Below are positions 1-64,000 of a DNA stretch of 64,000 bases, piece after piece. Below the pieces are notes generated by a model. It was given only the letters and a program-made list of their open reading frames with translations, made no database searches and had not been told where the DNA came from. The stretch is taken from contig JBMNOG010000004.1 of the NCBI GenBank assembly GCA_050942955.1, forward strand, positions 4,431-68,430, in the 5' to 3' direction. Position numbers and translations under genes: made by a program. The number at the start of each line of letters is the position of its first letter. Within the stretch, counting starts at the first letter, position 1. This DNA is from Patescibacteria group bacterium. GTDB lineage: Bacteria; Patescibacteriota; Microgenomatia; UBA1400; UBA1449.

Positions 1-1284
1 CTCTTTCATATCGTACCTATCCCAATCTTCGGTTTTTAACAGTCCCTCCTTTTGGCACTCTTTAAATAGTCTTGTCCCTGGATATGGCACCACTAGCGTT
101 ACCTGGAGTGAATCAATAAGCCCTCTTTCAAAGAGTCTCTTTGTTTTTGTGATTGTATTTTTCGCCTCAGCCTCAGACTCCCAAGGGTAGCCAACCATAC
201 AGGTAACATGTGGCTGAAGGTTGCCGTTCGTTTCCCGGTTTACTTTTTTAATTATTTCCAGTTCTTTCTCAACATCTGTAACACGTATCCCTTTACCGAT
301 ACGGTCAAGCGTTTCCTGATTCGCCGACTCAAGCCCATACAGAAGAAATCTAAAATTGGCTTTAGCCATATACCTATAATCTTCCTGAGTTAAAGCACCA
401 AAACGCATATTACAGCTTAGTCTCACCTTTTTGTGGTACCCCCTTTTAACCATACCTTTGCAAAACAGGCGCAGCCACTTGCCTACCATCATTGTCCCGG
501 CATCATCCATAATTTCCTTTACGTTATACTTCTTAATTAGTTCTCCTATTTCATCTAAGACATTCTCAGCACTTCTTACCCTAAACTTCGGGTAGAGAGT
601 CGTCCAAGAACAAAAAGAACAGCCGCCGGTTTTCCTCCACCAGCAATCTCTTCCGGACATAATGTAAGTACCTGGCGTATACTTAAAGTTGCCGTTTTCG
701 TGTGCGTAGAGCTGCCAACGGGTCAGCTCTCTGTCAATAAACGGCACGGTGTTTAGATCATGATTAAGTGCAAACCGGCCAGTGCTTCTAACAGACTTCT
801 TATCCCGGTACCAAATACCCGGCTCAAGCGCAGTACCTTTAGCCAAATGATTAGCTAGGCTTAGAAGCAAAAAATCATAGTCGCCACCACAGAGGATAAA
901 ATCAACTTTTGAGTTGCTAAAACTTTCCTCAGGTAAAGCTGTCACGTGGTCTCCGACTAAAATAACTTTAGTTTTTAGCGTAGTTTTAATCTCATTAATA
1001 ATTTGCCAGTGCCGTTTGATTACCGGAGTTTTTGTTTCCATGACTATAAGGTCCGGACCAAACTCTACAACCTCTTTCAGCCAAGTTTTATATGTTTTTT
1101 TCTCAGCTATACCATCCAGCCACAAGATTTCGTGTCCATGTTCTTTAAGTAATGTTGCAGCTTGGGCGGGTACCACAGGATAAATATATGTTGCTGAAGG
1201 AAACCATTGGAACTGGCGGTTTTGACTAAGACGCGGAACACCTTTTGGAGATTTCATTGGTGGATAGCCGATAACTACTTTCAT
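1..1284 (-). CDS. B12-binding domain / radical SAM protein. The ORF is open to the window start, so it is 3'-truncated by the window edge.
   Basis: Translating the minus strand from the ATG at 1284 gives MKVVIGYPPMKSPKG... The N-terminal Rossmann-like B12-binding region contains VILVGDHVTALPEE. A Cys cluster DCWWRKTGGCSFCSW (C-x7-C-x2-C) lies in a radical-SAM-like core. The ORF is absent from the ORF track because it runs off the edge. Confidence 0.65.
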   Translation of the reverse strand, partial: MKVVIGYPPMKSPKGVPRLSQNRQFQWFPSATYIYPVVPAQAATLLKEHGHEILWLDGIAEKKTYKTWLKEVVEFGPDLIVMETKTPVIKRHWQIINEIKTTLKTKVILVGDHVTALPEESFSNSKVDFILCGGDYDFLLLSLANHLAKGTALEPGIWYRDKKSVRSTGRFALNHDLNTVPFIDRELTRWQLYAHENGNFKYTPGTYIMSGRDCWWRKTGGCSFCSWTTLYPKFRVRSAENVLDEIGELIKKYNVKEIMDDAGTMMVGKWLRLFCKGMVKRGYHKKVRLSCNMRFGALTQEDYRYMAKANFRFLLYGLESANQETLDRIGKGIRVTDVEKELEIIKKVNRETNGNLQPHVTCMVGYPWESEAEAKNTITKTKRLFERGLIDSLQVTLVVPYPGTRLFKECQKEGLLKTEDWDRYDMKE

Positions 1285-1426
1285 ACTCTTGATTATAAAG
1301 TAGAGGTAGGTTCAAAACCACGTTTAACACAACCTGACACAATAGAAAATGACAATAGCTTATAGTAAACTTTACATAGCATTCTTATTTACAAATAAAT
1401 AGCGCTTTCAAGCCGTAAAACAACCT

Positions 1427-2311
1427 ATGAAAATGAAGATCACCAAGGCAGTTATTCCGGCTGCCGGTATTGGCTCAAGATTTCTACCCTGGACAAAAGC
1501 CATGCCTAAAGAAATGCTGCCGATTGTTGATAAGCCGGTTATCCAGTACATTGTCGAAGAATGTGTTAATGCCGGTATTGAAGAAATTGTAATTGTGACT
1601 GATAGCCGCAAGCGTGCCATAGAAGATCACTTTGACTACGCGCCAGAGTTGGAGAACCGTTTGGAAAAGTCCGGCAAAATCAAACAACTTACTGAAATTA
1701 AACGCATTGCTGAACTTGCGGACTTTATCTACATCAGACAAAAGGGTCCTTACGGCAACGCTACTCCTGTTATTTCTGCACGAAAGGTTCTAGATAAAGA
1801 ACCATTTGTAGTTTTATGGGGAGATCAGTTCACTTGGGCGAAGCCTTCTAGGCTCAAACAGTGTTTACAAGTCTTTGAAAAGTACCAGAATCCCGTTTTT
1901 GCAGCTATGAAGGTAAATGATGAACAAAAAAAACACTGTGGTGTTGGAAGAGTTGAACTCATGTCAAAAAATCTCTATAAGCTAGAAGAAATTGTCGAAA
2001 AACCGGGACCGGAAAATGCCCCCTCAGACCTTATGGTATCGGGAGTTTACATATTTACGTCTGATATCTTCCCCATTCTTGAGAGGCTTACTCCCGGAAA
2101 AGACGATGAGCTGTGGCTGGTTGATGCTGTAAATCTACTTTGCAAACAAAGAGACTGCCTGGCGGTAGAAATTGAGAATGGCAAGTTTTATGACACTGGC
2201 AACAAGTTTGCCTACCACCAAACTGTTGTCGATTTTATGCTTGAGGATCCGGAGATCGGCGAAAAAATGTGGGATTATATTGCCACTAAGCTAAAAATCA
2301 AAGGAAAGTAG
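1427..2311 (+). CDS. galU: UTP--glucose-1-phosphate uridylyltransferase
   Basis: The N-terminus KAVIPAAGIGSRFLPWTKAMPKEMLPIVDKPVIQYIVEE is the canonical GalU nucleotidyltransferase motif. Length is 294 aa. Confidence 0.9.
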   Translation: MKMKITKAVIPAAGIGSRFLPWTKAMPKEMLPIVDKPVIQYIVEECVNAGIEEIVIVTDSRKRAIEDHFDYAPELENRLEKSGKIKQLTEIKRIAELADFIYIRQKGPYGNATPVISARKVLDKEPFVVLWGDQFTWAKPSRLKQCLQVFEKYQNPVFAAMKVNDEQKKHCGVGRVELMSKNLYKLEEIVEKPGPENAPSDLMVSGVYIFTSDIFPILERLTPGKDDELWLVDAVNLLCKQRDCLAVEIENGKFYDTGNKFAYHQTVVDFMLEDPEIGEKMWDYIATKLKIKGK

Positions 2312-2318
2312 TTGCTAG

Positions 2319-2864
2319 TTATTCTCTACAGCAGTCTATTGCTTTTTGGACTATCTGCCCGAGCTTATCAAAGATACTTGAACTGATTTTTTCCTGAGGT
2401 TTGTTATCTTCGTCAATGAACGCAATTTCTCCTGAGTCTGATTGCTTTACTCCATTTGTCTTAACTATTCCCAGATTCAACCCCCAAAATAAGCTATAAA
2501 GTTTATATGCTTTGTCAAACATCCCCCTTGCTTTCTTATCATCACCTTTACCCAGCATCTTTGTGCCCACTTCCATAAGGCGCACTGAACCGGCCAGTAG
2601 GTGTTTACTGATACACCAAACCTCGCCTTCATAGTCTTTGATAATTTGCTTGAGAAGAGACTTACGCATTTCCCTGACGTCTTTTAGTAGGTTAAAGTAC
2701 TCATTCTTGCCGGTTTTACTGCCGCTAAAGAACAGGTGTTCCTCAATACTAATAAGATTCATGATCGCAATAGAGAGGTCCTCATCAGAAGAAAGATCCA
2801 GCTTCTCCCCTTTTTCCATTTTCTTGATTTTATCTAAAAATTGCTGGACATCTTGTTTGGCCAT
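2319..2864 (-). CDS. hypothetical protein (181 aa, cytoplasmic, Lys/Glu-rich)
   Basis: Clean ORF tightly packed against galU (tail-to-tail). No motif recognised. Confidence 0.45.
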   Translation of the reverse strand: MAKQDVQQFLDKIKKMEKGEKLDLSSDEDLSIAIMNLISIEEHLFFSGSKTGKNEYFNLLKDVREMRKSLLKQIIKDYEGEVWCISKHLLAGSVRLMEVGTKMLGKGDDKKARGMFDKAYKLYSLFWGLNLGIVKTNGVKQSDSGEIAFIDEDNKPQEKISSSIFDKLGQIVQKAIDCCRE

Positions 2865-2874
2865 AAACTCTCCT

Positions 2875-3378
2875 TTATCTGGTTATAAAGTAAAATATGC
2901 CACTTGAAAGTAAAAGGAGAACTACGGGAAGGATCACCTTCTGGTAGTAAACAAAAACTTTACCATCATTTTTTGATCTTAGAAGACTGTCAAGTTTTAC
3001 ACTTAAGTAAAATGCAAGAGTGCCAACACCAGTTCCCAAAAGCAGTTTATCAACTCCCCACAGTGTATTAAACGGAGCGCCGATAACTTTCCCCCAATAC
3101 AAGGGCAGCAGCGTCAGAAGGTAAATAAGAGCAATAGACAAGAGTTTTTTACATGGAAGCCGAACCTGTTTTTTTTCGAGATAAGCAGCCAACCAAAGAC
3201 TACTCGATAAAAGCAAACCACCAACCCATACTCCAGATACTGCGTCGTCTATTCCTAACCAACGCGACAACCCTAAGCCTGCACCAACAGCTACAGTACA
3301 AGCAGGACAAACCGCAGAAACTGCAGGAGGAAATACTAACGATACTGACAGCAAAATTGCAAACAAAATTAAAGTCAT
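2875..3378 (-). CDS. polytopic membrane protein with a CPAC motif. It may be the partner of the adjacent thioredoxin-fold lipoprotein.
   Basis: Several hydrophobic helices (MTLILFAILLSVSLVFPPAVSAVCPACTVAVGAGLG...). The start is taken at internal Met so that it abuts the upstream gene. The track ORF is 2875..3444. Confidence 0.45.
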   Translation of the reverse strand: MTLILFAILLSVSLVFPPAVSAVCPACTVAVGAGLGLSRWLGIDDAVSGVWVGGLLLSSSLWLAAYLEKKQVRLPCKKLLSIALIYLLTLLPLYWGKVIGAPFNTLWGVDKLLLGTGVGTLAFYLSVKLDSLLRSKNDGKVFVYYQKVILPVVLLLLSSGIFYFITR

Positions 3379-3379
3379 A

Positions 3380-3814
3380 TTACTGTGTACTGTCAGAAGG
3401 TGATGCTCCCCCGTCCACTGGTTTCTCATACCCGATTTTTCCATTAAGATAAAGAATGATCTGATTGTTCCCTAAATAGCACTGGCCGTCTGCATACATA
3501 AATGGAATGCCAACCTTATCAACAGGGAGTCCACATTCTTGGGCTCTTTGGCCCAGTTCCTGGTTGTGTTTAGGGAAATTCTGTCCAACCTGTCTTTTCT
3601 CAATCATTAGTTTCTCATCAATGTTATTTTCCTTAATGTACTGCTCCAAATCCCGGCAATGAGGACAATCCGGGCTGGAATAAAGAATAAGCGTGCTTTG
3701 GCTTTCTGAACTTGATACGCCTTCTACCGCACCCCCACCGGAACTATTCGGAACAGTGCAGCCACCTAAAACGACAGCCAGTAGAAGCGGTAAGATAATC
3801 AGGGTTTTCTTCAT
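3380..3814 (-). CDS. thioredoxin-fold lipoprotein, DsbA/glutaredoxin-like (CPHC active site)
   Basis: MKKTLIILPLLLAVVLGGC is a lipoprotein signal/lipobox. SSPDCPHCRDLEQYIKEN is a CxxC thioredoxin-fold motif. The start is chosen at the internal Met preceding the signal peptide. Confidence 0.6.
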   Translation of the reverse strand: MKKTLIILPLLLAVVLGGCTVPNSSGGGAVEGVSSSESQSTLILYSSPDCPHCRDLEQYIKENNIDEKLMIEKRQVGQNFPKHNQELGQRAQECGLPVDKVGIPFMYADGQCYLGNNQIILYLNGKIGYEKPVDGGASPSDSTQ

Positions 3815-3911
3815 AGGGGTTGCAATAATATCAATTATAGAAAAATTTGCAACATCAGTACAGTAACAATATTCCACACTAATGCTTTACAGAGTCAAAT
3901 AGTATTTAAAT

Positions 3912-4664
3912 CTATAGCAATTTTGCTTCAATTATTTTAATTTCCTTATCTGGTCTGCCATCGCCTGTAGAAACTACAGGGTCAACTTTTTCAAGAATTT
4001 TATCCAGAACCGGAAAGTCTTTTTCGGTTATCTTGCCAAAAATGGTATATGCCGGTGGCAGTTTTGTGTCTCTTAGCATAATGAAAAATTGACTGCCGTT
4101 TGTGTTTGGCCCGGCGTTTGCCATAGCTACATAGCCTTTCTTGTAGACTGCGTACCTGCCGTTAAAGTCCGCATATAGTTCCGGGGCAATAAATTCCCCG
4201 GGCTTGTTTTCTATAAAAATCTCATCTTCAAATTCCTGACCAAACGCTGATTCGCCTCCTCTGCCGTTTCCAAGCGGGTCCCCACCTTGTATTATGGAAA
4301 AATTTTCCCTCTCAGCTATCCGGTGAAATGTCAGACCATCAAAATACTTTCTATGGGTGAGTCTAATAAAGTTTTCGGTTGTTTTAGGGGCCGCCTTATC
4401 AAGCATCTCTATGTTTAATGTACCGAAGTTAGTTTCCATAACCACTGTCCGGCCGGTTAAGACCAAATCTTTTTCCTGCTCCAGTAGTGCCTCTGGGGAA
4501 ATGGTTGGATCGGGTTGGTTTATGTTTTGTGAGTCCGTAGTGGTAGTAGTGTTTTGCGAGTTGGTATTATTCGAGTTTGTAACCACCTTGTTTGTACAGC
4601 TGGTTAGCACCAGAGCCGCAGCAATCGAGAATAAGGATAAATATTTAGCGGAATAGCTTGCCAT
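3912..4664 (-). CDS. peptidyl-prolyl cis-trans isomerase, cyclophilin type (lipoprotein)
   Basis: Cyclophilin motifs HRIAERENFSIIQGGDPLGNGRGGES and MANAGPNTNGSQFFI. N-terminal lipoprotein signal AAALVLTSC. Start at internal Met (track ORF 3912..4721). Confidence 0.85.
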   Translation of the reverse strand: MASYSAKYLSLFSIAAALVLTSCTNKVVTNSNNTNSQNTTTTTDSQNINQPDPTISPEALLEQEKDLVLTGRTVVMETNFGTLNIEMLDKAAPKTTENFIRLTHRKYFDGLTFHRIAERENFSIIQGGDPLGNGRGGESAFGQEFEDEIFIENKPGEFIAPELYADFNGRYAVYKKGYVAMANAGPNTNGSQFFIMLRDTKLPPAYTIFGKITEKDFPVLDKILEKVDPVVSTGDGRPDKEIKIIEAKLL

Positions 4665-4788
4665 AGGTATTTTAGCTCTTAGTAACCTTACAAGATTATC
4701 ACATTCTTCTTTTGTAAGCATGCCATATTTTGAAAATACTGCTTCACCTTTCTATAATAGAAGCGTTAGTAAATTAGGAGAACTAAGT

Positions 4789-5667
4789 ATGAACAAACAA
4801 ACAAGAGTCGGATTTATTGGCCTAGGGCTTATGGGCAACCCGATGGCAAAAAACCTTAAAAAGGCCGGTTTTGACCTGAAAGTTTACAACCGTTCTAAGG
4901 AGAAACTCGAGGAATTTATTGAGATGGGAGTGCCGGTATACAATAGTCCGGCAGAACTGGCAAAAGACTGTGATGTGGTTATAAGTATCGTTACCGGGCC
5001 TGAAGACGTTAGGGAAGTTATGGTTGGGCCTGAAGGAGTGATTGTCAGCGGCAATTCTACTCTCACTGCAATAGATATGAGTACTATCGGTCCTTCTGCA
5101 GCAACTGAAGTTGGTGAAGTACTAGCAGAAGCTGGGATAGAGTTTTTAGATGCGCCAGTTACCGGCAGTGTTGCCAAAGCCACTACAGGAGAACTGACAA
5201 TCTTTATTGGCGGCAAAGAAGATGTTTTTGAGAACGCTAAACCGATATTTAAGGCCATGGGAACAAACTTGCAGTATATGGGGAAAAGCGGCAGCGGCCA
5301 AGCTATTAAACTCATCAACAACCTTATTGTTGCCTCAACTATAACTACCCTGGCTGAAGGCTTTTTGCTGGCTGACATGATGCAACTCCCAAGAGAAAAA
5401 GTTGCACAGGCGCTGGAAGACGTGCCCGCTTTATCGTTTTTCATGAAACTTAAACTGCCAAACATGGTTAACAATGACTTTCCTGTAGCCTTTTCGATGG
5501 CCAATATGGACAAGGATTTACGCCTAGCTTTATCCGAGATGCAAAACGCAGACGGCAATCTCGAAGTGCTTAAGAAAGTTGAGCAATATTACAGTGAGGG
5601 GTTGGAAAAAGGGCTGGGAAGCAAAGACATCTCGGCAGTTCTGAAAGTTCTTCAGGAAAAAGGATAG
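4789..5667 (+). CDS. NAD(P)-dependent oxidoreductase, 3-hydroxyisobutyrate dehydrogenase / 2-hydroxy-3-oxopropionate reductase family
   Basis: RVGFIGLGLMGNPMAKNL is the Rossmann GxGxxG motif. The 6-PGDH-like NAD-binding domain and C-terminal helical domain are typical. Start at MNKQTRVGFIG. Confidence 0.8.
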   Translation: MNKQTRVGFIGLGLMGNPMAKNLKKAGFDLKVYNRSKEKLEEFIEMGVPVYNSPAELAKDCDVVISIVTGPEDVREVMVGPEGVIVSGNSTLTAIDMSTIGPSAATEVGEVLAEAGIEFLDAPVTGSVAKATTGELTIFIGGKEDVFENAKPIFKAMGTNLQYMGKSGSGQAIKLINNLIVASTITTLAEGFLLADMMQLPREKVAQALEDVPALSFFMKLKLPNMVNNDFPVAFSMANMDKDLRLALSEMQNADGNLEVLKKVEQYYSEGLEKGLGSKDISAVLKVLQEKG

Positions 5668-6018
5668 TAAATCTAAGAGTGTCTCTGGCAATAACAGGTC
5701 TAACTTCAAGTAAAGTCTGTGGTTAAAGTACGCTGTTTCGAGTTGTTTTCCTCAAAACGTAATTGAAATGAATATTGTGAAGTTTTCGAACTAACACCTG
5801 AGAACGAGATGAAATTTATGCTTGTTTATGCTATAATTATAGGATATACAGCTAGAGGTAGCTGTTTTTGTTTCCGCATGAAACTAACTATAAGCAGTTA
5901 TGTTTTCTTCTGGAAGCGCACCTTAACAAGCAGCAGTAGGTTTGTTTTTCCTGCCGCTTTAGGTTTGTAAAACACTATAAGCTTAAAGTGGCAGGAAAAC
6001 TTTTCTTTGGAGGAAATC

Positions 6019-6459
6019 ATGAGCAAGATCGGAGAGTCGTTCGTTCAAGGGAAGGAGAAGGTCACAGAGGCATCAAGGAAAGGCTGGTCACTACTCAGTA
6101 CAGTGATTACAATACTTTTCTTGTTGGCCCTTGTCGACAGGTTTAACCTAGTGATCAAACTAGGCTCGAACTTGTTCGACACAACGGAGTCAGTCATCAC
6201 CGCAGGAGCAGCTGCGCCGACACAGTTCTCGAACATGGCAGTTCCGCCTCAACCACAGATGGTTTCAACCAGCCAGCACATTCTGTGCCAGGCTGAGCTG
6301 TACACCATCCAGAAAGGTGATACAGCCTGGGGGATAGCCCAGAAATTCGGCGTGCCGTTGCCACTCCTTTTGGGAGCCAACGAGATGTCTGTAGAACAGG
6401 CATCTCAACTTTCGATCGGCCAGCAGCTCCGAATCCCAGTTTTTCCGCTGGGTCAGTAG
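6019..6459 (+). CDS. membrane-anchored LysM-domain protein
   Basis: GGAGGA SD 5 nt upstream of the ATG at 6019. TM helix LLSTVITILFLLALV. C-terminal LysM domain: YTIQKGDTAWGIAQKFGVPLPLLLGANEMSVEQASQLSIGQQLRIP. Confidence 0.7.
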   Translation: MSKIGESFVQGKEKVTEASRKGWSLLSTVITILFLLALVDRFNLVIKLGSNLFDTTESVITAGAAAPTQFSNMAVPPQPQMVSTSQHILCQAELYTIQKGDTAWGIAQKFGVPLPLLLGANEMSVEQASQLSIGQQLRIPVFPLGQ

Positions 6460-6834
6460 CCGTCAGCAAGACATACAAGAGACCGCACAGTGATACGCGA
6501 AGCAATTCCGCTAAGCTGTGCGGTCTCAATCTTTGGAAGATGCCAAAGAAAATCCTAACCTAAATCCCTTCTTATCCTCCATCCACAACCTACTGCTGCT
6601 TAATAAATACATTTTTCCATATATACGTGCCATATTTGCTTTCTCCGCTAGAAAAGACTATAATATATTATAGGATATGTTTATCCTAGGTTTATGGGCA
6701 GATAAGCCAAATGGGGCTTAAATCTACCTCTAAATTGCACTTTAACAAGCAGCAGCAGGCAGTTGGCTTCCCAACCATAAGGCTAGTTTATATGGCTTTA
6801 GGGGTGGGAAGTCAATAAAAAATAAAGGAGAAGG

Positions 6835-7167
6835 ATGACAAGGTGGTGCGTTCTATTCTGTGTTCTAGTAACCGCAGTACTTCTTATAGGCTGCGGCACC
6901 TTCTTCGATGGTGACGCTGTCACCGTCAACTCCGAAGCATATGGGTTTTTTAATCCGTATTGCTACGGGGATGAAAAATTTGAGAGGTGGAACTCGTTTA
7001 CCATCTCTCAAATGTGCAAGTCGGTCCTAGCTCCTTCCACAGAAGGGGTAATTGAGAAGGGTGGTGACTACGATACTGCCTTCCTCAACGGGTGTGCCCG
7101 GGTAGTTTTTCAGGATGGTCAGGTACTGTGGGTACCGACCAAATATCTAGAGAAAGGGGAAGAATGA
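6835..7167 (+). CDS. small lipoprotein (110 aa), hypothetical
   Basis: AGGAG SD upstream. Signal peptide plus lipobox VLLIGCG. Confidence 0.55.
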   Translation: MTRWCVLFCVLVTAVLLIGCGTFFDGDAVTVNSEAYGFFNPYCYGDEKFERWNSFTISQMCKSVLAPSTEGVIEKGGDYDTAFLNGCARVVFQDGQVLWVPTKYLEKGEE

Positions 7168-7313
7168 TCTTAGGATTTTCGAAGTCCGTCCAACTCTGGC
7201 TCCTCGGGCTGACCCTATTGGCCATTGCTGCCATTTACATGGCAACACTGCCAGTGGCAGCAAACGAGGAGTGTCTTCTCACCCACCTGCTCGCCGCTCT
7301 TCTGGAGTGGTGA
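7164..7313 (+). CDS. possible 49-aa single-TM peptide. ATGA start/stop overlap with the upstream lipoprotein gene suggests translational coupling.
   Basis: MILGFSKSVQLWLLGLTLLAIAAIYMATLPV is TM-like. It lies inside a GC-rich, hairpin-dense patch, so it could alternatively be non-coding. Confidence 0.25.
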   Translation: MILGFSKSVQLWLLGLTLLAIAAIYMATLPVAANEECLLTHLLAALLEW

Positions 7314-7655
7314 GATGAAATGGGGAGGAGATTCTGTCTTCCCGGCATTTTCCGTTAGCGATAACGGTATGCTGGGCAAGGTTCTTGCCTCGGTTTTCTC
7401 CTGGCTCCGGCTGGGAAGAGGTGAGGACCGCTAGGTCTGAGGCACAGGGCTGCCAGCACTCAAACAACGCCGTTTGGTGTTGTGCAGCCCTTGCCCCGCT
7501 TAGGCAAAAATAATCTTTTCTTTATTATTTGCCTTCCCTGACCCATGTTCCGCCTGCTGCTGCTTCCGTTTTCCAAAAATTCAACCACCATACAAGACAA
7601 TATTCTTCGATACAGAAAGCTGCTTTTGTACTGACCCAAGCTGCACTTAACCTGC

Positions 7656-7979
7656 CTATTCTTCAGGCTTTACCCTTTCAACAACAAACCTAAGCGCAGA
7701 ACGCTTTTCACCATCTATCTCAACAGTCACAAACTCAGGGTAAAAGTAAAGGTCGGCTCCGTACGCCAGTAAATTTCCCCTTGCGGCAATAATGGCCTTA
7801 CAAGTAATGTAGACTGCCTCTTTGCCCATAACTTGCAGTTCAACTTTATCCTGTTGCCTTAACAAACTAAAGATATGCCAACCGGCTTTGATGAAGTCGG
7901 TGTCTGCAGCGATTTTAGTATACAGCTGCTTTGCTTCGGGCTCGTCCTCGTTTAAGTATCTCTGATCTTTTTCCTGCAT
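7656..7979 (-). CDS. spoVS: SpoVS-family protein (stage V sporulation protein S homolog) with an ~18-aa N-terminal extension
   Basis: KAIIAARGNLLAYGADLYFYPEFVTVEIDGEKRSALRFVVERV aligns closely with B. subtilis SpoVS (AVAIARGFVAPSGVDLICIPAFTDIQIDGEERTAIKLIVEPR). Confidence 0.7.
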   Translation of the reverse strand: MQEKDQRYLNEDEPEAKQLYTKIAADTDFIKAGWHIFSLLRQQDKVELQVMGKEAVYITCKAIIAARGNLLAYGADLYFYPEFVTVEIDGEKRSALRFVVERVKPEE

Positions 7980-8165
7980 AGAATAGAATTTTGGTAAACA
8001 GGTTAATCATAATTTTTTTTATCTATTTATCAATGCATATATGATATATACCTTGTCTTATCATGTCTTGAAATTCTTTCATGACTCTTACAAAAATCAA
8101 CTTCATCTCTTACACCCTACCGCTAGGATGGCTTGGATACTAATTCCTGCCCTTGAAAGGGGTAT

Positions 8166-9281
8166 ATGAGAATTGCACAAATTGCGCCACTAGCTGAGTC
8201 AGTTCCTCCTAAAAAATACGGGGGTACCGAGAGGGTTGTTGCCGCTTTAACTGAGGGTCTAGTTTTAAGAGGTCATGATGTTACCTTGTTTGCCAGCGGT
8301 GACTCTGAAGCCAAGGCAAAACTTTTTGCCACGTACCCAAAGCACCTGCGTGAGGCTATGCCTAAAGACTCAGTTAGAAGAACCATGGCTACTTTATCTC
8401 ATCTAGGTGTGGCGTATGCTCATCAGGAGGAGTTTGATATTATCCATGACCACACAGGTTTTTACGGCAATGCTTTTGCGTATTCAGCCCAAACACCAAC
8501 ACTGGTCACTATGCATGGAGCCTTTACCAAAGAGAATATCGAACTCTTTGAGTCTTTAAGCAGGGCTTACCTTGTGACTATTTCCCACAGGCAAAGACAG
8601 TTGGCACCGCACCTAAATCATATTGCCACTATTTACAACGGCTTAAACTTTGATAACTACCCGTTTTCTGATACACACGAAGGGTACTTGCTGTACGTAG
8701 GTCGTATTAGCCAAGAGAAAGGTACACGATACACAGTTGAGGTAGCCAGAAGGCTAAACATGAGGCTTATTATTGCTGCCAAACTGGATAACCCTAAAGA
8801 CAGGCGATACTTTAAGCGCTACGTCAAACCCTACATTTCAGACAAAATCCAGTGGGTAGGTGAAGTCACAGAAGAGGAACGGAACAAACTCTATGCCAAT
8901 GCCTTGTGCCTTCTCCACCCTGTAACCTGGCCCGAACCATTTGGCTTGACCCTTATTGAAGCTATGGCGTGCGGCTGTCCGGTAATTGCTTTCAATCAGG
9001 GTTCTATTCCTGAAATTATCCAGGATAGACGGACAGGGTATATAGTTGGTAACGTCGATGAGATGGCTGCAAGAGTTAAGCTAATTAGTGAAATTAGTCG
9101 TGAGGAATGCAAAAACCACGCCAGAAATAACTTTAACGCTGATAGGATGGTTGAAGCCTACGAGTCTTTGTACTCAACGCTTTTGCAGCTTCTCAACCAG
9201 CAAAAACAGCACATTCTACCGCATACCCGAATGACTCCCCAGTATTCCGGTAAACGTAAGGCTCGTCCCACACTCCAGTAA
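8166..9281 (+). CDS. glycosyltransferase family 4 (GT-B, retaining)
   Basis: EPFGLTLIEAMACGCPVIAFNQGSIPEII is the GT4 C-terminal signature. N-terminal KYGGTERVV. Confidence 0.85.
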   Translation: MRIAQIAPLAESVPPKKYGGTERVVAALTEGLVLRGHDVTLFASGDSEAKAKLFATYPKHLREAMPKDSVRRTMATLSHLGVAYAHQEEFDIIHDHTGFYGNAFAYSAQTPTLVTMHGAFTKENIELFESLSRAYLVTISHRQRQLAPHLNHIATIYNGLNFDNYPFSDTHEGYLLYVGRISQEKGTRYTVEVARRLNMRLIIAAKLDNPKDRRYFKRYVKPYISDKIQWVGEVTEEERNKLYANALCLLHPVTWPEPFGLTLIEAMACGCPVIAFNQGSIPEIIQDRRTGYIVGNVDEMAARVKLISEISREECKNHARNNFNADRMVEAYESLYSTLLQLLNQQKQHILPHTRMTPQYSGKRKARPTLQ

Positions 9282-9372
9282 AATAATTTATATTGATATA
9301 TTAATAAATAAGGCTCAGAAATTTGGTTGGTTTGCTTGCATTAGTGTAAAAATAGTGTAAGCTCAAAACCCG

Positions 9373-10662
9373 ATGAGCCGGCAATTTCTTTCTTCGATTG
9401 CGTACAATTGTATCCTGGATCTTGCCAGCAAAGAAGGTATTTATGCTTCCTCAAAACAAGAGGCATATGGTTGCGTTTTTGGCCGCGACACTGCTATTAC
9501 CGTTCTTAAGCTTTTAAATAGTTACACACACGACCAAAACCGACAAATCTTGAGTATTTCAAAAAACGCCCTGGAAACTTTAATCAAACTACAAGGGAAA
9601 GGGTTTAACGTAGAAAGCGGGGAGGAGCCGGGCAAGTGTATTCATGAATATAGAGAAAAGGATTACGAAAGACTAATTAACAGCCAGAAGCCCTGGTATC
9701 TCTATCCAGACAAGAAACTCAGAAACTACGACTCTATTGATGCAACCCCTTTAATGCTTATTGCTGTTTATAGGTATTGGCAGCTTACAAATGATACAGA
9801 GTTTTTCTTGAATGCTCACCCGTCAGTTGAAGCCGGACTTAACTGGATCATGAACTACGGCGACAAAGACAGGGATTTTTTAATTGAATATGAACTGACC
9901 AAAGAGAGAAGGTGTGGTGGTTTGACAGTCCAGTCTTGGACGGATTCCGGAGAGTGCTTGCTTCAACCTGATAAAACATTTCCTGTCTATCCTATTGCTG
10001 CAGTTGAGGTTCAGGCCTTTGCCTGGCTGGCATTAAAACTCTGGAGCGATGTTTACCAAAAACACTCAACTACATTCAGTCAAAGACTAAAAGACTATGC
10101 TTCCAGTATGAAGAAATCTTTTAATAAACACTTCATTATTGAAGATAGCGGCCATTTTTACGCTGCTCAAGCTTTAGATGGAAATAAAAATCAGATCCGC
10201 ACGGTTACTGCCAATCCACTCTTGTGCCTCTGGGCAACCTACAAAAATGATGGCAGTCAGGAGTCGATTGTCGAGGAAATCTATGTTCCGCACTTTGTTG
10301 ACAGAGCATTTCACGAAGATATGTTTCTGTCTGATGCCGGAATTAGAACCATGAGCGCTCTAGCACCAACCTATAACCCAACCCCAACTTCATACCATAA
10401 CGGCAGTTTTTGGCCCATTCTTAACGGCCTTATCCATGAGGGTTTAATTACCTGGAAGTACTACATTGAAGCTGAGCTTCTGGCTAAAGCCAGCCTAAAA
10501 CCCATTCTCGAGTTTAAATGTCCCATAGAGCTCTATATTAAAGACTCGAATGGTGCTTTAGCTGAGTATACATCACCAAGTGGCCACAAAGGATGTCGAT
10601 TCCAGGCTTGGACAGCTGCAGCGATTTTAGATTTGATTAAGGATTATAAAGAAGAAGGATAA
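9373..10662 (+). CDS. amylo-alpha-1,6-glucosidase / glycogen-debranching-enzyme C-terminal-domain-like (six-hairpin glycosidase)
   Basis: 429 aa with GDE_C-like motifs (GCVFGRDTAITVL, ...DATPLMLIAVYRYW, QSWTDSGE). It immediately follows the GT4 gene. Confidence 0.7.
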   Translation: MSRQFLSSIAYNCILDLASKEGIYASSKQEAYGCVFGRDTAITVLKLLNSYTHDQNRQILSISKNALETLIKLQGKGFNVESGEEPGKCIHEYREKDYERLINSQKPWYLYPDKKLRNYDSIDATPLMLIAVYRYWQLTNDTEFFLNAHPSVEAGLNWIMNYGDKDRDFLIEYELTKERRCGGLTVQSWTDSGECLLQPDKTFPVYPIAAVEVQAFAWLALKLWSDVYQKHSTTFSQRLKDYASSMKKSFNKHFIIEDSGHFYAAQALDGNKNQIRTVTANPLLCLWATYKNDGSQESIVEEIYVPHFVDRAFHEDMFLSDAGIRTMSALAPTYNPTPTSYHNGSFWPILNGLIHEGLITWKYYIEAELLAKASLKPILEFKCPIELYIKDSNGALAEYTSPSGHKGCRFQAWTAAAILDLIKDYKEEG

Positions 10663-10730
10663 GTAGTGTCCCATGCCTGGATGTTTCTTTTCGCTAGATC
10701 AAGTAAAAACATCGTTAAGGCACAAAAAAG

Positions 10731-10804
<74 letters not shown>

Positions 10805-11027
10805 AGACAAAACCACTCCCCATATTTTAGCCGCAAACCCCTTATCAATCAAGTTTTTAGAGTGCAAAACCTATACGTAATTTCAGGCGAAATTTGCCCA
10901 GTGACAGTTCGCAATATATTTTGTAAAATGCAGACTCCTCACTGTGCTGTGCTTCCAAAAAGTATTAGTAACAAAGGAATTATTACTAAGCTTGACTTCA
11001 TAGAAACCAAGGAGTTTCTGGTGTGCA

Positions 11028-12794
11028 ATGTCACTGACTAAGAGAATTTTACTACTTGCAAAACCCTACTGGAAAAGGCTTATCGGGATTAGTGCTGCTA
11101 TACTGGCTATTAGCGGTCTTAAACAGGTTGAGCCGTTTGTTTTAAAGCAAATTACTGATACGATTGTCAATTCCTCACAAACACCTCAAGCATCGTTTGT
11201 AAACGTTTTGTCAGGGTTACTTTTGTCATTTCTTGGAGTCAAACTCCTGATTGTCGTTTTCAATAGGTTATCCTGGTATCTGGCAAACGTTTTTACATAC
11301 CGCTTTAGGGCAGTATTAAGAGAAGAAGGCTTCAGTCATTTATTAAGCCTTCCAATTAAATATTTTAACTCAAATCAGTCCGGCCACCTTATGAGTCGGC
11401 TTGACAGAGGCACGCAACAAATAACCTCTATTATTAACAACTCAGGCATGTATTTTCTGCCAAACGTAGTAACCGCTGTAATCGGAATTTTTGTTGTCAC
11501 TAAGTTTAATCCGGTGATTGCTCTTGCTATGGTAGCAGCATACATACCGGTTGGGTTTATCAACTACAAGAAGTTCACCAGAAACCAATCTCTTGAAAAA
11601 AGAGAAAACCGAATGTTTGATAAACAGTATAGTCATTTCTGGGAGATAATCGGAGCAGTTGAGCTAATTAAGTCGTTCACTGCAGAAAAATTCGAGCTAA
11701 AGCAACTCCGGAAGTTTAATAAAAATATAACCAAGAACCGTCTGAAAATTGAGAAAAACCATAACCTCTTTACATTGTCTGACATCTTTCTGGAAATCTG
11801 GGTTTGGGGAATTTACGCCTGGATTGTCTACCTGACGTTTAGTGGCAATTTTACAGTCGGAACAATGGTTTTAATGCTTAGCTACGTAGGCATCATTAGA
11901 GAACCTCTGTGGTCGCTTAACTGGATTTTTTGGGAGATCAAGCGGGCCCAGATTGGAGCTAAGGATTACTTCTCAATAATGGACGAAAAACTAGCTGTGA
12001 CAGAGTCGGCAAATGCCTTACAGCTTAAGAAGTCAGATGGGCACATTAAGTTTGAGAACGTGACCTTTAACTACAGCAACGGCAAGGACGTTTTGAAAGA
12101 CGTTTCTTTTGAAATTACACCTGGAACAACATGTGCGCTTGTGGGTAAATCAGGGGCTGGAAAGTCCACTATTATCGCACTTTTGAGCCGATTTTTTGAG
12201 GTTTCTAAAGGCAGAATTCTTATAGACGGTACAGATATTCGCAGAGTTTCATTAAAATCCTTACGAAAATGTATTGGTGTTGTTTCCCAGGAACCGTATC
12301 TTTTTGCTGACACAATTGAAGAAAACCTGCGTTACGGCAATCCAAACGCCACTCATAAACAAATTGAAGAGGCATGCAGGTTGGCTAATGCTCATGAGTT
12401 TATTGAGAAATTACCTAAAGGTTACAAGACCCGTATTGGTGAAAAAGGAGTTAAACTTTCGGGAGGACAAAGGCAAAGGTTGAGTATTGCCAGAGTTATT
12501 CTCAAAGATCCGGCAATCCTGATTTTCGATGAGGCAACCAGTCAACTTGACAGCCACTCAGAGGCGCTTATCCAGCAGTCATTGGCTAAACTGTCTCATA
12601 ACCGGACAACAATAATTATTGCCCACAGGTTATCGACAGTAAAAAGAGCCAACAAGATTATTGTTTTTGACCAGGGCATGAGGCTTGAAGAAGGACCACA
12701 CGATGAGCTTATAAAAAACGACAAGCTTTACTCGTCCTTGTTTAACTTGCAAAACGGCATAAACGAACAGCCTCACTATAACTACATTCAGTAA
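11028..12794 (+). CDS. ABC transporter, fused permease/ATP-binding protein (type I exporter, MsbA/LmrC-like)
   Basis: 6-TM N-domain. Walker A GKSGAGKST, signature LSGGQRQRLSIAR, Walker B ILIFDEATSQLD. Confidence 0.9.
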   Translation: MSLTKRILLLAKPYWKRLIGISAAILAISGLKQVEPFVLKQITDTIVNSSQTPQASFVNVLSGLLLSFLGVKLLIVVFNRLSWYLANVFTYRFRAVLREEGFSHLLSLPIKYFNSNQSGHLMSRLDRGTQQITSIINNSGMYFLPNVVTAVIGIFVVTKFNPVIALAMVAAYIPVGFINYKKFTRNQSLEKRENRMFDKQYSHFWEIIGAVELIKSFTAEKFELKQLRKFNKNITKNRLKIEKNHNLFTLSDIFLEIWVWGIYAWIVYLTFSGNFTVGTMVLMLSYVGIIREPLWSLNWIFWEIKRAQIGAKDYFSIMDEKLAVTESANALQLKKSDGHIKFENVTFNYSNGKDVLKDVSFEITPGTTCALVGKSGAGKSTIIALLSRFFEVSKGRILIDGTDIRRVSLKSLRKCIGVVSQEPYLFADTIEENLRYGNPNATHKQIEEACRLANAHEFIEKLPKGYKTRIGEKGVKLSGGQRQRLSIARVILKDPAILIFDEATSQLDSHSEALIQQSLAKLSHNRTTIIIAHRLSTVKRANKIIVFDQGMRLEEGPHDELIKNDKLYSSLFNLQNGINEQPHYNYIQ

Positions 12795-12843
12795 GTTTCA
12801 TTTCTCTCCCCTGCTTGTCTAATATCTTTCTTCCCATTACCAT

Positions 12844-14634
12844 ATGATACAGATATTTGTCAGCTTTATGCAAAACCTAGTCGGGATAATCAAGATCGCA
12901 AAACCATTGCGAAAATTGGCAATTCTTGTTGCTGTACTCATACTTATTGGTGCTATTTTAGGTCTTGTTACCCCCATTATCACCAAGCAGATTATTGATG
13001 AGATTGTTGCCAATATTCAAAATGAGGGCGGTAATCTCAACCGGCTCTATCTTTTAATTGGCCTGAGCTTTGTAGTCAACGTTTTTACAATTTTTATCGG
13101 CTCAGTTTCAGAAAGGCTGGGTGACCATTTCTCCGGCAAGCTTAATAAATACCTCACTGAATACTTTTACGCTAAGATTTTGACATTACCTCAGAGCTAC
13201 TTTGATACAGAGCTCTCCGGAAAGATTGTAAATCAGTTAAACCGCGGTATAACCTCAATCAGGCAGTTTGTTAATACAGCCTCAAATTTTATCCTACCAA
13301 CAATTCTCCAGACGATTTTTACTATCGCTGTTATCACGTACTACAATGTCCCTACGGCTATTCTTCTTATTCTCCTGTTTCCGGTTTATACATATTTAAG
13401 TCTCTACTCAACCCGCAAATGGGGCAAAGAAGAAGTAAAGAAAAATAAAATCGAAGACGTTACCCGAGGCCGAATTACAGAGGTTGTATCCAGTATTAAG
13501 ATTGTTAAAACGTTTACTAACGAACTTAGAGAATTAAAAACTCTTAGTAAGAACCTAAACCAAATTAATACCATCTATGCGAGACAGAGTACAACGTTTC
13601 ATATTTTTGACTTTCTGCGAAATCTTAGCCTGCACATTATTTTACTAGGTATAAACATCATTATCTTTTACAGTGCGTTTCGCGAGCTTATTACTATTGG
13701 TACCATGGTTTTAATTCTTGAACTGGTGTTTCAAGCAAGACGGCCGCTATTTGCCATGTCATTTATCTTAACACAGGTACAAATGGCAGAGAGCGGTTCG
13801 AAAGAGTTTTTTGAGATTCTTAACCTTGAAACAATTGAGAGGTATGGAGAGTCTCTTAAGCTAGGCAAGGTCAAAAACCCTAGTATCAGGTTTAAGAATG
13901 TTGGTTTTAGTTATAAGGATTCTGAGGAAGTGCTCAAAAATGTTTCTTTTACGATTAACCCTGGAGAGAAAGTAGCTTTAGTTGGGCCAAGCGGCGCCGG
14001 GAAAACAACAATTATTAACTTAATTCTCAAGTTCTACGAGCCGTCTAAAGGTACCATTTACTTAAAAAATACATCCTACAAAGATTTGACACACAGAGAT
14101 ACGAGGGAAAATATTGCTCTTGTTTTCCAAGAAAATGAACTTTTCTCTTCAACGATTGCCGAAAACGTAGCCTATGGCCAAAAGGTTTCGCGAAAAGAAA
14201 TTATAAAGGCTTTAAAGTTTGCCAATGCGTATGATTTTGTTCAAAAATTGCCAAAAGGCATTAACTCCAAGGTTGGTGAACGGGGCGTAAAACTTTCGGG
14301 CGGGCAAAAGCAGAGAATTCAGATAGCTAGAGCTATTTTGAGCAACCGGCCGATTCTTATTCTTGACGAAGCGACCAGTAATCTTGATGCCAAATCAGAA
14401 CGGCTGGTGCAGCAGGCTCTAGAAAATCTTATGAAGGGTAGACTAGTTATTATCATTGCTCACAGGCTCAGCACCATCCAAAACGTTGACAGGATTTTTG
14501 TAGTTGATAAAGGAAAAATCGTTGACAAGGGCACACCCAAAGAACTCTCAAAACGCCCTGGAATTTACAACACTCTGCTTACTTACCAACTTGAAGGTGA
14601 TAGAAAACTTCTGGAAAACTTTGAGATTTACTAG
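12844..14634 (+). CDS. ABC transporter, fused permease/ATP-binding protein (second half of a heterodimeric exporter)
   Basis: Walker A GPSGAGKTT, signature LSGGQKQRIQIAR, Walker B ILILDEATSNLD. It sits directly downstream of its paralog. Confidence 0.9.
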   Translation: MIQIFVSFMQNLVGIIKIAKPLRKLAILVAVLILIGAILGLVTPIITKQIIDEIVANIQNEGGNLNRLYLLIGLSFVVNVFTIFIGSVSERLGDHFSGKLNKYLTEYFYAKILTLPQSYFDTELSGKIVNQLNRGITSIRQFVNTASNFILPTILQTIFTIAVITYYNVPTAILLILLFPVYTYLSLYSTRKWGKEEVKKNKIEDVTRGRITEVVSSIKIVKTFTNELRELKTLSKNLNQINTIYARQSTTFHIFDFLRNLSLHIILLGINIIIFYSAFRELITIGTMVLILELVFQARRPLFAMSFILTQVQMAESGSKEFFEILNLETIERYGESLKLGKVKNPSIRFKNVGFSYKDSEEVLKNVSFTINPGEKVALVGPSGAGKTTIINLILKFYEPSKGTIYLKNTSYKDLTHRDTRENIALVFQENELFSSTIAENVAYGQKVSRKEIIKALKFANAYDFVQKLPKGINSKVGERGVKLSGGQKQRIQIARAILSNRPILILDEATSNLDAKSERLVQQALENLMKGRLVIIIAHRLSTIQNVDRIFVVDKGKIVDKGTPKELSKRPGIYNTLLTYQLEGDRKLLENFEIY

Positions 14635-15114
14635 CTACTTCACAATTACTGTAGCCTTATGTTCTAGGTTTTGAGTATCAAAGAAATAGTATCTACCTTC
14701 TTCAGAAAATGTTGTACTCTTAGTTTTTCCTGGATCGAGTGTAATAATTGTTTCCGAAAGGCCTTGTACGCTGCCTTTACTTAGATTATTCCGGATTTGC
14801 CGCTTTTTAGAGCTTATGTTTTTCCAAATCACTCCTTCACCTGGCTTAATAATAATTAAGCCAGGATAAATATCTTCTTCGGTTAATTCAAATGTATACT
14901 CCTTAAGTGAAACTCCCGTATCCGGCAGAATATCAAAATCCGGAGTTGGGGTAGGACTCGGTGTGGGGCTGGGAGTTGGTTCAGGTGAAACTGTAGGTGT
15001 CGGTGAAGGTAGGGGCTCGAGGTCAACCTGCTCATCTCTGGTAAAGAAAAAAATTATCCCTCCTAAAATTACTGCCAAAATAAGCAAACCACCAATAAGT
15101 TGCACTAGCGTCAT
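14635..15114 (-). CDS. membrane-anchored protein with a Pro/Thr-rich linker and a small beta-sandwich-like C-domain
   Basis: N-terminal TM (LIGGLLILAVILGGIIFFF). Linker PSPTPTVSPEPTPSPTPSPTPTPD. No enzymatic motif. Confidence 0.5.
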   Translation of the reverse strand: MTLVQLIGGLLILAVILGGIIFFFTRDEQVDLEPLPSPTPTVSPEPTPSPTPSPTPTPDFDILPDTGVSLKEYTFELTEEDIYPGLIIIKPGEGVIWKNISSKKRQIRNNLSKGSVQGLSETIITLDPGKTKSTTFSEEGRYYFFDTQNLEHKATVIVK

Positions 15115-15303
15115 GATGAAACTCTACGAAGCAAATATCAAGCCTTGTTTACAGATCTGTAATAGGAAAGTAAGAAAAGATTGATTATTCATTATTTAGT
15201 AGTGCTTATTACTGGTTTATTACATGACACTTATGGCAATTTAATGTGTAGCAAATATGTTTTAATCTAGTTTCTACATTTAGTTCTTTGAAAAAGCAAT
15301 CCA

Positions 15304-15384
15304 ACATAGAGAGTAATTCTGAAGTAGTGCCAGCCTCATACGGCTTGAGGAGCAAGGCATGCTTTAGAATAGTCTCTCTATGTC
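15304..15384 (+). promoter_or_regulatory. ~80-nt extended imperfect hairpin in the 5' region of the GTG-start gene at 15412
   Basis: Outer arms acatagagag / ctctctatgt (10 bp). Middle arms attctgaag / ctttagaat. Inner hairpin gcctca-tacggct-tgaggag. It ends ~20 nt before GGAGG-N5-GTG. Confidence 0.35.
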
Positions 15385-15411
15385 TCCGATTCCAATCCGC
15401 AGGAGGCTACC

Positions 15412-15912
15412 GTGAACTCACACTATTCGAACTACGCTATCAGATTACTCGTCGAAGAAGGGAAGGAGGCACAACAAGTTTGGTATGAAGAAAAACTATA
15501 CATCATCGCTCCTCAGAGTACCAATTTTTCAGTTCTGGCAATAATCCGTGGGGTCACTACAAACACATACGCTAGGTTTTACGTCTGCGGTCTTTGTTCT
15601 ACAACGGGTAAAACAAAGTCAGATGATGACCTTGGTGAGTGGCTCGAACCTCCGGTCGACGCTACCGCAATATGCAACTGGGTCACAGAAAGCAAGAAGG
15701 CAGTGCCGTTTTGCTTTGGTTTCGACAAGATAACTGAAGTGAATGTTAATAAAGATGATTACGGTATGATAGTGGTTAAGTTTTACAGCTACTCAGGCGA
15801 TATCAATTGGCAAAATTACTTGTACAAGCCGATAGCTCCTTCTGCTAATTTGCTAACACTGGCAAGTATCCAAACACTTACCTTTATGTCTGAAGAGGAG
15901 GTTGGCTACTAG
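15412..15912 (+). CDS. hypothetical Cys-containing protein (166 aa), GTG start
   Basis: GGAGG SD 6 nt upstream of GTG. Followed by a strong hairpin terminator. No recognisable domain. Confidence 0.45.
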   Translation: MNSHYSNYAIRLLVEEGKEAQQVWYEEKLYIIAPQSTNFSVLAIIRGVTTNTYARFYVCGLCSTTGKTKSDDDLGEWLEPPVDATAICNWVTESKKAVPFCFGFDKITEVNVNKDDYGMIVVKFYSYSGDINWQNYLYKPIAPSANLLTLASIQTLTFMSEEEVGY

Positions 15913-15963
15913 AAGGCGGAGGCAGTGCCGTGACAAGTGTCACGAGTAAAATATGAAGAGAGG

Positions 15964-16024
15964 CGGGTCGAAAGTGCCGAATGGATCTAAGATCCACCAA
16001 GCAACTACTTTCGACCGCTTTTCC
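15964..16024 (+). terminator. intrinsic terminator (compound hairpin plus T-tract)
   Basis: gggtcgaaagt...ggatc-taa-gatcc...actttcgacc is followed by gcttttcc. Confidence 0.5.
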
Positions 16025-16102
16025 GAATACTTGAATGTAAAAAAATATTCAGAAAAGCTTTTACTTCTTGATGTTAATAGAATAGACCGAATAAACCGGT
16101 CA

Positions 16103-16119
16103 ATTTTTGCTGGTGATCC
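16103..16119 (-). repeat. partial duplicate of the tRNA-Glu 3' end (T-arm/acceptor fragment)
   Basis: gtgatcccacgggga(c) repeats the 3'-terminal ~15 nt of the tRNA-Glu at 16173-16189. It lies 53 nt downstream of the tRNA, and no 5' half is present. Confidence 0.6.
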
Positions 16120-16172
16120 CACGGGGACCCTTGTTCGCTTCGCTCCAAGGACAGGCTCAAACCCGTAGACTG

Positions 16173-16245
16173 TGATCCCACGGGGAATCGAACCCCGGTT
16201 TTTGGGATGAAAACCCAATGTCCTAGGCCACTAGACGATGGGACC
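16173..16245 (-). tRNA. tRNA-Glu (anticodon TTC)
   Basis: GGTCCCA acceptor, anticodon stem TTGGG/CCCAA with loop TTTTCAT, T-arm CGGGG-TTCGATT-CCCCG, 3' TGGGATC-A. No encoded CCA. Confidence 0.85.
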
Positions 16246-16344
16246 AAACTTAATTTCACTTTTTAATCAGCAACACCAAAATACAATACACCGAAAGCTG
16301 CCGAACTTAGATATTATACTAAAAAATCTCAAATTTAACAGGAA

Positions 16345-17529
16345 CTAAGGGGTTAAAACAATACCCTTGGTATACTCTAATATATTTTGGCCTTCGTGAA
16401 TGTCTCTCCCTGGAACAGGAGTTAAAACTTTTGAAGAGTTCTGGACAGTATCAGAAACAATATCTACTGTTGTCTGCTCAAAATCTCTTTGGCCTTCGTA
16501 GTAAATCTCGGCAATTTTAATCTCCTTATCCTGTGAGTTTACTGCTAGTTTTGCTTTGCGCGAGGGGTCAGTAAAGAGGGATAAGCGTATTTGTCCAGGA
16601 GCAATCAGGCTAACATGGTACACCTCAAAAAAGTCGCCAAAAACAATTCGTTCAGGCGTAATCTTGATATCCATTGGGTTATAGCTAACAACCACATCAA
16701 CAGCAGTAACATCATTTTTTTCCGTAGCAAGGTACGCCGCAATGATGCCGGATTTTTCTTCAAGCCGTAGGTATGTACCCTTTTCTCTCAGTGCTCTTTT
16801 AAGAACCGAGTTTTCGAAAGGTTGAATTAAAAACTGCTCAGGCTGCCGGGTTAAAGCTGCTAAATCTCCAAAACGGGAACTTTCCTGGTACTCAGCAATA
16901 ACCGCTAGTCTGTGAGAGTACAACTGAATTTGAGGATTCCAAACACCGGAACATGTGATCAAACTTACCTGAGGTTCTTTTCTGTCACCGTAGATTTTAT
17001 CCTGCGGAAACCCATCAAGCGGAACATTTATAACCTCTTTAACTGTATAGAGATGTTGCATGCCGACATTGTTTACAATAAAAAATTGGTCTCCTTCTTG
17101 CAGATTTTTCAGATTGTAAAAAATTGCCGGAGCGCCGGTTGGCGTATCATAATGGCCGGACAATACTGCACTCCCCTTTTGTCCTGGAGGAGTACCGTAG
17201 CGGTACCAACCTACATGAGCAGCATTAGACGGTACCTCCATTTCCTGAGTTTCAGGTACATAGCCAACAGGGACAATCTCGGTGTCAATGTTAAGTGTTG
17301 GAATGATAAGCTTAACCGGAATTGGTGTTGGTGTTGGATTGGGTGTAGGGTTTGGCGACTGCTGGGGGAATCCAATAGGAGCTACCTTGCTGCTATCTTG
17401 ATTGGTTGGAGTACTGTAGGTGCCTACCATCCAGTGCAAAACCAGAGCTCCACCAATAATCATAAATAGACTAAATATTAGTAGTGATTGAATTGATATT
17501 TTGTCTAAAATCTTACTAACAAGTTTCAT
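16345..17529 (-). CDS. sortase-family transpeptidase with N-terminal TM, PT linker and a ~200-aa C-terminal extension
   Basis: Sortase core: IPTLNIDTEIVPVGYV ... AVLSGHYDT ... VSLITCSG (catalytic Cys in the TLITC-type motif). Linker PNPTPNPTPTPIP. Confidence 0.8.
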   Translation of the reverse strand: MKLVSKILDKISIQSLLIFSLFMIIGGALVLHWMVGTYSTPTNQDSSKVAPIGFPQQSPNPTPNPTPTPIPVKLIIPTLNIDTEIVPVGYVPETQEMEVPSNAAHVGWYRYGTPPGQKGSAVLSGHYDTPTGAPAIFYNLKNLQEGDQFFIVNNVGMQHLYTVKEVINVPLDGFPQDKIYGDRKEPQVSLITCSGVWNPQIQLYSHRLAVIAEYQESSRFGDLAALTRQPEQFLIQPFENSVLKRALREKGTYLRLEEKSGIIAAYLATEKNDVTAVDVVVSYNPMDIKITPERIVFGDFFEVYHVSLIAPGQIRLSLFTDPSRKAKLAVNSQDKEIKIAEIYYEGQRDFEQTTVDIVSDTVQNSSKVLTPVPGRDIHEGQNILEYTKGIVLTP

Positions 17530-17531
17530 GC

Positions 17532-18011
17532 CTAGATAAGTCTCCTATTGGTATAGGCATGGGTGAGAGCTACAGCTACAGCATCAGCTGCGTCATCCTG
17601 CTTAAAAACTTCCTCCGTCTGCAAGTGAAATTTTAAGATAGCCTGGACTTGCTTTTTGTCTGCTCTCCCATACCCAATCAGTGCTTGTTTCACCTGGAGC
17701 GGTGTATAGTCAAAAACCGGTAGCCCCGACATCACCCCTGCTAAAACAATCACTCCCCTAGCATGGCTGGCTAGAATAGCGGTTTTTTGATTGGTGTTGA
17801 AAAACAGGCTTTCGACAGCAATTTCTTCAACTTTCTGCTTTTTTATGACATCAGTAATTGCCTTAAATACAGTTAAAAGCCGATCATTGAAAGGACTATT
17901 TTTAGATGTAGTTATGCAATCGCAGGCAATATACTTTGCTTTACGTTTCGAGTAATCAATAATACCCCAACCTATCCTGCCATAACCCGGGTCTATACCT
18001 AAAATTTTCAT
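17532..18011 (-). CDS. ruvC: crossover junction endodeoxyribonuclease RuvC
   Basis: MKILGIDPGYGRIGWGII... and the conserved acidic residues. 159 aa. Confidence 0.9.
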   Translation of the reverse strand: MKILGIDPGYGRIGWGIIDYSKRKAKYIACDCITTSKNSPFNDRLLTVFKAITDVIKKQKVEEIAVESLFFNTNQKTAILASHARGVIVLAGVMSGLPVFDYTPLQVKQALIGYGRADKKQVQAILKFHLQTEEVFKQDDAADAVAVALTHAYTNRRLI

Positions 18012-18030
18012 ACCTAAATTGTAGCATCTG

Positions 18031-18048
18031 TTGCTAGCTGGTATAATA
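18031..18048 (+). promoter_or_regulatory. possible extended -10 promoter (TGgTATAAT) ~210 nt upstream of tRNA-Lys
   Basis: ctgGTATAAT at 18039-18048. No good -35. Confidence 0.3.
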
Positions 18049-18260
18049 CCACTGTTCAGTGAAAACTGAACTTATTTAATTGGAAAGAGCTTTTCATCCA
18101 CTTGAAACTACATTAGGAAGTGAATTTTGGACCGTTAGCCCGTGCAGGTCGAAGACAGACCGTCCTGGAAGCAAAACGACCATGGATTAGTTCGAGGCCG
18201 AGGGCCTGAGATGATACCGAGAATGGTTAGCACTTATATAGAAAGATAAATTAATATTTT

Positions 18261-18334
18261 GGGCCGTTAGCTCAGTTGGTTAGAGCACCTGCCTTTTAAG
18301 CAGGGTGTCCTGGGTTCGAGTCCCAGACGGCTCA
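18261..18334 (+). tRNA. tRNA-Lys (anticodon TTT)
   Basis: GGGCCGT acceptor, D-arm GCTC-AGTTGGTTA-GAGC, anticodon stem CCTGC/GCAGG with loop CTTTTAA, T-arm CTGGG-TTCGAGT-CCCAG, ACGGCTC-A 3' end. No encoded CCA. Confidence 0.9.
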
Positions 18335-18458
18335 CAAAGTATTTCTCTCTCTGTTACTTAGTTCGGTATTTTTAGTATTTTTGTTGTAACTTCAATTTTA
18401 CTCAAGAAAAAGTGTTCCAGACCCAGATGGCGCTATTGATAAATCTCCAAAGCTAGTA

Positions 18459-18489
18459 ATTGACACGATACAATAATCCACCTATAATC
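18459..18489 (+). promoter_or_regulatory. sigma70-like promoter (TTGACA-N19-TATAAT) placing the AbiEi ATG at or within a few nt of the transcript start (leaderless)
   Basis: ttgaca at 18459-18464 and tataat at 18484-18489. The ATG is at 18498, with no SD. Confidence 0.45.
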
Positions 18490-18497
18490 AGTGGTAT

Positions 18498-19085
18498 ATG
18501 GTATCGTTAAAACAGATATCTGAACTTCAAGCTTTAGATAAAATATTTTATGACAGTAAAGACTTGTCAGTTTATCTCGAAGTAAGCGGAAGAACACTAG
18601 AGAACACGATAAAAAAGCTTCTAGATGAGAATGTATTAACGTCTCTTGAAAAGGGTAAGTACTATGTAACTTCAAAAAAACCTAATGAATTTCAAATCGC
18701 GCAATTTCTTTATAATCCCTCATACATCTCTTTTGAAACAGCGCTAAATTACTATGGTATTTTACCCCAGTTTCCTCAGGCTGTAACATCAGCAACAACA
18801 AAAAGAGCTAGAAGCAAGCTGGTTTCTGGAAAAGAGTATTCATATAGCCATATTAGCAAAAACTACTTTACTGGCTATGAAAACAGAGATGGGTTTCTTA
18901 TTGCTACTGCAGAAAAAGCTTTAATAGATCAAATATACTTCTCTTTTAAATCACTTAGATCTATAGACAACCTAGATGAATATGACGTTTCAAAGATAGA
19001 TAAAAACAAAGCTAAAGAATACGCAGAACTAATTGAAGGATCTTTAGGAAAAAGAATTGTTACATTTGTAAATGAAAACGTATGA
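18498..19085 (+). CDS. AbiEi-family antitoxin / transcriptional regulator (type IV TA, abortive infection AbiE)
   Basis: N-terminal wHTH-like region and the characteristic SYISFETALNYYGIL segment. 4-nt ATGA overlap with the downstream toxin gene. Confidence 0.7.
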   Translation: MVSLKQISELQALDKIFYDSKDLSVYLEVSGRTLENTIKKLLDENVLTSLEKGKYYVTSKKPNEFQIAQFLYNPSYISFETALNYYGILPQFPQAVTSATTKRARSKLVSGKEYSYSHISKNYFTGYENRDGFLIATAEKALIDQIYFSFKSLRSIDNLDEYDVSKIDKNKAKEYAELIEGSLGKRIVTFVNENV

Positions 19086-19852
19086 TAGACCTTGCCGCAA
19101 TTAAACAATTATCAACAAAGTATCAGATTAATCAATATGTAGTAGCACGAGAGTATCTTCAAATTGTCGTTCTAAAAGAACTGTATGAGGAAAATTTTTC
19201 TAAAGACATTTTTTTTAAAGGAGGCACTGCCATACGTATAGTGTATGGAGGACAACGATTTTCAGAAGACTTAGATTTCACCTCTCAGGCTACTGAAGGA
19301 TTTGAAGACAAAATCAATAAGTTCTTCCAAAACCTTACTAACAACTATCCTGTTACATTTAAGGAGAGAAAGTCACTTACTGGTAAAAGCTACCTTCTTA
19401 CCGGAAAAATTGAGTCATTATCTTCTCCCGTTTTTATTAGAACTGACTTCTCTTTAAGAGAGAATGTTTTAGAACCAACTAATCAAATACTAAGAACAGA
19501 TTACCCTGTTATTGTGCAAAATTTTATTCGCACGTTATCAAAAAATGAAATGCTTGCTGAAAAAGTGAGAGCAATCATAAAGAGAAAGAAACATAGGGAT
19601 ATTTATGATTTTTGGGTCCTCCTAGAGTTAGGGGCAGAGTTCAATACTACTTTGATCTCTAAAAAAATGGAGTTTTATGGAGAAAAATTTGATAAGAATA
19701 CTTTATTGAAAGAGCTTGGTAAGTTTAATAAAGACGACTTCACAAGAGACCTCTCTCCTCTTGTTAGCTATCAAGACAAAGAAAGGTTACCTCAGCTATT
19801 CGACTATGTATTGGCTTATGCAACTAAGGCAGTATCTTTACAGACTAATTAA
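19082..19852 (+). CDS. AbiEii-family nucleotidyltransferase toxin (DUF1814-like)
   Basis: FKGGTAIRIVYGGQRFSEDLDF is the nucleotidyltransferase GS...D.D motif typical of AbiEii. Translationally coupled to the upstream AbiEi gene. Confidence 0.75.
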   Translation: MIDLAAIKQLSTKYQINQYVVAREYLQIVVLKELYEENFSKDIFFKGGTAIRIVYGGQRFSEDLDFTSQATEGFEDKINKFFQNLTNNYPVTFKERKSLTGKSYLLTGKIESLSSPVFIRTDFSLRENVLEPTNQILRTDYPVIVQNFIRTLSKNEMLAEKVRAIIKRKKHRDIYDFWVLLELGAEFNTTLISKKMEFYGEKFDKNTLLKELGKFNKDDFTRDLSPLVSYQDKERLPQLFDYVLAYATKAVSLQTN

Positions 19853-20341
19853 GTTCTACTCTTACCATTTTAATAGTTATCTCACCATTTTCATACGTAA
19901 ATCCCAACTTCTTCAGTTCCTCATAAAGTTCTAGTACACTCTCGAGTAAGGTGTTCCACCTATGGGGCAATTGGCTCACAAATAAAGAAAACCTCGCGAA
20001 AGTGGGGTTTTTCTTTATTTTGACGATCTGGGACGAGAAGCAAGACATGAGCGAAGCGAGCGTCAGTCCCGAACTGGGTGAAAGCCAACTTCGGGGAGTC
20101 CCAGACGGCTCACTCTTTGGGAGTCAGTGTACGCTAACTCAATTTTTTATTGAAGAAGGTGGATTTCCAATAAAAATAGCTTTATTCCCCAAAAGTAAAA
20201 AGGCTATTGAAGAGTCAAATTACTGTTTAATTCTTAATAAAATTGTGGAGTCAAGATTATTAAAAACAAAAATACATAATAATAAATTTTTTGAGGAAAT
20301 ATATTTAGAAACTTTAAGCAAGCAATAGATATATTTATTTT

Positions 20342-20659
20342 ATGGATATAAAGAAAGCTCAAACTTTAGTAGATCATCATTTAGAAGAAATTGGGTACAA
20401 AAAAATTGAAACAACCACAGAACAAGCTTTTATCCACCTCATAGAAGAAACAGGAGAAGTGGCAAGAGCCATACTCCATAAACAAACAAAAAGGAACAAA
20501 CTGGCAACCACCACTGACCCTTCTAATCTTAAAGATGAAGTTGCAGATATCTTCTGGCAAACCCTAAAACTAGCTATTTATCTAGACATCGATCTAGATG
20601 CAGCCTTTAAAAATAAATACAGAAAAAATAGAAATAAGATGAAGAATAATAACAAATAA
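20342..20659 (+). CDS. MazG-like nucleoside triphosphate pyrophosphohydrolase domain protein (small)
   Basis: EEIGYKK...HLIEETGEVARAI...KDEVADIFWQTLKLA is the MazG EExxE / D motif pattern. 105 aa. Confidence 0.65.
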   Translation: MDIKKAQTLVDHHLEEIGYKKIETTTEQAFIHLIEETGEVARAILHKQTKRNKLATTTDPSNLKDEVADIFWQTLKLAIYLDIDLDAAFKNKYRKNRNKMKNNNK

Positions 20660-21143
20660 ATAAAGTTTATTAACATTCCTGCCCGAAAGGAAAAATAATA
20701 GGTCTTTGGGTAGGATTCTCCCTAATTTTTCTAATTGTCTCCCTCTTTTTTTCCAATCTTTATATATCGCCAAAATTTAAACTTTATTCAAAGCGTTATT
20801 CAAGTAACGGTAATCTTATCAGGTTTGCTCTCAGCTGGATTCTTTACTTGTAGAGTTAAATATATTTCCAGTTCCGGAAATCCAGAAGCGTTAGAAAAAT
20901 CTAAGCGCACTAGTTTTTAAAAAGACTTGTTTTGTGTGTTTCTGTTTGAAAATTAACTCTGTTCTTATGTTTTATTAATAATTGTCAACTAGACTTTAGC
21001 TGTACTTTGACATTGCCCATCCATATACCCAGATCATACATCTCCATTCTTACACACGCGTAAGAACTAGCTAGAGCAACTGCTTATGCTTTAATTGTAG
21101 GAACGATCCCTAGAACCCTAGCTTAACTAGAAGGAGTAAACCC

Positions 21144-21392
21144 ATGCGCAACCGCAACCGGTTAGTAACACTATTCACGGTTATCTGGATCCCAGTCGCT
21201 CTATTTATATGCTTTCTCGTTTTATTGGGAACGGATCTCGCTCCAACAGCATACGGAGTTTTCTGGAACATCATTGGTGCCATCATTGCTATAGTAGCCA
21301 GCGGAGCTCTACTCATAGCAATACCTCTCTTTTTTATCTTTGGAATTCCATGGTTAATCGCGAGATTAACACGTAACCGAAGGAGAAGGTAA
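21144..21392 (+). CDS. small 2-TM membrane protein (82 aa) with Arg-rich C-terminus
   Basis: Strong SD AAGGAG 7 nt upstream. Two hydrophobic helices. Ends RLTRNRRRR. Confidence 0.5.
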   Translation: MRNRNRLVTLFTVIWIPVALFICFLVLLGTDLAPTAYGVFWNIIGAIIAIVASGALLIAIPLFFIFGIPWLIARLTRNRRRR

Positions 21393-21512
21393 GAATTATC
21401 AAGTTAGGCAGATGGGCATCAAAGCCGGGGGGCTGAAACCTCAAAGTTATTCTTTACTGCTGTTTTAGTCCCCCTAGTTCGATTATTCAGCCTTTCAGCA
21501 AAGCAAAATAAA

Positions 21513-21776
21513 CTAAGGTTTAACCTGACCCCTTCTTCTAGCTTTTTCTCTCTCCTCTCTAGCTTTGGCATGTGCTTGAGCATGCTCCCTATCTAAACGT
21601 ATTTTCATATCAGTCTTCTTCTGACATTCCGGATCAGGGCAAACCATGATAGTATGGGTAACTTTGCTTGTGCCACCATATGTCTTAATCTCTTCAATCC
21701 AGGTTTTTGCTACAATTCTTTCTTTTCCACAGATCGGACATGGGTTAAATTTTCCAGACTTAGGATCAGATACCAT
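21513..21776 (-). CDS. small zinc-ribbon protein (CPIC...CPDPEC) with a basic C-terminal tail
   Basis: Two CxxC pairs spaced ~30 aa apart. Lys/Arg-rich tail. Confidence 0.5.
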   Translation of the reverse strand: MVSDPKSGKFNPCPICGKERIVAKTWIEEIKTYGGTSKVTHTIMVCPDPECQKKTDMKIRLDREHAQAHAKAREEREKARRRGQVKP

Positions 21777-21974
21777 GTTAATAGTTCCTGATTAGGGAGA
21801 AAGATACAGGCAGGTCCGAGTGATACCGGGGTATCTTTAACAAGCTAAACAAGGAGGAATATGTTTTACTCCTGCATAAATTCTGTACTAGTATAGCAGG
21901 AATTTACAACCATTTCAGACCAAAAAAAGAGGCCTGCAAATACAGACCTCTTAGAATTAGCAAGAAATACTAAT

Positions 21975-22268
21975 TTACCAACGTTTAGAATCGGAGTGTT
22001 CCCTTCTATTCTCACGTGGTTGCATAGGACGGGCTTCGTTAACAATAATGTTACGTCCACCAAAATCTTTGCCATTGAGAGTTTCAATTGCATTTTTAGC
22101 TTCTTCTTCACTGGACATTTCAACAAAACCAAAACCTTTACTTCTACCACTGAATCTGTCCATGATTACGTTAGCAGAAACTACCTGACCAGCTTGTGAG
22201 AAAAACTCTTCCAGCTGCTCATTAGTTACAGTATAGGGTAAACTACCTACAAATAACTTGGTTGCCAT
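21975..22268 (-). CDS. RNA-binding protein with RRM domain
   Basis: RNP-2 LFVGSL and RNP-1 KGFGFVEM. ~97 aa, glycine-loop type. Confidence 0.85.
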   Translation of the reverse strand: MATKLFVGSLPYTVTNEQLEEFFSQAGQVVSANVIMDRFSGRSKGFGFVEMSSEEEAKNAIETLNGKDFGGRNIIVNEARPMQPRENRREHSDSKRW

Positions 22269-22512
22269 TACTCTTCACCTCCTAAATATAAAACTTGAAT
22301 CCGTTTAATTGAAATTAAGACTTAAAGAAGTAGGAAAATGCAGACATTGCGACCACACTTCACAAAAAGATCTCTATCAACTAACAATTGATTCGCGAAC
22401 TTTTAAATAACAGCGTAATTATATACCATATCTAATAAAAGTTAATCAGGAAGTTTAATCTTATTTTTTTCATGAATTTTCCGAACGTAGGTATTATTGT
22501 TATAGTGAACCT

Positions 22513-24768
22513 ATGCAGTTTCTACCAAAAAAAATTACATTCCTCAAAAAACTCGTGCTTTTGCTGTCATGTTTACTTTTTACTACTCTTATTCTTGTCT
22601 TTTTTCTTTTATACAGAGAGTACCTTAGAGAGATAAATCAAGAAGAAAGCGTCTTTAATGTCCCGCCGGTTCTGGTTGAAACAGATTACAAACCACCATG
22701 TCTGCAACAGGTAAATCAAGACGGTTGGGAAATTAAGGATGGCAAGGTACTTACCTATCCAAGATGCCTGACAGTCATGAACAGCCGTTTTGGCTCCCGT
22801 TTTAACTTTGACTGGTATTTCGGCCAACAAAAAGTTAAATCAAGCTCCATGGGTAATATGCAGGACTTTGATAGTAACTTCGTTATTCAGATTTCGGATA
22901 GTGAGAAGTCAACCCAACTTTTTCCCCTGCAGCCCAATTCTGAACCAGTGAAAGTTTCATCGAGTTTGGGTCTAACCTACCATGAAATCAACTTTGAACT
23001 TGAAGATGTCGTTTTAACCGTCATTGTGCGTTCACCCTTTGCACCAAGTAAATCAGTGAAAGATGAGAACACAAAACTAAGCGTTGCGCCATTCTTCTAT
23101 ATTGATTTTGAAGTAGAAAATAAAACTCAGAACATTCTGGAAAAAACTATAAGTATCTCCCTTGGTGATTTTGAGAAGAGAGAAGATAAGAGAAACCGGA
23201 TTATGCTCTACTATCTTGATCCGATAGATAGTAATGCTCAAAGAGTTTTAACTGCTGCTAATGACAAAGATATTGAGGCCGATGTACGAAAATTTAGCGG
23301 TGGTATTCGCTGGAACATTCTTATAAAACCTCAAGAGAAAACAGGAAAACGTTTAGTTTACGCAAATTATACAGATAATACTGCCCTAGTTGAAAGTTTT
23401 AATACTGCCCCTAAGACGCATGAGAGTAATGCAAGCGTCACTGTATCGTCCCCAAATACCAATAGACACCAACTTAAGTTCGCATATACAAATTGGTTTA
23501 AAAATGTAGTTGACGTTGTCAATTACGCGTTTTCCAACCAGAGAAAAATTCTTAGAGCCACAGATGATTTTGAAAAAATCCTAAGCTCAAATACTAGTTT
23601 AACTCCACAAGAAAAATGGCTAGCGGCTCAAGCATTCCACTCATATATTGGCAATACGAGATTAGTATATGATTTGCAGCAAAAAGAATACGGCTACTAT
23701 GTCTGGGAGGGTGAGTTTAAGTACTTAAACACCCTGGATGTCGCTCATGATTACGCTGTAGTTGAAGGTATGTATTTTCCCTGGGTCTTAAAGTATGAAC
23801 TTGAGTCCTGGAAAAAAGCAGTCAAATATGATGAGAAGGGCGCTGTTATTCCTCATGATCTTGGCATCCACCACAGCGTTACCGGTACAGAAGCATACCA
23901 GATACCCGGCTGGCAAACTTCAGGTATGCCGGTTGAAGAGAATGCTAACTTCATTATTTTAAGCTACTGGTACTTACATAACACCGGAGACACAGTATTT
24001 ATTAAAGAACTTTCTCCTTTTCTCTCTGAATTGGTGCTTTCTCTTGTTAACCGCGATCAGAACGGCAATGGCATCGCTGACTCAAACATAGGTATGACTA
24101 CCTACGATTCTGATTCAAACTCTGCTCTCAAAGATGGACCGGATAGCAGTTACTTAGCCTTAAAACAACTGACTGTTTACATTTTTGCTGAAAAAATATT
24201 TGCTTTGACGGACGATACCCAAGCGCAAGAGCTTGTTCGAGAACAGACACTGCATATCTCTAACTCTCTTGCGAATGTCTACGAGCAGTACGGCTTCATT
24301 CCATTATCTTTAGATCCGGAGTTTGTGGAGAAAAATCAATTTGAAGGCAAGAAAGTAAAAGGTATTGAAGAGCAGGGATTTGCCTATATCTCAGGTTTAT
24401 ACTACCTGGCTTTAACTGAAACTAACTCACCATATCTAAAAGAATTGTTACCAGCACTTTCAAAAACATATCCTAGCGCTTACGAGAAATCGCTGGTAAA
24501 AAGCTCGCAAGGTGCAGTAGTTGGTCTCCAGCTTACCGAGTATCAGGCATTAAATTTGGGCTGGTTTTCCCATAGCCTCATGGCAGATTATATTGCCGAG
24601 AAGCTGTTTACCCAAGATTACAACTCCTGGGAAACATTTTACCCGAGAATTTATGACAGTCCTTATGGGTTTACCGACGGCCACTACTTTAATGAGCCCT
24701 TCTATCCGCCGCGTCTATGTTTACTTTACTACCCAAGAGGAGTTACAATTTTCTCTTTCTTAAAATAG
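22513..24768 (+). CDS. large membrane-anchored protein, C-terminal (alpha/alpha)6-barrel glycoside-hydrolase-like / glutaminase-A-like region (tentative)
   Basis: N-terminal TM (LVLLLSCLLFTTLILVFFLL). The C-terminal half contains PHDLGIHHS... and SYWYLHNTGD..., reminiscent of six-hairpin glycosidase superfamily proteins. Confidence 0.5.
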   Translation: MQFLPKKITFLKKLVLLLSCLLFTTLILVFFLLYREYLREINQEESVFNVPPVLVETDYKPPCLQQVNQDGWEIKDGKVLTYPRCLTVMNSRFGSRFNFDWYFGQQKVKSSSMGNMQDFDSNFVIQISDSEKSTQLFPLQPNSEPVKVSSSLGLTYHEINFELEDVVLTVIVRSPFAPSKSVKDENTKLSVAPFFYIDFEVENKTQNILEKTISISLGDFEKREDKRNRIMLYYLDPIDSNAQRVLTAANDKDIEADVRKFSGGIRWNILIKPQEKTGKRLVYANYTDNTALVESFNTAPKTHESNASVTVSSPNTNRHQLKFAYTNWFKNVVDVVNYAFSNQRKILRATDDFEKILSSNTSLTPQEKWLAAQAFHSYIGNTRLVYDLQQKEYGYYVWEGEFKYLNTLDVAHDYAVVEGMYFPWVLKYELESWKKAVKYDEKGAVIPHDLGIHHSVTGTEAYQIPGWQTSGMPVEENANFIILSYWYLHNTGDTVFIKELSPFLSELVLSLVNRDQNGNGIADSNIGMTTYDSDSNSALKDGPDSSYLALKQLTVYIFAEKIFALTDDTQAQELVREQTLHISNSLANVYEQYGFIPLSLDPEFVEKNQFEGKKVKGIEEQGFAYISGLYYLALTETNSPYLKELLPALSKTYPSAYEKSLVKSSQGAVVGLQLTEYQALNLGWFSHSLMADYIAEKLFTQDYNSWETFYPRIYDSPYGFTDGHYFNEPFYPPRLCLLYYPRGVTIFSFLK

Positions 24769-24851
24769 TTTCATTTAGTTCTTACACGTCTTTTATGTAC
24801 CTATTACCTTCCAATACTAAATTAGATAAGAATTATAAATGAATGAAAATT

Positions 24852-25091
24852 ATGCCCTACAAAAGCAATTCTGAACTACCTGAATCAGTGCGCAAGTCTT
24901 TGCCTGAACACGGACAAGACATTTATCGTGAGGCCTACAATAGCGCCTGGGAGCAGTACGATGAGCCTGAGGAGAGACGGGGTGGTAGGTCAAGAGAAGA
25001 AACAGCTCATGCCATTGCTTGGAGCGCTGTAAAAAAAGAATATGAAAGAGTCACGCAAGGCAAGTGGGTAAAAAAAAGAAGACTAACCTAG
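24852..25091 (+). CDS. chaB: ChaB-family protein (cation transport regulator-like)
   Basis: MPYKSNSELPESVRKSLPEHGQDIYREAYNSAWEQY...REETAHAIAWSAVKKEY aligns almost residue-for-residue with E. coli ChaB. Confidence 0.85.
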   Translation: MPYKSNSELPESVRKSLPEHGQDIYREAYNSAWEQYDEPEERRGGRSREETAHAIAWSAVKKEYERVTQGKWVKKRRLT

Positions 25092-25708
25092 CGGCTTTCG
25101 TTCCGAGGTTTCACTCTTTTATACCTTTCCAAAATTAGTTGCTTATTCCTTTCAAAAATGGAGCGTAAGCGATCATCATCTTTAGTTTCATCATCGTCTT
25201 TATCTTCCTCTTTTTTCTCATCTCTTTCTTCCCATACTCCTCGGGTTCTTTCATCATCCTTGCTTTCTTCCTTTTTCTCTGCTTTTTCACCAGCTTTAGT
25301 TGCTTCCTTTTCAGTTTCTACCCTAACAGTTTCCTGGATTACGTCAGACTTCTTTACTGGTTTTGGCGGCACTTCAAGACCTTCAACTTCATCTTTAATT
25401 TCTGGCAGAGTGGATTTTTCCGGATTGCCACTTATAGCTACACGTACGGTATCTGAAAACTGTCTGAGAGGGTACAGGGAGTCGCCTGGTTTTGCAACAG
25501 AGGCTCTTACATAAGTCAGACCTCCACCGATTAACAGTGCAATAAGAATCATAAAAGGTATAGCTACCCGAAGGAAGGGATGTCTGAAAGTCACTTGATC
25601 TTCCAAAAGTGGAACTATGTCTTCCCAGCTCTGCTTAACTTTTCCAGGAGTAACAGTTATAGAAAGGTAATCCTGTTTTCGTCCTTTAAGGTAAGTATCA
25701 GTTTTCAT
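25088..25708 (-). CDS. putative anti-sigma factor (single-TM, acidic C-terminal domain) cotranscribed with the ECF sigma
   Basis: Overlaps the upstream sigma gene by 11 nt. TM LRVAIPFMILIALLIGGGL. Very Glu/Asp/Lys-rich tail. Confidence 0.5.
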   Translation of the reverse strand: MKTDTYLKGRKQDYLSITVTPGKVKQSWEDIVPLLEDQVTFRHPFLRVAIPFMILIALLIGGGLTYVRASVAKPGDSLYPLRQFSDTVRVAISGNPEKSTLPEIKDEVEGLEVPPKPVKKSDVIQETVRVETEKEATKAGEKAEKKEESKDDERTRGVWEERDEKKEEDKDDDETKDDDRLRSIFERNKQLILERYKRVKPRNESR

Positions 25709-26240
25709 ACGTATATTCTTTTATATATTGTCGCATTTTCTTTAAAATCCGGTGAACTCTGACTCTAACAGCTCCTTCTTCCTTATTAACAACTTGGGCA
25801 ATCTCATTGAAAGATAACTCTTCAAAATATCGTAAAACAATTAACAGTTTTTCAAACTCCTTCAAAAACCCCATGGTTTTATACACTACTGCTTTTTGTT
25901 CCTTAGAAAGAAGGGTTTCCTGGATATCATCATCTGAGGGAATGGTTTCGGCCGTATCTAGCGCTAAGTTTTTCTTCTTACGCTTAAAATCGATAACAGC
26001 GTTTCTGGCAACAGCGAAGATAAAAGCCTGGAGCGTTCCCTTCTGAACATCAAAAGAAGATAAGGATTTCCAGGTCTTTAAAAATGTATTCTGCGTTAGA
26101 TCAGAGGCAGTTTCCGGATCATACACCATATAGTAGATAAACCGGTAAATCCGCTTGTAGAAGGTCTCGTAAATCTGTCCAAACGCCTGTTTGTCTCCAT
26201 GCTTAGCCAAGATGACCAAAGCGTCTAGTTCTTCTGACAT
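25698..26240 (-). CDS. ECF-type RNA polymerase sigma factor (sigma-70 regions 2 and 4)
   Basis: Region 2 FYKRIYRFIYYMVYDPETASDLTQNTFLKTWKSL. Region 4 LIVLRYFEELSFNEIAQVVNKEEGAVRVRVHRILKKMR. Confidence 0.85.
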   Translation of the reverse strand: MSEELDALVILAKHGDKQAFGQIYETFYKRIYRFIYYMVYDPETASDLTQNTFLKTWKSLSSFDVQKGTLQAFIFAVARNAVIDFKRKKKNLALDTAETIPSDDDIQETLLSKEQKAVVYKTMGFLKEFEKLLIVLRYFEELSFNEIAQVVNKEEGAVRVRVHRILKKMRQYIKEYTYEN

Positions 26241-26336
26241 AGCGGCATTATACCTTACTAACTATGTAATACGTGCAAGTCCCGGTTTTGTAACATTATT
26301 GCTTGGTCTTCGTTATATGTAGTGAAAGGAGATATT

Positions 26337-27017
26337 ATGAAAAATCTTACTATCACGTTTCTCACGTTTTTGTTTGTTGTTATCCTTGGTACCCAAATTG
26401 CGCTTGCCAAAGAGGGTTCTGGAGGAAAAGATAAAAAACCTGACCTTAAAGCTAAAATTACTACTCAGCTTGAACATGTCAGTCAATTTCTGAAAGCAAA
26501 GGTTAACAATGAAACCTTTGACATTCAGGGTGAGATAGAGTCTGCATCTGAGACAAGTTTTATTGTTGGCGGCCAGACTATTATCGTTGATCCTACCATG
26601 GTTGCCAAATTTACCCAAAAAGGCATTCTGGAAGAGGGGCAAAGAGTAAAAGTCAGAGGGATTATTACAGAAGATGGATACTTAGCTCAAGATATTAATG
26701 TTATCGGCACCGGACAGGGCAGGTATCAATTTAAGTTTGAAAACGGCGTTGTCGTCACCCCTACTCCGGATGAGAATGCCGATGATGATACACAGGATGC
26801 TACCCCAAGTGCATCACCCAGCCCTACCCCTCAAGGCAGCCTTAATTCGGGTACAGATGGTCTTATCGGAAGCCTGAACTCCGACACTGAAACTACTACC
26901 GGTAGCCTTGATTCGTCTACAGAAAGAGTAACAACCAGAATTAGAATCTCAGGAACTCTAGAAAGGGTTAGGGCTTTTATCGATAATTTATTTTCGTACT
27001 TTAGTCTTAGCTTTTAA
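26337..27017 (+). CDS. secreted protein with Ser/Thr/Asp-rich C-terminal region, hypothetical
   Basis: AAGGAG SD. Signal peptide MKNLTITFLTFLFVVILGTQIALA. Confidence 0.5.
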   Translation: MKNLTITFLTFLFVVILGTQIALAKEGSGGKDKKPDLKAKITTQLEHVSQFLKAKVNNETFDIQGEIESASETSFIVGGQTIIVDPTMVAKFTQKGILEEGQRVKVRGIITEDGYLAQDINVIGTGQGRYQFKFENGVVVTPTPDENADDDTQDATPSASPSPTPQGSLNSGTDGLIGSLNSDTETTTGSLDSSTERVTTRIRISGTLERVRAFIDNLFSYFSLSF

Positions 27018-27040
27018 TTCGATTTCTTTATAGGGCAGGA

Positions 27041-27070
27041 ATTAGCGCCCCACTAGGGGCGCTAATAGAT
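27041..27070 (+). terminator. hairpin terminator (perfect 10-bp GC-rich stem)
   Basis: ttagcgcccc-acta-ggggcgctaa followed by tagattttgac. Confidence 0.55.
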
Positions 27071-27392
27071 TTTGACTTTAGGTAGAATACCTGTTTTGAG
27101 CCTTTTCTAATAGTTGAAACGTTAAATAAAATTAAAAAAGAGATAACAAAAATAACTAAAACTAGCATTAATACAACAGTTTTGTTTTTACTCTTTTGCC
27201 TTTTTGCTATCATTCTCTACATAGTATAACTTTGAGGATAGACTTACCATGTAGCGGTAAAAGATAGGAAAGCAATTGTTATTGTCCTGGTATTTTGGAT
27301 CTTGCTATTAGTTAAAAAATAGCTACAGCAAATAAATTTTGACAGTTTATTCAGCTTAACAAAAATAACAGCTATCCTTTACAATAAGCAGT

Positions 27393-28310
27393 ATGAGAGT
27401 TGTCCACTTAAATGTAACCAGTCTCTTCTCTTCACTCCTACAGGGTGAGAAATACCCTCTCTCTCTTGAGAAGACCAATACCATAGCTAATCCCCATACT
27501 ATTGAGGCAGTAACGCTAACTCCAAGATCAAAAGTAAACGATGATAATCTTCAAAACTTGCCGTCTCTCAAACTTATTGTCACCAGAAGTGTCGGAGTTG
27601 ATCACATAGATAAAAATGCGTGTAAAAAGCGTAACATTGCGGTGTATCACATAGAAGACTACGGCGCCTTCAATATTGCTGAACATACCCTAGCGCTTCT
27701 CCTATCCGGAACCAGAAACATTGTTAGATCACAGAGAAACATTAACGCTGGAAAGTTCGAGCACGAGAATTTAGCTGGATTTGCTTTAAGGAACAAAACA
27801 GTAGGCATTATTGGTACAGGTAAAATTGGGCTTGAATTCATTAAGCTCCTTAAACCGTTTGACGTAAACGTTATTGCCTATGATATTTTTGAAAATTATG
27901 AAGCCCAAAAGCGTCTGGGTTTTACCTATACCACATTTGAATCGCTACTTAAGGAAAGTGATGTTATCAGTCTGCACGCACCCCTAACCCCAAAAACCCG
28001 CCACATGGTAAATCAAAAGGCTATCCAGCTCATGAAGGAAGATGTCATCCTCGTCAATACCGCCAGGGGTGATTTAATAAACACTCAAGACCTTGTGAAA
28101 AATATTGTAAAGTTTAGATTTGTTGGACTTGACGTTTTAGAAGACGAAGCCAGCTTTAGCAAAAGCCATCCGCTATTAGCTTTTCATAACGTACTCATCA
28201 CCCCTCATATGGCTTATCTTTCTGAGTACTCCCTGAAAAAGATTTGTGAGGAAACAGAGAAGTGTATCACCAGCTTCATGAATAACAACTCCAGTGGACG
28301 AATCGTTTAG
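27393..28310 (+). CDS. D-isomer-specific 2-hydroxyacid dehydrogenase family protein
   Basis: NAD-binding GIIGTGKIGLEF and the catalytic-domain pattern. 305 aa. Confidence 0.8.
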   Translation: MRVVHLNVTSLFSSLLQGEKYPLSLEKTNTIANPHTIEAVTLTPRSKVNDDNLQNLPSLKLIVTRSVGVDHIDKNACKKRNIAVYHIEDYGAFNIAEHTLALLLSGTRNIVRSQRNINAGKFEHENLAGFALRNKTVGIIGTGKIGLEFIKLLKPFDVNVIAYDIFENYEAQKRLGFTYTTFESLLKESDVISLHAPLTPKTRHMVNQKAIQLMKEDVILVNTARGDLINTQDLVKNIVKFRFVGLDVLEDEASFSKSHPLLAFHNVLITPHMAYLSEYSLKKICEETEKCITSFMNNNSSGRIV

Positions 28311-28380
28311 TTTCTGATTACTAAGTTCTTACCCCTTCATTACTCCATTTTCACGCCCTCACTTTAGCTTGAGTTGACTA

Positions 28381-29469
28381 TTGGTGATTATGAAGGCTAA
28401 CATACTTTCAAACCTCAAGAAAATTGCTATTCTGCGAGCTAATGCCCTCGGAGATTTTATTTTCGCCCTTCCGGCACTAAAAGCACTTAGAGAGACGTAC
28501 CCTAAAGCTGAACTTGTATATCTGGGTAAACCCTGGCACGAAACATTCCTCAAAGACAGAAAAGAGATTGTAGATAGAGTTGTCACTATTCCAGTAAGTT
28601 ATGGAATAAGAGAGGAAAACGGGAAAAGGGAAAATACTAAGGAACTGGAATCATTTTTCTGTGGAATGCAGAAAAAGAAATTTGACATTGCCATCCAGCT
28701 TCATGGAGGCGGCAGAAATTCAAACCCATTTGTCTCTAAACTAGGCGCACAGATAACAATTGGTTCTCAAACTTTTGATGCTTTAGGTTTAGACACAACC
28801 ATTCCATATATTTATTACCAAAACGAGTATTTACGATGTCTGGAGATCGTGGCCTTAGTTGGTGCAAAAACAAAAGAGATCGTTCCTCATCTCAACGTTA
28901 GACCTAAAGATGTAAATGAGGCTAGGGAAGTTATCGGAGGTATGTCTAAACCCCTAGTTATCCTACACCCTGGGGTAAACGACCTAAGAAGACAGTGGCC
29001 TGAAGAACGTTTTGCACAAGTCGGAGATTCACTTGCAAAAAAGGGTTTAAGTATTGCTCTTACCGGCACTAAAAATGAAGAAAAGCTGGTAAGCAACGTG
29101 ATAAGGAAAATGCAGATAAAGCCTCTAAATCTCTGCAGCAAACTGACAATCAATGGATTGACTGGTTTGTTAAAAATTGCAAAACTTATTATCAGCAATG
29201 ACACAGGACCACTTCATCTTGGAGCAGCCATAGGTACAAAAACAGTGGGAATCTACTGGTGCGGTAACCGCATCAACGGCGGACCGATAACAATTGCCAC
29301 AAATACTCCCTTAATTTCCTGGTTAACTCGCTGCCCCTTATGTGGAACAGACATGACAAAGTTAATAGTTAAGAAAAGTCATGAATGCAGCCACAACGTC
29401 TCGTTTGTTAAAGATGTATCTGTCAAAACTGTATATGAAGCGGCTAACTACCTTCTAGCTGAAGAATAA
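28381..29469 (+). CDS. glycosyltransferase family 9 (heptosyltransferase-like) with a C-terminal Cys/His cluster
   Basis: N-terminal ILRANALGDFIFALPALKAL is the GT9 signature. C-terminal CPLCGTDMTKLIVKKSHECSH. Confidence 0.75.
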   Translation: MVIMKANILSNLKKIAILRANALGDFIFALPALKALRETYPKAELVYLGKPWHETFLKDRKEIVDRVVTIPVSYGIREENGKRENTKELESFFCGMQKKKFDIAIQLHGGGRNSNPFVSKLGAQITIGSQTFDALGLDTTIPYIYYQNEYLRCLEIVALVGAKTKEIVPHLNVRPKDVNEAREVIGGMSKPLVILHPGVNDLRRQWPEERFAQVGDSLAKKGLSIALTGTKNEEKLVSNVIRKMQIKPLNLCSKLTINGLTGLLKIAKLIISNDTGPLHLGAAIGTKTVGIYWCGNRINGGPITIATNTPLISWLTRCPLCGTDMTKLIVKKSHECSHNVSFVKDVSVKTVYEAANYLLAEE

Positions 29470-29596
29470 AACTATTGCTTGTAGTTTGAGACACCGAAAG
29501 ATAAGTTTTGGTTGATAAAACAATTAGTTGGTTCCTCTTCCTCATCTCTTACACACCTTTTATATATCCCTCATTTTCCAACTTTACTCTTTGGCT

Positions 29597-30634
29597 ATGA
29601 AGATAACCAGAGTTTTTAGCAGAGATCAAAAACTTAAAATCGGAGTATTTAGAGCGTTGTACTTAGGCGACCTACTCTGTAGTGTGCCAGCATTTAAGGC
29701 TATAAGAAAAACCTTTCCTGAGGCCAATATCACTTTAATATCTCTACCTTGGGCAGCTGAGTTTGCAAAGCGTTTTGCCTATATTTTCAACAGTTTTATC
29801 AAGTTTCCCGGCCTTCCTGGACTACCTGAGCAGCCAGTTAATCCCAAAAAATCTCTGGAATTTTTTCAGCATTTGCAAAATGAACAGTATGACCTTCTTT
29901 TGCAAATGCAAGGTAACGGTAGTATTGTCAACACTGTTTTACCTCTAGCTGACGCTACTGCCATGGCCGGTTTTTACATGGCGAGAGGTTTTCGGCCCAA
30001 CCGCTACTTTTTCATGAGGTATCCAAACAACCTTTCTGAAGTTGAGAGATACTTAAAACTTACTCACTACCTTGGAATGGATTGTGAAGATAAACAACTG
30101 GATTTTCCTCTCTATCAAAGTGATTATAGGGAATTTGGATTACTTGAGGCACAGCTTGGGTTATCAAAAGAAAGGTATGTCTGTATTCACCCTGGAGCGA
30201 GAGAGAAATTAAGACGCTGGTCCCCTCTTAATTTTATTACCGTCGCAGATGAGATAGCAAGCAAAGGTTACAAGATAGTTTTAACTGGAACTTCAAGTGA
30301 AAAAGGGTTAACAAAGGCCATTGCCCATTCCATGCGTTACCCAGCTCTGGATTTAGCAGGAAAAACTTCTCTTGGAGCTCTGGCTCTTACCATTAAGAAT
30401 TCTCAGTTAATGGTCTGCAATGATACCGGTGTTTCCCATCTTGCAGCTGCCCTATCTCACCCTACAGTTGTCATCTCTCTCTCTAAAGATAAGAAGCGCT
30501 GGAAACCAGCAAACAGTTCCCTGCACCAGTTTGTGCCTGGGGAGACAAACAACGCACTTGAAGAAGTACGCTTCCGGATTTTCAACTTTTTAAGTACTCA
30601 AAGCAGCTATCCTGCCCTCACGCTCTATTCATAA
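29597..30634 (+). CDS. glycosyltransferase family 9 (heptosyltransferase-like)
   Basis: KIGVFRALYLGDLLCSVPAFKAIRKTFPEANITLISLPWAAEF is the GT9 N-domain. Start chosen at MKITRVF (track ORF from 29528). Confidence 0.75.
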   Translation: MKITRVFSRDQKLKIGVFRALYLGDLLCSVPAFKAIRKTFPEANITLISLPWAAEFAKRFAYIFNSFIKFPGLPGLPEQPVNPKKSLEFFQHLQNEQYDLLLQMQGNGSIVNTVLPLADATAMAGFYMARGFRPNRYFFMRYPNNLSEVERYLKLTHYLGMDCEDKQLDFPLYQSDYREFGLLEAQLGLSKERYVCIHPGAREKLRRWSPLNFITVADEIASKGYKIVLTGTSSEKGLTKAIAHSMRYPALDLAGKTSLGALALTIKNSQLMVCNDTGVSHLAAALSHPTVVISLSKDKKRWKPANSSLHQFVPGETNNALEEVRFRIFNFLSTQSSYPALTLYS

Positions 30635-30653
30635 CCTAAAGGAAAGGGTGCGT

Positions 30654-31664
30654 ATGGTATCAGGAAATTTATCAAAACTCAGAATCTTTACCTGGCATAT
30701 CCATGGGAGCTACCTATACTACCTTTCACACTGTCCATGCAACTTTTATATTCCCAAAGACTCAAATAATAAAGATGGATATATCGGCAAAACAAGTAAT
30801 TTTCCCTGGAGAGAAAAAGTCCATGAAATTCTGAAAACTGAAGTGAAGACTCAGGATTTTGACATAATTCTTTTCCAGTCCAAAAAAAATTATTTGAAAG
30901 ATCAATACGATATTTTGTCTCCACACCAAAGAATGTTGCCAAAGATTTTCTTGGAACATGATCCGCCACAAAAACATCCGACTAACACTAAACATGTAGT
31001 TGACGATCCCAATGTTGTTATTGTTCATGTTACAGACTTTAACAATCTCATGTGGGACAACAACCTCTCGCCTACCGTAGTTATTAAGCACGGAGTAAAA
31101 ATTCCCACAAATGTCCGGTACAACGGTCATCTACAAAAGGGTGTCGTCGTTATTAATAATATTGTTAAAAGAGGCCGAAGATTAGGGCTAGACATTTTCG
31201 AGAAAGTCAGGAAGCAAATTCCTCTTGATATTGTCGGGATGAACTCAGAGTTAGTCGGGGGACTAGGCGAAGTTCCTTTTATAAAACTTCCTCAGTTTAT
31301 TTCCCATTATCGTTTCTTTTTTAACCCCATCAGATACACAAGTCTAGGCCTCTCTGTCCTTGAAGCTATGGCTGCTGGTATGCCGGTTGTTGGTCTAGCA
31401 ACCACAGAAGTACCTTTGGTTTTGGAAAACAACGTAACTGGTTTTACCCACACAAACACCGATTTCCTGATTGAAAAGATGTATCAACTCCTAAACAACC
31501 CTACATTGGCCAGGAAGCTATCAGGCAACGCCAAACGCTTTGCAAACACACACTACAACATAGTTAAGTTTACACAAAACTGGCTCAACTTGTTTACTTC
31601 CATTACAAAGAAAACAAGCCGAACAGTTAGGCCACTTTCAAACAGCTTAGCTGTGAGTGTATGA
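30654..31664 (+). CDS. glycosyltransferase, GT4-like (GT-B C-terminal domain)
   Basis: SLGLSVLEAMAAGMPVVGLATTEVPLVLENNVTGF is the GT4 motif. Confidence 0.6.
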   Translation: MVSGNLSKLRIFTWHIHGSYLYYLSHCPCNFYIPKDSNNKDGYIGKTSNFPWREKVHEILKTEVKTQDFDIILFQSKKNYLKDQYDILSPHQRMLPKIFLEHDPPQKHPTNTKHVVDDPNVVIVHVTDFNNLMWDNNLSPTVVIKHGVKIPTNVRYNGHLQKGVVVINNIVKRGRRLGLDIFEKVRKQIPLDIVGMNSELVGGLGEVPFIKLPQFISHYRFFFNPIRYTSLGLSVLEAMAAGMPVVGLATTEVPLVLENNVTGFTHTNTDFLIEKMYQLLNNPTLARKLSGNAKRFANTHYNIVKFTQNWLNLFTSITKKTSRTVRPLSNSLAVSV

Positions 31665-33580
31665 CTATGATGAACATTGCTTTTATCAGTGAACACGCCT
31701 CTCCCCTTGCTGCACTTGGCGGTGCCGATAGTGGCGGTCAAAACGTCTATGTCGCAAAGCTAGCATACCAGTTGGGGGAAATGGGCCACAAAGTTGATAT
31801 CTTTACCCGCTGGGACAATAAAGCTTTGCCCTTATCGGTAAACCTAACTCCGAATGTCAGGGTAATTCATGTCAAAGCCGGTCCGAAAACTTTCATACCT
31901 AAGGAAGAACTCTTGCCACACATGAACTCTTTTACTCAAAGCATGCTTTCTTTTCTTAAGTACAGTCAGACAACGTACGATTTTGTCCATGCCCACCACT
32001 GGATGTCTGCCCTAGTTGCTGCAGATATAAAACAAGAGCTGAAAATTCCGTTTGTAGTCACCTTCCATGCCCTGGAAAAAGTACGACTAAAATACCAAAA
32101 AGAGGTAGCTTCACTTCAAGCTAAACGAATTAATGTTGAAGAAGACGTGATCAAAAAGTGTAACTACGTAATTGCCGAATGCCCCCAGGATAGAGACGAT
32201 CTCATTACCCTTTACAATGCTGATCCAAGAAAAATTGTTACTATTCCTGCTGGGTTTGATCAGAAAGAGTTCTATCCGATTGACCGGATACTGGCTTGCA
32301 GCGTCCTCAAACTTGATCCCAGTATAAAGTATGTCCTGGCACTCAGTAGAATGGTACCCAGAAAAGGAATTGAGACTATTGTCCGCGGCTTTGCCCGATT
32401 TTTGAAAGATAATCAAAGCAGTATGAAACTGCTTATTGTTGGCGGTGAGTCTGATTTGCCTGACCCAGAGTACACTCCGGAAATCGCCAGGCTGACCGGT
32501 ATTGCCCGAGATGAAAACATTGAAGAGTCTGTAATCTTTACCGGCAGAAAAGACAGATCAGTATTAAAGTACTTTTACAGTGTAGCTGAGGTGTTTGCTT
32601 CCACTCCTTGGTATGAACCTTTTGGCATAACGCCACTTGAAGCGATGGCATGTGGCGTGCCAGTTATTGGTACAAGAGTTGGAGGCATCAAGTTTACTGT
32701 AAAAGATAATGAGACAGGGTACCTTATTGAACCTCAAAAACCCCAACAGTTTACTAAAGCCCTAGAAGCACTTGTATCAAACCCATATAAGCTCCGGATT
32801 TTTAAAGAAAACGGGGTAAAACACGTCAATGAGTACTTTACATGGGAAAAAGTAGCCAGACAAATGCAGGCGTTGTACCAAAAAGTACTTCCTCAGATGA
32901 CTGTGAGTGATACCTTTCTTCCCTTACCTGAAAAAGTAGTTGAGATAGCTTTCAGTGAATTCACCCAACTTTTAAGTAAACCGATGAGAAGTCTTAAAGA
33001 AAACATTCTTTCCGCAGCAAAGATAATTGAGGAAACATTTGAACACAACGGCAAGGTTATAGTTTGTGGTAACGGCGGCAGCGCAGCTGATGCCCAGCAC
33101 TTTGCAACAGAACTAGTAGGTAGGTTTCAAATTCCTCAAAGACCGGCTTTCCCCGTAATGGCGTTAACAGCCGATTCAACTTTTCTTACAGCCTGGTCAA
33201 ACGATGTTTCCTTTAGAGAGGTGTTCTCAAGACAAATTGAGGCCTTCGGGCAAGAAAGAGATACCGTTATTGGCATCAGTACTAGCGGCAATTCTGAAAA
33301 TGTTGTTAAGGCATTTGAAGTTGCTCACGATAAAGGTATGTTGGCTATTGGTATCTTAGGCAAAGATGGTGGTGAGGCTGCAGAAGAAGCAGATGTATCT
33401 GTGATTGTACCCTCGCAAAACCCTCAACGCATTCAGGAAACTCATCTACTCATATTGCATACGTTGGTAGAAATTGTTGAAAACTATCTACTCAGCAAAG
33501 AACTTCAACAACGTAGCAAGGGTATGGGTAGAAAAAAATCAACACAAAAAATAGTGAAAGGAGAAATATGGAAAATATAA
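31661..33580 (+). CDS. gmhA: fusion protein: N-terminal GT4 glycosyltransferase (sucrose-phosphate-synthase/MshA-like, GGQNVYV) + C-terminal sedoheptulose-7-phosphate isomerase GmhA (SIS domain)
   Basis: N-terminus ASPLAALGGADSGGQNVYVAKLA. C-terminal ~190 aa (KVIVCGNGGSAADAQHFATELVGRF...GISTSGNSENVVKAFEVAHDKGMLAIGILGKDGG...IQETHLLILH) aligns along its length with E. coli GmhA. Confidence 0.8.
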   Translation: MTMMNIAFISEHASPLAALGGADSGGQNVYVAKLAYQLGEMGHKVDIFTRWDNKALPLSVNLTPNVRVIHVKAGPKTFIPKEELLPHMNSFTQSMLSFLKYSQTTYDFVHAHHWMSALVAADIKQELKIPFVVTFHALEKVRLKYQKEVASLQAKRINVEEDVIKKCNYVIAECPQDRDDLITLYNADPRKIVTIPAGFDQKEFYPIDRILACSVLKLDPSIKYVLALSRMVPRKGIETIVRGFARFLKDNQSSMKLLIVGGESDLPDPEYTPEIARLTGIARDENIEESVIFTGRKDRSVLKYFYSVAEVFASTPWYEPFGITPLEAMACGVPVIGTRVGGIKFTVKDNETGYLIEPQKPQQFTKALEALVSNPYKLRIFKENGVKHVNEYFTWEKVARQMQALYQKVLPQMTVSDTFLPLPEKVVEIAFSEFTQLLSKPMRSLKENILSAAKIIEETFEHNGKVIVCGNGGSAADAQHFATELVGRFQIPQRPAFPVMALTADSTFLTAWSNDVSFREVFSRQIEAFGQERDTVIGISTSGNSENVVKAFEVAHDKGMLAIGILGKDGGEAAEEADVSVIVPSQNPQRIQETHLLILHTLVEIVENYLLSKELQQRSKGMGRKKSTQKIVKGEIWKI

Positions 33581-34293
33581 AGGGAAAAGTTGCGTTGGTT
33601 ACAGGCGGCAGCCAGGGGCTTGGCGCAGCTATTGTTGAAGCTTTAGCCAAACATGGAGTTACGACAATTATTGGAGACATTAAAGATCGGCAGGCAGAGA
33701 TAGTACGAAAACGTTTATCTAAAGAAGGCAGTAAGGTTTTTAACTATCATCTTGATGTTAGCAGTGAAATCAGCACTACCGAAGTTATCAATAAAATTCA
33801 GAAAGAGTTTGGGCGTTTGGATATCTTAGTAAATAACGCCGGCATTGATGTAACTAAACCTGTTGATGAACTCACTATTGAGCAGTGGGATCGGGTTCTG
33901 GGAGTAAATCTTAGAGGTCCGTTTATATTGTCAAAACTTGCTCTCGAAGCAATGAAGAAGCAAAAAGGCGGACATATTGTTAACATTACCTCAACAGCAG
34001 CTAAGCGCGCTTGGGCCAATGCCTCAGCTTACCACGCCAGCAAATGGGGACTTCTGGGTATGAGTCACTGCTTCTTCTGTGAAGCCAGAAAGTTCAATGT
34101 TAAAGTATCTGCTGTCGTATCCGGAGGCATGAGAACTCGATTTATTCTTGACCGTTTTCCTGAAGTAGACCCAAACACCTTACAAGACCCAATACATGTT
34201 GCTAAAACAGTATTATTTATTCTTAAACAAGCAGATGAAACTGTCATTCCTGAAGTTATGGTTTTGCCGCTTAACGAAACCTCTTGGCCTTGA
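33568..34293 (+). CDS. short-chain dehydrogenase/reductase (classical SDR)
   Basis: GKVALVTGGSQGLGAAI and catalytic YHASK. 241 aa. Confidence 0.85.
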   Translation: MENIKGKVALVTGGSQGLGAAIVEALAKHGVTTIIGDIKDRQAEIVRKRLSKEGSKVFNYHLDVSSEISTTEVINKIQKEFGRLDILVNNAGIDVTKPVDELTIEQWDRVLGVNLRGPFILSKLALEAMKKQKGGHIVNITSTAAKRAWANASAYHASKWGLLGMSHCFFCEARKFNVKVSAVVSGGMRTRFILDRFPEVDPNTLQDPIHVAKTVLFILKQADETVIPEVMVLPLNETSWP

Positions 34294-34310
34294 GCCGGAA
34301 AAGGTTGACT

Positions 34311-34901
34311 ATGAGAAAACTACCAAAAAAAGCCATATTTTTGGACAAGGATGGGACACTTATACCTAATATTCCCTATAATGTAGATCCTGAACGTATC
34401 GCTTTAAACCCTGAAGTAGGAAGATCATTAAAATCCCTTCAGGATGCAGGATTTCTCATAGTTGTAATCACAAACCAGTCAGGTATTGCGCGAGACTTTT
34501 ATTCTGAAAAAAATCTTATTCCTATAGAAAAAAAGCTAAAAAAACTACTGGTTGATTTTAACGTAAACCTTAGTGGTTTTTACTACTGTCCCCACCATCC
34601 ACTGGGGACTATCCCTTACAACATAGTGTGCGAGTGCCGCAAACCAAAACCGGGACTGCTTTTTAGGGCAGCACGCAATCTGTATATAGACCTATCCAGT
34701 TCCTGGATGATTGGTGATACGTGGAGCGATATCGGAGCAGGTTTTAATGCTGGTTGCTTCACAGTTTTATTATCACCTTACCCGAACACGATGACTCCTG
34801 AAAGCAAGTTCACTCCTGATTTTAAAGCTAAAAACTTTAGCGAAGCTGCCTCAATTATCTTAGAAACTCAGGAGATATTGGTAAATACCAGTAAACTATG
34901 A
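34311..34901 (+). CDS. gmhB: D-glycero-D-manno-heptose 1,7-bisphosphate 7-phosphatase (HAD family)
   Basis: AIFLDKDGTL...VVITNQSGIARDFYS...YYCPHHP...CECRKPKPGLL...IGD aligns with E. coli GmhB, including the Cx(D/E)CRKP motif. Confidence 0.8.
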   Translation: MRKLPKKAIFLDKDGTLIPNIPYNVDPERIALNPEVGRSLKSLQDAGFLIVVITNQSGIARDFYSEKNLIPIEKKLKKLLVDFNVNLSGFYYCPHHPLGTIPYNIVCECRKPKPGLLFRAARNLYIDLSSSWMIGDTWSDIGAGFNAGCFTVLLSPYPNTMTPESKFTPDFKAKNFSEAASIILETQEILVNTSKL

Positions 34902-36400
34902 AAGTTACTGATCAAAAAGCTCTGGATAGAATTAAAAAAGTTAATGTTGCCGTGTTGGGAGAGGCTATTTTGGATGTATTTATTGAAGGGGTTTCACAGC
35001 GGCTTTCCCGAGAAGCTCCTGTTCCTATTGTAGAAGTTGAATCAAAAAAAGCAGTCGCCGGTGGCGCTGCAAACACCGCCGTGAACACGACCACCCTAAG
35101 CGCCCACACCTATTTTCTGTCCGTTGTCGGAAAGGACAAAGAAGGTGAAAGCATAAAAACGATCTTGAGTAAGTATGGAGTGGAAACAAGATATGTAGTC
35201 GAAGACACAAGTAGGAAGACACTTTCAAAACAGAGAGTTGTTGCAAACAGTCAAGAACTGGTACGTTATGACCAAGGTACAACTTCTCCAATCTCTACCG
35301 AGGCAGAATTAGCATTAATTCAAAATCTAAAAAAAATTCTTTCGTTAATTGATGTTCTGATAGTCTCTGACTACGGTTATGGTGTTATCACCTCTCAGGT
35401 TTTAAAAACTTTATCAGAAATTAGAAATCAGAAAGAGATTATCATAGCAGTCGATTCTAAGAATCTGCGCAACTATAAGGAAGTCAAACCAACGCTGATT
35501 AAACCTAATTACATAGAGGTAGTAGAAAACTTGGGATTAACACCGGTTTCAGACAGTCTTGAAAGATTCAAGCAAGTTAGAGCCAGGAAAAAGAATCTCT
35601 TTGAATGCTGTGATCCTTCAATTATTGCGGTTACCTTGGATAAAGACGGAGCCTTGTTATTTAAAGACAGGCGTTACGTGTACCGAACCTATGCTCGGCC
35701 GGTTAAACAGTCAAACTCTATTGGAGCCGGCGATACGTTTATTAGCGCATTTACCCTTGGACTAGCTGCAGGCATGTCTTTATCAGCCTCAGCTGAGTTG
35801 GCAGCTGCGGCTAGCCAGGTTGTTGTTGATAAAACTGGCACAGCTCCATGCTACCTTAACGATTTAGAAATCCACAGTGAACACAATAAAAAAATCGTGT
35901 CAAATATAAACGAACTGCTGCTTATCTTGGACAAAACCAGAAAAGAAGGTAAGCAGATCGTGTTTACCAACGGCTGCTTTGACATTATTCACTCCGGACA
36001 TGTAACCTACTTAAGCCGGGCAAGAGAGTTAGGAGATGTGCTGGTTGTAGGTGTTAATAGTGACAAGAGTGTCCGCCATTTAAAGGGCTGGGAAAGACCA
36101 GTTAACCCTCTTCCCGATAGACTTAAAGTGTTAACAGGTCTAAGCAGTATAGACTACGTCATCCCGTTTGAAGAATATACCCCTATTAAACTAATTAAAA
36201 CCATAAAACCTCACATCTTTGTAAAAGGCGGAGACTATACTCTTAAAACTCTTCCGGAAGCCCCGTTTGTAAAGAAGTACGGTGGGAAAGTTAAAATCTT
36301 ACCGTATATTGAAGGCAAATCAACCACAGGTATTATTGAAAAAATTCAAAGAGTATTTCTTGATAGATTTTTTTTCACTCATAATATTAGACCGAGATAA
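34898..36400 (+). CDS. hldE: bifunctional D-beta-D-heptose 7-phosphate kinase / D-beta-D-heptose 1-phosphate adenylyltransferase
   Basis: N-terminal ribokinase-like domain (NVAVLGEAILDVFIEG..., GAGDTF). C-terminal cytidylyltransferase-like domain (IVFTNGCFDIIHSGHVTYLSRARELGDVLVVGVNSD). Confidence 0.9.
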   Translation: MKVTDQKALDRIKKVNVAVLGEAILDVFIEGVSQRLSREAPVPIVEVESKKAVAGGAANTAVNTTTLSAHTYFLSVVGKDKEGESIKTILSKYGVETRYVVEDTSRKTLSKQRVVANSQELVRYDQGTTSPISTEAELALIQNLKKILSLIDVLIVSDYGYGVITSQVLKTLSEIRNQKEIIIAVDSKNLRNYKEVKPTLIKPNYIEVVENLGLTPVSDSLERFKQVRARKKNLFECCDPSIIAVTLDKDGALLFKDRRYVYRTYARPVKQSNSIGAGDTFISAFTLGLAAGMSLSASAELAAAASQVVVDKTGTAPCYLNDLEIHSEHNKKIVSNINELLLILDKTRKEGKQIVFTNGCFDIIHSGHVTYLSRARELGDVLVVGVNSDKSVRHLKGWERPVNPLPDRLKVLTGLSSIDYVIPFEEYTPIKLIKTIKPHIFVKGGDYTLKTLPEAPFVKKYGGKVKILPYIEGKSTTGIIEKIQRVFLDRFFFTHNIRPR

Positions 36401-36409
36401 ATCAAGATT

Positions 36410-37534
36410 ATGAAAACTGGTTCCTGGGAAAATGTAAAAAAGGTACTCGCTGTCAGGCTTGATAGCATGGGAGACCTTCTGATGACTACACCCGCCCTAA
36501 GAGCTATAAAAGAGTCACTACACACAAAAAAACTTGTTTTGTTAACATCACGATCGGCCAGTTTAGCAACCCAATTTATTCCTGAGATTGATCAAACAAT
36601 CGTTTTTGATGCTCCCTGGGTGAAAACCCAAAGCAACAATATTGCTGCCAATTACATCTCAAACACCATTGCAAAACTGAAGAAGGAACAGTTTGATGCT
36701 GCTATTATTTTCACTGTCTGTAGCCAAAATCCGCTTCCTGCTGCTTTGCTATGCTATATGTCCCAAATACCACTTCGCTTAGCATACTGCCATGAAAACC
36801 CTTATGCCCTCCTAACTCACTGGCGGCCTGATCCTGAACCGCAGTTTTTTATCCGCCATGAAGTTGAAAGACAATTGAGTTTAGTAGCAAGTGTCGGATA
36901 CACAGCCTCGAATAAAACCCTATCGCTTACCCTAACTCAAACGGCACACAATTCAGTTATAGCAAAACTGAAAACACTAAAAGTTGATCTGCATATACCC
37001 TGGGTGGTCTTACATCCGGGTGTTTCTGAGGAAAGACGTCAGTACCCTTTGAAAAATTTTTGTAAGGCTCTTAAAGAGTTACAAAAACTCACTGATTTTC
37101 AGATTTTGGTTACCGGAAATGCGGCAGAAACTGAACTATCAAGGCAAGCAGCGCAGGAAATTGGCAGAAAAGCTGTTTCACTGGGAGGACAACTAACTTT
37201 AGAGGAGTTTGCTGCTCTCATTGCTCTTTCTCAGCTACTTATAACTAACAATACCGGCCCTGTTCATATAGCTGCCGCAGTTGGAACTCCTGTTGTAGAT
37301 CTATACGCTAATACTAACTCTCAGCACACTCCCTGGATGGTACCAAATCGGGTTCTAATATTTGATGTTCCCTGTAAAGCCTGTGAAAGGGGTATATGCT
37401 CTACCGGACCTCATCATATTCAAAAACACGTAAAACCTAGGGAGATCGTTAAAGCCTCCTTAGAACTTTTGTTACCAAAGTTTAAAACCGAGTTACTATA
37501 TGGCAAAAGTAGATGTTTTAATTCCAACACGTAA
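36410..37534 (+). CDS. glycosyltransferase family 9 (heptosyltransferase-like) with a C-terminal Cys cluster
   Basis: VLAVRLDSMGDLLMTTPALRAIKESL is the GT9 signature. C-terminal VPCKACERGICSTGPHH. Confidence 0.75.
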   Translation: MKTGSWENVKKVLAVRLDSMGDLLMTTPALRAIKESLHTKKLVLLTSRSASLATQFIPEIDQTIVFDAPWVKTQSNNIAANYISNTIAKLKKEQFDAAIIFTVCSQNPLPAALLCYMSQIPLRLAYCHENPYALLTHWRPDPEPQFFIRHEVERQLSLVASVGYTASNKTLSLTLTQTAHNSVIAKLKTLKVDLHIPWVVLHPGVSEERRQYPLKNFCKALKELQKLTDFQILVTGNAAETELSRQAAQEIGRKAVSLGGQLTLEEFAALIALSQLLITNNTGPVHIAAAVGTPVVDLYANTNSQHTPWMVPNRVLIFDVPCKACERGICSTGPHHIQKHVKPREIVKASLELLLPKFKTELLYGKSRCFNSNT

Positions 37535-38297
37535 CCGGAGTGAAGCTCTTACTGCCACTCTAACCAGTCTTTACTTTCAAAGCTTTTCAGATTTTCGGGT
37601 AATTATTTCTGATCAGTCAGATAACTTTATTGCTTCTGAAACCATAAAAACAATCTTTCGAATGTATAGTGCCAACAAAGAAAAAGTGACTTTATTGCAC
37701 AACCTTCCTCGTAAAGGCATTGCTCAACAACGCCAGTTTCTCCTAAATACAACAACGGCAGAGTACTGTCTTTTTCTTGATGATGATTTAATCCTTGAAC
37801 CCTACGTACTTACCAACATGTTTAAAGCCATAACAGAGGAAAAGTGTGGTTTTGTCGGTATGGCCCCAATTGGCTTGAGTTTTAAAAAGGATATCCGGCC
37901 CAAGGAGCAGTCAGTTGAGTTCTGGAGTTGCGGTGTTAAACCGGAAGCAGTAACTCCAGTAAGCAAAAAGTGGCAGCGGCACAAACTTCACAACGCCGCA
38001 AATATTTACCATGTTGCAAAAAAATTTAAACTAAAGCCAGAAAATCAGCAAAAATATAAAATTGCTTGGGTGGGCGGTTGTGTTTTGTATGACACCTCCA
38101 AGCTAAAGGTATGCGGAGGGTACTCATTCTGGGATAAAGTCCCAAAGGTAACTTGCGGCGAAGATGTTTTGGCTCAACTTAGAGTCATGAAGAAATTTGG
38201 AGGCTGTGGTCTTCTCCCTTCAGGCGCGTACCACCAAGAGCTACCGACAACTTTGATTAACAGAAAACATGATGCACCCTTCCTACTTGGTATTTAG
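37500..38297 (+). CDS. glycosyltransferase family 2
   Basis: VDVLIPTRNRSEALTATLTSLYFQSF...ISDQSDN and DDD are the GT2 DxD region. Confidence 0.75.
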   Translation: MAKVDVLIPTRNRSEALTATLTSLYFQSFSDFRVIISDQSDNFIASETIKTIFRMYSANKEKVTLLHNLPRKGIAQQRQFLLNTTTAEYCLFLDDDLILEPYVLTNMFKAITEEKCGFVGMAPIGLSFKKDIRPKEQSVEFWSCGVKPEAVTPVSKKWQRHKLHNAANIYHVAKKFKLKPENQQKYKIAWVGGCVLYDTSKLKVCGGYSFWDKVPKVTCGEDVLAQLRVMKKFGGCGLLPSGAYHQELPTTLINRKHDAPFLLGI

Positions 38298-38484
38298 CGG
38301 CCCTTTTATTACGAAAAGTTTACCCTATTCTAACAACATTATTATTAAGTTTTACTTATATGGATCAATATCATCGTACTTTTTGTAGTCATTTTAGGCT
38401 ATTGAAAGGGTACCTTGAACAGTTCTTTGACAGTAAAGGGGTGTTAATCGGGATCGGTCTAACACGTGCGGACAGGAGACAACT

Positions 38485-38823
38485 GTGCTTAAAAGAGTAG
38501 GCATTACCCTGGCAGTCGTGCTCATCGTTTCAGTCATCAATAATCCCATACTCGCAGGAGAGGAAAGCTGCACTAATCCCTCAATTTACCTGGAACACAG
38601 CCAGCTCACAATCTACCCACCAGGGACCAATGCCCACATTACCATCACAAACCTCTCAAGCGAGTGCTATGCTAATGTCGGACTTGCGTCCTACAAGTGT
38701 CTTAGCCCTCACGGCGACTTTCATGAGCTTTACCAGTTCACTGCAACCACAGTTAGCCCGGGGTACACCATCAACCTTGATGTTCCTGTCCCGTCTTGTG
38801 CTGCAAAAGTAGTCGCCTTTTAG
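38485..38823 (+). CDS. small secreted Cys-containing protein, hypothetical (GTG start)
   Basis: Signal peptide ITLAVVLIVSVINNPILAGEES. Six Cys. Confidence 0.4.
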   Translation: MLKRVGITLAVVLIVSVINNPILAGEESCTNPSIYLEHSQLTIYPPGTNAHITITNLSSECYANVGLASYKCLSPHGDFHELYQFTATTVSPGYTINLDVPVPSCAAKVVAF

Positions 38824-39030
38824 GGACACGTTATCACTACTCCAGGAAAGGTTGACTACAACCAAAGGCTGATCGACTCCGTCGCCACAACCAACAGACC
38901 CTACTGCAGCTGGCCTTTCCAGGTTTATCTGCCTGCTGTCGTTTCCGACACCCCTTAACTGTATGCCGAAGTGAGCAGGCAAACCTTGACTTCATGTCAT
39001 CATGCCTGCTCACTTCGGCCCGTCTCCCCA

Positions 39031-39066
39031 ATAACGAAAAAGGCCACCTTTTTCAAGATGGCCTTA
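39031..39066 (-). terminator. probable terminator for the minus-strand glycosidase gene
   Basis: On the minus strand: aaggcca-tcttgaaaaagg-tggcctt followed by tttcgttatt. Confidence 0.4.
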
Positions 39067-39094
39067 AAGAATTCCTGCCGAATTCTTTCAAGCG

Positions 39095-40639
39095 TTAGCG
39101 CTGTCCTTTAAAGAACGACTGAACCTCGTCAAACTGAGGACGGCTGGAAAAGTCGTTGTTAATTAGTGCTTCATTACCACCCATGCCCATATGCCAGTAA
39201 TTGAAGCCAACAACACCTGGGCGATTGCAGGCACCCATACTGTCTATAACCTGACGCTCTACATCACCTGAACCGGCACTTCCCCATTCACCGATAATGA
39301 TGGGTACTCCGGGATACCTGGACTGAAGTTCATCCAAACCTTGCTTCATGGTTTGACCGATGAGTTCAGGGTAGTGGTCGATAGTAATATTTCCCATCTT
39401 CTGGACTGTGGTATCTTCCAAGATACCATTCCAATCAGGGTTATTACTGCCCCAAGCGATAAAACCGTCAAAACCGTAGTAGCCGGTTTTTACTTTACCA
39501 CCCAAACCTATTTCAGAGAAAGCCTGGTTGGAAACATCAATAGCATCCCTCAGCCACTGGTTGAAGTGCTTAATATCTCTGAACTGGCAAACACCCTGCG
39601 CGCAGTAGGTCATATTACCAATACCACCATTCTGCGGTTCCGGTGCGGGGGTAAAGATATCTCCCTCAGCAAAGAAATCCCGATGAGCTTTTATGTAATC
39701 CCGGGTTTTTGCTAAATAGTCAGTGCTGTTGTTTTTGGGAGTATCGTAGATACCTTCAAATGCCAAAAACATGTGACGGTGCCACACTTTCAGACCCCTT
39801 GAGCGGATAACATCCACCCAGGTTTTAGTGTATGAAACAGCATCGCCGCAAGCCGGATTGTCATATGGCGTTTCAACAGCTACATGGGTTACACCCAGCT
39901 CTTTAGCCTTATCCACCCAGCGTTCAATATACCCATGGTCAGGCATATTACAAATCCTATCCTTAGTCTCCTTCATTGAGGAAACACTCTGGATTTCCCA
40001 GCTTTTACCAGTCAAAGGAACCGGAGCGGGGGTTGGGGTTGGTGTAGGCAGCGGCTCAGTTGTTGGCTGAGGAGTTGGCTCAGTTGTTGGAACTGGAGTC
40101 GGATCCGGAGTAGGGCTTGGGGGCGGATCCTCTGAAACCGCTTTACTGCCCAGCAGTTTAGCGCTGGTAATATCTACTTTAAACTCACCACGGTTCCAGA
40201 TTCGCACATGGAATGTCCCTACCCGTTCGTTTGTTTTTAACCCGGGAAAATCTGCAAGCGGAATAGTAACAGTCTGTTCCCCGTTTTTGCAGTTTTCTCC
40301 GTAGTTAGAAAGAGACACATAGTGCCATTCACCACCATAGGGCTGATCGAAAATCAGGGCTGATGCATCTCCTCCCAGCAAACAAGTGCCGTGGAGATTG
40401 TATGTAACTTCTAAGGCAGTTTTGTTGTTTAAGGAGTTGGACCTAATCGGCTGGTAACGCTCCGAAGCGCCATCTCGGCCGCTTAAGTTCCAGGGACGTT
40501 TAAGGAGCTCAGTGCTTTCTTCAGCTTTTACTGAAGAAATACTCCCTGAAAAGATTGTGACTAACATACCGGCAAGCGCCAGTAGAGACAGGTATTTTCT
40601 ACCGTGTCTTTTGAAAGTCGTTGAAAGACTTTGCGACAT
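39095..40639 (-). CDS. secreted glycoside-hydrolase-like TIM-barrel protein (clan GH-A-like) with N-terminal beta-domain and PT-rich linker. The start is uncertain.
   Basis: Signal peptide KYLSLLALAGMLVTIFSGSISSVKA. Linker PSPTPDPTPVPTTEPTPQPTTEPLPTPTPTPAPVP. Catalytic-domain motifs IIGEWGS and GGNEAL. The track ORF extends to 40852, but that 5' region looks non-coding. Confidence 0.55.
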   Translation of the reverse strand: MSQSLSTTFKRHGRKYLSLLALAGMLVTIFSGSISSVKAEESTELLKRPWNLSGRDGASERYQPIRSNSLNNKTALEVTYNLHGTCLLGGDASALIFDQPYGGEWHYVSLSNYGENCKNGEQTVTIPLADFPGLKTNERVGTFHVRIWNRGEFKVDITSAKLLGSKAVSEDPPPSPTPDPTPVPTTEPTPQPTTEPLPTPTPTPAPVPLTGKSWEIQSVSSMKETKDRICNMPDHGYIERWVDKAKELGVTHVAVETPYDNPACGDAVSYTKTWVDVIRSRGLKVWHRHMFLAFEGIYDTPKNNSTDYLAKTRDYIKAHRDFFAEGDIFTPAPEPQNGGIGNMTYCAQGVCQFRDIKHFNQWLRDAIDVSNQAFSEIGLGGKVKTGYYGFDGFIAWGSNNPDWNGILEDTTVQKMGNITIDHYPELIGQTMKQGLDELQSRYPGVPIIIGEWGSAGSGDVERQVIDSMGACNRPGVVGFNYWHMGMGGNEALINNDFSSRPQFDEVQSFFKGQR

Positions 40640-41010
40640 ACAGAAAAATCCGAATTGCGAAACCACAAATGAATGCATTTGCTGCCGCATACTCTTACGC
40701 AAAAGCGGGAAATTCCACAATTCTCTTTCTTCTAACCAAACTTTATAAATGAAGCGAATTTCTTCAAGACGCTGAAATGTAAAAAATAGTAAGTACAATG
40801 TAAAGATTGCGTAAGGGAGTTTCGATACTAGCAAATAGCTACCTAATTGCAAGGGTAGATAGGTATGTTTTTCAGGCAGAGTTAGAAGAAGTTTTGAAAG
40901 TTTTTATTTTTATTTATATTGATATAGTAGTAATAAATAAATTTGTGCTACTAACACACCATCAATATATTAGTTTGGTTAAAACTACAGGGGAAAGTTA
41001 TTCCAGTACG

Positions 41011-42495
41011 TTATACAGGACATGTATGCGCCACAGGCCCAATCCACATGTTGCCGTCCTTGGCTAGAAGTTCATTTGCCTCTTTGGGTCCCCAGGTGCC
41101 AGCTTTATACAAAGCAGGGGTAACATCATGTTTTTTAAGATAATTAAGAAATGGATCAACAAACTTCCAGGCAGCAAAAACAGAATTAATATTCATAAAC
41201 CATGTCCGTTTCCCTGAATACGCTTGCTCAATAACTTGTTCATAGGCTTCTATGTGCTCTTTGAAAAAATTATGGTAGCAAAAGTTCATGACAACCGGTT
41301 CAAGGTCAAAACCTCCCCCTGGTTTTTGGGCATCAAAACGCAGAAAGATGCCCTCAGCGGGTTGGATACGGATGGTAAGAATGTTATGTCGAGACCTGTC
41401 TTGAAAAACGCTTTTAGGAGATTTCTTAAATAAGATTGATAACTCAACTACAGATTGGGGCAGACGCTTGCCGGCACGGACATAAATGGGAATATTTCTC
41501 CAGTTATGGTTATTAATATAAATTTTCATGGCGGCAAACGTTTCAGTTTTTGAGTCTTTGGCTACACCCTGCTCTTCTCTGTAGCTTTTTACAGGCTGAT
41601 TGCTAAGACATCCGTTCTCATACTGTCCCACCGTAAAGTAGTTTTTAATAAGCTTTTCATCAGGGATGTAGAGGTCTTCCAAAGCTTTAGCGCGAGCTGC
41701 TTGGACATCTTCGGCTTTAAGACTCGCTGGTCTTTCCATAACGGCCAGAGCCAGAAACTGTAATAAGTGGTTCTGAACAACATCCCTGATTGCCCCGGTT
41801 TTTTCGTAAAAGGAACCTCGCTGCTTCACTCCCATTTCCTCTGCCATAGTGATCTGCATGTGATGAATGTATGTTTTATTCCAAACACTTTCAAAGATAG
41901 TGTTAGCAAAACGGAACGCTAAAATATTTTCAATCGTCTCTTTGCCTAAATAATGGTCGACAGGGAATATCTGTTCGGGCCTGAAGTGTTTTTCAACAGC
42001 TTTGTTTAGCTTGGTTGCAGAAGCAAGGTTAGTACCAAACGGTTTTTCAATAAGGACTCTTACCCACCCTCTAGTTTTATGTCTCATTTCTCCAAGGTTT
42101 TTTACAGCATCTACAAATAAATTTGGCGGAACAGAAAGATGAAATAGAAGGTTTATTTCACTATCTTGTTCTCCTGATAGTTTGCTGATTAACCTATTTA
42201 GGGAAGTAAACGTTTTCTTATCAGTCAAATCACCACGGACATAATAAATCTTAGTTTTAAACTGATTCCAGGCACTTTCATTAAGAACTCCAAGACTTCC
42301 CTCTAAACTTCGGCGGACATGAAGTATGAATTCTTCTTTTGTAAGTGGGCGCCTGCCGTTCCCAACTAAAACAATATCCTGGGGTACGCGCATGGTTTCA
42401 AACAAGTTGAAAACCGCAGGAATAATATTTTTCTCGGCCAGGTCGCCGGTTATTCCAAACACTGTAAAAATTAAAAGTCCCTTTTGCCTTGTCAT
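41011..42495 (-). CDS. zwf: glucose-6-phosphate 1-dehydrogenase
   Basis: IFGITGDLA NADP-binding motif, PVDHYLGKE active-site motif, EKPFG. Confidence 0.9.
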   Translation of the reverse strand: MTRQKGLLIFTVFGITGDLAEKNIIPAVFNLFETMRVPQDIVLVGNGRRPLTKEEFILHVRRSLEGSLGVLNESAWNQFKTKIYYVRGDLTDKKTFTSLNRLISKLSGEQDSEINLLFHLSVPPNLFVDAVKNLGEMRHKTRGWVRVLIEKPFGTNLASATKLNKAVEKHFRPEQIFPVDHYLGKETIENILAFRFANTIFESVWNKTYIHHMQITMAEEMGVKQRGSFYEKTGAIRDVVQNHLLQFLALAVMERPASLKAEDVQAARAKALEDLYIPDEKLIKNYFTVGQYENGCLSNQPVKSYREEQGVAKDSKTETFAAMKIYINNHNWRNIPIYVRAGKRLPQSVVELSILFKKSPKSVFQDRSRHNILTIRIQPAEGIFLRFDAQKPGGGFDLEPVVMNFCYHNFFKEHIEAYEQVIEQAYSGKRTWFMNINSVFAAWKFVDPFLNYLKKHDVTPALYKAGTWGPKEANELLAKDGNMWIGPVAHTCPV

Positions 42496-42528
42496 ATCCC
42501 TTCAATTATACAAGCCATAAATCTGTTG

Positions 42529-42693
42529 CTAGTAACGGGTTTTGCGAGCTGAGCCGCCTTTGACTCCTAAACTCAACCTCTCTTTTAAAACCTTTTTATG
42601 AAGATTATCTTGACCTAATAACTTCATGTGTTCCTGCTTTTCATTGTCATTAGCAGCTTCGTACCCGCATACAGGACAGATCCAGTATGCCAT
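42529..42693 (-). CDS. 54-aa CxxC small protein (MAYWICPVCGYEAANDNEKQEHMKLLGQDNLHKKVLKERLSLGVKGGSARKTRY)
   Basis: Perfect SD GGAGGTG 5 nt upstream of the ATG. Below the ORF-track size cutoff. Sits between zwf and a lipoprotein gene. Confidence 0.5.
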   Translation of the reverse strand: MAYWICPVCGYEAANDNEKQEHMKLLGQDNLHKKVLKERLSLGVKGGSARKTRY

Positions 42694-42891
42694 ATGTGTC
42701 ACCTCCTTCCTTCCAGAAGATTGTAAAAAGTGCGAAGTTTGTATTTAGTAAATAGTCAAAATAGTAACAATTTTTTAGATTACGTAGCAAACATAATAAC
42801 AATTTGATAGTTTTGTAAGAGACAGGTAAGTAACTAAAATAACTCTGGCATTTCTGTAAAAAATCCATACAATAAATGTAGATACCTAGTT

Positions 42892-43656
42892 ATGACTGCA
42901 GAATACCCTTCTCCATCCCAAGAACAAATAGCCAGGCTACCTGAAAAAAAAGATTTACTGTCAAAAATCAGACCATCGATGGTTCCGGTACTTATGGCAA
43001 TTGTTATAACTTTAAGTGGCTGTAGCGATGCGCAAATAGAAAACGCAATCGCAGCTGAAGCTACAGCCACTGCACAATATCAGGCCGATAGGTACGCGGC
43101 CGAGCAAGCGTATAAGGAAGAAACCGGTATAACCGCATGGGAAGAGCGGCTAAAACAAGAGCAGGTAGATCAGGAAAGGATAGTTGCTCAAAAAGCAGCA
43201 CTTGAAACAGCCTTGAATAATAGTATGGGTCTGAATCCATACAGACAAGTTATCTACGACCCATCAAAGTATCGGGTTATGCCAGAAGAAGGAGTAAATA
43301 TACGGACTTTTCCCAGCTCTATGTTAAAAAATGAAACTATTATTGGAGGCCTAAGTCAGGGCATGATCCTGCCGGAGATAGAGTTTACTATTAAAAGAGA
43401 CACTGGAAAAGATATTGAGTACTGGGCAGCTATTCCTTGGCCTCAACTTGAAGAAGTTGTACATGTTCCAGAATACGGAACAGAGACAGAGCATCTTCGC
43501 AGGGGCTACATCAAAAGCGATGTAATGGGTCAAAATCTACCAATAAGTACACAAGAGACGGGGCAGGAAAGAGAAGGATATGGCTTTGTCTGTATTAGTA
43601 TGGGAGCTACAAATTATGTGGGTTTGGAAAAAGTGCCTGATAACGTAGTTAATTAA
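42892..43656 (+). CDS. lipoprotein, hypothetical
   Basis: Signal plus lipobox VITLSGCS. Coiled-coil-like Ala/Glu/Gln-rich N-region. Confidence 0.5.
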   Translation: MTAEYPSPSQEQIARLPEKKDLLSKIRPSMVPVLMAIVITLSGCSDAQIENAIAAEATATAQYQADRYAAEQAYKEETGITAWEERLKQEQVDQERIVAQKAALETALNNSMGLNPYRQVIYDPSKYRVMPEEGVNIRTFPSSMLKNETIIGGLSQGMILPEIEFTIKRDTGKDIEYWAAIPWPQLEEVVHVPEYGTETEHLRRGYIKSDVMGQNLPISTQETGQEREGYGFVCISMGATNYVGLEKVPDNVVN

Positions 43657-43709
43657 ATAGCTATTAAAGATAGATTTTAGAGTGTTAATCACTACACTTA
43701 TAGAGTAAA

Positions 43710-44597
43710 CTACCCAAGCTGATTAGAAGTAGTACTGAGTATGAACTCAGCGTTAGCAACCTGAAACCATCTAGTCGTATACTTTTCAATTTCTGCCATT
43801 TCTATTTTTGCATCCCTATGTTGAAACAAAAGCTCTAGAAGCTCTAGTCCTTCCCTGTAAAATCCCTGCTGTTGTTTGGGCAAAGCTGAGGCTACAGTTA
43901 ACATAACCATGTCTTCAAAAATCTGATCAGCATGCTGTTTATCAATTTGTTCTAATCTTGCAACTAAAGGTTCCACTTCAATGGGGGCATGAACCTTAAT
44001 TGCACCTTTTAGACCTTCTTTGCAAGATGTGATTGGGAGAACAAATCCCGCTCTGCGTGCCAGTTTTGCCAAACCAGGCTTAGCTTCAATCATCTGCTTA
44101 CTTCGTTTCCCTTCAGGATAATACGCTACTACACCACCATTTCTAAGAATTCTTATAGCTTCCCTTAAAGACGCAGGGTTATTCAATTTACACACTTCTT
44201 CACTGAAGTCATCTTTTTCTCTCCAGATATCAATTGTCTTAATCCCCATCGTCTCAATCCCTTTTGGAACTGCCTGCCCCCACTTACCGGCCTTTCGTCC
44301 TTCTCTGAATCCTCTAGCAAGCATTATTGCCCTTGTCTCAGGGTTGGCTTCTAACTCTTTAACTATCCAAGCAGAATCGTACGTTCGCACCAAATTTGGG
44401 TGATTGAGAACAACTAAACACGACTGGCCGCCAACCAACCTTTCTTGGGCCTCATTAAGGTTATATTCTCCCTCTATTTTGGTAAAGACTTCCAGCACTT
44501 TAGTCAATTTAACAAAGGGCTCAACTTCTTCAGGAACCCCAAAGGTTCCGGGAATTCTTTCGTATAGTAGTGTTCTCAGGAAATTTTCGCGCTCCAT
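43710..44597 (-). CDS. acyltransferase-like protein (lysophospholipid acyltransferase / PlsC superfamily, tentative)
   Basis: VVLNHPNLVRTYD resembles an HxxxxD block. YYPEGKRS resembles the FPEGTRS block. Confidence 0.45.
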   Translation of the reverse strand: MERENFLRTLLYERIPGTFGVPEEVEPFVKLTKVLEVFTKIEGEYNLNEAQERLVGGQSCLVVLNHPNLVRTYDSAWIVKELEANPETRAIMLARGFREGRKAGKWGQAVPKGIETMGIKTIDIWREKDDFSEEVCKLNNPASLREAIRILRNGGVVAYYPEGKRSKQMIEAKPGLAKLARRAGFVLPITSCKEGLKGAIKVHAPIEVEPLVARLEQIDKQHADQIFEDMVMLTVASALPKQQQGFYREGLELLELLFQHRDAKIEMAEIEKYTTRWFQVANAEFILSTTSNQLG

Positions 44598-44714
44598 ACA
44601 GCTTGATTATTTTCTCAATTAGAAAACAAAAAATGTATTATACCCTAACTGTCAGGCATAAGCCAGATAGCTTGGTTGATTTTCTTTTTACTTATTGTAT
44701 AGTGTGTTTATCTT

Positions 44715-45287
44715 ATGATTGCGTATCTTTCCGGTACTGTTACTCATCTTTCTCCCGGCAGCTGTATTGTTCTTGCTGGCAGCGTTGGGTATGAGGTTTT
44801 TGTGCCAATCCGCACTGCCCAGAAACTCAAAACAGATAAATCTACTGAGTTGTATATTTATACCTATGTTCGCGAAGACCAGTTGAAACTATTCGGTTTT
44901 GAGACTCTACTTGAAAGGGATATTTTCACCTCAATTCTCAGTGTTTCAGGTGTTGGCCCCAAAATTGGCTTATCGATTTTGTCTTCCGGCACTGCCAGTG
45001 AAATCACTAAAGCTATAAGTGAAGCTAATGTCAGTTTCTTTACGAAAATTAAGGGCTTGGGTAAGAAGAATGCCCAGAAAATAATCATTGATTTAAAAAG
45101 TAAACTTGGTAGTATACAAGAACTTGATCTGCAAAATGAGACATCATACTCTGAAGACGTTATCGAAGCATTACAAACTTTTGGGTTCGGGAAGAAGGAA
45201 ATAGTTACTACCCTTGAATCACTTGATAAAGATCTTCCTGAACCTCAACTCATAAAACTAGCCCTGCAACGGCTTGGAAAAGCGTAG
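44715..45287 (+). CDS. ruvA: Holliday junction DNA helicase RuvA
   Basis: MIAYLSGTV... OB-fold N-terminus, HhH region (SVSGVGPKIGLSIL), ~190 aa, immediately upstream of ruvB with overlap. Confidence 0.85.
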   Translation: MIAYLSGTVTHLSPGSCIVLAGSVGYEVFVPIRTAQKLKTDKSTELYIYTYVREDQLKLFGFETLLERDIFTSILSVSGVGPKIGLSILSSGTASEITKAISEANVSFFTKIKGLGKKNAQKIIIDLKSKLGSIQELDLQNETSYSEDVIEALQTFGFGKKEIVTTLESLDKDLPEPQLIKLALQRLGKA

Positions 45288-46287
45288 CATGACACCGCCC
45301 AACTCACTTAAACCAACTGAGGAAATCTTTGATCAAACCTTGCGGCCAAAATCTCTAAAAGACTTTAATGGCCAGCCGACTATCAAGAAAAACTTGGAGA
45401 TTTTGGTTTCAGCCAGTAAAAATCGTAATGAACCGATCGATCATATTCTATTTTATGGTCCGCCAGGATTAGGTAAAACTTCTTTAGCTAATGTCATTGC
45501 CTCAGAAATGGGTGTCAGTATCCGTATTACTTCCGGTCCGGCTATAGAGAGATCAGGAGATTTGGCAGCGATTTTAACTAATTTGCAGGAGGGCGATATC
45601 TTGTTTATTGATGAAATCCACAGACTTAATAAAACCGTTGAAGAGACTCTCTACCCTGCCATGGAAGATTTTTGTCTGGATATCATTGTAGGTAAAGGAC
45701 CGGCCGCCAGAAGCTTGAGGCTTGATTTACCCAAGTTTACCATTATCGGAGCAACCACCCGCATTGGGGCTATTGCCTCTCCTCTTAGAGACCGCTTCGG
45801 GGCAGTCTACAGACTGCAGTTTTACAACGAAACTGATCTTGAAAAAATTATCCTGCGCTCAGCCTCCATCTTAAAGCTCAATATTTCTAAAAAAGCTGCC
45901 GCAGTACTAGCAAAACGATCGCGCCGCACACCCAGAATTGCCAATAGGCTTCTTCGTCGTGTGCGAGACTTTGCCGAAATCAAAAACAACGGGGTAATTG
46001 ATGAGCAGATTTTAGGCAAAGCCCTTGATTTTCTGGAGATTGACAGCAATGGTCTTGATCATACTGACCGCCAGTACTTGAAAACTATTTGCCATAAGTA
46101 CCAGGGCGGACCGGTTGGCCTTGAGACGATTGCTACAACTATGGCCGATGACGCCAGCTCAGTTGAGGAAGTCTGCGAGCCTTATCTGATGCAACTGGGG
46201 TTTGTGAAACGGACAAAGCAGGGCCGGGTAGCTACAAAAAAGGCCTTTGACTATCTGGGTAAAGAGAAAATCCCAACGTTATTTTAA
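45274..46287 (+). CDS. ruvB: Holliday junction DNA helicase RuvB
   Basis: Walker A GPPGLGKTSLA, Walker B LFIDEIHRL, sensor TTRIGAIASPLRDRFG. Confidence 0.95.
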   Translation: MEKRSMTPPNSLKPTEEIFDQTLRPKSLKDFNGQPTIKKNLEILVSASKNRNEPIDHILFYGPPGLGKTSLANVIASEMGVSIRITSGPAIERSGDLAAILTNLQEGDILFIDEIHRLNKTVEETLYPAMEDFCLDIIVGKGPAARSLRLDLPKFTIIGATTRIGAIASPLRDRFGAVYRLQFYNETDLEKIILRSASILKLNISKKAAAVLAKRSRRTPRIANRLLRRVRDFAEIKNNGVIDEQILGKALDFLEIDSNGLDHTDRQYLKTICHKYQGGPVGLETIATTMADDASSVEEVCEPYLMQLGFVKRTKQGRVATKKAFDYLGKEKIPTLF

Positions 46288-46331
46288 CCCCAGGAACCGC
46301 AATCTACTCTTTGCTTGTATAATAACCACGT

Positions 46332-47489
46332 ATGCAGATTTTGTTTTCTACGCTTCTAAGATTCATAGCTTTTATATTTTGTTTGGTTTTACTTTCGTTA
46401 TTTCTACCTGCCAAGACACTAGCCATAACTGACCCGTTAGTAAGTGAAAACAATAAATTTGGGATTCACATCTTTGATCCATCAGAAATTGACAAGGTAA
46501 GCGATCTAGTTAACAGCAACGGTGGAGAATGGGGGTATGTAACTGTTCCTGTCAGGGCTGATGACCGCAACCGGGAAAAATGGAATGCTTTCATGAAGAA
46601 GTGTAGTGACAAGAAACTTATTCCTCTCATAAGGCTCGCTACTACCATGACTCCTAAAGGGTGGGTAAAGCCATCACAGTATGATGACATTGATTTTGCC
46701 AATTTTTTAAACGATCTTGATTGGCCTACCCAAAACCGCTACATCATCGTCTATAACGAACCCAACCATGCTACTGAATGGGGCGGCGAAGTTAACCCCG
46801 AAGAGTATGTTCAGGTTCTTGAAAAAACTACCCAGACATTTAAAGACAGAAATGAAAATTTCTTTATTTTACCTGCAGGACTAGATGCAGCCGCTCCAAA
46901 CAAGTCCGGCTACATGAACTGGAAAACATTTCTTATGCGTATGTATGCCGAAAACCATAACGCTTTGAGTTCTATTGATGGCTGGACATCTCACAGCTAC
47001 CCTAATCCAGCATTTTCCAGATCCCCATATGATAGACACGACCACAGTATTACATCCTTCAAACATGAAGCAGACCTTGTTAAGCGCTTAACTGGGAAAA
47101 CTCTGCCTGTTTTCATCACTGAAACCGGCTGGAGTAATGAGCACTTAAGTGACTGGACTATTGCTAATTACTATGAAGTGGCCTTTTCTTCAGCATGGGC
47201 AGATGACCAGATAGTAGCCATAACTCCATTTGTCCTCCATGCCGGTAATGGTCCTTTCACCGTTTTTTCATTGCTTCATCCTGACGGTAGTCCAAAACCT
47301 CAGTACGAAACACTCAAAAACCTACCTAAAACTAAAGGACAACCGCTACCCAATGTTGAAGAGCCCGAAGTTGAAACAGTTCTACCGGTTTTAGGTGAAG
47401 TTACTGAAGCCACACCGCCCAGTAAACCCCTTTTTGATATTAATACATTAAACAAGCTATCAGATGTTTTTAATTGGTTTAAGAACTAA
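46332..47489 (+). CDS. secreted glycoside hydrolase, clan GH-A (GH5-like)
   Basis: Signal peptide. YNEPNH is the NEP acid/base motif. ITETGWS carries the nucleophile Glu. Confidence 0.65.
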   Translation: MQILFSTLLRFIAFIFCLVLLSLFLPAKTLAITDPLVSENNKFGIHIFDPSEIDKVSDLVNSNGGEWGYVTVPVRADDRNREKWNAFMKKCSDKKLIPLIRLATTMTPKGWVKPSQYDDIDFANFLNDLDWPTQNRYIIVYNEPNHATEWGGEVNPEEYVQVLEKTTQTFKDRNENFFILPAGLDAAAPNKSGYMNWKTFLMRMYAENHNALSSIDGWTSHSYPNPAFSRSPYDRHDHSITSFKHEADLVKRLTGKTLPVFITETGWSNEHLSDWTIANYYEVAFSSAWADDQIVAITPFVLHAGNGPFTVFSLLHPDGSPKPQYETLKNLPKTKGQPLPNVEEPEVETVLPVLGEVTEATPPSKPLFDINTLNKLSDVFNWFKN

Positions 47490-47492
47490 CCT

Positions 47493-48179
47493 ATGCACTA
47501 CCTTATTCATGGAGACTACCATTTAGCTTCAAGAAACTATCTTGTTTCACTTATAGAACAGGAGAAAAAGAATAAAAGAGAAATTATCCGATTAGATGGG
47601 GTCAAAACCACTCTCAATGAACTTATCCAGGCTGCAGCCAGCAACTCGCTTTTTGGTAACGAAAAAACTATTGTAGCCGAAAATTTTTTTTCCAGACAGA
47701 AGTCAAACGAACAGCAGCAGATCCTTGAGTGGCTTAAATCATACGATAACACAAATACTCTCATTCTTTGGGAAAGCAAAAGTATCGGCAAAGTACTACA
47801 ACGCAGTCTCCCTCAGAAAACTCAGGTAAAGGAATTTAAAACTCCGGCGCTAGTTTTTAAGTTGGTAGAACAAATCTCCCCCAAAAATAAATCGCAAGCT
47901 CTGGGTACTTTAGAAACCGTTCTGCAAAAGGAGCCGGCAGAGTTTCTGTTTGCCATGATCTGCCGCCAAATCCGGCTTTTAACCATTATAAAAGGTGGTG
48001 CAGAGGTCAAAGGCGCTCCCTGGATGGTAGGCAAACTTAAAAAACAGGCGTCCGATTTTACCCTGGAGCAACTCTTGACAAACTACCAGAAACTTTACAG
48101 ACTTGATAAGCAAATTAAGACCGGCCAGACCATTATGCCGCTTTCATGGCATTTATCTGTGTGGCTGAGTGAATTATAA
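47493..48179 (+). CDS. holA: DNA polymerase III delta subunit-like (short)
   Basis: MHYLIHGDYHLASRNYLVSLIEQ...SLFGNEKTIVAENFF matches the HolA N-terminal pattern. Confidence 0.55.
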   Translation: MHYLIHGDYHLASRNYLVSLIEQEKKNKREIIRLDGVKTTLNELIQAAASNSLFGNEKTIVAENFFSRQKSNEQQQILEWLKSYDNTNTLILWESKSIGKVLQRSLPQKTQVKEFKTPALVFKLVEQISPKNKSQALGTLETVLQKEPAEFLFAMICRQIRLLTIIKGGAEVKGAPWMVGKLKKQASDFTLEQLLTNYQKLYRLDKQIKTGQTIMPLSWHLSVWLSEL

Positions 48180-48234
48180 AGTTACAGTTAGCCATTATAC
48201 GTTAAGTAAGATTACATGTTTTACTTATTCTTAG

Positions 48235-49602
48235 ATGGCTACCCATATGCAAGTCGATCCTTCAATCTTTAAATCCTATGATATTAGAGGTGTATACGAA
48301 GAGAATATTTCCGACAAAACAGCTAGTGCTATTGGTAAAGCCTTTGTTTCAGTAGTTAAACCTGAGAAAGTTGTGGTCGGCAGAGATGGAAGGGTTTCTG
48401 GACCAGCTTTACATAAGGAAATTGTTAAAAGTCTCACAGACATTGGCACAGATGTTATTGATATTGGCATGGTTTCTACAGATATGTACTACTACGCTTG
48501 CGCAGTAAAAGGGCTTTCCGGCATTATGATTACTGCCAGTCATAACCCCAAAGAGTACAACGGTTTTAAGATGGTGGAAAAAATCCCTTACTTTTTAACT
48601 GGAGATGAAGGGATTGCCCAAATCAGGAAGCTAATTGAGACTGATTCCCTCCCTCAACCTACAGCAAAAAAGGGGAAGGTTTCTCAGTGGAATGTAATGG
48701 ATGAGTTTATAAAAAAAATACTGTCTTTAGTTGATACAAAAACTATAAAACCGATGAAGGTGGTTGCAGATACAGGCAATGGTATGGTTGGCCCAATACT
48801 TGAAAAACTTACCAAGCATCTTCCGCAAATAACCATCGTCCCAATGTATTTTAAACCAGATGGTACTTTTCCAAACCATGGCGGTGACCCCTTACTTGAA
48901 GAAAACCGCAGAGAACTACAAAAGCGGGTGGTTTCCGAAAAAGCCGATTTGGGAGTTGCTTTTGATACCGATGGCGACCGCTTTTTTTCAATTGACAGTA
49001 AGGGTAGATTTGTTCCAGGAGACTTTCTAACAGCTATTCTTTCCCAATATTTTTTAATGGAAAATCCCGGTGCTGCAATAATCTATGACATTCGTGCCTC
49101 CTGGGTAGTACCTCACACTATTGAAGCTATGGGAGGTAAAGCTCTCTATAACCGTGTCGGCCATTCCTACATCAAAAAGCGGATGATAGAAGAAAACGGT
49201 TTGTTTGGAGGCGAAGTTAGTGGCCATTACTATTTTAAGGATTTCTTCCTTTGTGACACAGGAGTTGGTTCTATGCTCTACCTTATGGCATCACTCTCCC
49301 AGTCGGGCAAAGCCCTAACGCAAATCATGGATACGTATGAACAAACCTACTTCATTTCCGGAGAAATTAATAGCACGGTAGAGGATATCCCCGCTGTCCT
49401 AAATCGAATTGAAAAAAAATACGGACCCAACGCAGTAGAGGTTATAAAAATTGACGGCATAACCATCATTAACAAAGACTGGAAATTTAACGTCAGAGGT
49501 TCAAATACTGAACCTCTTATCAGACTTAATCTTGAAGCCACATCTAGAAAACTTATGGAAGAAAAACGCGATGAAGTCCTAGCAGCAATAAGAGGAAATT
49601 GA
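48235..49602 (+). CDS. phosphomannomutase/phosphoglucomutase (alpha-D-phosphohexomutase)
   Basis: Active-site loop TASHNPKEYNGFK. Metal-binding DTDGDR. Sugar-binding GEVSGH. Confidence 0.9.
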   Translation: MATHMQVDPSIFKSYDIRGVYEENISDKTASAIGKAFVSVVKPEKVVVGRDGRVSGPALHKEIVKSLTDIGTDVIDIGMVSTDMYYYACAVKGLSGIMITASHNPKEYNGFKMVEKIPYFLTGDEGIAQIRKLIETDSLPQPTAKKGKVSQWNVMDEFIKKILSLVDTKTIKPMKVVADTGNGMVGPILEKLTKHLPQITIVPMYFKPDGTFPNHGGDPLLEENRRELQKRVVSEKADLGVAFDTDGDRFFSIDSKGRFVPGDFLTAILSQYFLMENPGAAIIYDIRASWVVPHTIEAMGGKALYNRVGHSYIKKRMIEENGLFGGEVSGHYYFKDFFLCDTGVGSMLYLMASLSQSGKALTQIMDTYEQTYFISGEINSTVEDIPAVLNRIEKKYGPNAVEVIKIDGITIINKDWKFNVRGSNTEPLIRLNLEATSRKLMEEKRDEVLAAIRGN

Positions 49603-49619
49603 GGTTTTGATGTCATTGC

Positions 49620-50680
49620 AAAACTCAGGACAGCAGACGCTCGGGAACTCACTCGCAAAAGCGAGGAAAAAATCCCGAACGCCTGCTGCGTTCACTGCAC
49701 GCTAGCTCGCTAATAACACAGCGTTAGGCATTCTTCCTAGCCGAAGAAGACGTTTGCAGCGCTTGCAAACATTCGTCTTCCCAGCAGGAGAAGTACTGAC
49801 AGAGCCTATCGCCGGTTCACCACAGAAGTCGCATATGCGCTTCTGGCGCTTTCTGTTACTCATCGAAGTCTCCTTTGACGGGCATATTGGAGCTTCGTCT
49901 TGTTAGCACAGACCTGAGATCTAAAAATTCTCAAATACTTGGGCCTATGCTTTATCCGACAGCTTGCTTGAGATGGTTTGTCCACACCTCATCTCCTCGA
50001 GCCGTTCCGGCGGCCTTTGTTCCTCTGTCGCTTTCTGCGACACGAAGAACAGAGTCCATCTTTCCCTACAGGAAAGAGGCTGCGGCCACAGTCACGGCAG
50101 GATTTCGGTTGAGACTTCTTTGTCTCCTGCATGACACCCTCCTGTGGCAGTACAAAGTAAATGTGTCACTCTGGGGAGAGGGCGACTCCCCGCAGAGTTG
50201 GCAAGTGGAGAATCTCTCTTAGCATCTTTTCCCTCAATCTATAGGTTAGGCTTTCGCGGCAACCAATGCATCCTGGCGGCAACTAGCCTGGTTCTTCTGT
50301 GCACTCTTGATGCACTGCATGCAAACTATTGAATTCGGAGAGAACTGATTTGGGCACGACCCCTTACACCAATAAGGTCGCTTCACTTCCTTCGCCACTA
50401 CCGTCTTTTCCGTCACGTTATCCTCCAGTTAAGTGGGGATTGAAGTGCACCGATGCCGCTTCTCTGCTTTCGCCCTGTGACGCAGATGCCAAAATACAGG
50501 CAAACTTTGTCAAAGCAAAGATGCGGAGAGGCAAAGGACAATTAAAAGATATCCTCTCCCTTTCCGCAGCTTTGCAGGCAAAAGCAAAATAAATTGCAAT
50601 GACTTGTTAACGTGCAGTAAGGTACAAAAAGGTGCCAAAAAACAGGCTGCGCTTTAGCCTGGTTTTGTTTTCTATGTACA
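49620..50680 (+). ncRNA. candidate large structured non-coding RNA or long structured 3' UTR. Strand and exact ends are not established.
   Basis: ~1 kb with GC ~50-55% versus ~38% for the flanks. No credible ORF on either strand. Many strong local hairpins. Ends with an intrinsic terminator at 50636-50672. Confidence 0.3.
50636..50672 (+). terminator. intrinsic terminator, potentially bidirectional
   Basis: ccaaaaaacaggct-gcgcttt-agcctggttttgttttc (A-tract / stem / T-tract). Confidence 0.6.
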
Positions 50681-50877
50681 ACAAAATCCGCCTGTTTTTC
50701 CAAGCGAATTAAGCAATTACATTATAAAATACTTTTTTTCTCGAGGAAATATTCAGTTTATACTTTTATAACAACAATATTAATGAAATATGTTCCAATA
50801 CGTGCTTTCTACTTGCAGGAAAACCTTGGTTTAGCGTAATATAAATTAAGCCCTTTTAGTAGCCCAAAATCTGCCCT

Positions 50878-53202
50878 ATGTCATACACCTTACCCCTTCA
50901 TACCATCACCAAGGAAGATACCCATCTCATCGGGACAAAAGCGGCCAGTTTGGGTGAACTTATTCGTTTCCACGTTAATGTTCCTGAAGGTTTTGTGGTA
51001 ACCACACAAGCGATGGAGTTCTTCCTCAAAGAAAATAATCTTAAAGAAAAAGTAGAACAGGAATTGACACTTCTTGACAGAGACAACCCCGAAAGTTTGA
51101 AAAAGACCAGCTACAGAATAAAGCAGATCGTTCTCTCTACTCCTTTCCCAAAGGAACTAATTAATGAGATTTTTGACGCGTACGAAGATTTAGGAGGAGT
51201 TATTGCTAATCCTGAAGTAGCTATCCGCACCTCACTCACCACAGATACGCCTTCAAGTGGCGAGCACTCTCTGTTTTTAAATATTAAAGGCGAGGCTACT
51301 GTAGGCCAACTAGTAAAAGAAGTCTGGGCTTCACAGTTTAATCCTTACAGATTGCAAAAACTGGAAGATCTGTTTAATCAACATATTGCTGTTGTAGTCC
51401 AGAAAATGCTCACTGCTGAGACCTCCGGATTTATTCATACTTTAGATAGTAGATCAAACAATAAACGCGTATTTGTTATTGAAGCTATCTGGGGAACCGG
51501 AGAGTATCTTGTTCAGCATAAAGTCGAACCTGACCGCTACACCGTCAACAAAGATACTCTGGAAATTGTTACAAAGAACATAAAAGCACAGGAAATACAG
51601 CTTATAAAAACCGGTGAGGCTATCAAGGAAAAATATGTTCCTTCAGCTAAGCAGGAACAGCAAAAATTAACTGATGGAAAGATAAAAGAGCTGGCTGAGA
51701 TCGGAAAGAAACTCCAAAAACTTCATTTTTACCCTCAGACAGCTGAATGGGTAGTTGCAAAAAACAAGATTTATATTGTTCAGCTTCAACAGCTTCTTGA
51801 AACAGATAGTAAGGATACTATCCTGGTTAAAAATGAACCCCCGGCTTTAGTACAGCCTACATCGTACAGCTTACCCGTTCTTCTGGAAGGCGTGGGAGTT
51901 AGTCCGGGTGTAGTTTCTGGTACCGTTCAACTTATCGATAACCCTCAGGACATAAATCTTGTTGATAGCAAAGACATTGTAGTTATTAAAGAACTAACAC
52001 CTGAATTTTTCCCTATCGTAAGACAAAGTAAGGGCCTTATTACTGAAAAAGATAGTATCGGTTCACCGGCCGCACTTCTTGCCAGAGAATTGGGTATTGC
52101 CGCCATTGTCGGAGTTGATAATGCCACAACAACCCTAAAACCTAACCAACTGATTACTATCGATGGCGAAGGCGGATTTATCTACGAAGGTAAACCCAAC
52201 CTTTCAAGCAAACATATTTCCTACTCTCGTGATGAGTTTAAGGCTTCAACCCCACAGGTTCCGCAGCCTTCTCACCCGCCTGCAAGAAAAGGAAACATTA
52301 AGAAACCTCGTCTGAAAACCGCAGCCCGCATTTTGGTTGATTTACCTTCTGGGGGAGATCCAAAATCGATTAAAGATGTTCCGGCTGATGGTGTTGCCCT
52401 AATTCGGGGAGAGTATGTTTTTTCCCAACTTGGTATCCATCCCAAAAAGCTTGTTGCCGACGGTAAAACTAGCACAGTTGTTTCTGCACTAAGAACTACT
52501 CTTGAGGATATTATCAGGGTTTTCCCAAAAAATGATGTCTATTATCGTTTTTCTGATATGCAGAACACACACTTTACAAAAACTGCAGGTGGCAAAGACT
52601 ATGAGATAGACGAAGCTAATTCCTTACTTGGTTTTAGGGGTAGTTTCCGACATCTTTATCACAAGGAAATACTTGAGGCTGAGATTGAGGCTGTCAAGAA
52701 AGTCAGAGAAAACTTCACAAACCTCCATGTCGTAATTCCATTAGTTAGGTCATTGAAAGAATTTGAAGAAATTAAAGCGTTTCTTGCAGACCATGGTCTC
52801 AAGTCTACATCCACTCTTGAAGTCTGGTTATGCGCCTCTACTCCGGCTAACTTAATTCTAACTCCTCAGCTCACAAACCTTGGAGTTGACGGATTTATGG
52901 TTGATCTTAATGAATTGGCATGCCTTACTTTAGGGGTAGATTCAGGTAATACTGAAGTTCTTCCTTTATTTAACGAAATTGATCAGTCTGTTATTTGGCT
53001 TCTTGAGCATTCTGTGCGCTACAACCAACGTCAGGAAAAACCTACGGTAATCTGTGGCAAGGCTTGCGGCCAATACCCTCATTTTGTTGATAAAATGGTC
53101 AAAGCCGGGGCTTGGGGTTTTGCTGTTCCACCTGATTTAGTCGAAGCCGCCAGAAGATATACCGCTTCTGCTGAGTTAAAATTGCTTGACATAACCGGTT
53201 AA
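50878..53202 (+). CDS. PEP-utilizing enzyme (PEP synthase / pyruvate,water dikinase family) with His-to-Pro at the expected phospho-histidine position
   Basis: N-terminal ATP-grasp-like PPDK_N domain. Central mobile domain DSIGSPAALLARELGIAAIVG (canonical GGRTSHAAIIARELGIP). C-terminal PEP-binding TIM barrel with VICGKACGQ. Confidence 0.8.
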   Translation: MSYTLPLHTITKEDTHLIGTKAASLGELIRFHVNVPEGFVVTTQAMEFFLKENNLKEKVEQELTLLDRDNPESLKKTSYRIKQIVLSTPFPKELINEIFDAYEDLGGVIANPEVAIRTSLTTDTPSSGEHSLFLNIKGEATVGQLVKEVWASQFNPYRLQKLEDLFNQHIAVVVQKMLTAETSGFIHTLDSRSNNKRVFVIEAIWGTGEYLVQHKVEPDRYTVNKDTLEIVTKNIKAQEIQLIKTGEAIKEKYVPSAKQEQQKLTDGKIKELAEIGKKLQKLHFYPQTAEWVVAKNKIYIVQLQQLLETDSKDTILVKNEPPALVQPTSYSLPVLLEGVGVSPGVVSGTVQLIDNPQDINLVDSKDIVVIKELTPEFFPIVRQSKGLITEKDSIGSPAALLARELGIAAIVGVDNATTTLKPNQLITIDGEGGFIYEGKPNLSSKHISYSRDEFKASTPQVPQPSHPPARKGNIKKPRLKTAARILVDLPSGGDPKSIKDVPADGVALIRGEYVFSQLGIHPKKLVADGKTSTVVSALRTTLEDIIRVFPKNDVYYRFSDMQNTHFTKTAGGKDYEIDEANSLLGFRGSFRHLYHKEILEAEIEAVKKVRENFTNLHVVIPLVRSLKEFEEIKAFLADHGLKSTSTLEVWLCASTPANLILTPQLTNLGVDGFMVDLNELACLTLGVDSGNTEVLPLFNEIDQSVIWLLEHSVRYNQRQEKPTVICGKACGQYPHFVDKMVKAGAWGFAVPPDLVEAARRYTASAELKLLDITG

Positions 53203-53334
53203 GCACCTATTTTGTTAAGCTCCTCTTGGCAAAATTTATCTCAGGTGTAAAATTGACAGTGAAACTGCTTTGTGCGTATTTGGTAAGTAATTTTATTAAA
53301 CTTGGAACAAAAGCTTTTTGTTTCATTTATGCGT

Positions 53335-54591
53335 ATGAAAATCTCCCAAATTTTTGCAAGAGAAATTCTCGACTCCCGCGGTTATCCTACGGTTGAGACG
53401 GTAGTAGGGCTGGAAAACGGCATGTACGCAGTATCATCTGTTCCATCGGGTGCCTCAACCGGCACCCATGAAGCTGTGGAACTGCGCGACAACGACCCTC
53501 AGCGCTTTATGGGAAAAGGCGTGCTTCAGGCTGTAGCCAACGTCAACACTGTTATTGCGCCGGTTCTCATCGGAGCTGACGTAACCGAACAGGAAATTCT
53601 TGATAAAAAGATGCTCGAGCTTGACGGTACAGTCAATAAAGGCAGGCTTGGAGCTAACGCTATTCTTTCTATTTCTGAGGCGTTGCTAAAACTAGCTGCT
53701 CAGGCTTCAGGAAAAGCTTTGTACCAATATGTCTACGAAATGTACGGGCTAACCAAAAAGTTTGTCATGCCCCAACCTACACTAAACGTCATTAATGGCG
53801 GTAAACACGGTAACGGTAAACTTGAATTTCAGGAGTTTCATATCCTACCACACACGCAGCAAACATTTGTGGAAATGATGCGTATGGGGACTGAAGTGTA
53901 CCTGAATCTTCAGAAACTCATGAAGGAAAACGGCATCTTCCAAGGTGTTGGCGACGAAGGCGGCTTTACCGGCAATTTCAGAAGCAATAAAGAGGGTTTA
54001 GATTACCTGGAAATGGCTATTGAAAAAACTGGCTATGAACTGAATAAAGATGTTAAGGTAGGCTTAGACTCTGCCGCTACCGAGTTTTACGGTGAAGACG
54101 GCAAGTATCATATTAGCGACAAATCCTTCCCCTTAACCCGCGAGGATATGATTGCTTACTACCAGGAATTGTCTGAGAAGTTCAACTTTGGCTATCTTGA
54201 AGACGGTCTGGCAGAAGATGACTGGGAAGGCTGGCAGAAACTGACTAAAGCATTTTCCGGCACTCAAACAGCTATCATTGGTGATGATCTGCTTACCACT
54301 AATCCAAGTCGTGTTGAGAAAGCTATTGAGCTAAAAGCCTGCAATGCAGTCTTGGTTAAACCTAACCAGATCGGCTCAGTTACCGAGGTAATCGATGTGG
54401 TTACCAAAGCCAAGAAAGCCGGCTGGAAGATAGTCCTGTCTCATAGAAGTGGTGAAACCAATGACACTTTTGTTTCTGATTTTGCTGTCGGAGTCGGAGC
54501 TGATATTGTGAAGTTCGGGGCTCCGGCTAGAGGTGAGAGAATTGCCAAGTATAACAGGTTAATGGAGATTGAGCAGGAGCTGAAGAAGTAA
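53335..54591 (+). CDS. eno: enolase (phosphopyruvate hydratase)
   Basis: MKISQIFAREILDSRGYPTVE..., SHRSGETNDTF and other enolase signatures. Confidence 0.95.
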   Translation: MKISQIFAREILDSRGYPTVETVVGLENGMYAVSSVPSGASTGTHEAVELRDNDPQRFMGKGVLQAVANVNTVIAPVLIGADVTEQEILDKKMLELDGTVNKGRLGANAILSISEALLKLAAQASGKALYQYVYEMYGLTKKFVMPQPTLNVINGGKHGNGKLEFQEFHILPHTQQTFVEMMRMGTEVYLNLQKLMKENGIFQGVGDEGGFTGNFRSNKEGLDYLEMAIEKTGYELNKDVKVGLDSAATEFYGEDGKYHISDKSFPLTREDMIAYYQELSEKFNFGYLEDGLAEDDWEGWQKLTKAFSGTQTAIIGDDLLTTNPSRVEKAIELKACNAVLVKPNQIGSVTEVIDVVTKAKKAGWKIVLSHRSGETNDTFVSDFAVGVGADIVKFGAPARGERIAKYNRLMEIEQELKK

Positions 54592-54621
54592 ACATACCCT
54601 TACCTTCTAAAGATATACATG

Positions 54622-54652
54622 AAACAGGGGCGTAACAGCCCCTGTTTTTTTT
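54622..54652 (+). terminator. intrinsic terminator shared by convergent eno and uvrA
   Basis: aaacaggggc-gtaaca-gcccctgtttttttt. Confidence 0.7.
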
Positions 54653-54671
54653 ACAGCTTAAACTAGGAAAT

Positions 54672-57591
54672 CTACAATACGTCTTTCAAAAACTTCCCTG
54701 TCCAGGAGTGTCCTGCTTTGGCAATATCTTCAGGCGTGCCCTCAGCAATAATTTCTCCACCCTCATCTCCACCTTCTGGTCCCATATCAATGATCCAGTC
54801 GGCATTTTTAACAAGATCCAGATTATGCTCAATAACAATAATGGTATTACCCTTTTCAACCAGTTTTTTAAGGACAATTAAAAGTTTTTCGAGATCAGCA
54901 AAGTGGAGTCCGGTTGTGGGCTCGTCAAGCAAATAGACTGTCTGGGTACTGCTGGTTTTAGACAGTTCTGCCGCTAGTTTAATACGCTGGGCTTCTCCTC
55001 CGGAGAGAGTTGGTGCCGGCTGGCCGAGCTTGATGTACCCCAAGCCTACATCGTAAAGTGTCTGAAGTTTGCCATGAATAGCGCTGTGGTTTTTGAAAAA
55101 CTCTAGAGCTTCCTCAACCGTCATTCCCAAAACGTCAGCAATATTCTTACCCTTGTAATGAACCTGAAGAGTTTCGTAGTTGTAGCGAAGACCTCCACAG
55201 ACCTCACAGTCGACATAAACGTCAGGTAAAAACTGCATCTCAATTTTTATCTGCCCTTCTCCCTGGCACGCTTCACATCTACCACCCCTGACGTTAAACG
55301 AGAACCTGCCTGGCTTATAGCCACGCATTTTCGCTTCTGCAGTTTGGGAGAACAAAAACCTGATGTGGTCAAACGCTTTGGTATAGGTAGCCGGATTCGA
55401 GCGGGGAGTTCGGCCAATGGGTGATTGGTCGATTAGAGCTACTCGTTTAACATTTTCAATACCCTTCAAATCTTTGTAGTTGCCACCTACCTCTTTATGC
55501 CTGAAGTTAAGCTGAGAAGCCAAAGCATGGTAGAGAGTATCGTCAATGAGAGTGGATTTGCCTGAGCCCGAAACTCCGGTAATAACAATGAATTTGTTAA
55601 GAGGAAACTTGACTGAGATATTCTTGAGGTTATTTTCTTTGCAACCCACAATTTCCAAGGCATTGTCTACTTCCCCGTTTTTATGACCGGTAACTCTGAT
55701 CTTCTTCTCCCCAGAAAGGTACTTGCCAGTCAAAGAATTAGTGTTTTTTGAAACTTCCTCAGGAGTACCAAAGGCAACTACTTTTCCTCCAGCCTCTCCG
55801 GCCAGAGGCCCAAAGTCAATAAGCCAATCAGCTTCTTTCATTGTCTCCATGTCATGCTCAACAACTATAACAGTGTTGCCAAGTTCCCGCAGATGCTTGA
55901 GAGTTTCAATAAGCTTCTTGTTATCTCTTTGGTGGAGTCCGATGGAGGGTTCATCCAATACATATAAAACCCCCGACAGACCGGAACCAATCTGGGAAGC
56001 TAACCGAATTCTCTGAGCTTCACCGCCAGCTAACGTTCCGGCTGAACGGGCTAAGTTAAGGTAATCCAAACCGACTGACACCAAAAAACCTAGCCTTGAT
56101 TCAAGTTCTTTCAGAATAGGTGCGGCAATCACAGTTTCTTTCTGGGATAAAACCGGAGACTTCAAGCTCTTGACCCAAGCTAAACTTTCTTTGATCGGCA
56201 TCTCAGCCACTTCCACGATACTCTTTTTGTCAATAACCACTGCTAAAGCTTCAGGCTTTAGCCTTGAGCCCAAACAGTCCGGACAGGTTTCTTTGCGCAT
56301 AAAGCGCTCAATCTCGCTACGCATAAAATCTGACTTAGTTTCTCTGTGCCTTCTCTCGAGGTTGGGGATCACTCCTTCAAACCTATAGTCCACAGTGTAG
56401 TGCCTGCCCTGGGCATTCGTTCCCGAAACTTCATAGAGCTCGTTGCCTGTACCATACATAATGAGGTTTAGGTCTTCTTCTTTCATTTCTCCAATTGGAG
56501 TTCTTAGAGAAAACCCTTTTTTCTTAGCAACCGCCGACATGATGTTGAAAAACCAGGAACTATTCTCGACAGCCCTATTGAAGGGTAAAATACCCCCTTC
56601 AGTAATACTGAGCTTAGGGTTAATAACAAGGTTTTTGTCAATTTTAAGAAGTGTACCGATACCACTGCAAGTTTCACAAGCTCCGTGAGGGGTATTGAAA
56701 GAAAATATTCTCGGCTCAATCTCAGGAAGAGTTAAGTTACAGTTAGGACAGGCAAACCTCTCGGAAAAGAGGTGGTCTTCAAACTTCTTGGGTTTGTCAG
56801 GAAAGCTAAAACTCTCATCACCAATAAAACTAGCAACAGTGAGCCCATCCGAAAGTTTTAAGGCAGTTTCCAGTGATTCAACCAAGCGGGTTCTCAATTC
56901 CTGAGGATTTTTGAGTTCATCAGGGGCAATCATAACCCGGTCAACCACAGCTTCAATAGTGTGCTTATTATTCTTCAAGAGGCTTATATCCTCATCCAAA
57001 TTAATCACATGACCATCTATCCTCACCCGCTGGTAGCCTTTTTGTTTAAGCGAGTCCAGTAAACTCTGGAACTCGCCTTTTCTACCTCTTACCACCGGGG
57101 AAAGGATCATGAGTCTTATCCTCGCTTTTTTAACCAGCGGATCAGCTGCCTTTTGTTTAGCCAGCTCAAGGACTTGATTATAGATCTGATCTACCGACTG
57201 TTGGGCAATCTCAATGCCGCAGTTAGGACAATGAGGGTGGCCGATTCGGGCAAATAGAAGCCGTAAGTAGTCATAAATTTCCGTAATAGTTCCAACTGTT
57301 GATCTGGGATTGTGGGAAACGGTTTTCTGGTCAATGGAAATAGCGGGCGAAAGACCTTCAATAAGTTCCACATCCGGCTTCTTCATTACGCCCAAAAATT
57401 GCCTGGCATATGAAGACAAACTTTCTACATACCGTCTCTGACCCTCAGCATAGAGCGTATCAAAGGCAAACGAGCTTTTGCCGCTTCCTGAAAGTCCGGT
57501 TAAAACCACCAGTTTGTTCTTAGGGATTGTTACATCAATACCTTTTAGATTATGTTCTTTTGCACCCTTAACTGTAATTTGGTCTTGTGCC
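54672..57591 (-). CDS. uvrA: excinuclease ABC subunit A
   Basis: Two ABC ATPase modules (GLSGSGKSS, GVSGSGKST) and zinc-finger Cys clusters. AAGGAG SD upstream of MAQDQITVKG (the track ORF starts earlier at an alternative codon). Confidence 0.95.
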
Positions 57592-57839
57592 ATAAGTCTC
57601 CTTTTGTGATTCGAGCCACATATTGTAGCTGAAATATAAGGAAAATGGAAGCGTATTAAACAGGAAAAAGACTTGGGCAACCAAGAAGTAAGTACAGCAA
57701 ATAATAATTTTAAAAAACAGTGCGAATACTGCAAGATTATTTTTGGTTCTTACTGTGGTTGCTGCTATCCTGTTTGGAAGGCAGGGTGGCCTGTCAAAGC
57801 ATGCCAGGCCACCCCCCGGCACTAGAAGAGAGATTGCTG

Positions 57840-58046
57840 CTAGCCAGCAGCTTCCGGTTGTTGTTCTCTCTCTTTAATACGCCTGATCTTGCGGCGCAGC
57901 TCGTGTTGCTGCGACCGCAGCCCGTTGATTTCCTCCTGAATCCCAAGTTGTTGGATAGTTGATTTACCATCCATTGACTGGGAGAGGCTGTCAATTTGCC
58001 TCTCAAGTTTTGAGACCAGTTTCACGAACTCTTGCTTCCGGCTCAT
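57840..58046 (-). CDS. small coiled-coil protein (68 aa), hypothetical
   Basis: GGAGGG SD 5 nt upstream of MSRKQEF... Heptad-like Leu/Gln/Glu/Arg pattern. Lies in a GC-rich patch. Confidence 0.4.
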   Translation of the reverse strand: MSRKQEFVKLVSKLERQIDSLSQSMDGKSTIQQLGIQEEINGLRSQQHELRRKIRRIKEREQQPEAAG

Positions 58047-58271
58047 TTCAGCCCTCCATAAAACTGTTAGAATAGCTTCCACGTCTTCAGCTTTAAAAGC
58101 TGTGCTGGGATTATACAAAAGTATAGTACTAATGTAAATATTATGGGATAAATAGGAGGAGAATAATAGAGGAAACTGCTGGAAGGGGTGCTTGCTTGCG
58201 CTTTAGAAACGTCGCATTGACGTTTAAGCGGTGGGCAAGACTCCCCTTCCAGCCGGATCTTCCAGCAAACA

Positions 58272-58679
58272 CTAAGCTACCGAGAAACCCAAACCGGATG
58301 CTTCTTTGAGGTAGCTATCAATTCGACACTTGACCTGTCCAGACATGAGTGATAACGAGGACACCGTGTCGCCATAGTACACAAGAGCTGCCGCAACAAC
58401 CATACTCGGGGTTTCTGGATCAACGACCCGGAGGAGAAATGCCCCACCTCGCTGGACAGAGTTGACAAAATGAAACCTTAGAGCCGGATCAAGCCCGTTT
58501 TGGTTTGCGGCAATGATGCCATTTGCCTCAAGCTCGATTCTCAGACCCGTACGATCGGTCTTGTAGACAACAGTGCACCTGTCCCCAGGCTTTGCCAGAA
58601 GAGCGAAAAGGTCAATATTTTTGCTATTTTTGACAATAACCGGTACGGCACGCCCACATGCATGGACCTCAAAGCTCAT
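58272..58679 (-). CDS. hypothetical protein (135 aa) in GC-rich insert
   Basis: Clean ORF, GC ~50%. No motif recognised. Confidence 0.45.
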   Translation of the reverse strand: MSFEVHACGRAVPVIVKNSKNIDLFALLAKPGDRCTVVYKTDRTGLRIELEANGIIAANQNGLDPALRFHFVNSVQRGGAFLLRVVDPETPSMVVAAALVYYGDTVSSLSLMSGQVKCRIDSYLKEASGLGFSVA

Positions 58680-58715
58680 GATGCTCCTTTAAGCTCTAAC
58701 ATGCTTGGACGACTA

Positions 58716-59072
58716 CTAGATTGCGATTTGAGTCGTTGCCACCTCCGTGAGAACGTTGAGAGAAATCCTATTCAGGATTTCAGGCCAGCGGGATGGATAC
58801 TCTTGTCCACCTTCCCTAAGATGATGAACTAAATATTGCGCATCCGTTAGGCTCCCAAGCCAAGCAAGACGTTGATCGCATCTGGTAATGAGTTTTTCAA
58901 TCGCCAGAGGCAAATCCTCCAATGATTGGAGAATGACCGGGGCAATACCCATTTCAGGGTCATGGAGAACTCTCTCTAGCTCCAGAATGGTTTCCGGGCT
59001 GAAGAGGATCTCCTGCAGGAGTTGCCGCATGTTCTCCAAGCCCTCAATCTCGTGTTCCCGGCAGGATAACAT
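58716..59072 (-). CDS. hypothetical protein (118 aa) in GC-rich insert
   Basis: Clean ORF upstream of and co-oriented with 58272..58679. No motif recognised. Confidence 0.45.
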   Translation of the reverse strand: MLSCREHEIEGLENMRQLLQEILFSPETILELERVLHDPEMGIAPVILQSLEDLPLAIEKLITRCDQRLAWLGSLTDAQYLVHHLREGGQEYPSRWPEILNRISLNVLTEVATTQIAI

Positions 59073-59345
59073 TGTCTTTTCTCCTTGCTGGAATTCCGAA
59101 ATGTCAAATGTAGCCTAATTGCTACAAGCAAGTATTATACTCTCCTCAGGCAAACACAAATAGATTAACAGGGGTACCTTCTTTATCCTAAGTTCAAAAG
59201 CTCAAGATTAGATAATCTGAGCATACATAGTAGCAGGAATATAGGAGTAAACTGGACGTCTACTTTGCTATCTTCATCTATATGGTATAATATTAAAAAT
59301 GTGTGTAATAAATACGTATAGAAATTCACTCTTTCTTTAGTATTT

Positions 59346-59639
59346 ATGACAAAAATTGAGAGAAGATTAGGACAGAAATCTTTTGATGCCTATCAGGCAA
59401 ACAAATCCAGGTTGATAGGTATTGCAATGACGGTAGCCGAGTTTGACTCGGCAAATGGTGAGATAATATATGATGACAGCCGCTGGACTGGACAATCGAT
59501 ACTCCAATCGCTAAAAGGTTGCGGGTATGATACCGTTTACCAATTTATGAGGCAATTTATAGATATTTTTGGAATGCCAACCCCAAAAGATGATGGGCGG
59601 CTGGTTTGGAGAGTTAATAAAACTTCAGATTTATTTTAA
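59346..59639 (+). CDS. hypothetical protein (97 aa)
   Basis: ORF with ATG start convergent with uvrB. No motif recognised. Confidence 0.35.
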   Translation: MTKIERRLGQKSFDAYQANKSRLIGIAMTVAEFDSANGEIIYDDSRWTGQSILQSLKGCGYDTVYQFMRQFIDIFGMPTPKDDGRLVWRVNKTSDLF

Positions 59640-61741
59640 TTTTTTCGCTCTTCAAGCTCCCTAATCTTATCCCGTATCCTCGCCGCCCGCTCAAAGTTCA
59701 AGTCCTTGGCCTCAGCCAGCATGGCCCGACGCAACCTCTTTTTAAGCAGCTCTTTATCTTGAGGAGTATAGTCATCAGGGTTAATAGTCTCAAGCACAAT
59801 CTCATCCCCTTTGGGGGTGAGTTTAAGAGAGACTTTTTTGCCATCAGACTCTTCTTTAGGTTCGCGTTTAATAAGTTTTTCCCTGATTTTCTTTTGGATT
59901 GTAGCCGGTTTTATACCATGTTCCTCGTTGTAGGCTAGCTGAACCTCCCGTCTGCGGTTCACTTCAGTTATAGCTTCCTTCATTGACCGAGTTTGAGTGT
60001 CGGCATACATTATTACCCTACCCTCCACATGCCGTGCAGCCCGACCCATTGTTTGGATAAGTGAAGTTTTAGAGCGCAGAAAACCCTCTTTGTCAGCATC
60101 CAAAATAGCTACTAATGTTACTTCAGGTAAGTCCAGGCCCTCTCTCAAAAGGTTAATACCGACAACTACATCATACACTCCGGTACGCAGATCATCTAAA
60201 ATGTCTTGCCTATCCAGAGTTTCAATATCAGAGTGAAGGTACGCCACTTTGGGCATCTCAAAATCGGGACTACCCTGCTTGAAGTTTTCGAAGTTTTTTT
60301 CTTCGTTAAGATAGTCGGTTAACGCTTCTGCTAAACGTTTTGTAAGGGTGGTTACTAAAACCCTTTGGCCTTTAGCTTTTCGCTTCATGATTTCGCGGGT
60401 CAAATCCTCTATCTGGTTATCTGTAGGTCTTACCTCAACTTCTGGATCAACTAAACCAGTTGGCCTTACCAGCTGTTCAACAACCTCAACATGAGGCCGC
60501 GATAGTTCCCAATCGCTAGGAGTAGCAGAGACGAATACGGTCTGATTTACTCTTTGCAAAAACTCATCAAACTGGAGGGGTCGGTTATCAAGAGCCGAGG
60601 GGAGCCTGAATCCGTAGTCAATCAGTGTTTGCTTGCGAGCCCTGTCTCCGTTATACATTCCCCGTATTTGCGGGATAGTCATATGGGATTCATCGATAAC
60701 CAGGAGCCAGTCTTTTTTTTGCATGAAGTAATCAATGAGAGTATACGGAGCTTCTCCGGGTTTGCGACCATCAAAGTAGCGGGAATAGTTTTCAATACCG
60801 TTAACAAACCCGAGCTCTGAAATCATGTCAAGGTCGTAGTTAACCTTCTGCTCAAGCCTGTACGCTTCAATAGTTTTACCGGACGCTTTAAGTTCTTTCA
60901 GTCGTAATTTTAAATCTTTGCGAATGTTTGCAAATGCAGCTTCCTGTTTTGCAGGATCAGTAATGTAGTGTTTGGCAGGAAAAAGAATATACTCTTCAAG
61001 GAGAGAATTTGAAACACTGGCCACTGTGATGTCAGTTATTGGGTCAACAGGCTTAGCTGAAATCGGGTCAAGCCACTGCATTTTCTCCAGAATATTGCCA
61101 AGAAACTGGAGCCTTAGCAGGTTATCCTGATATGCTGGCCAAACCTCAATTATGTCTCCTTTCACTCTGAATGAACCTCTTTTCAGGTCAAAATCACTTC
61201 GCTCATACTGAAGCCTGGTAAGTTGCGAAAGCAAGTCCTGCCGCTTCATCACTTCACCCACTTTTAGAGGGATAACAAAGTGGCTGTACTCTCTTGGGTC
61301 ACCAATGTTGTAGATACAGGAAACTGAAGCAACGATAATGACATCGTTGCGAGTCTGGAGGTTAGTTGTTGCCAAAAGCCTTAACTTGTCAATTTCTTCG
61401 TTTATCTCAGTTTCTTTTTCAATATACGTGTCTGTTGTCGGAATGTAGGCTTCAGGCTGGTAGTAGTCGTAGTAGGAGACAAAGTATGAAACCCCGTTTT
61501 TTGGGAAGAAATCCCTAAACTCTTGGTAAAGTTGGCCGGCCAGAGTTTTGTTGTGAGAGATTACTAGTGTCGGCCGCTGGAGCTTTTCAATCACATTAGC
61601 TACAGTAAACGTCTTACCGCTACCAGTAACTCCCAGAAGCACCTGGTTTTCTTTGCCGGACTCAAGGTTTTTAACAAGTTTCTCAATAGCCTGTGGTTGA
61701 TGACCGGTTGGGCTGTAGTTTGAAGCAATTTTGAATTTCAT
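59636..61741 (-). CDS. uvrB: excinuclease ABC subunit B
   Basis: MKFKIASNYSPTGHQPQAIEKLV...GVTGSGKTFT (helicase motif I), beta-hairpin region, and a C-terminal UvrC-interaction coiled-coil. Confidence 0.95.
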   Translation of the reverse strand: MKFKIASNYSPTGHQPQAIEKLVKNLESGKENQVLLGVTGSGKTFTVANVIEKLQRPTLVISHNKTLAGQLYQEFRDFFPKNGVSYFVSYYDYYQPEAYIPTTDTYIEKETEINEEIDKLRLLATTNLQTRNDVIIVASVSCIYNIGDPREYSHFVIPLKVGEVMKRQDLLSQLTRLQYERSDFDLKRGSFRVKGDIIEVWPAYQDNLLRLQFLGNILEKMQWLDPISAKPVDPITDITVASVSNSLLEEYILFPAKHYITDPAKQEAAFANIRKDLKLRLKELKASGKTIEAYRLEQKVNYDLDMISELGFVNGIENYSRYFDGRKPGEAPYTLIDYFMQKKDWLLVIDESHMTIPQIRGMYNGDRARKQTLIDYGFRLPSALDNRPLQFDEFLQRVNQTVFVSATPSDWELSRPHVEVVEQLVRPTGLVDPEVEVRPTDNQIEDLTREIMKRKAKGQRVLVTTLTKRLAEALTDYLNEEKNFENFKQGSPDFEMPKVAYLHSDIETLDRQDILDDLRTGVYDVVVGINLLREGLDLPEVTLVAILDADKEGFLRSKTSLIQTMGRAARHVEGRVIMYADTQTRSMKEAITEVNRRREVQLAYNEEHGIKPATIQKKIREKLIKREPKEESDGKKVSLKLTPKGDEIVLETINPDDYTPQDKELLKKRLRRAMLAEAKDLNFERAARIRDKIRELEERKN

Positions 61742-62000
61742 AGATTTTGTAGTATACCAAAAATGAGATTCCAAATCATTGCGGATATATTTGAAAAATC
61801 AAAGATTATAGAAACTCAGTATTGGAAATTCTAGCTTTGTACTTACATTTTGCACTTAGTACTGAGCTTTCTGTACCTTTTGCCAAACTGGCACTTGCAG
61901 GTTCGTATATTTTTTGCCAAACTATTACCAAACTCTGCACAACGTTAACTGCCTGCTAAATTTGGTTATAAACATTATCTGCCCTAAAGGTTAGTACCCT

Positions 62001-62666
62001 ATGGCAAATAACGCTCCTGAACACACAGTTACTCTTTACAAACGTCAGAGGCAAATCGTTGAGTTTATTTCCCAGTTTATCCAGAGAAACGGTTACTCAC
62101 CTACGTTGCGCGAAATCGGAGATGCTATGGGGTTATCTTCTTTAGCTACTGTTCATGAGCATGTAGCCAGACTATGTGAAAAAGGAGTGCTTAAAAAAAC
62201 TACAGGCAATAAAACCCGCGGCATCATTGTTGTTGACAGCAAGCTTGGCTCGTTCCAACAAGGTGTTAATTTACCAATACTAGGCTTCTTTTCTGCCGGC
62301 CAGCCGATTGACCCCTACAATAAGCCTGAGGCATATGTACAGGTTTCAGCTGAAATGCTTTCAGGAAGAAAACGGGCTTTTGCCCTTGAAGTTCGAGGCG
62401 ATGCCATGATTGATGAAGGAATCATTGATGGAGATTACATTGTTGTTGAGGAGGAAATTGATATTAATGACGGTGATGTTGTTATCGCCATTCTTGAAAA
62501 CGGCAGCGCTACCTTAAAAAAATTCTACAAAGAAGCTACGCGTGTCAGGCTTGAATGTATTCATAGTAACAATCACCCAATCTATGCAGCTAGAATTCAG
62601 CTTCAGGGCCGCAGCCTTGGAGTAGTCAGGCATTTTGCTACGTTTAAGACTGATTATAAAAGTTAG
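62001..62666 (+). CDS. lexA: LexA-family repressor (S24 peptidase fold) with the catalytic Ser replaced by Ala
   Basis: N-terminal wHTH (YSPTLREIGDAMGLSSLATVHEHVARLCEKGVL). Ala-Gly cleavage site in ILGFFSAGQP. Catalytic block LEVRGDAMIDEGIIDGDYIVV (B. subtilis LEIMGDSMIDAGILDKDYVIV). Lys in ATLKKFYKE. Divergent from uvrB. Confidence 0.85.
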   Translation: MANNAPEHTVTLYKRQRQIVEFISQFIQRNGYSPTLREIGDAMGLSSLATVHEHVARLCEKGVLKKTTGNKTRGIIVVDSKLGSFQQGVNLPILGFFSAGQPIDPYNKPEAYVQVSAEMLSGRKRAFALEVRGDAMIDEGIIDGDYIVVEEEIDINDGDVVIAILENGSATLKKFYKEATRVRLECIHSNNHPIYAARIQLQGRSLGVVRHFATFKTDYKS

Positions 62667-62753
62667 CCTGTTTCCAGTATAATATCTCCCAGGTAAAAGC
62701 TATTTATTCATTAGGAACATTCAGCTATTGCTGAATGTTAAAACGAGAATGGT

Positions 62754-63521
62754 ATGAATAAAAACAGTACTAAACTAAATAACAATGCTAACGTATTAGA
62801 CCAAGGACTTTATGTCATTGCCACCCCTATTGGCAACAGACAGGATATAACTCTAAGGGCTCTTGAAACTATGTTTGGCGTAGACATTTTACTCTGCGAA
62901 GACACAAGAAAAACTAAGCTCCTTTTAGATTATTACAGACAGAACCTGATTACTGCAAACGTAAGCAGTTTACTTGAGATTTCGCTTGAGAGGATACCTC
63001 AACTTATCTCTTACTTTGAACATAATGAAGACCAGCGTGTACCTGAAGTGCTTTCCTACCTACAGAAAGGCTTAAAAGTCGGTCTGGTTAGTAATAGCGG
63101 CACCCCAACTATATCCGATCCAGGGTATAAACTCGTTAAAACCTGCAGAGAGAGCGATATTAAGGTTTTTAGTGCTCCCGGACCTTCTGCTATCATCTCT
63201 GCCCTCTCTATTTCCGGCCTATCTTCAGATAAGTTTACTTTTCTAGGGTTTTTACCTAGAAAACCAGGGAAGCAAAATAAAATCTGGAAGGATATTCGAA
63301 ACAGTTCGTTGGGGCAAACAGTGATTTTTTATGAGTCTCCTTTCAGGGTCTTTAAAACTCTGGCAAACATGGAAAAATGCTTTGGTAACATCGAAGTTAC
63401 TATTGCCCGCGAATTAACCAAGAAGCATGAAGAGGTGGTTACAAAACCAATTATCAAGTGGCTGGAACAAAAAACGTTTAAAGGTGAGTTAGTAGTCCTA
63501 TTTCGCTGTTCCAAGGAGTAG
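62754..63521 (+). CDS. rsmI: 16S rRNA (cytidine1402-2'-O)-methyltransferase
   Basis: LYVIATPIGNRQDITLRALE...LLCEDTRKTKLLL...SNSGTPTISDPGYKLV...FYESPFR...IARELTK aligns with E. coli RsmI throughout. Confidence 0.85.
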   Translation: MNKNSTKLNNNANVLDQGLYVIATPIGNRQDITLRALETMFGVDILLCEDTRKTKLLLDYYRQNLITANVSSLLEISLERIPQLISYFEHNEDQRVPEVLSYLQKGLKVGLVSNSGTPTISDPGYKLVKTCRESDIKVFSAPGPSAIISALSISGLSSDKFTFLGFLPRKPGKQNKIWKDIRNSSLGQTVIFYESPFRVFKTLANMEKCFGNIEVTIARELTKKHEEVVTKPIIKWLEQKTFKGELVVLFRCSKE

Positions 63522-64000
63522 ATTTAAAGCCCCGTATACCGGCGGTTTCTGAGGCCTGATAATGACCGCCTTTGGAAATTCCTCTTTTATACTTTGCGAA
63601 AATCTGGAAACGGAAATCATAGCATCTGAGAACATCCCACCGCTTGCAACCAGGTCAAAAACCTGATCTTCAAAATGAAGATTTATACAGACTGCTCTTA
63701 CCATGTTCACCAAGCTTTCCACAGCATCATCAAGAATCTTTAGAGCCAAGTTATCATTTTTCTCAAGTGCTTGAGGTAAAAGAAGAGATATACGCGCTAT
63801 TGAGGCTTTATTAAAGCCAGGAGCATACACTTTTTGCTTAAGCTTAGCTATCTCAGTAACTGAGAAATAATTTTTGACCAGATCCTCAAGCTCAGTTTTT
63901 TCTTCACGGCCATCCGCACTCATGACTGCAGCTTTTAAAATCTTAAGGCCAATATCGTACGCACTACCTTCATCACTTAGGAGATAGTCCAAACCCCCAG
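63498..64000 (-). CDS. BadF/BadG/BcrA/BcrD-type ATPase (N-acetylglucosamine-kinase-like), C-terminal part. The N-terminus lies beyond the window end.
   Basis: The ORF is open at the window edge. YDIGLKILKAAVMSADGRE... is typical of this sugar-kinase/ATPase family. Confidence 0.5.
   Translation of the reverse strand, partial: GGLDYLLSDEGSAYDIGLKILKAAVMSADGREEKTELEDLVKNYFSVTEIAKLKQKVYAPGFNKASIARISLLLPQALEKNDNLALKILDDAVESLVNMVRAVCINLHFEDQVFDLVASGGMFSDAMISVSRFSQSIKEEFPKAVIIRPQKPPVYGALNLLLGTAK

Follow-up and report, generated by a model that had tools for sequence, protein, structure and literature searches.

Organization of the locus

The window analysed here is a 64-kb stretch of DNA from an uncultured Beckwithbacteria-like lineage of the CPR (Patescibacteria). 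It contains an intact tRNA-Lys(UUU) gene, two overlapping AbiE genes preceded by a promoter, a small ORF on the opposite strand, an intrinsic terminator, a spacer ending in a fragment of the tRNA 3' end, and a MazG-like gene. The features are listed below by window coordinates and strand.

18261-18335, plus strand: intact tRNA-Lys(UUU) gene (ARAGORN; Rfam RF00005 at 18261-18334, 71.7 bits)
18329-18338, plus strand: first copy of a 10-nt direct repeat, GGCTCACAAA, made up of the tRNA end and AAA; candidate att core of the left junction
18336-18440, plus strand: conserved cassette left end, 73-77% identical to positions 534-638 of the metagenome contig L018, where it precedes other cargo (Fic/RhuM)
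18346-18362, plus strand: left-end element TCTCTCTGTTACTTAGT
18396-18440, plus strand: internal site CTCAAGAAAAAGTGTTCCAGACCCAGATGGC, resembling cassette right ends (alignment A3)
18460-18488, plus strand: sigma-70-like promoter TTGACA-N17-TATAAT, consensus match 12/12
18498-19085, plus strand: AbiEi antitoxin / transcriptional regulator, 195 aa (PADLOC AbiEi, 3e-29, residues 30-181)
19082-19852, plus strand: AbiEii nucleotidyltransferase toxin, 256 aa (Pfam PF08843, 1.4e-30; PADLOC, 2e-48)
19845-19979, minus strand: small ORF, 44 aa, MSQLPHRWNTLLESVLELYEELKKLGFTYENGEITIKMVRVELN, forming the conserved cassette right end
19973-19982, plus strand: right copy of GGCTCACAAA, right junction at 19979/19980
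19987-20012, plus strand: intrinsic-terminator hairpin with T-run (terminator scan)
20024-20113, plus strand: conserved spacer with an 18-nt tRNA-Lys 3' fragment (20096-20113), kept in the sister strain and in L018
20342-20659, plus strand: MazG-like NTP pyrophosphohydrolase, 105 aa (Pfam PF03819, 3e-10)

The tRNA-Lys gene is identical at 75 of 75 positions in the relative L020 (sequence comparison), and its 3' end is the putative integration target (attB/attL side). The GC content of the islet (18336-19979) is 0.333, compared with 0.414 for the window (sd 0.027 among equal-sized windows), the lowest value of all such windows, which bears out the AT-richness noticed when the sequence was first read. 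Low GC goes on past the right-hand copy of an 18-nt repeat described below, with a value of 0.30 for 20114-21000, to about position 21000. The MazG gene, correctly placed by the first reading as a neighbor of that repeat, starts 228 nt beyond it; it is not part of the islet, and the low-GC DNA around it is common to the sister strain and absent from L020 (gene context). Rfam (gathering score and E≤5) matched the tRNAs only, with nothing for the spacer 20015-20125 or the GC-rich stretch 18080-18250, and both stretches fold no better than shuffled sequences (z -0.83 and -0.59, respectively); a structured-RNA reading of the two stretches was therefore dropped.

Boundaries of the islet

Two direct repeats of the tRNA end are present at the locus. 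The longer one, of 18 nt (GAGTCCCAGACGGCTCAC), had been proposed in the sequence-only reading as the att-like boundary of the inserted DNA. It is indeed exact and occurs exactly twice in the 64 kb, with the left copy at 18318-18335 as reported and the right copy at 20096-20113, not 20097-20114. When up to 3 mismatches are allowed, 0.02 matches are expected, and 2 or more matches were obtained in 0 of 100 shuffles. The T-stem halves that were said to accompany the downstream copy are also there (ctggg at 20074-20078 and cccag at 20100-20104), separated by 21 unrelated bases. The shorter repeat, of 10 nt (GGCTCACAAA), has only two copies in the window, starting at 18329 and 19973, i.e., at both junctions; 7 of its 10 nt are tRNA sequence, and it is this repeat that marks the true islet boundary.

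The distinction rests on the contig of a sister strain (ERR10905741_47749). This contig starts inside the tRNA-Lys gene (100% match to 18297-18335), continues with 14,500 nt of other DNA (a 14.5-kb defence island) between the tRNA-Lys and position 19980, and rejoins the window at 19939/19980, from where it is 99.8% identical over 10.4 kb; the left flank is 99.9% identical. Raised mismatch against the sister strain ends at 19980, where the 99.8% identity starts, and everything from 19980 rightwards is common to both strains, the 18-nt copy included. The segment 19980-20113 is thus present, at 99.3% identity, in a strain without the AbiE islet, and it is found in L018 as well (91% identity for the spacer and fragment, 20024-20113), so that the 18-nt repeat was mistaken for the boundary of the islet. 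Its right copy lies 116 nt outside the islet and is there whether the site is occupied or not.

The true islet is the 1,644-nt (1.6-kb) cassette 18336-19979, with junctions at 18335/18336 and 19979/19980. So delimited, it sits exactly between the tRNA-Lys gene and the tRNA-Lys terminator. The hairpin at 19987-20012 is the tRNA's own terminator, pushed away by the insertion, and belongs to the flanking backbone; a homologous hairpin directly follows the tRNA-Lys in L020. A 28-nt version of the tRNA fragment follows the empty site of L020, from which the fragment is taken to be an older feature of the locus; the copy at 20096-20113 is probably an old att scar or a secondary att site, unoccupied in the window.

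AbiE genes and promoter

The assignment of the two genes to AbiEi and AbiEii, made initially from their translations, is confirmed by PADLOC for both, by the NCBI naming (for AbiEi, 'type IV TA system AbiEi family antitoxin domain-containing protein', MGI5827787.1) and by Pfam for AbiEii, whose 107.4-bit match to PF08843 exceeds the cut-off of 22.5. Agreement with Pfam extends to AbiEii only: AbiEi had no Pfam match at E≤0.01, although PADLOC and the NCBI naming recognized it. The antitoxin gene comes first, and its stop codon (19083-19085) overlaps the AbiEii start (19082) by 4 nt (ATGA). The AbiEii translation shows GGTA...SEDLDF and RDIYD (FKGGTAIRIVYGGQRFSEDLDF and KRKKHRDIYDF), which we take, by inspection and not from a tool, to be intact nucleotidyltransferase catalytic motifs of the family. 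Neither AbiEi nor AbiEii matched a sequence in the PDB.

The promoter boxes (TTGACA at 18460-18465, TATAAT at 18483-18488) match the consensus perfectly, as had been noticed before; the spacer between them is 17 nt, not 19 nt. The AbiEi ATG (18498), which has no Shine-Dalgarno sequence, follows the end of the -10 box by 9 nt, and on account of both features a leaderless or almost leaderless AbiEi mRNA is plausible. A weak 17-nt palindrome, CCACCTATAATCAGTGG (18478-18494, 12/17 positions matching), lies over the -10 box and is a candidate operator.

The AbiEi-AbiEii pair of Lactococcus and Streptococcus agalactiae (Dy et al. 2014) is a type IV toxin-antitoxin / abortive-infection system. The window pair resembles it in consisting of two overlapping genes, AbiEi (a winged-helix protein of ~195 aa) followed by AbiEii (DUF1814/PF08843), in the GG[ST]A, DxD and RDxYD-type motifs of AbiEii, and in a strong promoter with a (here weak) palindrome over the -10 box. 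It differs in its low identity to characterized members and in having no PDB match and no Pfam match for AbiEi. As judged from family membership, the inserted module would be a type IV toxin-antitoxin / abortive-infection pair, in which AbiEi would neutralize the AbiEii toxin and repress the strong promoter that abuts its own start codon. Such a pair would stabilize the islet and would also defend against phage. AbiE has been described before as common among groundwater MAGs (PMC12259885).

Cassette ends and small ORF

The left-end motif reads, as a whole, TCTCTCTGTTACTTAGT ... AAGTGTTCCAGACCC, and the right-end motif CTCGAGTAAGGTGTTCC ... GGCTCAC. The cassette ends in CAC, whose complement provides the GTG start of the small ORF. 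Homologous right ends are present in both cassettes of L018 and in the sister island (alignment A2), and the coding sequence of the small ORF accounts for part of this conservation.

Eight small-protein relatives of the small ORF were found; coupling of the ORF to a PLD nuclease gene is seen in L029 and in the sister island. One cluster member, P0379 (377 aa), proved unrelated. In L029 the same small ORF and PLD gene have no tRNA-Lys nearby. The small ORF has no match in Pfam; its AlphaFold model (pLDDT 80) consists of one helix and a beta-hairpin and matched no PDB fold at E≤0.001. Neither result identifies it as an excisionase.

No recombinase ORF was found in 18336-19979 (ORF list, Pfam), as already remarked when the interval was described as lacking an integrase. 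A reading of the islet as a transposon was rejected, as terminal inverted repeats are absent and every insertion goes to the same tRNA-like target. The islet did not match phages or plasmids (blastn), and the cassette-end pattern, AbiEii and the sister recombinase had no match in viral contigs.

Comparison with related genomes

The sister island begins with a large serine recombinase, a 569-aa ORF scoring 35.2 bits for the Resolvase and 23.1 bits for the Recombinase domain, both above the Pfam cut-offs. The gene is on the reverse strand, adjoins attL, and abuts the tRNA-Lys gene and reads into it. In L026 and L020, paralogues that are 48% and 23% identical are arranged in the same way, overlapping tRNA-Glu. 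A large serine recombinase with Resolvase, Recombinase and zinc-ribbon domains beside attL on the reverse strand is found in the sister island and at tRNA-Glu of L020 and L026; the window islet has none, and tblastn found no homologue of the sister recombinase in the 64-kb window. The right ends of the sister island and the window are homologous at the protein level and about 60-70% identical as DNA. The sister contig also encodes an AbiEi (P0241) and a giant, repetitive fn3 protein.

An empty tRNA-Lys site, which the first reading expected in relatives of an acquired islet, was found in the more distant relative L020. Here the tRNA-Lys end (GGCTCAC|AAAAACAAA) is directly followed by the terminator hairpin and, ~92 nt further on, by the 28-nt tRNA 3' fragment; the window minus 18336-19979 aligns colinearly with this sequence. 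L006, with a RuvC 66% identical, was rejected as an empty site: the RuvC/tRNA-Lys synteny is kept, but unrelated genes follow downstream. In a search for species-level genomes, a scan of genome contigs with RuvC yielded only relatives at 45% and 34% identity.

L018 carries, in this order, the same AbiE cassette as the window, the spacer, the tRNA fragment and a second cassette. The left end of the second cassette, 73-77% identical to 18336-18440, stands right after the tRNA fragment; its cargo is Fic/RhuM (PADLOC PDC-S23, 2.5e-132), and its right end, 80% identical to that of the window, ends GGCTCAC|AAAA. The tRNA-Lys site is thus seen in four states in close relatives: empty, with AbiE, with AbiE + Fic, and with the 14.5-kb recombinase island.

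Origin of the islet

The locus is a clear but fairly ordinary tRNA integration hotspot. The core of the sequence-only reading, integrase-less and horizontally acquired DNA inserted site-specifically at the tRNA-Lys 3' end, is upheld by the empty site of L020 and by the other occupant in the sister strain. With moderate confidence, the AbiE islet is interpreted as a defence cassette that is non-autonomous and att-flanked and occupies a tRNA-Lys hotspot whose content varies between strains. AbiEi and AbiEii would ride on the 1,644-bp cassette (18336-19979) at the tRNA-Lys end. The cassette would have been moved by a recombinase supplied in trans, since it encodes none, most likely by a large serine recombinase similar in kind to the one using the same site in the sister strain. 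The older suggestion of a minimal element mobilized in trans gains support from the second cassette of L018, which has the same ends and different cargo. The flanking fragment 20096-20113 would be an older scar able to serve as a secondary attachment site. The junctions, with their repeats and conserved ends, are putative att sites, and the trans-acting enzyme is hypothetical, there being no recombinase in the islet and no homologue of the sister recombinase in the window. Identical cores of 10 bp are seen more typically with tyrosine recombinases than with serine recombinases, which counts against this interpretation. The reconstructed attP of the sister island has only TCAC in common with the cassette junctions; the sister recombinase may not recognize the cassette. 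Only two cassette types are known, from two contigs, and their shared ends could stem from local duplication and cargo replacement rather than from independent mobility.

It is conceivable, if rather unlikely, that the islet is the decayed stump of a larger large-serine-recombinase island, in which internal deletions took away the recombinase and most cargo and spared only AbiE and the right end. With its small ORF and GTGTTCCACC...TCAC junction, this right end has its homologue in the sister recombinase island and is placed at the identical nucleotide (alignment A2), the small ORF could be the leftover of a small-ORF + PLD module that is intact in the sister island and in L029, and decay of elements to CIMEs has been described as the usual route (PMC5704250). 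Yet L018 keeps the left end 18336-18440 beside other cargo and at another att copy, and random deletion end-points would not stay conserved in this way. The right ends of window and sister island are, moreover, only distantly related, which argues that the islet is not a recent derivative of the sister island.

An exchange of cargo by homologous recombination between the flanks after DNA uptake, with no site-specific recombination of cassettes, is improbable. The flanks are 99.8-99.9% identical between strains with wholly different inserts, the tRNA and the spacer with its fragment are common to all variants, and the islet has no recombinase, all of which such allelic exchange would accommodate; it does not accommodate nucleotide-precise junctions at the tRNA end with a 10-nt repeat, the same ends flanking different cargo at two distinct att copies within L018, or a recombinase gene exactly at the tRNA-Lys junction of the sister strain. 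Homologous exchange may still spread variants once they are formed.

Least probable of all is the single element of the first reading, 18336-20113 with the 18-nt tRNA 3'-end repeat as attL/attR and its integrase lost: the exact repeat is real and far beyond chance, GC is low throughout the interval and a repeated tRNA 3' end is the classical mark of an island, but 19980-20113 is present at 99.3% in a sister strain without AbiE DNA, the empty-site L020 keeps the terminator and then the 28-nt tRNA fragment, and divergence breaks off at 19979/19980, not at 20113.

Comparison with known systems

A non-autonomous cassette at tRNA-Lys has its closest counterparts in the streptococcal CIMEs, which are att-flanked, have no integration and transfer genes and undergo tandem accretion at tRNA-Lys (PMC5704250). 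The islet likewise lies between putative att sites at the tRNA-Lys 3' end and is free of integration and transfer genes, its site is also used by an integrase-bearing element (the sister island, with identical junctions), and tandem arrays arise when a unit integrates into an att copy. Tyrosine integrases and conjugative helper ICEs serve the streptococcal elements, whereas here only a large serine recombinase is seen at the site and there are no conjugation genes; the present cassettes are also very small (1.3-1.6 kb), with conserved ends and a promoter of their own.

In the ssrA islands of Dehalococcoides, a large serine recombinase of ~540 aa is encoded on the reverse strand beside attL at the 3' end of a small-RNA gene; the islands stand in tandem with ~20-bp 3'-end repeats between them, are low in GC and break synteny, and fifteen of them without an integration module were interpreted as CIMEs (PMC3146451). 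The sister island and the window islet show the same pattern, and the tandem units of L018 are separated by copies of the target 3' end. Unlike the ssrA islands, the target here is tRNA-Lys (tRNA-Glu in relatives) rather than the tmRNA gene, the cargo consists of defence and toxin-antitoxin genes rather than reductive dehalogenases, the DsiA, RecF and ParB genes of the integration module are not seen, and the recombinase ORF extends into the tRNA, which is on the other strand.

Integron cassettes resemble the present ones as small single-function units with conserved recombination-site-like ends that are inserted serially at a fixed platform, here with a platform site (18396-18440) that resembles the cassette-end site; the resemblance is architectural only. 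There is no IntI-type tyrosine recombinase and no attC hairpin, the cassettes have their own promoters, and the platform is a tRNA gene.

A bolder extension of the cassette interpretation, doubtful at present, is that Beckwithbacteria-like CPR bacteria possess a dedicated, integron-like family of promoter-bearing defence mini-cassettes with conserved ends, moved by a recombinase in trans. Units of 1.3-1.6 kb (AbiE, Fic/PDC-S23 and others) may then be inserted, stacked and exchanged at tRNA-Lys-derived att sites, with the fixed platform site 18396-18440 perhaps resembling the end site of each cassette, and the system would rest on a tRNA and perhaps also on a large serine recombinase.

CPR bacteria (Patescibacteria) have tiny genomes and no cultured genetics, and accounts of how they acquire and lose phage defences are few. 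The AbiE locus is a nucleotide-resolved case of defence-gene turnover, with four states of one tRNA-Lys site. If the mini-cassettes are real, they amount to a compact, portable integration system (att core and recombinase) in a lineage for which few genetic tools exist; if they are not, the locus illustrates that the most conspicuous tRNA-end repeat need not bound the most recent insertion.

Predicted junctions

A search of metagenomes for a same-species empty site or scar with the pattern GAGTCCCAGACGGCTCACWMWTWRRG gave 0 matches, and no excised circle was found either. The predicted junctions, which are directly searchable in reads, are ...CCCAGACGGCTCACAAATAAAG... (also as ...GAGTCCCAGACGGCTCACAAATAAAGAAAACC...) for the empty site, ...CAATTGGCTCACAAAGTATTTC... 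(also as ...CTATGGGGCAATTGGCTCACAAAGTATTTCTCTCTCTG...) for the cassette circle and ...CCCAGAGGGGTCACCATATGGTACTAAAG... for the circle of the sister island. If mini-cassettes are moved in this way, integration may remodel the recombinase's own 3' end; in the hypothetical excised circle of the sister island, the recombinase ORF continues, without a change of frame, into that of the small protein.

Insertion site and boundaries

The AbiE islet occupies 1,644 nt (18336-19979) beside tRNA-Lys and is, judging from alignment, an insertion between this tRNA gene and its terminator. The main features, with strand where assigned, are:

18261-18335, forward strand, tRNA-Lys(UUU) (ARAGORN; Rfam 71.7 bits)
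18460-18488, promoter TTGACA-N17-TATAAT, perfect match, ending 9 nt 5' of the AbiEi ATG
18498-19085, AbiEi, 195 aa (PADLOC AbiEi, 3e-29)
19082-19852, AbiEii, 256 aa (Pfam AbiEii PF08843, 1.4e-30; PADLOC, 2e-48)
19845-19979, reverse strand, small ORF, 44 aa; its 5' part is the islet's right end and its GTG start the complement of the terminal CAC
20047-20328, forward strand, 93-aa ORF spanning an 18-nt tRNA fragment (called by JGI and Logan, not by NCBI)
20342-20659, MazG (PF03819, 3e-10)

The organism is near Candidatus Beckwithbacteria, as judged by RuvC homologues. A more distant relative, L020 (JGI Ga0613821_005306; RuvC 65% identical), retains the order sortase-RuvC-tRNA-Lys with a tRNA-Lys identical at 75 of 75 positions, and its site is empty: AAAAACAAACCTCACGAAAGTGAGGTTTGTTTT, homologous to the window's terminator hairpin (19987-20012), stands straight after ...GGCTCAC. 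With 18336-19979 removed, the window aligns colinearly with L020, so the islet is an insertion between tRNA and terminator, nucleotide-precise at the tRNA end. The islet is flanked by the repeat GGCTCACAAA (18329-18338 and 19973-19982; no further copies in the window).

The sequence-only reading had correctly placed an insertion at tRNA-Lys, with an AbiE pair and no integrase, but had drawn its boundary at an 18-nt repeat of the tRNA end. This 18-mer, GAGTCCCAGACGGCTCAC, does occur in exactly two copies in the 64 kb (18318-18335 and 20096-20113, the latter one base from the position first given), against a chance expectation of 0.02 matches even at three mismatches allowed. It is not the boundary, since 19980-20113 is 99.3% identical between the window and a near-identical sister strain, and since empty L020 also repeats the 3' part of the tRNA (28 nt, T arm intact) about 92 nt past the tRNA. 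The fragment is thus an older feature of the locus, whether filled or empty; by these comparisons it is best described as a scar left earlier or a secondary att site.

The 93-aa ORF that spans the fragment matched nothing in Pfam or PADLOC, its homologous frame in the metagenome contig L018 is broken by a Fic cassette, and it is unlikely to be a true gene. The distance from tRNA-Lys to the sigma-70/DUF5666 block is about 1.7 kb in L020, against about 7 kb in the window. The intervening genes (20114-25100: 93-aa ORF, MazG, Lar-like 87-aa protein, RRM protein, GH52 and ChaB; the Lar-like match is weak, E 0.0017, below cut-off) may be older accessory DNA of the same hotspot.

The tRNA-Lys 5' end and the bases before it (ATTTTGGGCCGTTAGC, 18256-18271) recur 132 nt upstream of the tRNA as a copy, ATTTTGGACCGTTAGC (18124-18139), within a GC-rich non-coding stretch (18080-18250). 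That stretch is missing from both L020 and L006, another, more distant relative among the Beckwithbacteria; it had no Rfam match and its fold was not better than shuffles.

Gene content of the islet

The overlapping AbiEi and AbiEii genes, sited between the two 18-mer copies, are identified by PADLOC and by NCBI naming (MGI5827787.1 and MGI5827788.1, on a 75.9-kb Patescibacteria MAG contig). Pfam adds support for AbiEii, whose translation contains the motifs GGTA...SEDLDF and RDIYD; AbiEi had no Pfam match. No recombinase ORF was found between the repeats. The promoter and the lack of a Shine-Dalgarno sequence before the AbiEi ATG are as previously described, except that the spacer, counted as N19, is N17; this geometry makes leaderless expression of AbiEi plausible. 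GC content of the islet is 0.333 versus 0.414 for the window, the lowest among all 1,644-nt windows, and low GC extends past the islet to about 21000, across MazG.

A different occupant in the sister strain

Matches in SRR31066179 and ERR10905741 were found through exact-protein look-ups; the former holds the window's own strain (100% identity), the latter the sister strain. The sister RuvC-sortase contig (99.9% identity to the window) ends inside tRNA-Lys. Sister contig 47749 (56 kb) begins with the last 39 nt of tRNA-Lys (100% to 18297-18335) and matches the window again from 19939 on, at 99.8% over 10.4 kb including terminator, 18-nt copy, 93-aa ORF and MazG; 14,500 nt of unrelated DNA therefore stand exactly in the islet's place. 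Raised mismatch between the two strains stops at ...TCAC/AAATAAAG (19979/19980). Genes of this sister island are, in order:

1, 569-aa large serine recombinase, opposite strand, reading into the tRNA (Resolvase 35.2 bits, Recombinase 23.1 bits, both above cut-off; zinc ribbon CPECH...YHCNKRGH)
2, DUF8128 protein
3, truncated defence-type reverse transcriptase (UG17-like, 1e-26)
4, different AbiE pair, its AbiEi sharing only 28% identity with that of the window
5, 1,522-aa fn3 protein
6, MacB-type ABC transporter
7, HTH protein
8, PLD nuclease
9, small ORF

Logan contigs of both samples (L001/L002, L005/L014) end inside tRNA-Lys at one common k-mer. Because part of the tRNA-Lys sequence is identical in L006, this break may be a repeat-induced branch of the assembly graph and not evidence for strain heterogeneity.

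Tandem cassettes with conserved ends

A protein-guided metagenome scan with AbiEii as query found L018 (Ga0123335_1036760), of which 1-531 corresponds to window 19586-20111. The two are 94% identical over the 3' part of AbiEii and 90% at the right end; in the hairpin directly after the junction identity is only 57%, and over the following 90 nt including the tRNA fragment it is 91%. That fragment (...CCCAGACGGCTCGC/AAAG) is directly followed by a left end with 73-77% identity to window 18336-18440, then by a 332-aa RhuM/Fic protein (Pfam; PADLOC candidate system PDC-S23, 2.5e-132) and by a second right end, which shares 80% identity with that of the window and finishes ...CAATTGGCTCAC/AAAACAAAAAG. 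This layout indicates two tandem cassettes with like ends and unlike defence cargo, the second sitting in the tRNA-fragment copy that is vacant in the window. The tRNA-Lys site occurs in empty, alternatively filled and tandem states.

Eight small proteins are related to the 44-aa ORF (E 4e-5 to 8e-4). Both in the sister island and in L029, the small ORF is translationally coupled to a PLD nuclease gene, so conservation of the right end is partly coding constraint; from this arrangement, the cassettes' ORF looks like a remnant of a small-ORF and PLD nuclease module. An internal site of the left end (18396-18440) resembles the right ends in an alignment.

Mobility and known systems

The 1.6-kb unit would have been integrated by a recombinase in trans, or would be the remainder of a larger element; AbiEi and AbiEii would together act as a type IV toxin-antitoxin or abortive-infection module, defending the cell and stabilising the islet. 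The sister strain carries its serine recombinase gene at the same junction as the islet. A simple helper model, in which a recombinase of this type moved the cassette in trans, is opposed by three observations: the reconstructed attP of the sister island and the cassette junctions have only TCAC in common, the 10-bp core at the cassette junctions fits tyrosine recombinases more typically, and no homologue of the sister recombinase is encoded in the window.

The pattern agrees with the cis-mobilizable elements (CIMEs) and tandem accretion described at streptococcal tRNA-Lys (PMC5704250), and especially well with the Dehalococcoides ssrA islands, which are tandem with 20-bp repeats between them, encode on the reverse strand beside attL a serine recombinase about 540 aa long, and include 15 islands without integration module, interpreted as CIMEs (PMC3146451). 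In groundwater MAGs, AbiE belongs to the commonest families of defence systems (PMC12259885). Only three points are new here: the CPR lineage, cassettes that are very small, bear a promoter and have conserved ends, and the geometry in which the recombinase gene overlaps the tRNA.

Recombinases overlapping tRNA genes

The overlap seen at tRNA-Lys in the sister strain recurs with the same geometry at tRNA-Glu, where large serine recombinases on the opposite strand overlap the tRNA 3' end in L020 (6126-7701, 513 aa) and in the relative L026 (2407-4166, 574 aa, 48% to the sister's); their final residues (..G-I-E-P..) are encoded by the complement of the T arm. When integrated, the sister recombinase ORF (L014 9728-11435) stops inside tRNA-Lys (...PYGEPSGTRTQDTLLKRQVL, stop); in a hypothetical excised circle (L014 joined to L009 5520-5640) it would read on, without a shift, into the frame of the small protein (...PYGDPSGFRVEHLLESILKTYTRLQELGFTYYNGKIVVIDVEEVKND, stop). 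Integration might remodel the recombinase C-terminus; chance is equally possible, as one frame in three fits.

In the window, the 3' end of tRNA-Glu(UUC) (16172-16245, reverse strand) likewise recurs as an exact 14-nt copy, CCCCGTGGGATCAC, 45 nt downstream (16113-16126, reverse strand). The tRNA-Glu spacer holds GAGCGAAGCGA, an 11-mer that also occurs in the tRNA-Lys spacer (20049-20059), which suggests scars of related elements at two tRNAs.

Follow-up and report, generated by a model that had tools for sequence, protein, structure and literature searches.

A cross-phylum glycosyltransferase cassette with ADP-heptose supply genes in a Patescibacteria genome

What would a CPR bacterium, from a group thought to be without lipopolysaccharide (LPS), make with an operon that combines ADP-heptose supply genes with a set of glycosyltransferases? 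We examined this at 27393-38297 of a 64-kb stretch of Patescibacteria DNA, the whole of which we call the window. The locus is one copy of a widespread, uncharacterised cassette that crosses phyla and includes diderm hosts. Its product is probably a heptose-containing sugar compound, and not LPS or a TibC-style glycoprotein, because the same cassette is found in Chloroflexi, cyanobacteria, and Bacteroidota.

The operon and its genes

The locus is a single co-directional operon of ten genes, with stop and start codons overlapping at five junctions. Gene identities were taken from Pfam and NCBIfam profile scans of the window open reading frames (ORFs), and the E-values and gene arrangement are far beyond chance.

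27393..28310, + strand: D-isomer 2-hydroxyacid dehydrogenase (glycerate/PGDH/glyoxylate-reductase-like; PF02826, E 5e-53)
28381..29469, + strand: GT9a, an extra GT9 with a C-terminal CPLCG...HECSH knuckle (PF01075, E 4e-26)
29597..30634, + strand: GT9b, a core cassette GT9 without a Cys cluster (PF01075, E 6.5e-31)
30654..31664, + strand: GT4s, a short retaining GT-B GT4 with a His-rich N-lobe, core cassette member (Pfam matches the C-lobe only)
31661..33580, + strand: signature fusion of an SPS/MshA-type GT4 (residues 1-415) and GmhA (residues ~427-613; TIGR00441, E 2e-57)
33568..34293, + strand: classical SDR, 241 aa (PF00106, E 4e-54; best NCBIfam match the generic PRK07326)
34284..34901, + strand: GmhB-type HAD-IIIA phosphatase (TIGR00213, 135.2 bits, cutoff 149.6)
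34898..36400, + strand: bifunctional HldE, heptose-7-P kinase and heptose-1-P adenylyltransferase (PRK11316, E 1e-112)
36410..37534, + strand: GT9c, a core cassette GT9, WaaF-like, with a C-terminal C-x2-C-x4-C...HH knuckle (PF01075, E 8e-29)
37500..38297, + strand: soluble GT2 without a TM segment, accessory cassette member (PF00535, E 7e-15)

All the genes named in a preliminary description of this DNA were recovered at essentially the same coordinates, including GmhA (as a fusion), GmhB, and bifunctional HldE; its "two GT4" correspond to GT4s and to the GT4 portion of the fusion with GmhA. For GT9b, the longest ORF opens at a TTG at 29528, but translation more plausibly begins at the ATG at 29597 given in that description. 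All ten proteins look soluble, with no convincing TM segment or signal peptide in any of them. Directly upstream of the first gene lies one further feature, for which the evidence is weak:

27339..27385, + strand: candidate operon promoter, two overlapping sigma-70-like matches (TTGACA-16-AAAAAT and TTAACA-18-TACAAT, 10/12 positions each)

Such promoter-like sites are not in excess across the region, with 19 found and 24.7 expected in shuffled sequence.

HldE aligned over its full length (residues 7-485 to positions 3-473 of 475 in PRK11316); its adenylyltransferase domain scored above the equivalog cutoff (208.8 vs 181.5) and its kinase domain scored 239.8 against a cutoff of 345. The GmhB-type phosphatase scored higher with the beta-type model PRK08942 (136 bits) than with the alpha-type NF050049 (94.9 bits). 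In the fusion, the C-terminal GmhA/SIS domain is of the sedoheptulose-7-P isomerase type and matches GmhA PDB structures at about 1e-44. Its residues H480, E484, S540, T541, Q592, and H600 are those we take to be catalytic, as assigned to E. coli GmhA. Their conservation across the fusions, in 40-43 of the 44-48 sequences aligned at each position, predicts an active domain. The preliminary description also held that the locus has a classical SDR and no HldD 6-epimerase; this is borne out within the window, where no other ORF is HldD-like. Judged by its profile matches, the SDR, which follows the GT4 in 12/30 loci at 50-59% identity, is a frequent accessory gene and not an extended-SDR HldD.

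A cassette shared across phyla

Copies of the cassette that are 40-60% identical occur in Chloroflexota (Chloroflexi MAG, L007), filamentous cyanobacteria (Oscillatoria sp. FACHB-1407, L005), Bacteroidota (Parapedobacter composti, L001), and another CPR genome (a MAG, L003). It is also present on dozens of metagenome contigs. The order is GT9b-GT4s-GT4(-GmhA)-[SDR]-GmhB-[HldE]-GT9c-[GT2]. GT9c was found in 28/30 loci, GT9b orthologs adjoin the GT4 in 25/30, and the GT2 is present in 7/30; along its whole length, the window GT2 shares 54% identity with the one at the equivalent position in the Oscillatoria cassette. An ortholog of GT9a was found only in the Chloroflexi locus L007 (47% identity, with the same Cys/His motif). 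The 2-hydroxyacid dehydrogenase is a window-specific accessory gene outside the conserved cassette; it fell under every NCBIfam equivalog cutoff, and among the compared loci it recurs only in a copy from the same organism (L002).

With hosts this varied, the acceptor must exist in both monoderm and diderm bacteria. In the window and 80-84 related loci, we found no linked initiating phosphoglycosyltransferase or lipid-carrier transferase, flippase, polymerase, or ligase, and no conserved acceptor protein or other non-enzyme partner beside the cassette.

GT9 transferases, LPS, and protein heptosylation

In RuvB, the window matches an NCBI "Patescibacteria group bacterium" MAG at 100% identity and Candidatus Beckwithbacteria at 75-80%, so that by sequence the host is placed as a Patescibacteria/CPR bacterium close to the latter. 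The envelope clues noted in the preliminary description are real, and each could be located:

6007-6459: LysM protein
16345-17529: sortase
39095-40852, - strand: PT-rich-linker protein

Its statement that nothing suggests an outer membrane or lipid A held across the 64-kb window, where no lpx, kds, waaA, bam, lpt, or other gene of this kind was seen. CPR bacteria are predicted to be of Gram-positive type, or monoderm, in a passage of PMC9166423 that cites Meheust 2019; with the RuvB placement, this agrees with the organism being one in which LPS is not expected.

The GT9s bear directly on whether this could still be an ordinary LPS inner-core cluster, with lipid A-Kdo present and the GT9s as diverged WaaC/WaaF/WaaQ. 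By sequence, all three are canonical two-lobe GT9 enzymes, and they keep the equivalent of the catalytic Asp D13 of WaaC. A comparison with Waa proteins had been proposed as a check, and in it each GT9 fell below its equivalog cutoff: GT9a matched WaaC best (76.5 bits vs 185.3), GT9b matched WaaQ (90 vs 467), and GT9c came near the WaaF model TIGR02195 (116.8 vs 134.6; residues 12-353 to 2-337 of 339). In a rough NJ tree, they lie outside the E. coli WaaC/WaaF/WaaQ/WaaU group. The retention of D13 and the position outside that group count in favor of the cytoplasmic heptose-glycan reading given below. Some of these proteins are not necessarily heptosyltransferases: at the heptose-contacting D261, which is kept in GT9a, GT9c has Asn, and GT9b has the Asp here but Cys in 19/32 orthologs. 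The closeness of GT9c to WaaF and a superficial resemblance of the gene set to waa clusters speak for an LPS core. Against it stand the predicted monoderm host, the gene content of the window, the GT9 scores and tree, and the same cassette in Chloroflexi (L007), and we regard an LPS core as highly improbable. The general view of Chloroflexi is that they are monoderm and have no LPS.

Two of the GT9s carry Cys clusters (CPLCG...HECSH and CKACERGIC...HH), present as quoted in the preliminary description, which likened them to the TibC/AAH heptosyltransferases. That analogy did not survive comparison. The BAHT model TIGR04414 has a cutoff of 200 bits; it matched only the Cys-free GT9b, with 27 bits, and neither of the Cys-bearing proteins GT9a and GT9c. 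TibC was absent from the PDB sequence matches of the GT9s. TibC carries a beta-barrel and a thumb (PMC4358343), whereas the N-lobe of the GT9s is normal, as indicated by end-to-end alignment with the canonical WaaF model. The iron finger of TibC (C339/C342/C358/C370) differs in spacing from the C-x2-C-x4-C...HH motif. Conservation in orthologs, also proposed as a check, went against the analogy: the motif is kept in 17/40 GT9c orthologs, and the remaining 23/40 have a Cys-free "RSKNEV"-type segment.

By analogy with TibC/AAH, at least one GT9 might nonetheless O-heptosylate a surface or S-layer protein in the cytoplasm before export. TibC prefers ADP-D,D-heptose as donor (PMC4358343), soluble enzymes would need no lipid carrier, secreted PT-linker proteins are numerous in the organism, and the knuckles on GT9a and GT9c would fit. 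However, this would leave the SPS/MshA-type GT4 and phosphatase superfluous, and the flanking genes in 84 loci include no conserved candidate for the acceptor protein. Taken with the profile, structural, and Cys-spacing results, this makes protein heptosylation quite unlikely.

A proposed sugar-phosphate primer and its alternatives

We favor, at a probability of roughly 0.4, a reading in which the operon would be a self-contained cytoplasmic cassette for a heptose-containing glycan, primed on a sugar phosphate and extended with ADP-heptose. The model is drawn entirely from homology and gene linkage. The SPS/MshA-type GT4 would use a nucleotide sugar as donor and glycosylate a phosphorylated acceptor, a sugar phosphate that is probably heptose-7-P, and the adjacent GmhB-like phosphatase would subsequently strip the 7-phosphate. 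The two would act as a synthase/phosphatase pair, much like SPS with SPP or MshA with MshA2. GT9b, GT9c, and here GT9a, together with GT4s and the GT2, would lengthen this primer by adding heptose, donated by ADP-heptose, as well as other sugars. We predict a soluble oligosaccharide or glycoside rich in heptose; that it serves in stress protection or as a reserve is only a guess.

Priming is proposed because the signature GT4 is nearest to TeSPS (6KIH, 232 bits) and MshA (3C48, 209 bits) among PDB structures, both of which glycosylate phosphorylated acceptors, and because its putative acceptor-phosphate residues K81 and R156 are conserved (in 74/77 and 73/77 family members). Residues K81, R156, H136, E319, and Q27, each kept in 70-77 of 77 members, align to TeSPS R105, R178, H158, E331, and Q51, of which R105 and R178 bind the acceptor phosphate (PMC7264703). 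In the profile comparison with GT4s of unphosphorylated acceptors, the C-lobes alone aligned, and K81 and R156 may not be peculiar to enzymes with phosphorylated acceptors. A synthase/phosphatase pair is suggested since the GmhB-like phosphatase stays by the GT4 even without GmhA and HldE. No other gene is linked to the GT4 as tightly: the phosphatase follows it in 29/30 loci. Where the GT4 is unfused (n = 12), the phosphatase is present in 12/12 loci, at a distance of 38-122 bp downstream in 10/12, with GmhA within 10 kb in 0/12 and HldE in 2/12. A cytoplasmic pathway is favored because each of the ten proteins seems soluble and the 84 loci have no linked genes for a lipid-carrier transferase, flippase, polymerase, or ligase. 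There are counterpoints. The phosphatase could be a mere pathway enzyme, retained beside the GT4 where the host has no other; five or six transferases are, to our knowledge, more than in any known compatible-solute pathway; and genes for membrane steps could lie at other loci of the genome.

In the last case, the operon might be the cytoplasmic part of a heptose glycolipid, lipoglycan, or secondary cell-wall polymer whose acceptor, flippase, and attachment enzymes lie elsewhere, which we consider somewhat unlikely. A cell-wall or S-layer glycan is likewise conceivable. The GT9, GT9, and GT4 combination mirrors LPS inner-core assembly by WaaC/WaaF/WaaG (E. coli locus L089). Cassettes from Bacteroidota also encode a carbamoyltransferase and a membrane GT2 whose C-terminus carries TM helices, a hint that the product is tied to the envelope in that phylum. 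In Pseudomonas, the LPS core contains carbamoylated heptose. The surface proteins of the window organism and a generic JGI cell-wall label on GT4s lean the same way. However, the cassettes in 84 loci share no polyprenyl-phosphate transferase, Wzx/Wzy, ABC exporter, WaaL/LCP ligase, or gene for lipid synthesis, the window proteins look soluble, the signature GT4 falls in the soluble SPS/MshA group, and the hosts differ greatly in envelope. The Parapedobacter neighbors are likewise not LPS genes (histidine kinase, response regulator, MscS-type channel, and PLD-like protein).

Specialised-metabolite glycosylation, in which a small aglycone would be decorated or a heptose natural product made and the fusion would merely co-express a supply enzyme, is modeled on the actinomycete pathways to septacidin and hygromycin B, which draw on ADP-heptose. 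For septacidin, this precursor role in a Gram-positive bacterium is known (PMC11461863 and PMC9978623 mention it). The accessory tailoring genes differ between cassettes (SDR, 2-hydroxyacid dehydrogenase, carbamoyltransferase, and extra GT9s), and the star-like tree of the fusion protein, which does not follow taxonomy, suggests lateral spread. We nevertheless find this reading unlikely, as scaffold-forming genes (PKS, NRPS, terpene, cyclitol, or nucleoside-modifying enzymes) were linked in no locus examined, secondary metabolism is seldom retained in reduced-genome CPR bacteria, and the breadth and conservation of the core would be unusual in a natural-product cluster. GT4s has >7,000 homologs at E<=1e-20 and is 55-62% identical to proteins of Cytophagales, Chitinophagales, and Gammaproteobacteria.

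H17, H19, E103-H104-D105, H116, H127, and H148 are invariant in GT4s, and its AlphaFold model has a full GT-B fold (pLDDT 85.8). The nearest structures are BshA, SPS, PglA, and an MMP mannosyltransferase (TM 0.6-0.7), and most of the structural neighbors are soluble GT4s that act on small molecules or sugars. The JGI label for this protein, "glycosyltransferase involved in cell wall biosynthesis", is a generic one.

Gene content of the operon and its sugar donor

ADP-heptose, a strong agonist of innate immunity, and GT9 enzymes are usually taken as nearly synonymous with gram-negative LPS. According to a commentary on Tang et al. 2024 (PMC11461863), recent work found the genes for NDP-heptose synthesis to be far more common than LPS and left their purpose open. 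The locus analyzed here links this open question to a concrete, conserved, and readily cloned cassette of soluble enzymes, and it offers a testable handle on heptose use in organisms without LPS. The ORF listing and the Pfam and NCBIfam scans bear out a ten-gene, same-strand block at 27393-38297, the locus of the preliminary description, and because stop and start codons overlap at five junctions, we treat it as an operon.

Genes of the operon, from the ORF listing and Pfam/NCBIfam scans
27393-28310, +, D-2-hydroxyacid dehydrogenase
28381-29469, +, GT9a
29597-30634, +, GT9b
30654-31664, +, GT4s, a short GT4
31661-33580, +, GT4 fused to a GmhA/SIS domain (the fusion)
33568-34293, +, classical SDR
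34284-34901, +, GmhB-type HAD-IIIA phosphatase
34898-36400, +, bifunctional HldE
36410-37534, +, GT9c
37500-38297, +, GT2

The enzymes of heptose supply can be recognized with differing margins. The GmhA domain of the fusion scores 193.8 bits on TIGR00441 at residues 454-607, slightly below a cutoff (209.45) that applies to whole proteins, and matches GmhA structures in the PDB at an E value of 1e-44. Alignments show that its putative catalytic positions, which we take to correspond to H61, E65, S119, T120, Q172, and H180 of E. coli GmhA, are kept across the fusions. HldE matches PRK11316 over its whole length (E 1e-112); its adenylyltransferase part is over the cutoff of rfaE_dom_II (208.8 vs. 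181.5), and its kinase part is under that of rfaE_dom_I (239.8 vs. 345). The phosphatase passes the HAD-IIIA domain model and is clearly a GmhB-like protein, with 135.2 on TIGR00213 (cutoff, 149.6) and 136 on the beta-type model PRK08942 (cutoff, 178), and it scores higher on the beta-type than on the alpha-type model.

The reported lack of HldD holds throughout the 64-kb window, in which no ORF is an HldD-like extended SDR or of the Epimerase type; the SDR of the operon, at 241 aa, is of the classical type. With the window as the range of this search, we therefore take the donor to be D,D-heptose. This sugar is established in a non-LPS glycan of a monoderm bacterium. The alpha/GDP-heptose route, referred to in PMC9798254, differs from what we see here. 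It uses HddA, HddC, and an alpha-specific GmhB to make GDP-heptose, whereas the window has HldE-type enzymes, and the cassette has no linked S-layer or lipid-carrier genes. An Arg five residues upstream of an HldE motif has been used as a marker definition for CDP- or UDP-heptose synthesis (PMC11461863). No Arg stands at that distance before the YIEGKSTT motif of the window HldE, and so its sequence would give no positive sign of either product.

None of the ten proteins has a convincing transmembrane segment or signal peptide. All of them look soluble, and the operon lacks a polyprenyl-phosphate glycosyltransferase for initiation, as well as any flippase, exporter, polymerase, or ligase. Its GC content (0.40-0.415, vs. 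about 0.41 for the window) carries no compositional signal of recent transfer, and a scan of promoters and terminators found no enrichment over shuffled sequence.

The GT9 enzymes compared with Waa and TibC

All three GT9 proteins match PF01075, at E values of about 1e-26 to 1e-31, and the nearest solved structures are 3TOV and WaaF or WaaC. Their best NCBIfam matches are WaaC for GT9a (76.5 vs. a cutoff of 185.3), WaaQ for GT9b (90.3 vs. 467), and WaaF for GT9c (116.8 vs. 134.6), the last being the nearest of the three to equivalog level. In rough neighbor-joining trees without support values, for which WaaC, WaaF, WaaQ, and WaaU of E. coli MG1655 were the only references, these four cluster together and apart from all window clades; GT9a and GT9b form one clade, and GT9c forms a separate, deep one. 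In WaaC, D13 is catalytic, and K192 and D261-T262 are ADP-heptose-binding positions, with D261 contacting the heptose. D13 is kept in GT9a, GT9b, and GT9c, K192 aligns to Arg, and the D261 position is Asp in GT9a and GT9b and Asn in GT9c; among GT9b orthologs, it is Asp in 13 and Cys in 19. The donor sugar of these enzymes may differ from that of the LPS heptosyltransferases.

Synthesis of an ordinary LPS inner core would share with the operon the ADP-heptose supply enzymes, GT4 partners, and several GT9s that have the catalytic Asp of WaaC and positions equivalent to its K192. However, the GT4 here is of the SPS/MshA type and fused to GmhA, not of the WaaG type, and the GT9s neither reach the equivalog cutoffs of WaaC, WaaF, and WaaQ nor fall into the Waa group of E. 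coli. The host belongs to the CPR, and HldD and the lipid A and Kdo genes (lpx, kds, and waaA) are all missing from the 64 kb. The cassette, the conserved part of the operon, also occurs in Chloroflexi, which are generally held to be LPS-free. We regard an LPS core as extremely improbable. The firmer part of our reading is that the operon makes ADP-D,D-heptose and that its canonical, non-Waa GT9s, with the two GT4s and the GT2, work in the cytoplasm to build a heptose-containing glycan other than LPS core.

The Cys clusters quoted in the preliminary description are present in GT9a (C-x2-C-x14-H-x-C-x-H) and GT9c (C-x2-C-x4-C...HH). They had suggested an analogy to the bacterial autotransporter heptosyltransferases (BAHT; TibC/AAH) and, with it, heptosylation of proteins or the cell wall. 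Like the window enzymes, the BAHT are soluble, ADP-heptose-dependent GT-B enzymes, and TibC has a four-ligand metal knuckle near its C-terminus. This iron finger is an insertion with the ligands C339, C342, C358, and C370, an N-terminal beta-barrel and a beta-hairpin thumb accompany it, and the preferred donor is ADP-D,D-heptose (PMC4358343). In contrast to the C-x2-C-x15-C-x11-C spacing of TibC, the window has C-x2-C-x4-C, and the window GT9s, whose N-termini match the canonical GT9 N-lobe from about residue 10 onward, have neither barrel nor thumb. The BAHT model TIGR04414 (cutoff, 200 bits) matches GT9b alone, at 27 bits, with no match to GT9a or GT9c, and TibC is absent from the PDB sequence matches of the GT9s at E<=0.01. 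In GT9c orthologs, the motif DVPCxxCYxSxCPxGHHxC is found in 17 of 40, and the others carry a Cys-free DVPExxRSKNEV segment; since the cluster is missing from the alignment in these 23, we consider it an optional structural element. The low TIGR04414 score, the ordinary N-lobes, the different Cys spacing, and the dispensable motif lead us to reject BAHT membership. The window also holds no autotransporter that could serve as substrate, and no outer membrane is expected in this host. With the BAHT tests failing and no conserved acceptor protein emerging from 84 cassette loci, we find protein heptosylation quite unlikely.

A widespread cassette and a proposed priming reaction

Homologs of the fusion number in the hundreds at about 50% identity. 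By source name, they come from Chloroflexota (Anaerolineae, Dehalococcoidia, Chloroflexia, and Limnocylindrales), filamentous cyanobacteria (Oscillatoria, Oculatella, Leptolyngbya, and Floridanema), Omnitrophica, Patescibacteria, and Parapedobacter; a search of genome contigs with the fusion protein returned a single locus, from Parapedobacter. We compared the neighborhoods in a Chloroflexi MAG, Oscillatoria sp. FACHB-1407, a second CPR MAG, and Parapedobacter, together with 80 metagenome loci. The gene order GT9b-GT4s-GT4(-GmhA)-[SDR]-GmhB-[HldE]-GT9c-[GT2], in which brackets mark optional members, is constant, with 40-59% identity by tblastn. Among the 30 loci with sufficient flanking DNA, GmhB is found in 29, GT9c in 28, GT9b in 25, GT4s in 23, HldE in 17, the SDR in 12, and the GT2 in 7. 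GT9a and the 2-hydroxyacid dehydrogenase are extras of the window, GT9a having a single ortholog, in the Chloroflexi locus. A rough neighbor-joining tree of the fusion protein, without support values, is star-like and discordant with taxonomy, and the two CPR copies lie apart; this fits lateral spread, though not robustly. The literature searched for a description of the cassette or supporting biochemistry held no account of the cassette itself. A paper on the ebo cluster that came up (PMC5133447) deals with another sedoheptulose-7-P pathway.

Variants among the other cassette loci
L001 (Parapedobacter composti), 16037-18725: 590-aa carbamoyltransferase of the NodU/CmcH family and GT2 of about 325 aa with TM helices at its C-terminus; also in 17-19 metagenome loci, e.g., L062, L066, L067, and L069
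L005 (Oscillatoria sp. FACHB-1407), 17660-19765: protein of about 700 aa with two GT9 units in tandem, each half having Cys-rich motifs, encoded after GT2; also L013 (10736-12895), L040, and L046
L003 (Patescibacteria MAG GCA_021786105.1), 8059-12633: reduced set GT9b-GT4s-GT4/GmhA-SDR

When all ORFs of the 84 loci were clustered de novo, no lipid-carrier transferase, flippase, polymerase, or ligase recurred, nor did any non-enzyme partner. The families that did recur were the carbamoyltransferase (19 loci) and the membrane GT2 (17 loci), both of the Bacteroidota type, and, in smaller sets, the double GT9, a PucR-like regulator, and response regulators. Bacteroidota-type versions lack HldE, and their GT4 often stands alone, without the GmhA domain; the Parapedobacter cassette has an MscS-type channel, a PAS/GAF histidine kinase, and a response regulator as neighbors. 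The Bacteroidota membrane GT2 and the window GT2 are not orthologous, as they share 29% identity across a stretch of just 98 residues. The double-GT9 protein belongs to cyanobacterial and related versions, some of which have a 166-209-aa ORF without a Pfam match between GT9b and GT4s. In the second CPR MAG, no HldE, GmhB, or GT9c adjoins the cassette, but genes for a separate 303-aa NTP_transferase and a small HAD-like protein are found about 5 kb downstream. Heptose may be activated by another route in this version, or the pathway may be a reduced one.

These neighborhoods bear on two further explanations. The Waa-like mix of enzymes, along with the carbamoyltransferase and membrane GT2 that Bacteroidota versions carry, would suit a glycoconjugate of the envelope, with genes outside the cassette providing the membrane steps. 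However, genes for export or attachment are not linked to the cassette and its hosts span diverse envelopes, and we consider such a product rather doubtful. For a specialized-metabolite glycoside, there are precedents in septacidin and hygromycin B, Gram-positive natural-product pathways in which ADP-heptose is made without LPS (PMC9978623, PMC11461863). Unlike these, the cassette has multiple GT9s and no linked aglycone or scaffold genes, and it is conserved very widely, in at least four phyla and not in one producer lineage. This explanation appears unlikely.

The reading that we prefer starts from the GT4 of the fusion, whose best PDB matches are TeSPS, the sucrose-phosphate synthase of Thermosynechococcus (6KIH, 232 bits), and Corynebacterium MshA (3C48, 209 bits). 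SPS and MshA both glycosylate a phosphorylated acceptor, and a phosphatase then acts on the product; pairs of this kind are SPS-SPP, mannosylfructose-phosphate synthase with its phosphatase, and MshA-MshA2. In TeSPS, the sucrose-6-P phosphate is held by R105 and R178; the catalytic residues are H158 and E331, and the fructose is in contact with Q51 (PMC7264703). Mapped through the PDB alignment (chain index = native number + 3), R105, R178, H158, E331, and Q51 correspond to K81, R156, H136, E319, and Q27 of the fusion. All five are invariant in a 20-sequence alignment, and they are kept by 74, 73, 76, 77, and 70, respectively, of 77 family members. When profiles of the two GT4 families were compared, only their C-lobes aligned, so this comparison gave no negative control for the phosphate-site residues. 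Judged by these residues, the fusion has the makings of a retaining GT4, with the catalytic His/Glu and predicted acceptor-phosphate-binding basic residues.

As in the SPS and MshA pairs, a phosphatase gene accompanies the synthase: in 29 of 30 loci, the GT4 gene is immediately followed by a GmhB-like one. Where the GT4 is unfused (12 loci), the GmhB-like gene is always present, 38-122 bp downstream of the GT4 in 10, whereas GmhA is found within 10 kb in none and HldE in two. The GT4, rather than the nucleotide-sugar enzymes, is thus the closest genetic partner of the phosphatase, a pattern that points to the GT4 product as a possible additional or alternative substrate. The cassette differs from the known pairs in that its GT4 carries an isomerase forming heptose-7-P and not an SPP-like domain, and in that its phosphatase is of the HAD-IIIA GmhB type and not the SPP type. 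Because the GT4/phosphatase pair sits among two or three GT9s and more transferases, the implied product is an oligosaccharide rather than a disaccharide.

We therefore propose a priming model, to which, taken as a whole, we assign a probability of about 0.4. The SPS/MshA-type GT4 would transfer a sugar onto a sugar phosphate, and the fusion to GmhA makes the product of that isomerase, D-glycero-D-manno-heptose-7-P, the most plausible acceptor. The 7-phosphate would then be taken off by the GmhB-like enzyme; its recruitment would be chemically plausible because a 1-O-substituted heptose-7-P resembles the usual GmhB substrate, heptose-1,7-bisphosphate. The remaining transferases, each with a donor specificity that we infer, would lengthen the primer into a soluble heptose-rich oligosaccharide. 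If this is true, the SPS/MshA family would gain a new reaction type with a heptose-phosphate acceptor, and GmhB-type phosphatases and GT9 transferases would gain a new biological role.

The known parts of this pathway are ADP-heptose supply and GT9 chemistry; new are the non-LPS setting, the SPS/MshA-like synthase-GmhA fusion with a GmhB-type phosphatase, and the spread across monoderm and diderm hosts. More tentatively, and as a possibility on the doubtful side, the cassette might represent an unrecognized cytoplasmic pathway shared across phyla, in which a GmhA-fused synthase glycosylates heptose-7-phosphate and, through a GmhB-derived phosphatase and non-LPS GT9s using ADP-D,D-heptose, yields soluble heptose oligosaccharides of a new class, which might protect against stress or serve as reserves. 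That would give ADP-heptose and GT9s an LPS-independent role in CPR, Chloroflexi, cyanobacteria, and Bacteroidota. As the cassette consists of soluble enzymes and is also found in culturable cyanobacteria and Bacteroidota, its product should be identifiable by enzymology and genetics.

The second GT4 of the cassette, GT4s, is modeled by AlphaFold as a complete GT-B fold (pLDDT 85.8), and a fold search returned generic GT4 neighbors only, the nearest being BshA, SPS, PglA, MMP mannosyltransferase, and GlgM. Its N-lobe is rich in His: H17, H19, E103-H104-D105, H116, H127, and H148 are invariant in 26 sequences from distant phyla, an alignment with a mean column identity of 68%. This conserved lobe could be a metal site or a phosphate- or acid-binding acceptor site, and no characterized GT4 matching it by sequence was found. 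GT4s has 55-62% identity to proteins of Cytophagales, Chitinophagales, and Gammaproteobacteria and more than 7,000 homologs at E<=1e-20.

Host and surrounding genes

The RuvB encoded in the window is 100% identical to a protein of a MAG labeled "Patescibacteria group bacterium" and 75-80% identical to proteins of Candidatus Beckwithbacteria, and the same locus is present in two Logan assemblies. A Gram-positive-type envelope has been predicted for CPR bacteria, and genes for ADP-heptose synthesis are mentioned in passing for some CPR classes, with no function given (PMC9166423). Given the taxon and this prediction, the premise of a host without LPS is reasonable for the 64 kb of genome inspected, and the sortase, LysM protein, and PT-rich secreted proteins that had been cited for it are all real.

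Other features of the window
8166-9281: GT4 of a second sugar-related block
9373-10662: GDE_C/MGH1-like glycoside hydrolase of the same block
11028-12794 and 12844-14634: two ABC exporter genes of the same block
18261-18335: tRNA-Lys, adjoining the AbiE pair
19082-19852: AbiEii nucleotidyltransferase toxin (PF08843 at 1e-30)
22513-24768: 751-aa GH52/GH116-like protein with an N-terminal hydrophobic segment, flanking the operon upstream
25088-25708, -: single-TM protein, possible anti-sigma factor, directly upstream region of the operon
25698-26240, -: ECF-type sigma factor, same region
26322-27017: secreted DUF5666 protein with a PT/S-rich tail, same region
39095-40852, -: protein of 585 aa, flanking the operon; PT-rich linker, no Pfam match for the C-terminal domain

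The sigma-factor genes upstream of the operon, together with the response regulators or PucR-like regulator beside other versions of the cassette, suggest that its expression is conditional. The large proteins on either side (22513-24768 and 39095-40852, -) are both secreted or anchored, and neither is conserved beside other cassettes. The 751-aa GH52-like protein shows no homology to a protein of 752 aa encoded near the cassette of the second CPR MAG, and we therefore do not count a hydrolase among the linked genes.

The second sugar-related block spans 8166-14634, and its ABC exporter genes (11028-14634) lie 13 kb from the operon in a separate gene block. Within it, a 122-aa ORF at 10673-11041 overlaps an opposite-strand tRNA-Arg(tct) at 10730-10804 and is probably spurious. 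The AbiEii toxin gene is preceded, with a 4-bp overlap, by a 195-aa ORF without a Pfam match, and this pair (18498-19852) is probably an AbiE type IV toxin-antitoxin system.

What the first reader, a model, noticed from the sequence alone, without database searches (positions are those of the whole stretch)
31661..33580. Unusual GT4-GmhA fusion protein (sugar-phosphate-type glycosyltransferase fused to sedoheptulose-7-phosphate isomerase)
A single 639-aa ORF joins an N-terminal GT4 domain with the GGQNVYV motif to a complete GmhA SIS domain. That motif is characteristic of the sucrose-phosphate synthase / MshA subgroup, which uses sugar-phosphate or inositol-phosphate acceptors.

The junction is clean: VLPQMTVSDTFLPLPEKVVEIAFSEF..., with no stop or frameshift. 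Fusing the first enzyme of heptose-nucleotide synthesis to a glycosyltransferase suggests metabolic channelling or a novel heptose-phosphate glycoside product. I am not aware of this architecture being described.
Basis: seen in the sequence. Interest (0 to 1): 0.6.

Follow-up and report, generated by a model that had tools for sequence, protein, structure and literature searches.

The report
Glycosyltransferase fused to heptose-phosphate isomerase
A real, widely conserved but unstudied two-in-one enzyme joins a sugar-phosphate glycosyltransferase to the first enzyme of heptose synthesis, inside a gene cluster that appears to build a heptose-containing sugar compound in many bacteria, including ones generally regarded as lacking LPS.

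Summary
Window 31661..33580 (+) encodes one 639-aa protein with an intact SPS/MshA-type GT4 glycosyltransferase (residues ~5-411), a ~20-residue linker, and an intact GmhA domain (~432-612).

It is not an assembly artefact. A second assembly is identical. More than 100 full-length homologues exist. 35 of 80 related loci from reference genomes, including isolates, carry the same in-frame fusion.

It is not rare. It occurs in Cyanobacteria, Chloroflexota, Actinomycetota, Bacteroidota, Myxococcota, one Nitrosospira and Patescibacteria. The window's host is a Patescibacteria (CPR) bacterium.

The gene sits in a conserved cytoplasmic cluster: GT9 - GT1-like - GT4(+/-GmhA) - SDR - GmhB-like phosphatase - HldE - GT9 - GT2. 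In 45 of 80 loci an equally similar GT4 lacks the GmhA domain, so the fusion is optional. In those loci the GmhB-like phosphatase stays beside the GT4 (27/29) while HldE mostly does not (5/29).

Best reading: GT4 plus phosphatase act as a synthase/phosphatase pair, as SPS/SPP do, and prime a heptose-containing glycan. The fused GmhA supplies heptose-7-phosphate. Whether heptose-7-P is the GT4 acceptor is open (~35-40%). I found no description in the literature I could search. It is a new variant of a known kind, of moderate interest.

The parts
31661..33580 (+). GT4-GmhA fusion gene (639 aa), the finding itself
   Evidence: ORF. Domains. More than 100 full-length homologues. Identical in an independent Logan assembly.
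31661..32275 (+). GT4 N-terminal (acceptor) Rossmann domain, residues 1-205. Carries GGQ25-27, K81, H136 and R156.
   Evidence: Pfam Glyco_transf_4 at residues 25-200. K81 and R156 align to the TeSPS acceptor-phosphate ligands R105 and R178. H136 aligns to the catalytic H158. These residues are 97-100% conserved in 78 fused and standalone orthologues.
32276..32893 (+). GT4 C-terminal (nucleotide-sugar donor) domain plus C-terminal helices, residues 206-411. Carries R230, R234, K235 and E319...E327 (EX7E).
   Evidence: Pfam Glycos_transf_1 at residues 223-387. These align to TeSPS R249, R253, E331 and E339 and are invariant.
32894..32953 (+). Interdomain linker, residues 412-431
   Evidence: Mean column identity is 0.40, but length is nearly fixed: 25 residues between query positions 408 and 432 in 21 of 31 sequences. 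pLDDT is below 50.
32954..33496 (+). GmhA (sedoheptulose-7-phosphate isomerase, SIS fold) domain, residues 432-612
   Evidence: SIS_2 at 95 bits. Solved GmhAs match at about 1e-45. The Zn/catalytic residues H480, E484, Q592 and H600 correspond to N. gonorrhoeae GmhA H61, E65, Q175 and H183. The STSGNS loop is at 540-545. The four Zn ligands and S540, T541 and G543 are invariant; S542 and S545 are at least 90% conserved.
33497..33580 (+). Variable basic C-terminal tail (residues 613-639) and stop codon
   Evidence: Column identity 0.27 and gappy. pLDDT is below 50 from residue 619.
30648..31664 (+). GT1s: 338-aa GT-B-type glycosyltransferase. Its stop overlaps the fusion's start (ATGA).
   Evidence: Only the C-terminal half matches Pfam GT1 models. 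Present directly upstream of the GT4 in 24/25 fused and 27/29 standalone loci.
29528..30634 (+). GT9b, a family-9 (heptosyltransferase-type) glycosyltransferase
   Evidence: Pfam Glyco_transf_9, 6.5e-31. Present in 22/25 and 25/29 loci.
28381..29469 (+). GT9a, a second family-9 glycosyltransferase. Less conserved across loci.
   Evidence: Pfam Glyco_transf_9, 3.7e-26. Orthologues appear in only a few loci.
33568..34293 (+). Classical short-chain dehydrogenase/reductase (241 aa)
   Evidence: adh_short, 3.8e-54. Only generic SDR relatives in the PDB. Present in 19/25 fused and 11/29 standalone loci.
34284..34901 (+). GmhB-like HAD-IIIA phosphatase, the proposed partner of the GT4
   Evidence: E. 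coli GmhB 2gmw at 1.5e-32. Retains DxD, the Zn loop CxH...CxC and RK. NCBIfam GmhB models score below cutoff, at 136/178 and 135/149.6. Kept beside the GT4 in 22/25 fused and 27/29 standalone loci.
34898..36400 (+). HldE: bifunctional heptose-7-P kinase / heptose-1-P adenylyltransferase
   Evidence: PRK11316 at 377 bits over the full length. rfaE_dom_II at 208.8 passes its cutoff of 181.5. Present in 19/25 fused but only 5/29 standalone loci.
36410..37534 (+). GT9c, a family-9 glycosyltransferase and a near-universal cluster member
   Evidence: Glyco_transf_9, 8.1e-29. Present in 24/25 and 26/29 loci.
37500..38297 (+). GT2 glycosyltransferase (265 aa), the last gene of the cluster
   Evidence: Glycos_transf_2, 7.2e-15. 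Present in 9/25 and 4/29 loci.
27393..28310 (+). D-2-hydroxyacid dehydrogenase at the head of the co-directional gene run. Membership of the cluster is doubtful.
   Evidence: 2-Hacid_dh Pfam assignment. No orthologue in other loci except a weak hit in L036.

Best explanation
The ORF encodes a genuine, anciently fused bifunctional enzyme at the centre of a cytoplasmic gene cluster that builds a heptose-containing glycan.

Shown by sequence:
- The C-terminal domain has every Zn/catalytic and phosphate-binding residue of GmhA. It should convert sedoheptulose-7-P to D-glycero-D-manno-heptose-7-P.
- The N-terminal domain is a complete retaining GT-B enzyme of the SPS/MshA branch. Both basic residues that hold the acceptor's phosphate in TeSPS are retained. 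It should therefore transfer a sugar from a nucleotide-sugar onto a small phosphorylated acceptor.

Inferred from comparative genomics:
- The GT4 and the adjacent GmhB-like HAD phosphatase form a synthase/phosphatase pair, as SPS/SPP and MshA/MshA2 do. This pair makes the primer.
- The GT9, GT1-like and GT2 enzymes extend that primer. The GT9s use ADP-D,D-heptose made by GmhA, HldE and GmhB.
- The GmhA domain is a built-in supply module. It is retained, usually with HldE, in most loci from lineages that established knowledge says lack LPS heptose (Cyanobacteria, Chloroflexota, Actinomycetota, CPR). It is absent where a housekeeping pathway probably exists, as in most Proteobacteria.

Open: the identity of the acceptor. 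Heptose-7-P, the GmhA product, is the single most likely candidate at about 35-40%. The fusion does not require obligatory channelling.
For: - Domains and residues.
- The fusion is real and old. The sequence is identical in a second assembly. More than 100 full-length homologues exist. 35 of 80 genome loci are fused in frame. The two halves co-diverge (r = 0.82, 0 of 2000 permutations) and linker length is conserved.
- Conserved cluster: GT9b-GT1s-GT4-(SDR)-GmhB-(HldE)-GT9c across more than 12 phyla.
- Fused and standalone GT4s form one clade, distinct from TeSPS (34% identity) and MshA (31%), and the two states are interleaved.
- In standalone loci GmhB is kept in 27/29, HldE in 5/29 and GmhA in 1/29 (Fisher p = 4e-9).
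- Acceptor-domain conservation (0.75) equals donor-domain conservation (0.74). That argues for one fixed small-molecule acceptor.
- No cluster protein has convincing TM segments, and there is no flippase or polyprenol-P transferase.
- The host is a CPR bacterium, and the window has no LPS genes.
Against: - No biochemical data exist for any family member.
- Donor sugar, acceptor and final product are all unknown.
- GT4, GmhA, GmhB and HldE domain I all score below the NCBIfam equivalog cutoffs. Altered specificities are therefore possible.
- The GmhB-like protein may simply be an ordinary GmhB that is kept for supply. I could not test whether genomes with standalone clusters have a second GmhB.
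- The single-origin signal in the GmhA tree is weak (105/300 bootstraps).
- The cytoplasmic, soluble-acceptor inference rests on absence of membrane genes within +/-10 kb only.
Confidence: 0.6

Rival explanations
1. Direct coupling. The GT4 domain glycosylates the product of its own GmhA domain (heptose-7-P) or its substrate (sedoheptulose-7-P, the C7 homologue of the SPS acceptor fructose-6-P). This gives a new glycosyl-heptose-7-phosphate. The GmhB-like enzyme, a heptose 7-phosphatase by ancestry, then dephosphorylates it. The result is a heptose analogue of sucrose or trehalose synthesis, and the GT9s then extend the product. This refines the best explanation rather than excluding it.
For: - Gene fusions usually join enzymes that share a metabolite.
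- The acceptor-phosphate ligands K81 and R156, and the SPS-type Q27, are invariant.
- The phosphatase kept next to the GT4 even when HldE and GmhA are absent belongs to the GmhB family (27/29 versus 5/29).
- None of 80 loci shows an adjacent but unfused GT4|GmhA arrangement.
- Linker length is conserved.
- Six fused loci have no HldE within 10 kb.
Against: - 45 of 80 orthologues lack the GmhA domain, and their acceptor-site residues do not change.
- AlphaFold gives no confident interdomain packing (pTM 0.64, linker pLDDT below 50).
- The presence of GmhA tracks the presence of HldE (19/25 versus 5/29), as a pure ADP-heptose supply module would.
- HAD phosphatases change specificity easily; HisB-N derives from GmhB (PMC9798254).
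- Comparison of the C1-phosphate pocket was inconclusive.
Confidence: 0.35
2. An LPS- or lipid-linked core-like pathway. The cluster decorates a membrane glycolipid, and the GT4 acts on a lipid-linked or phospholipid head-group acceptor, as PimA or WaaG do.
For: All characterised GT9 enzymes act on LPS cores (established knowledge). GT9b gives weak hits to RfaQ and heptosyltransferase III. Carbamoyltransferases occur in many loci, and the title and abstract of PMC8005017 (listed) concern LPS core biosynthesis in Pseudomonas.
Against: - The host is a CPR bacterium with a class F sortase, and the window has no Lpx, Kds or Waa genes.
- The cluster is common in Actinomycetota and Chloroflexota.
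- No membrane protein, flippase or ligase is conserved in the cluster.
- The GT4 is closest to soluble sugar-phosphate enzymes.
Confidence: 0.07
3. The GmhA domain is not catalytic here. It serves instead as a sugar-phosphate-sensing or oligomerisation (tetramerisation) module that regulates the GT4, by analogy with the non-enzymatic GmhA paralogue DiaA.
For: SIS domains often act as sensors (established knowledge). DiaA is among the PDB hits at 1.7e-35. The gmhA equivalog score falls slightly below its cutoff, at 193.8 versus 209.45.
Against: All four Zn/catalytic residues are invariant and the phosphate-binding loop is conserved across the family. The domain scores better against GmhA than against DiaA models. 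It co-occurs with HldE, which needs its product.
Confidence: 0.04
4. Artefact. Two adjacent genes were joined by a sequencing or assembly frameshift, or by loss of a stop codon, in this MAG only.
For: None was found. The source is a metagenome-derived CPR genome, where such errors do occur.
Against: The sequence is identical in a separate Logan assembly. There is no homopolymer at the junction. The fusion is in frame in 35 reference genomes, including isolates and a complete genome: Chlorogloeopsis fritschii PCC 6912, Leptolyngbya JSC-1, Pedobacter yulinensis, Dawidia cretensis, Nannocystis pusilla and Nitrosospira Nsp11. More than 100 full-length database homologues exist.
Confidence: 0.01

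Closest known systems
Sucrose-phosphate synthase / sucrose-phosphate phosphatase (for example Thermosynechococcus TeSPS, PDB 6kih)
   Same: TeSPS is the best solved relative of the GT half (1.4e-67, 34% identity). It shares the GGQ motif, the catalytic His and Glu (H136, E319), the UDP-phosphate arginines (R230, R234) and both acceptor-phosphate ligands (K81, R156). The same logic of a GT4 followed by a dedicated phosphatase applies, and SPS too is often fused to a pathway partner (the SPP-like domain; my own knowledge).
   Different: The protein scores far below the SPS model cutoff (161.6 versus 576) and forms a separate clade. The partner phosphatase is a GmhB-type HAD-IIIA enzyme, whereas SPP is HAD-IIB by my recollection. 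The fused partner is an isomerase rather than a phosphatase. The context is heptose genes and GT9 enzymes, not sucrose metabolism.
MshA (D-inositol-3-phosphate N-acetylglucosaminyltransferase of mycothiol synthesis; C. glutamicum 3c48/3c4q)
   Same: It gives the highest NCBIfam hit (272 bits over the full length) and the second-best PDB hit (8e-61). It is also a GT4 acting on a phosphorylated small acceptor, followed by a phosphatase. JGI annotates many family members as MshA.
   Different: The score is below the equivalog cutoff (272 versus 462.5) and identity is 31%. The family has GGQ where MshA has GGM. Positions aligned to MshA Y110 and T134, which I recall as phosphate ligands but did not verify, are F/H113 and A137. 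No inositol-phosphate synthase or other mycothiol genes are present. The family is found in phyla that do not make mycothiol.
Canonical ADP-heptose pathway of LPS inner-core synthesis (GmhA, HldE, GmhB, HldD, plus the GT9 enzymes WaaC/F/Q)
   Same: The cluster has a GmhA domain with a complete active site, a bifunctional HldE, a GmhB homologue with its Zn loop, and three GT9 transferases.
   Different: GmhA is fused to a GT4. No HldD epimerase is present. There is no Kdo or lipid A machinery, and the host is a CPR bacterium. All components fall below the equivalog cutoffs except HldE domain II. The cluster is also found in other phyla that, by general knowledge, lack LPS heptose or LPS altogether.
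Other bifunctional fusions in nucleotide-sugar pathways (HldE kinase-adenylyltransferase, GlmU, SPS-SPP)
   Same: Two enzymes of one pathway lie on one polypeptide, and the fusion is optional across lineages: HldE versus HldA plus HldC (established knowledge).
   Different: Here the partners are not known to catalyse consecutive steps. No characterised example pairs a glycosyltransferase with GmhA.

Membership tests
GT4 retaining GT-B glycosyltransferases, sugar-phosphate-acceptor branch (SPS/MshA-like) | Two Rossmann-like domains (Glyco_transf_4 plus Glycos_transf_1) | tested here: met
   Pfam hits at 93.9 and 123 bits, both above cutoff. The AlphaFold model is confident across both domains.
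GT4 retaining GT-B glycosyltransferases, sugar-phosphate-acceptor branch (SPS/MshA-like) | Catalytic His and EX7E glutamates, plus Arg/Lys for the NDP phosphates | tested here: met
   H136, E319, E327, R230, R234 and K235 align to TeSPS H158, E331, E339, R249 and R253. They are 100% conserved in 78 orthologues.
GT4 retaining GT-B glycosyltransferases, sugar-phosphate-acceptor branch (SPS/MshA-like) | Basic residues that bind the acceptor's phosphate (TeSPS R105 and R178) | tested here: met
   K81 and R156 are 97-100% conserved in both fused and standalone forms.
MshA (TIGR03449 equivalog) | Score above the curated cutoff of 462.5 bits | tested here: not met
   272.3 bits. The protein should not be called MshA.
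Sucrose-phosphate synthase GT domain (TIGR02472) | Score above the curated cutoff of 576 bits | tested here: not met
   161.6 bits. It forms a separate clade from TeSPS.
GmhA, sedoheptulose-7-phosphate isomerase | SIS fold | tested here: met
   SIS_2 at 95 bits against a cutoff of 27. Fifteen solved GmhA/DiaA chains match at 1e-36 or better.
GmhA, sedoheptulose-7-phosphate isomerase | Zn/catalytic tetrad (N. gonorrhoeae H61, E65, Q175, H183) and the Ser/Thr phosphate loop | tested here: met
   H480, E484, Q592 and H600 are invariant. In S540-T541-S542-G543-N544-S545, S540, T541 and G543 are invariant and S542 and S545 are at least 90% conserved in 31 homologues.
GmhA, sedoheptulose-7-phosphate isomerase | Score above the TIGR00441 equivalog cutoff of 209.45 bits | tested here: not met
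   193.8 bits, a narrow miss. PRK13936 scores 198.7 against a cutoff of 276.
GmhA, sedoheptulose-7-phosphate isomerase | Homotetramer with active sites at subunit interfaces, and measurable isomerase activity | not testable with these tools
   Only a monomer model could be made.
SPS/SPP-type synthase-phosphatase pair | A dedicated phosphatase gene conserved next to the glycosyltransferase | tested here: met
   The GmhB-like HAD is present in 22/25 fused and 27/29 standalone loci. HldE is present in 5/29 standalone loci.
SPS/SPP-type synthase-phosphatase pair | The phosphatase acts on the glycosyltransferase's product | not testable with these tools
   A residue comparison with E. coli and B. 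bronchiseptica GmhB was inconclusive.
ADP-heptose pathway / LPS inner-core system | HldE kinase and adenylyltransferase, GmhB, and the HldD epimerase | tested here: inconclusive
   HldE domain II passes (208.8 above 181.5). Domain I (239.8 below 345) and GmhB (135 below 149.6) fall below their cutoffs. No HldD homologue is in the cluster; the only SDR is a 241-aa classical type.
ADP-heptose pathway / LPS inner-core system | A Kdo/lipid A acceptor and its biosynthetic genes, in a diderm host | tested here: not met
   No Lpx, Kds or WaaA genes are in the 64-kb window. The host is a Patescibacteria bacterium with a class F sortase. The rest of the genome was not available.

The most novel reading that the evidence does not exclude
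The GT4 domain, and its standalone orthologues, use heptose-7-phosphate or sedoheptulose-7-phosphate as acceptor. The GmhB-like enzyme is the dedicated phosphatase for that product. The cluster, present in more than 12 bacterial phyla including CPR, Cyanobacteria, Chloroflexota, Actinomycetota and Burkholderia megaplasmids, would then make a previously unknown class of soluble heptose-based oligosaccharide. That would be a heptose counterpart of sucrose or trehalose, extended by non-LPS GT9 heptosyltransferases and often carbamoylated. Possible roles are stress protection or surface decoration.
Probability: 0.3. Interest if true: 0.75.

Novelty: new variant of a known kind. Interest (0 to 1): 0.5.

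Why it matters
By established knowledge, every characterised GT9 heptosyltransferase and almost all ADP-heptose biology concern the LPS inner core of diderm bacteria. Here a complete ADP-heptose module and two or three GT9 enzymes sit in a compact, apparently cytoplasmic cluster. That cluster is shared by LPS-less lineages (by general knowledge; for example CPR and Actinomycetota), by Cyanobacteria and Chloroflexota, and also by Bacteroidota, Planctomycetota and Burkholderia megaplasmids. The GT4-GmhA fusion is the Rosetta-stone link between an SPS/MshA-like priming enzyme and heptose metabolism.

If the product is identified, three things follow:
- a new family of heptose glycoconjugates would be defined;
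- the first non-LPS role for GT9 enzymes would be established;
- an unrecognised source of ADP-heptose would come to light. ADP-heptose is a potent innate-immune agonist (abstracts listed), and the bacteria concerned are not expected to make it.

The family is directly testable, because cultured and genetically tractable carriers exist: Burkholderia multivorans and B. cenocepacia, Pedobacter, Nannocystis and Leptolyngbya.

Tried and rejected
1. **Assembly artefact.** Rejected.
2. **Literature.** Ten full-text searches found no description of the fusion or the cluster. The Rubrivivax psc1 cluster (PMC3684757) is a GDP-heptose capsule locus and is unrelated.
3. **Junction-spanning search.** A 100-aa query against 1.84 billion representatives gave 135 hits. 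About 40 span the junction and many are fragments. This gives only a rough lower bound and is not very informative.
4. **GmhA-domain tree.** It was meant to prove a single origin. The fused domains cluster with the in-cluster free GmhA of L069, but bootstrap support is weak (105/300). Co-divergence of the two halves is the better evidence.
5. **C1-phosphate pocket of the GmhB-like protein.** E. coli K137 is Ile in 98% of cluster homologues, but genuine B. bronchiseptica GmhB has Ser at that position. The result is inconclusive. The key structural papers (PMC2844805, PMC2844806) are not held.
6. **MshA phosphate ligands.** My initial equation of MshA T134 with family T134 was a numbering coincidence. 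By alignment, MshA T134 corresponds to A137 and Y110 to position 113. The MshA residue roles come from memory and could not be verified, so only the TeSPS ligands are used.
7. **PIG-L deacetylase and UXS-like genes.** They lie next to the cluster in Caballeronia and Burkholderia and looked like an MshB analogy. They occur in only 2 and 5 of 80 loci, all Betaproteobacteria. They are lineage-specific accessories, not core genes.
8. **The 585-aa and 112-aa ORFs downstream (38485..40852).** They have no Pfam match, are not conserved in other loci, and look secreted rather than like a flippase or GT-C enzyme.
9. **Interdomain packing.** AlphaFold gives no confident arrangement, so no active-site distance could be estimated.

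Full report
**Observation.** The window has one uninterrupted ORF at 31661..33580 (+), 639 aa, starting MTMMNIAF. Pfam finds Glyco_transf_4 (residues 25-200), Glycos_transf_1 (223-387) and SIS_2 (432-567). NCBIfam's best models are MshA (272 bits, residues 6-410) and GmhA (194-199 bits, residues 427-613). The gene overlaps its upstream neighbour by 4 nt and its downstream neighbour by 13 nt.

**Not an artefact.** A Logan assembly of run SRR31066179 reproduces window 21661..43580 without a single mismatch, and there is no homopolymer at the junction. More decisively, the 120 best database hits are all 620-704-aa proteins at about 50% identity that carry both GT and SIS Pfam domains. A scan of one genome per species returned 80 related loci. 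In 35 of them GT4 and GmhA are in one frame without a stop. These include isolates and a complete genome: Chlorogloeopsis fritschii PCC 6912, Leptolyngbya sp. JSC-1, Pedobacter yulinensis, Dawidia cretensis, Nannocystis pusilla and Nitrosospira sp. Nsp11.

**Both halves look catalytically competent.** From the HMMER alignment to Thermosynechococcus SPS (6kih) and the residue roles reported for it (PMC7264703):

| TeSPS residue | Role | Residue here |
|---|---|---|
| R105 / R178 | acceptor-phosphate ligands | K81 / R156 |
| H158 | catalytic | H136 |
| R249 / R253 | UDP-phosphate ligands | R230 / R234 |
| E331 / E339 | catalytic | E319 / E327 |
| Q51 | contacts fructose | Q27 |

All are 97-100% conserved in 78 orthologous GT4 domains. 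For the C-terminal half, the Zn/catalytic residues of N. gonorrhoeae GmhA (H61, E65, Q175, H183; PMC5387315) correspond to H480, E484, Q592 and H600. The phosphate loop STSGNS is at 540-545. The four Zn ligands and S540, T541 and G543 are invariant in 31 homologues, and S542 and S545 are at least 90% conserved.

Neither half reaches the NCBIfam equivalog cutoffs: MshA 272/462.5, SPS 162/576, GmhA 194/209. The GT4 is therefore neither MshA nor SPS, but a separate clade about equally distant from both (34% and 31% identity).

**Genomic context.** The gene lies in a co-directional run:
- 2-hydroxyacid dehydrogenase, 27393..28310
- GT9a, 28381..29469
- GT9b, 29528..30634
- a 338-aa GT1-like protein (GT1s), 30648..31664
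- GT4-GmhA, 31661..33580
- SDR, 33568..34293
- GmhB-like HAD, 34284..34901
- HldE, 34898..36400
- GT9c, 36410..37534
- GT2, 37500..38297

No cluster protein has convincing transmembrane segments, and there is no flippase, ligase or polyprenol-phosphate transferase. The window's UvrB is 100% identical to one from a 'Patescibacteria group bacterium' MAG, and the next named relatives are Beckwithbacteria and Woesebacteria. The window also has a class F sortase and no LPS genes. The host is therefore a CPR bacterium. That these generally lack LPS is background knowledge, not something tested here.

**Comparative genomics.** tblastn of the window's cluster proteins against the 80 loci shows a conserved core: GT9b - GT1s - GT4 - (SDR) - GmhB-like - (HldE) - GT9c - (GT2). 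It is found in Cyanobacteria, Chloroflexota, Actinomycetota, Bacteroidota, Beta-, Gamma- and Deltaproteobacteria, Myxococcota, Planctomycetota, Verrucomicrobiota, Gemmatimonadota, Acidobacteriota, Methylomirabilota and Patescibacteria. De novo clustering of all ORFs added a NodU-type carbamoyltransferase (36 loci), a second GT2 (31), a PucR-type regulator (12) and an MFS transporter (8).

In 45 of 80 loci the GT4, at the same ~50% identity, has no GmhA domain. In none of the 80 is GmhA an adjacent separate gene.

| Group | Fused loci |
|---|---|
| Cyanobacteria | 12 of 12 |
| Actinomycetota | 5 of 5 |
| Chloroflexota | 7 of 9 |
| Bacteroidota | 7 of 26 |
| Betaproteobacteria | 1 of 12 |

In a neighbour-joining tree, fused and standalone GT4s form one tight clade and are interleaved within Bacteroidota and within Chloroflexota. 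So the GmhA domain has been lost, or gained, repeatedly. Among fused proteins the two halves co-diverge (Pearson 0.82; 0 of 2000 permutations reach it). The linker varies in sequence but has almost constant length. This indicates long co-inheritance as one gene. A GmhA-domain tree is compatible with a single origin but weakly supported.

**Which heptose genes stay with the GT4?** The counts below are for loci with at least 6 kb of flank on both sides.

| Gene | Fused (n = 25) | Standalone (n = 29) |
|---|---|---|
| HldE | 19 | 5 |
| GmhA | 24 | 1 |
| GmhB-like | 22 | 27 |
| GT9c | 24 | 26 |
| GT1s | 24 | 27 |

For GmhB versus HldE retention in standalone loci, Fisher p = 4e-9. So GmhA and HldE behave as a removable ADP-heptose supply module. 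It is missing in most loci from lineages that, by general knowledge, have a housekeeping LPS-heptose pathway. The GmhB-like phosphatase behaves as part of the invariant core beside the GT4. It is a close homologue of E. coli GmhB (1.5e-32) and keeps the DxD motif, the Zn loop and R110/K111. An attempt to see whether its C1-phosphate pocket differs from true GmhB was inconclusive.

**Structure.** AlphaFold2 with the 31-sequence alignment gives confident domains: 415 of 639 residues have pLDDT of 90 or more. The linker is disordered (412-434, pLDDT below 50) and pTM is 0.64. The monomer model therefore does not support a fixed intramolecular tunnel. Oligomeric arrangements could not be modelled; solved GmhAs are tetramers (PMC5387315).

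**Mechanism proposed.**
- *Shown by sequence.* The protein combines a competent S7P isomerase with a competent retaining glycosyltransferase whose acceptor carries a phosphate.
- *Inferred.* The GT4 and the GmhB-like HAD act as a synthase/phosphatase pair, in the manner of SPS/SPP or MshA/MshA2, and make the primer of a cytoplasmically assembled glycan. GT9b, GT9c and GT9a add heptose from ADP-D,D-heptose produced by GmhA, HldE and GmhB; no HldD epimerase is present. GT1s, the GT2s and in many genomes a carbamoyltransferase complete the product.
- *Acceptor conservation.* The acceptor domain is as conserved as the donor domain (0.75 versus 0.74 mean column identity). This argues for one fixed small-molecule acceptor across all phyla.
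- *Candidate acceptor.* Heptose-7-P, or S7P, is the most attractive candidate for three reasons. The GT4 is fused to the enzyme that interconverts these two sugars. The partner phosphatase descends from a heptose 7-phosphatase. The family keeps the SPS-type Gln that contacts a ketose-phosphate acceptor. I put this at roughly 35-40%.
- *Alternative.* GmhA may merely supply the ADP-heptose branch while the acceptor is some other phosphorylated metabolite. This is about equally likely, and the two cannot be separated computationally.

**Known or new?** Automated pipelines already hold hundreds of these proteins under generic names, so the architecture is not new to databases. Ten full-text searches of PMC and bioRxiv found no paper that describes the fusion, the GT4 clade or the cluster. 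Subscription-only literature could not be searched. The standalone version lies on megaplasmids of Burkholderia multivorans and B. cenocepacia, Caballeronia, Paraburkholderia and Cupriavidus, annotated only as 'glycosyltransferase family 1', 'HAD family hydrolase', 'glycosyltransferase family 9' and 'carbamoyltransferase'. That offers tractable systems.

I classify the finding as a new (uncharacterised) variant of known kinds: a bifunctional pathway fusion, an SPS/SPP-like priming pair, and ADP-heptose-dependent GT9 glycosylation.

**Verdict.**
- The claim of rarity is wrong.
- The claim of an undescribed, functionally suggestive architecture stands.
- Interest is moderate (0.5). It would rise to about 0.75 if the heptose-phosphate acceptor and a non-LPS heptose glycan were demonstrated.

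Noticed in passing
window 8166..9281 (+) and 9373..10662 (+): An adjacent pair: a GT4-like glycosyltransferase (weak hits to glgA_Coryne and BshA) and a GDE_C / mannosylglycerate-hydrolase-like glycoside hydrolase. It may be a second small-glycoside synthesis and hydrolysis module in this CPR genome.
   Followed up: no
window 16345..17529 (-): A class F sortase (123.5 bits) in a Patescibacteria genome, flanked by tRNA-Glu and RuvC. It indicates Gram-positive-type surface-protein anchoring.
   Followed up: no
window 18498..19085 (+) and 19082..19852 (+): An AbiEii-family nucleotidyltransferase toxin (type IV toxin-antitoxin / abortive infection). It is preceded by an overlapping 195-aa ORF without a Pfam hit, which is likely the AbiEi antitoxin.
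   Followed up: no
window 39095..40852 (-) and 38485..38823 (+): A 585-aa protein with N-terminal hydrophobic segments, a long Pro/Thr-rich linker and a C-terminal domain with no Pfam match. Next to it is a 112-aa signal-peptide-like ORF. Neither is conserved next to the cluster in other genomes.
   Followed up: partly
window 22513..24768 (+); 41011..42495 (-); 4720..5667 (+); 48235..49602 (+); 1427..2311 (+): For a CPR genome, an unusually rich sugar-metabolism complement lies near the cluster: a GH52 glycosidase, G6PD, a 6-phosphogluconate-dehydrogenase-like protein, phosphomannomutase/phosphoglucomutase and a sugar-1-P nucleotidyltransferase. The pentose-phosphate enzymes could feed sedoheptulose-7-P to GmhA.
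   Followed up: no
L083 (Caballeronia zhejiangensis plasmid p2) 9208..19826; L082 (B. multivorans plasmid) 11004..23224: Burkholderiaceae megaplasmid versions of the cluster add a PIG-L family deacetylase, an extra GT and a UDP-glucuronate-decarboxylase-like gene. These occur only in Betaproteobacteria (2 and 5 of 80 loci). In B. multivorans the locus is flanked by stress-type genes (BON, DUF892, DUF4142, CBS, PRC-barrel) and two sigma-54 regulators, which hints at stress-regulated expression.
   Followed up: partly
loci L002-L081 (for example L006 17154..18935, L006 15052..16095): A NodU/CmcH-type carbamoyltransferase and a second ~330-aa GT2 are much commoner in clusters with standalone GT4 (21/29 and 18/29) than in fused ones (6/25 and 6/25). 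This suggests two product subtypes.
   Followed up: partly
L003 7671..8945 and 11 other, mostly cyanobacterial, loci: A PucR/CdaR-type regulator (GGDEF_2 plus HTH_30) lies next to the cluster. It is a possible sugar-acid-responsive regulator of the operon.
   Followed up: no
L036 10001..11210 (Elainella saxicola); L048 11248..11498 (Chlorogloeopsis fritschii PCC 6912): In L036 the GT4 part matches as two overlapping pieces, so it may be a frameshift or a pseudogene. In L048 the in-frame linker is about 83 residues longer than usual.
   Followed up: no
window 17532..18011, 44715..46287, 54672..57734, 59636..61774, 62001..62666: The window is rich in DNA-repair and recombination genes: RuvC, RuvA, RuvB, UvrA, UvrB and LexA.
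   Followed up: no
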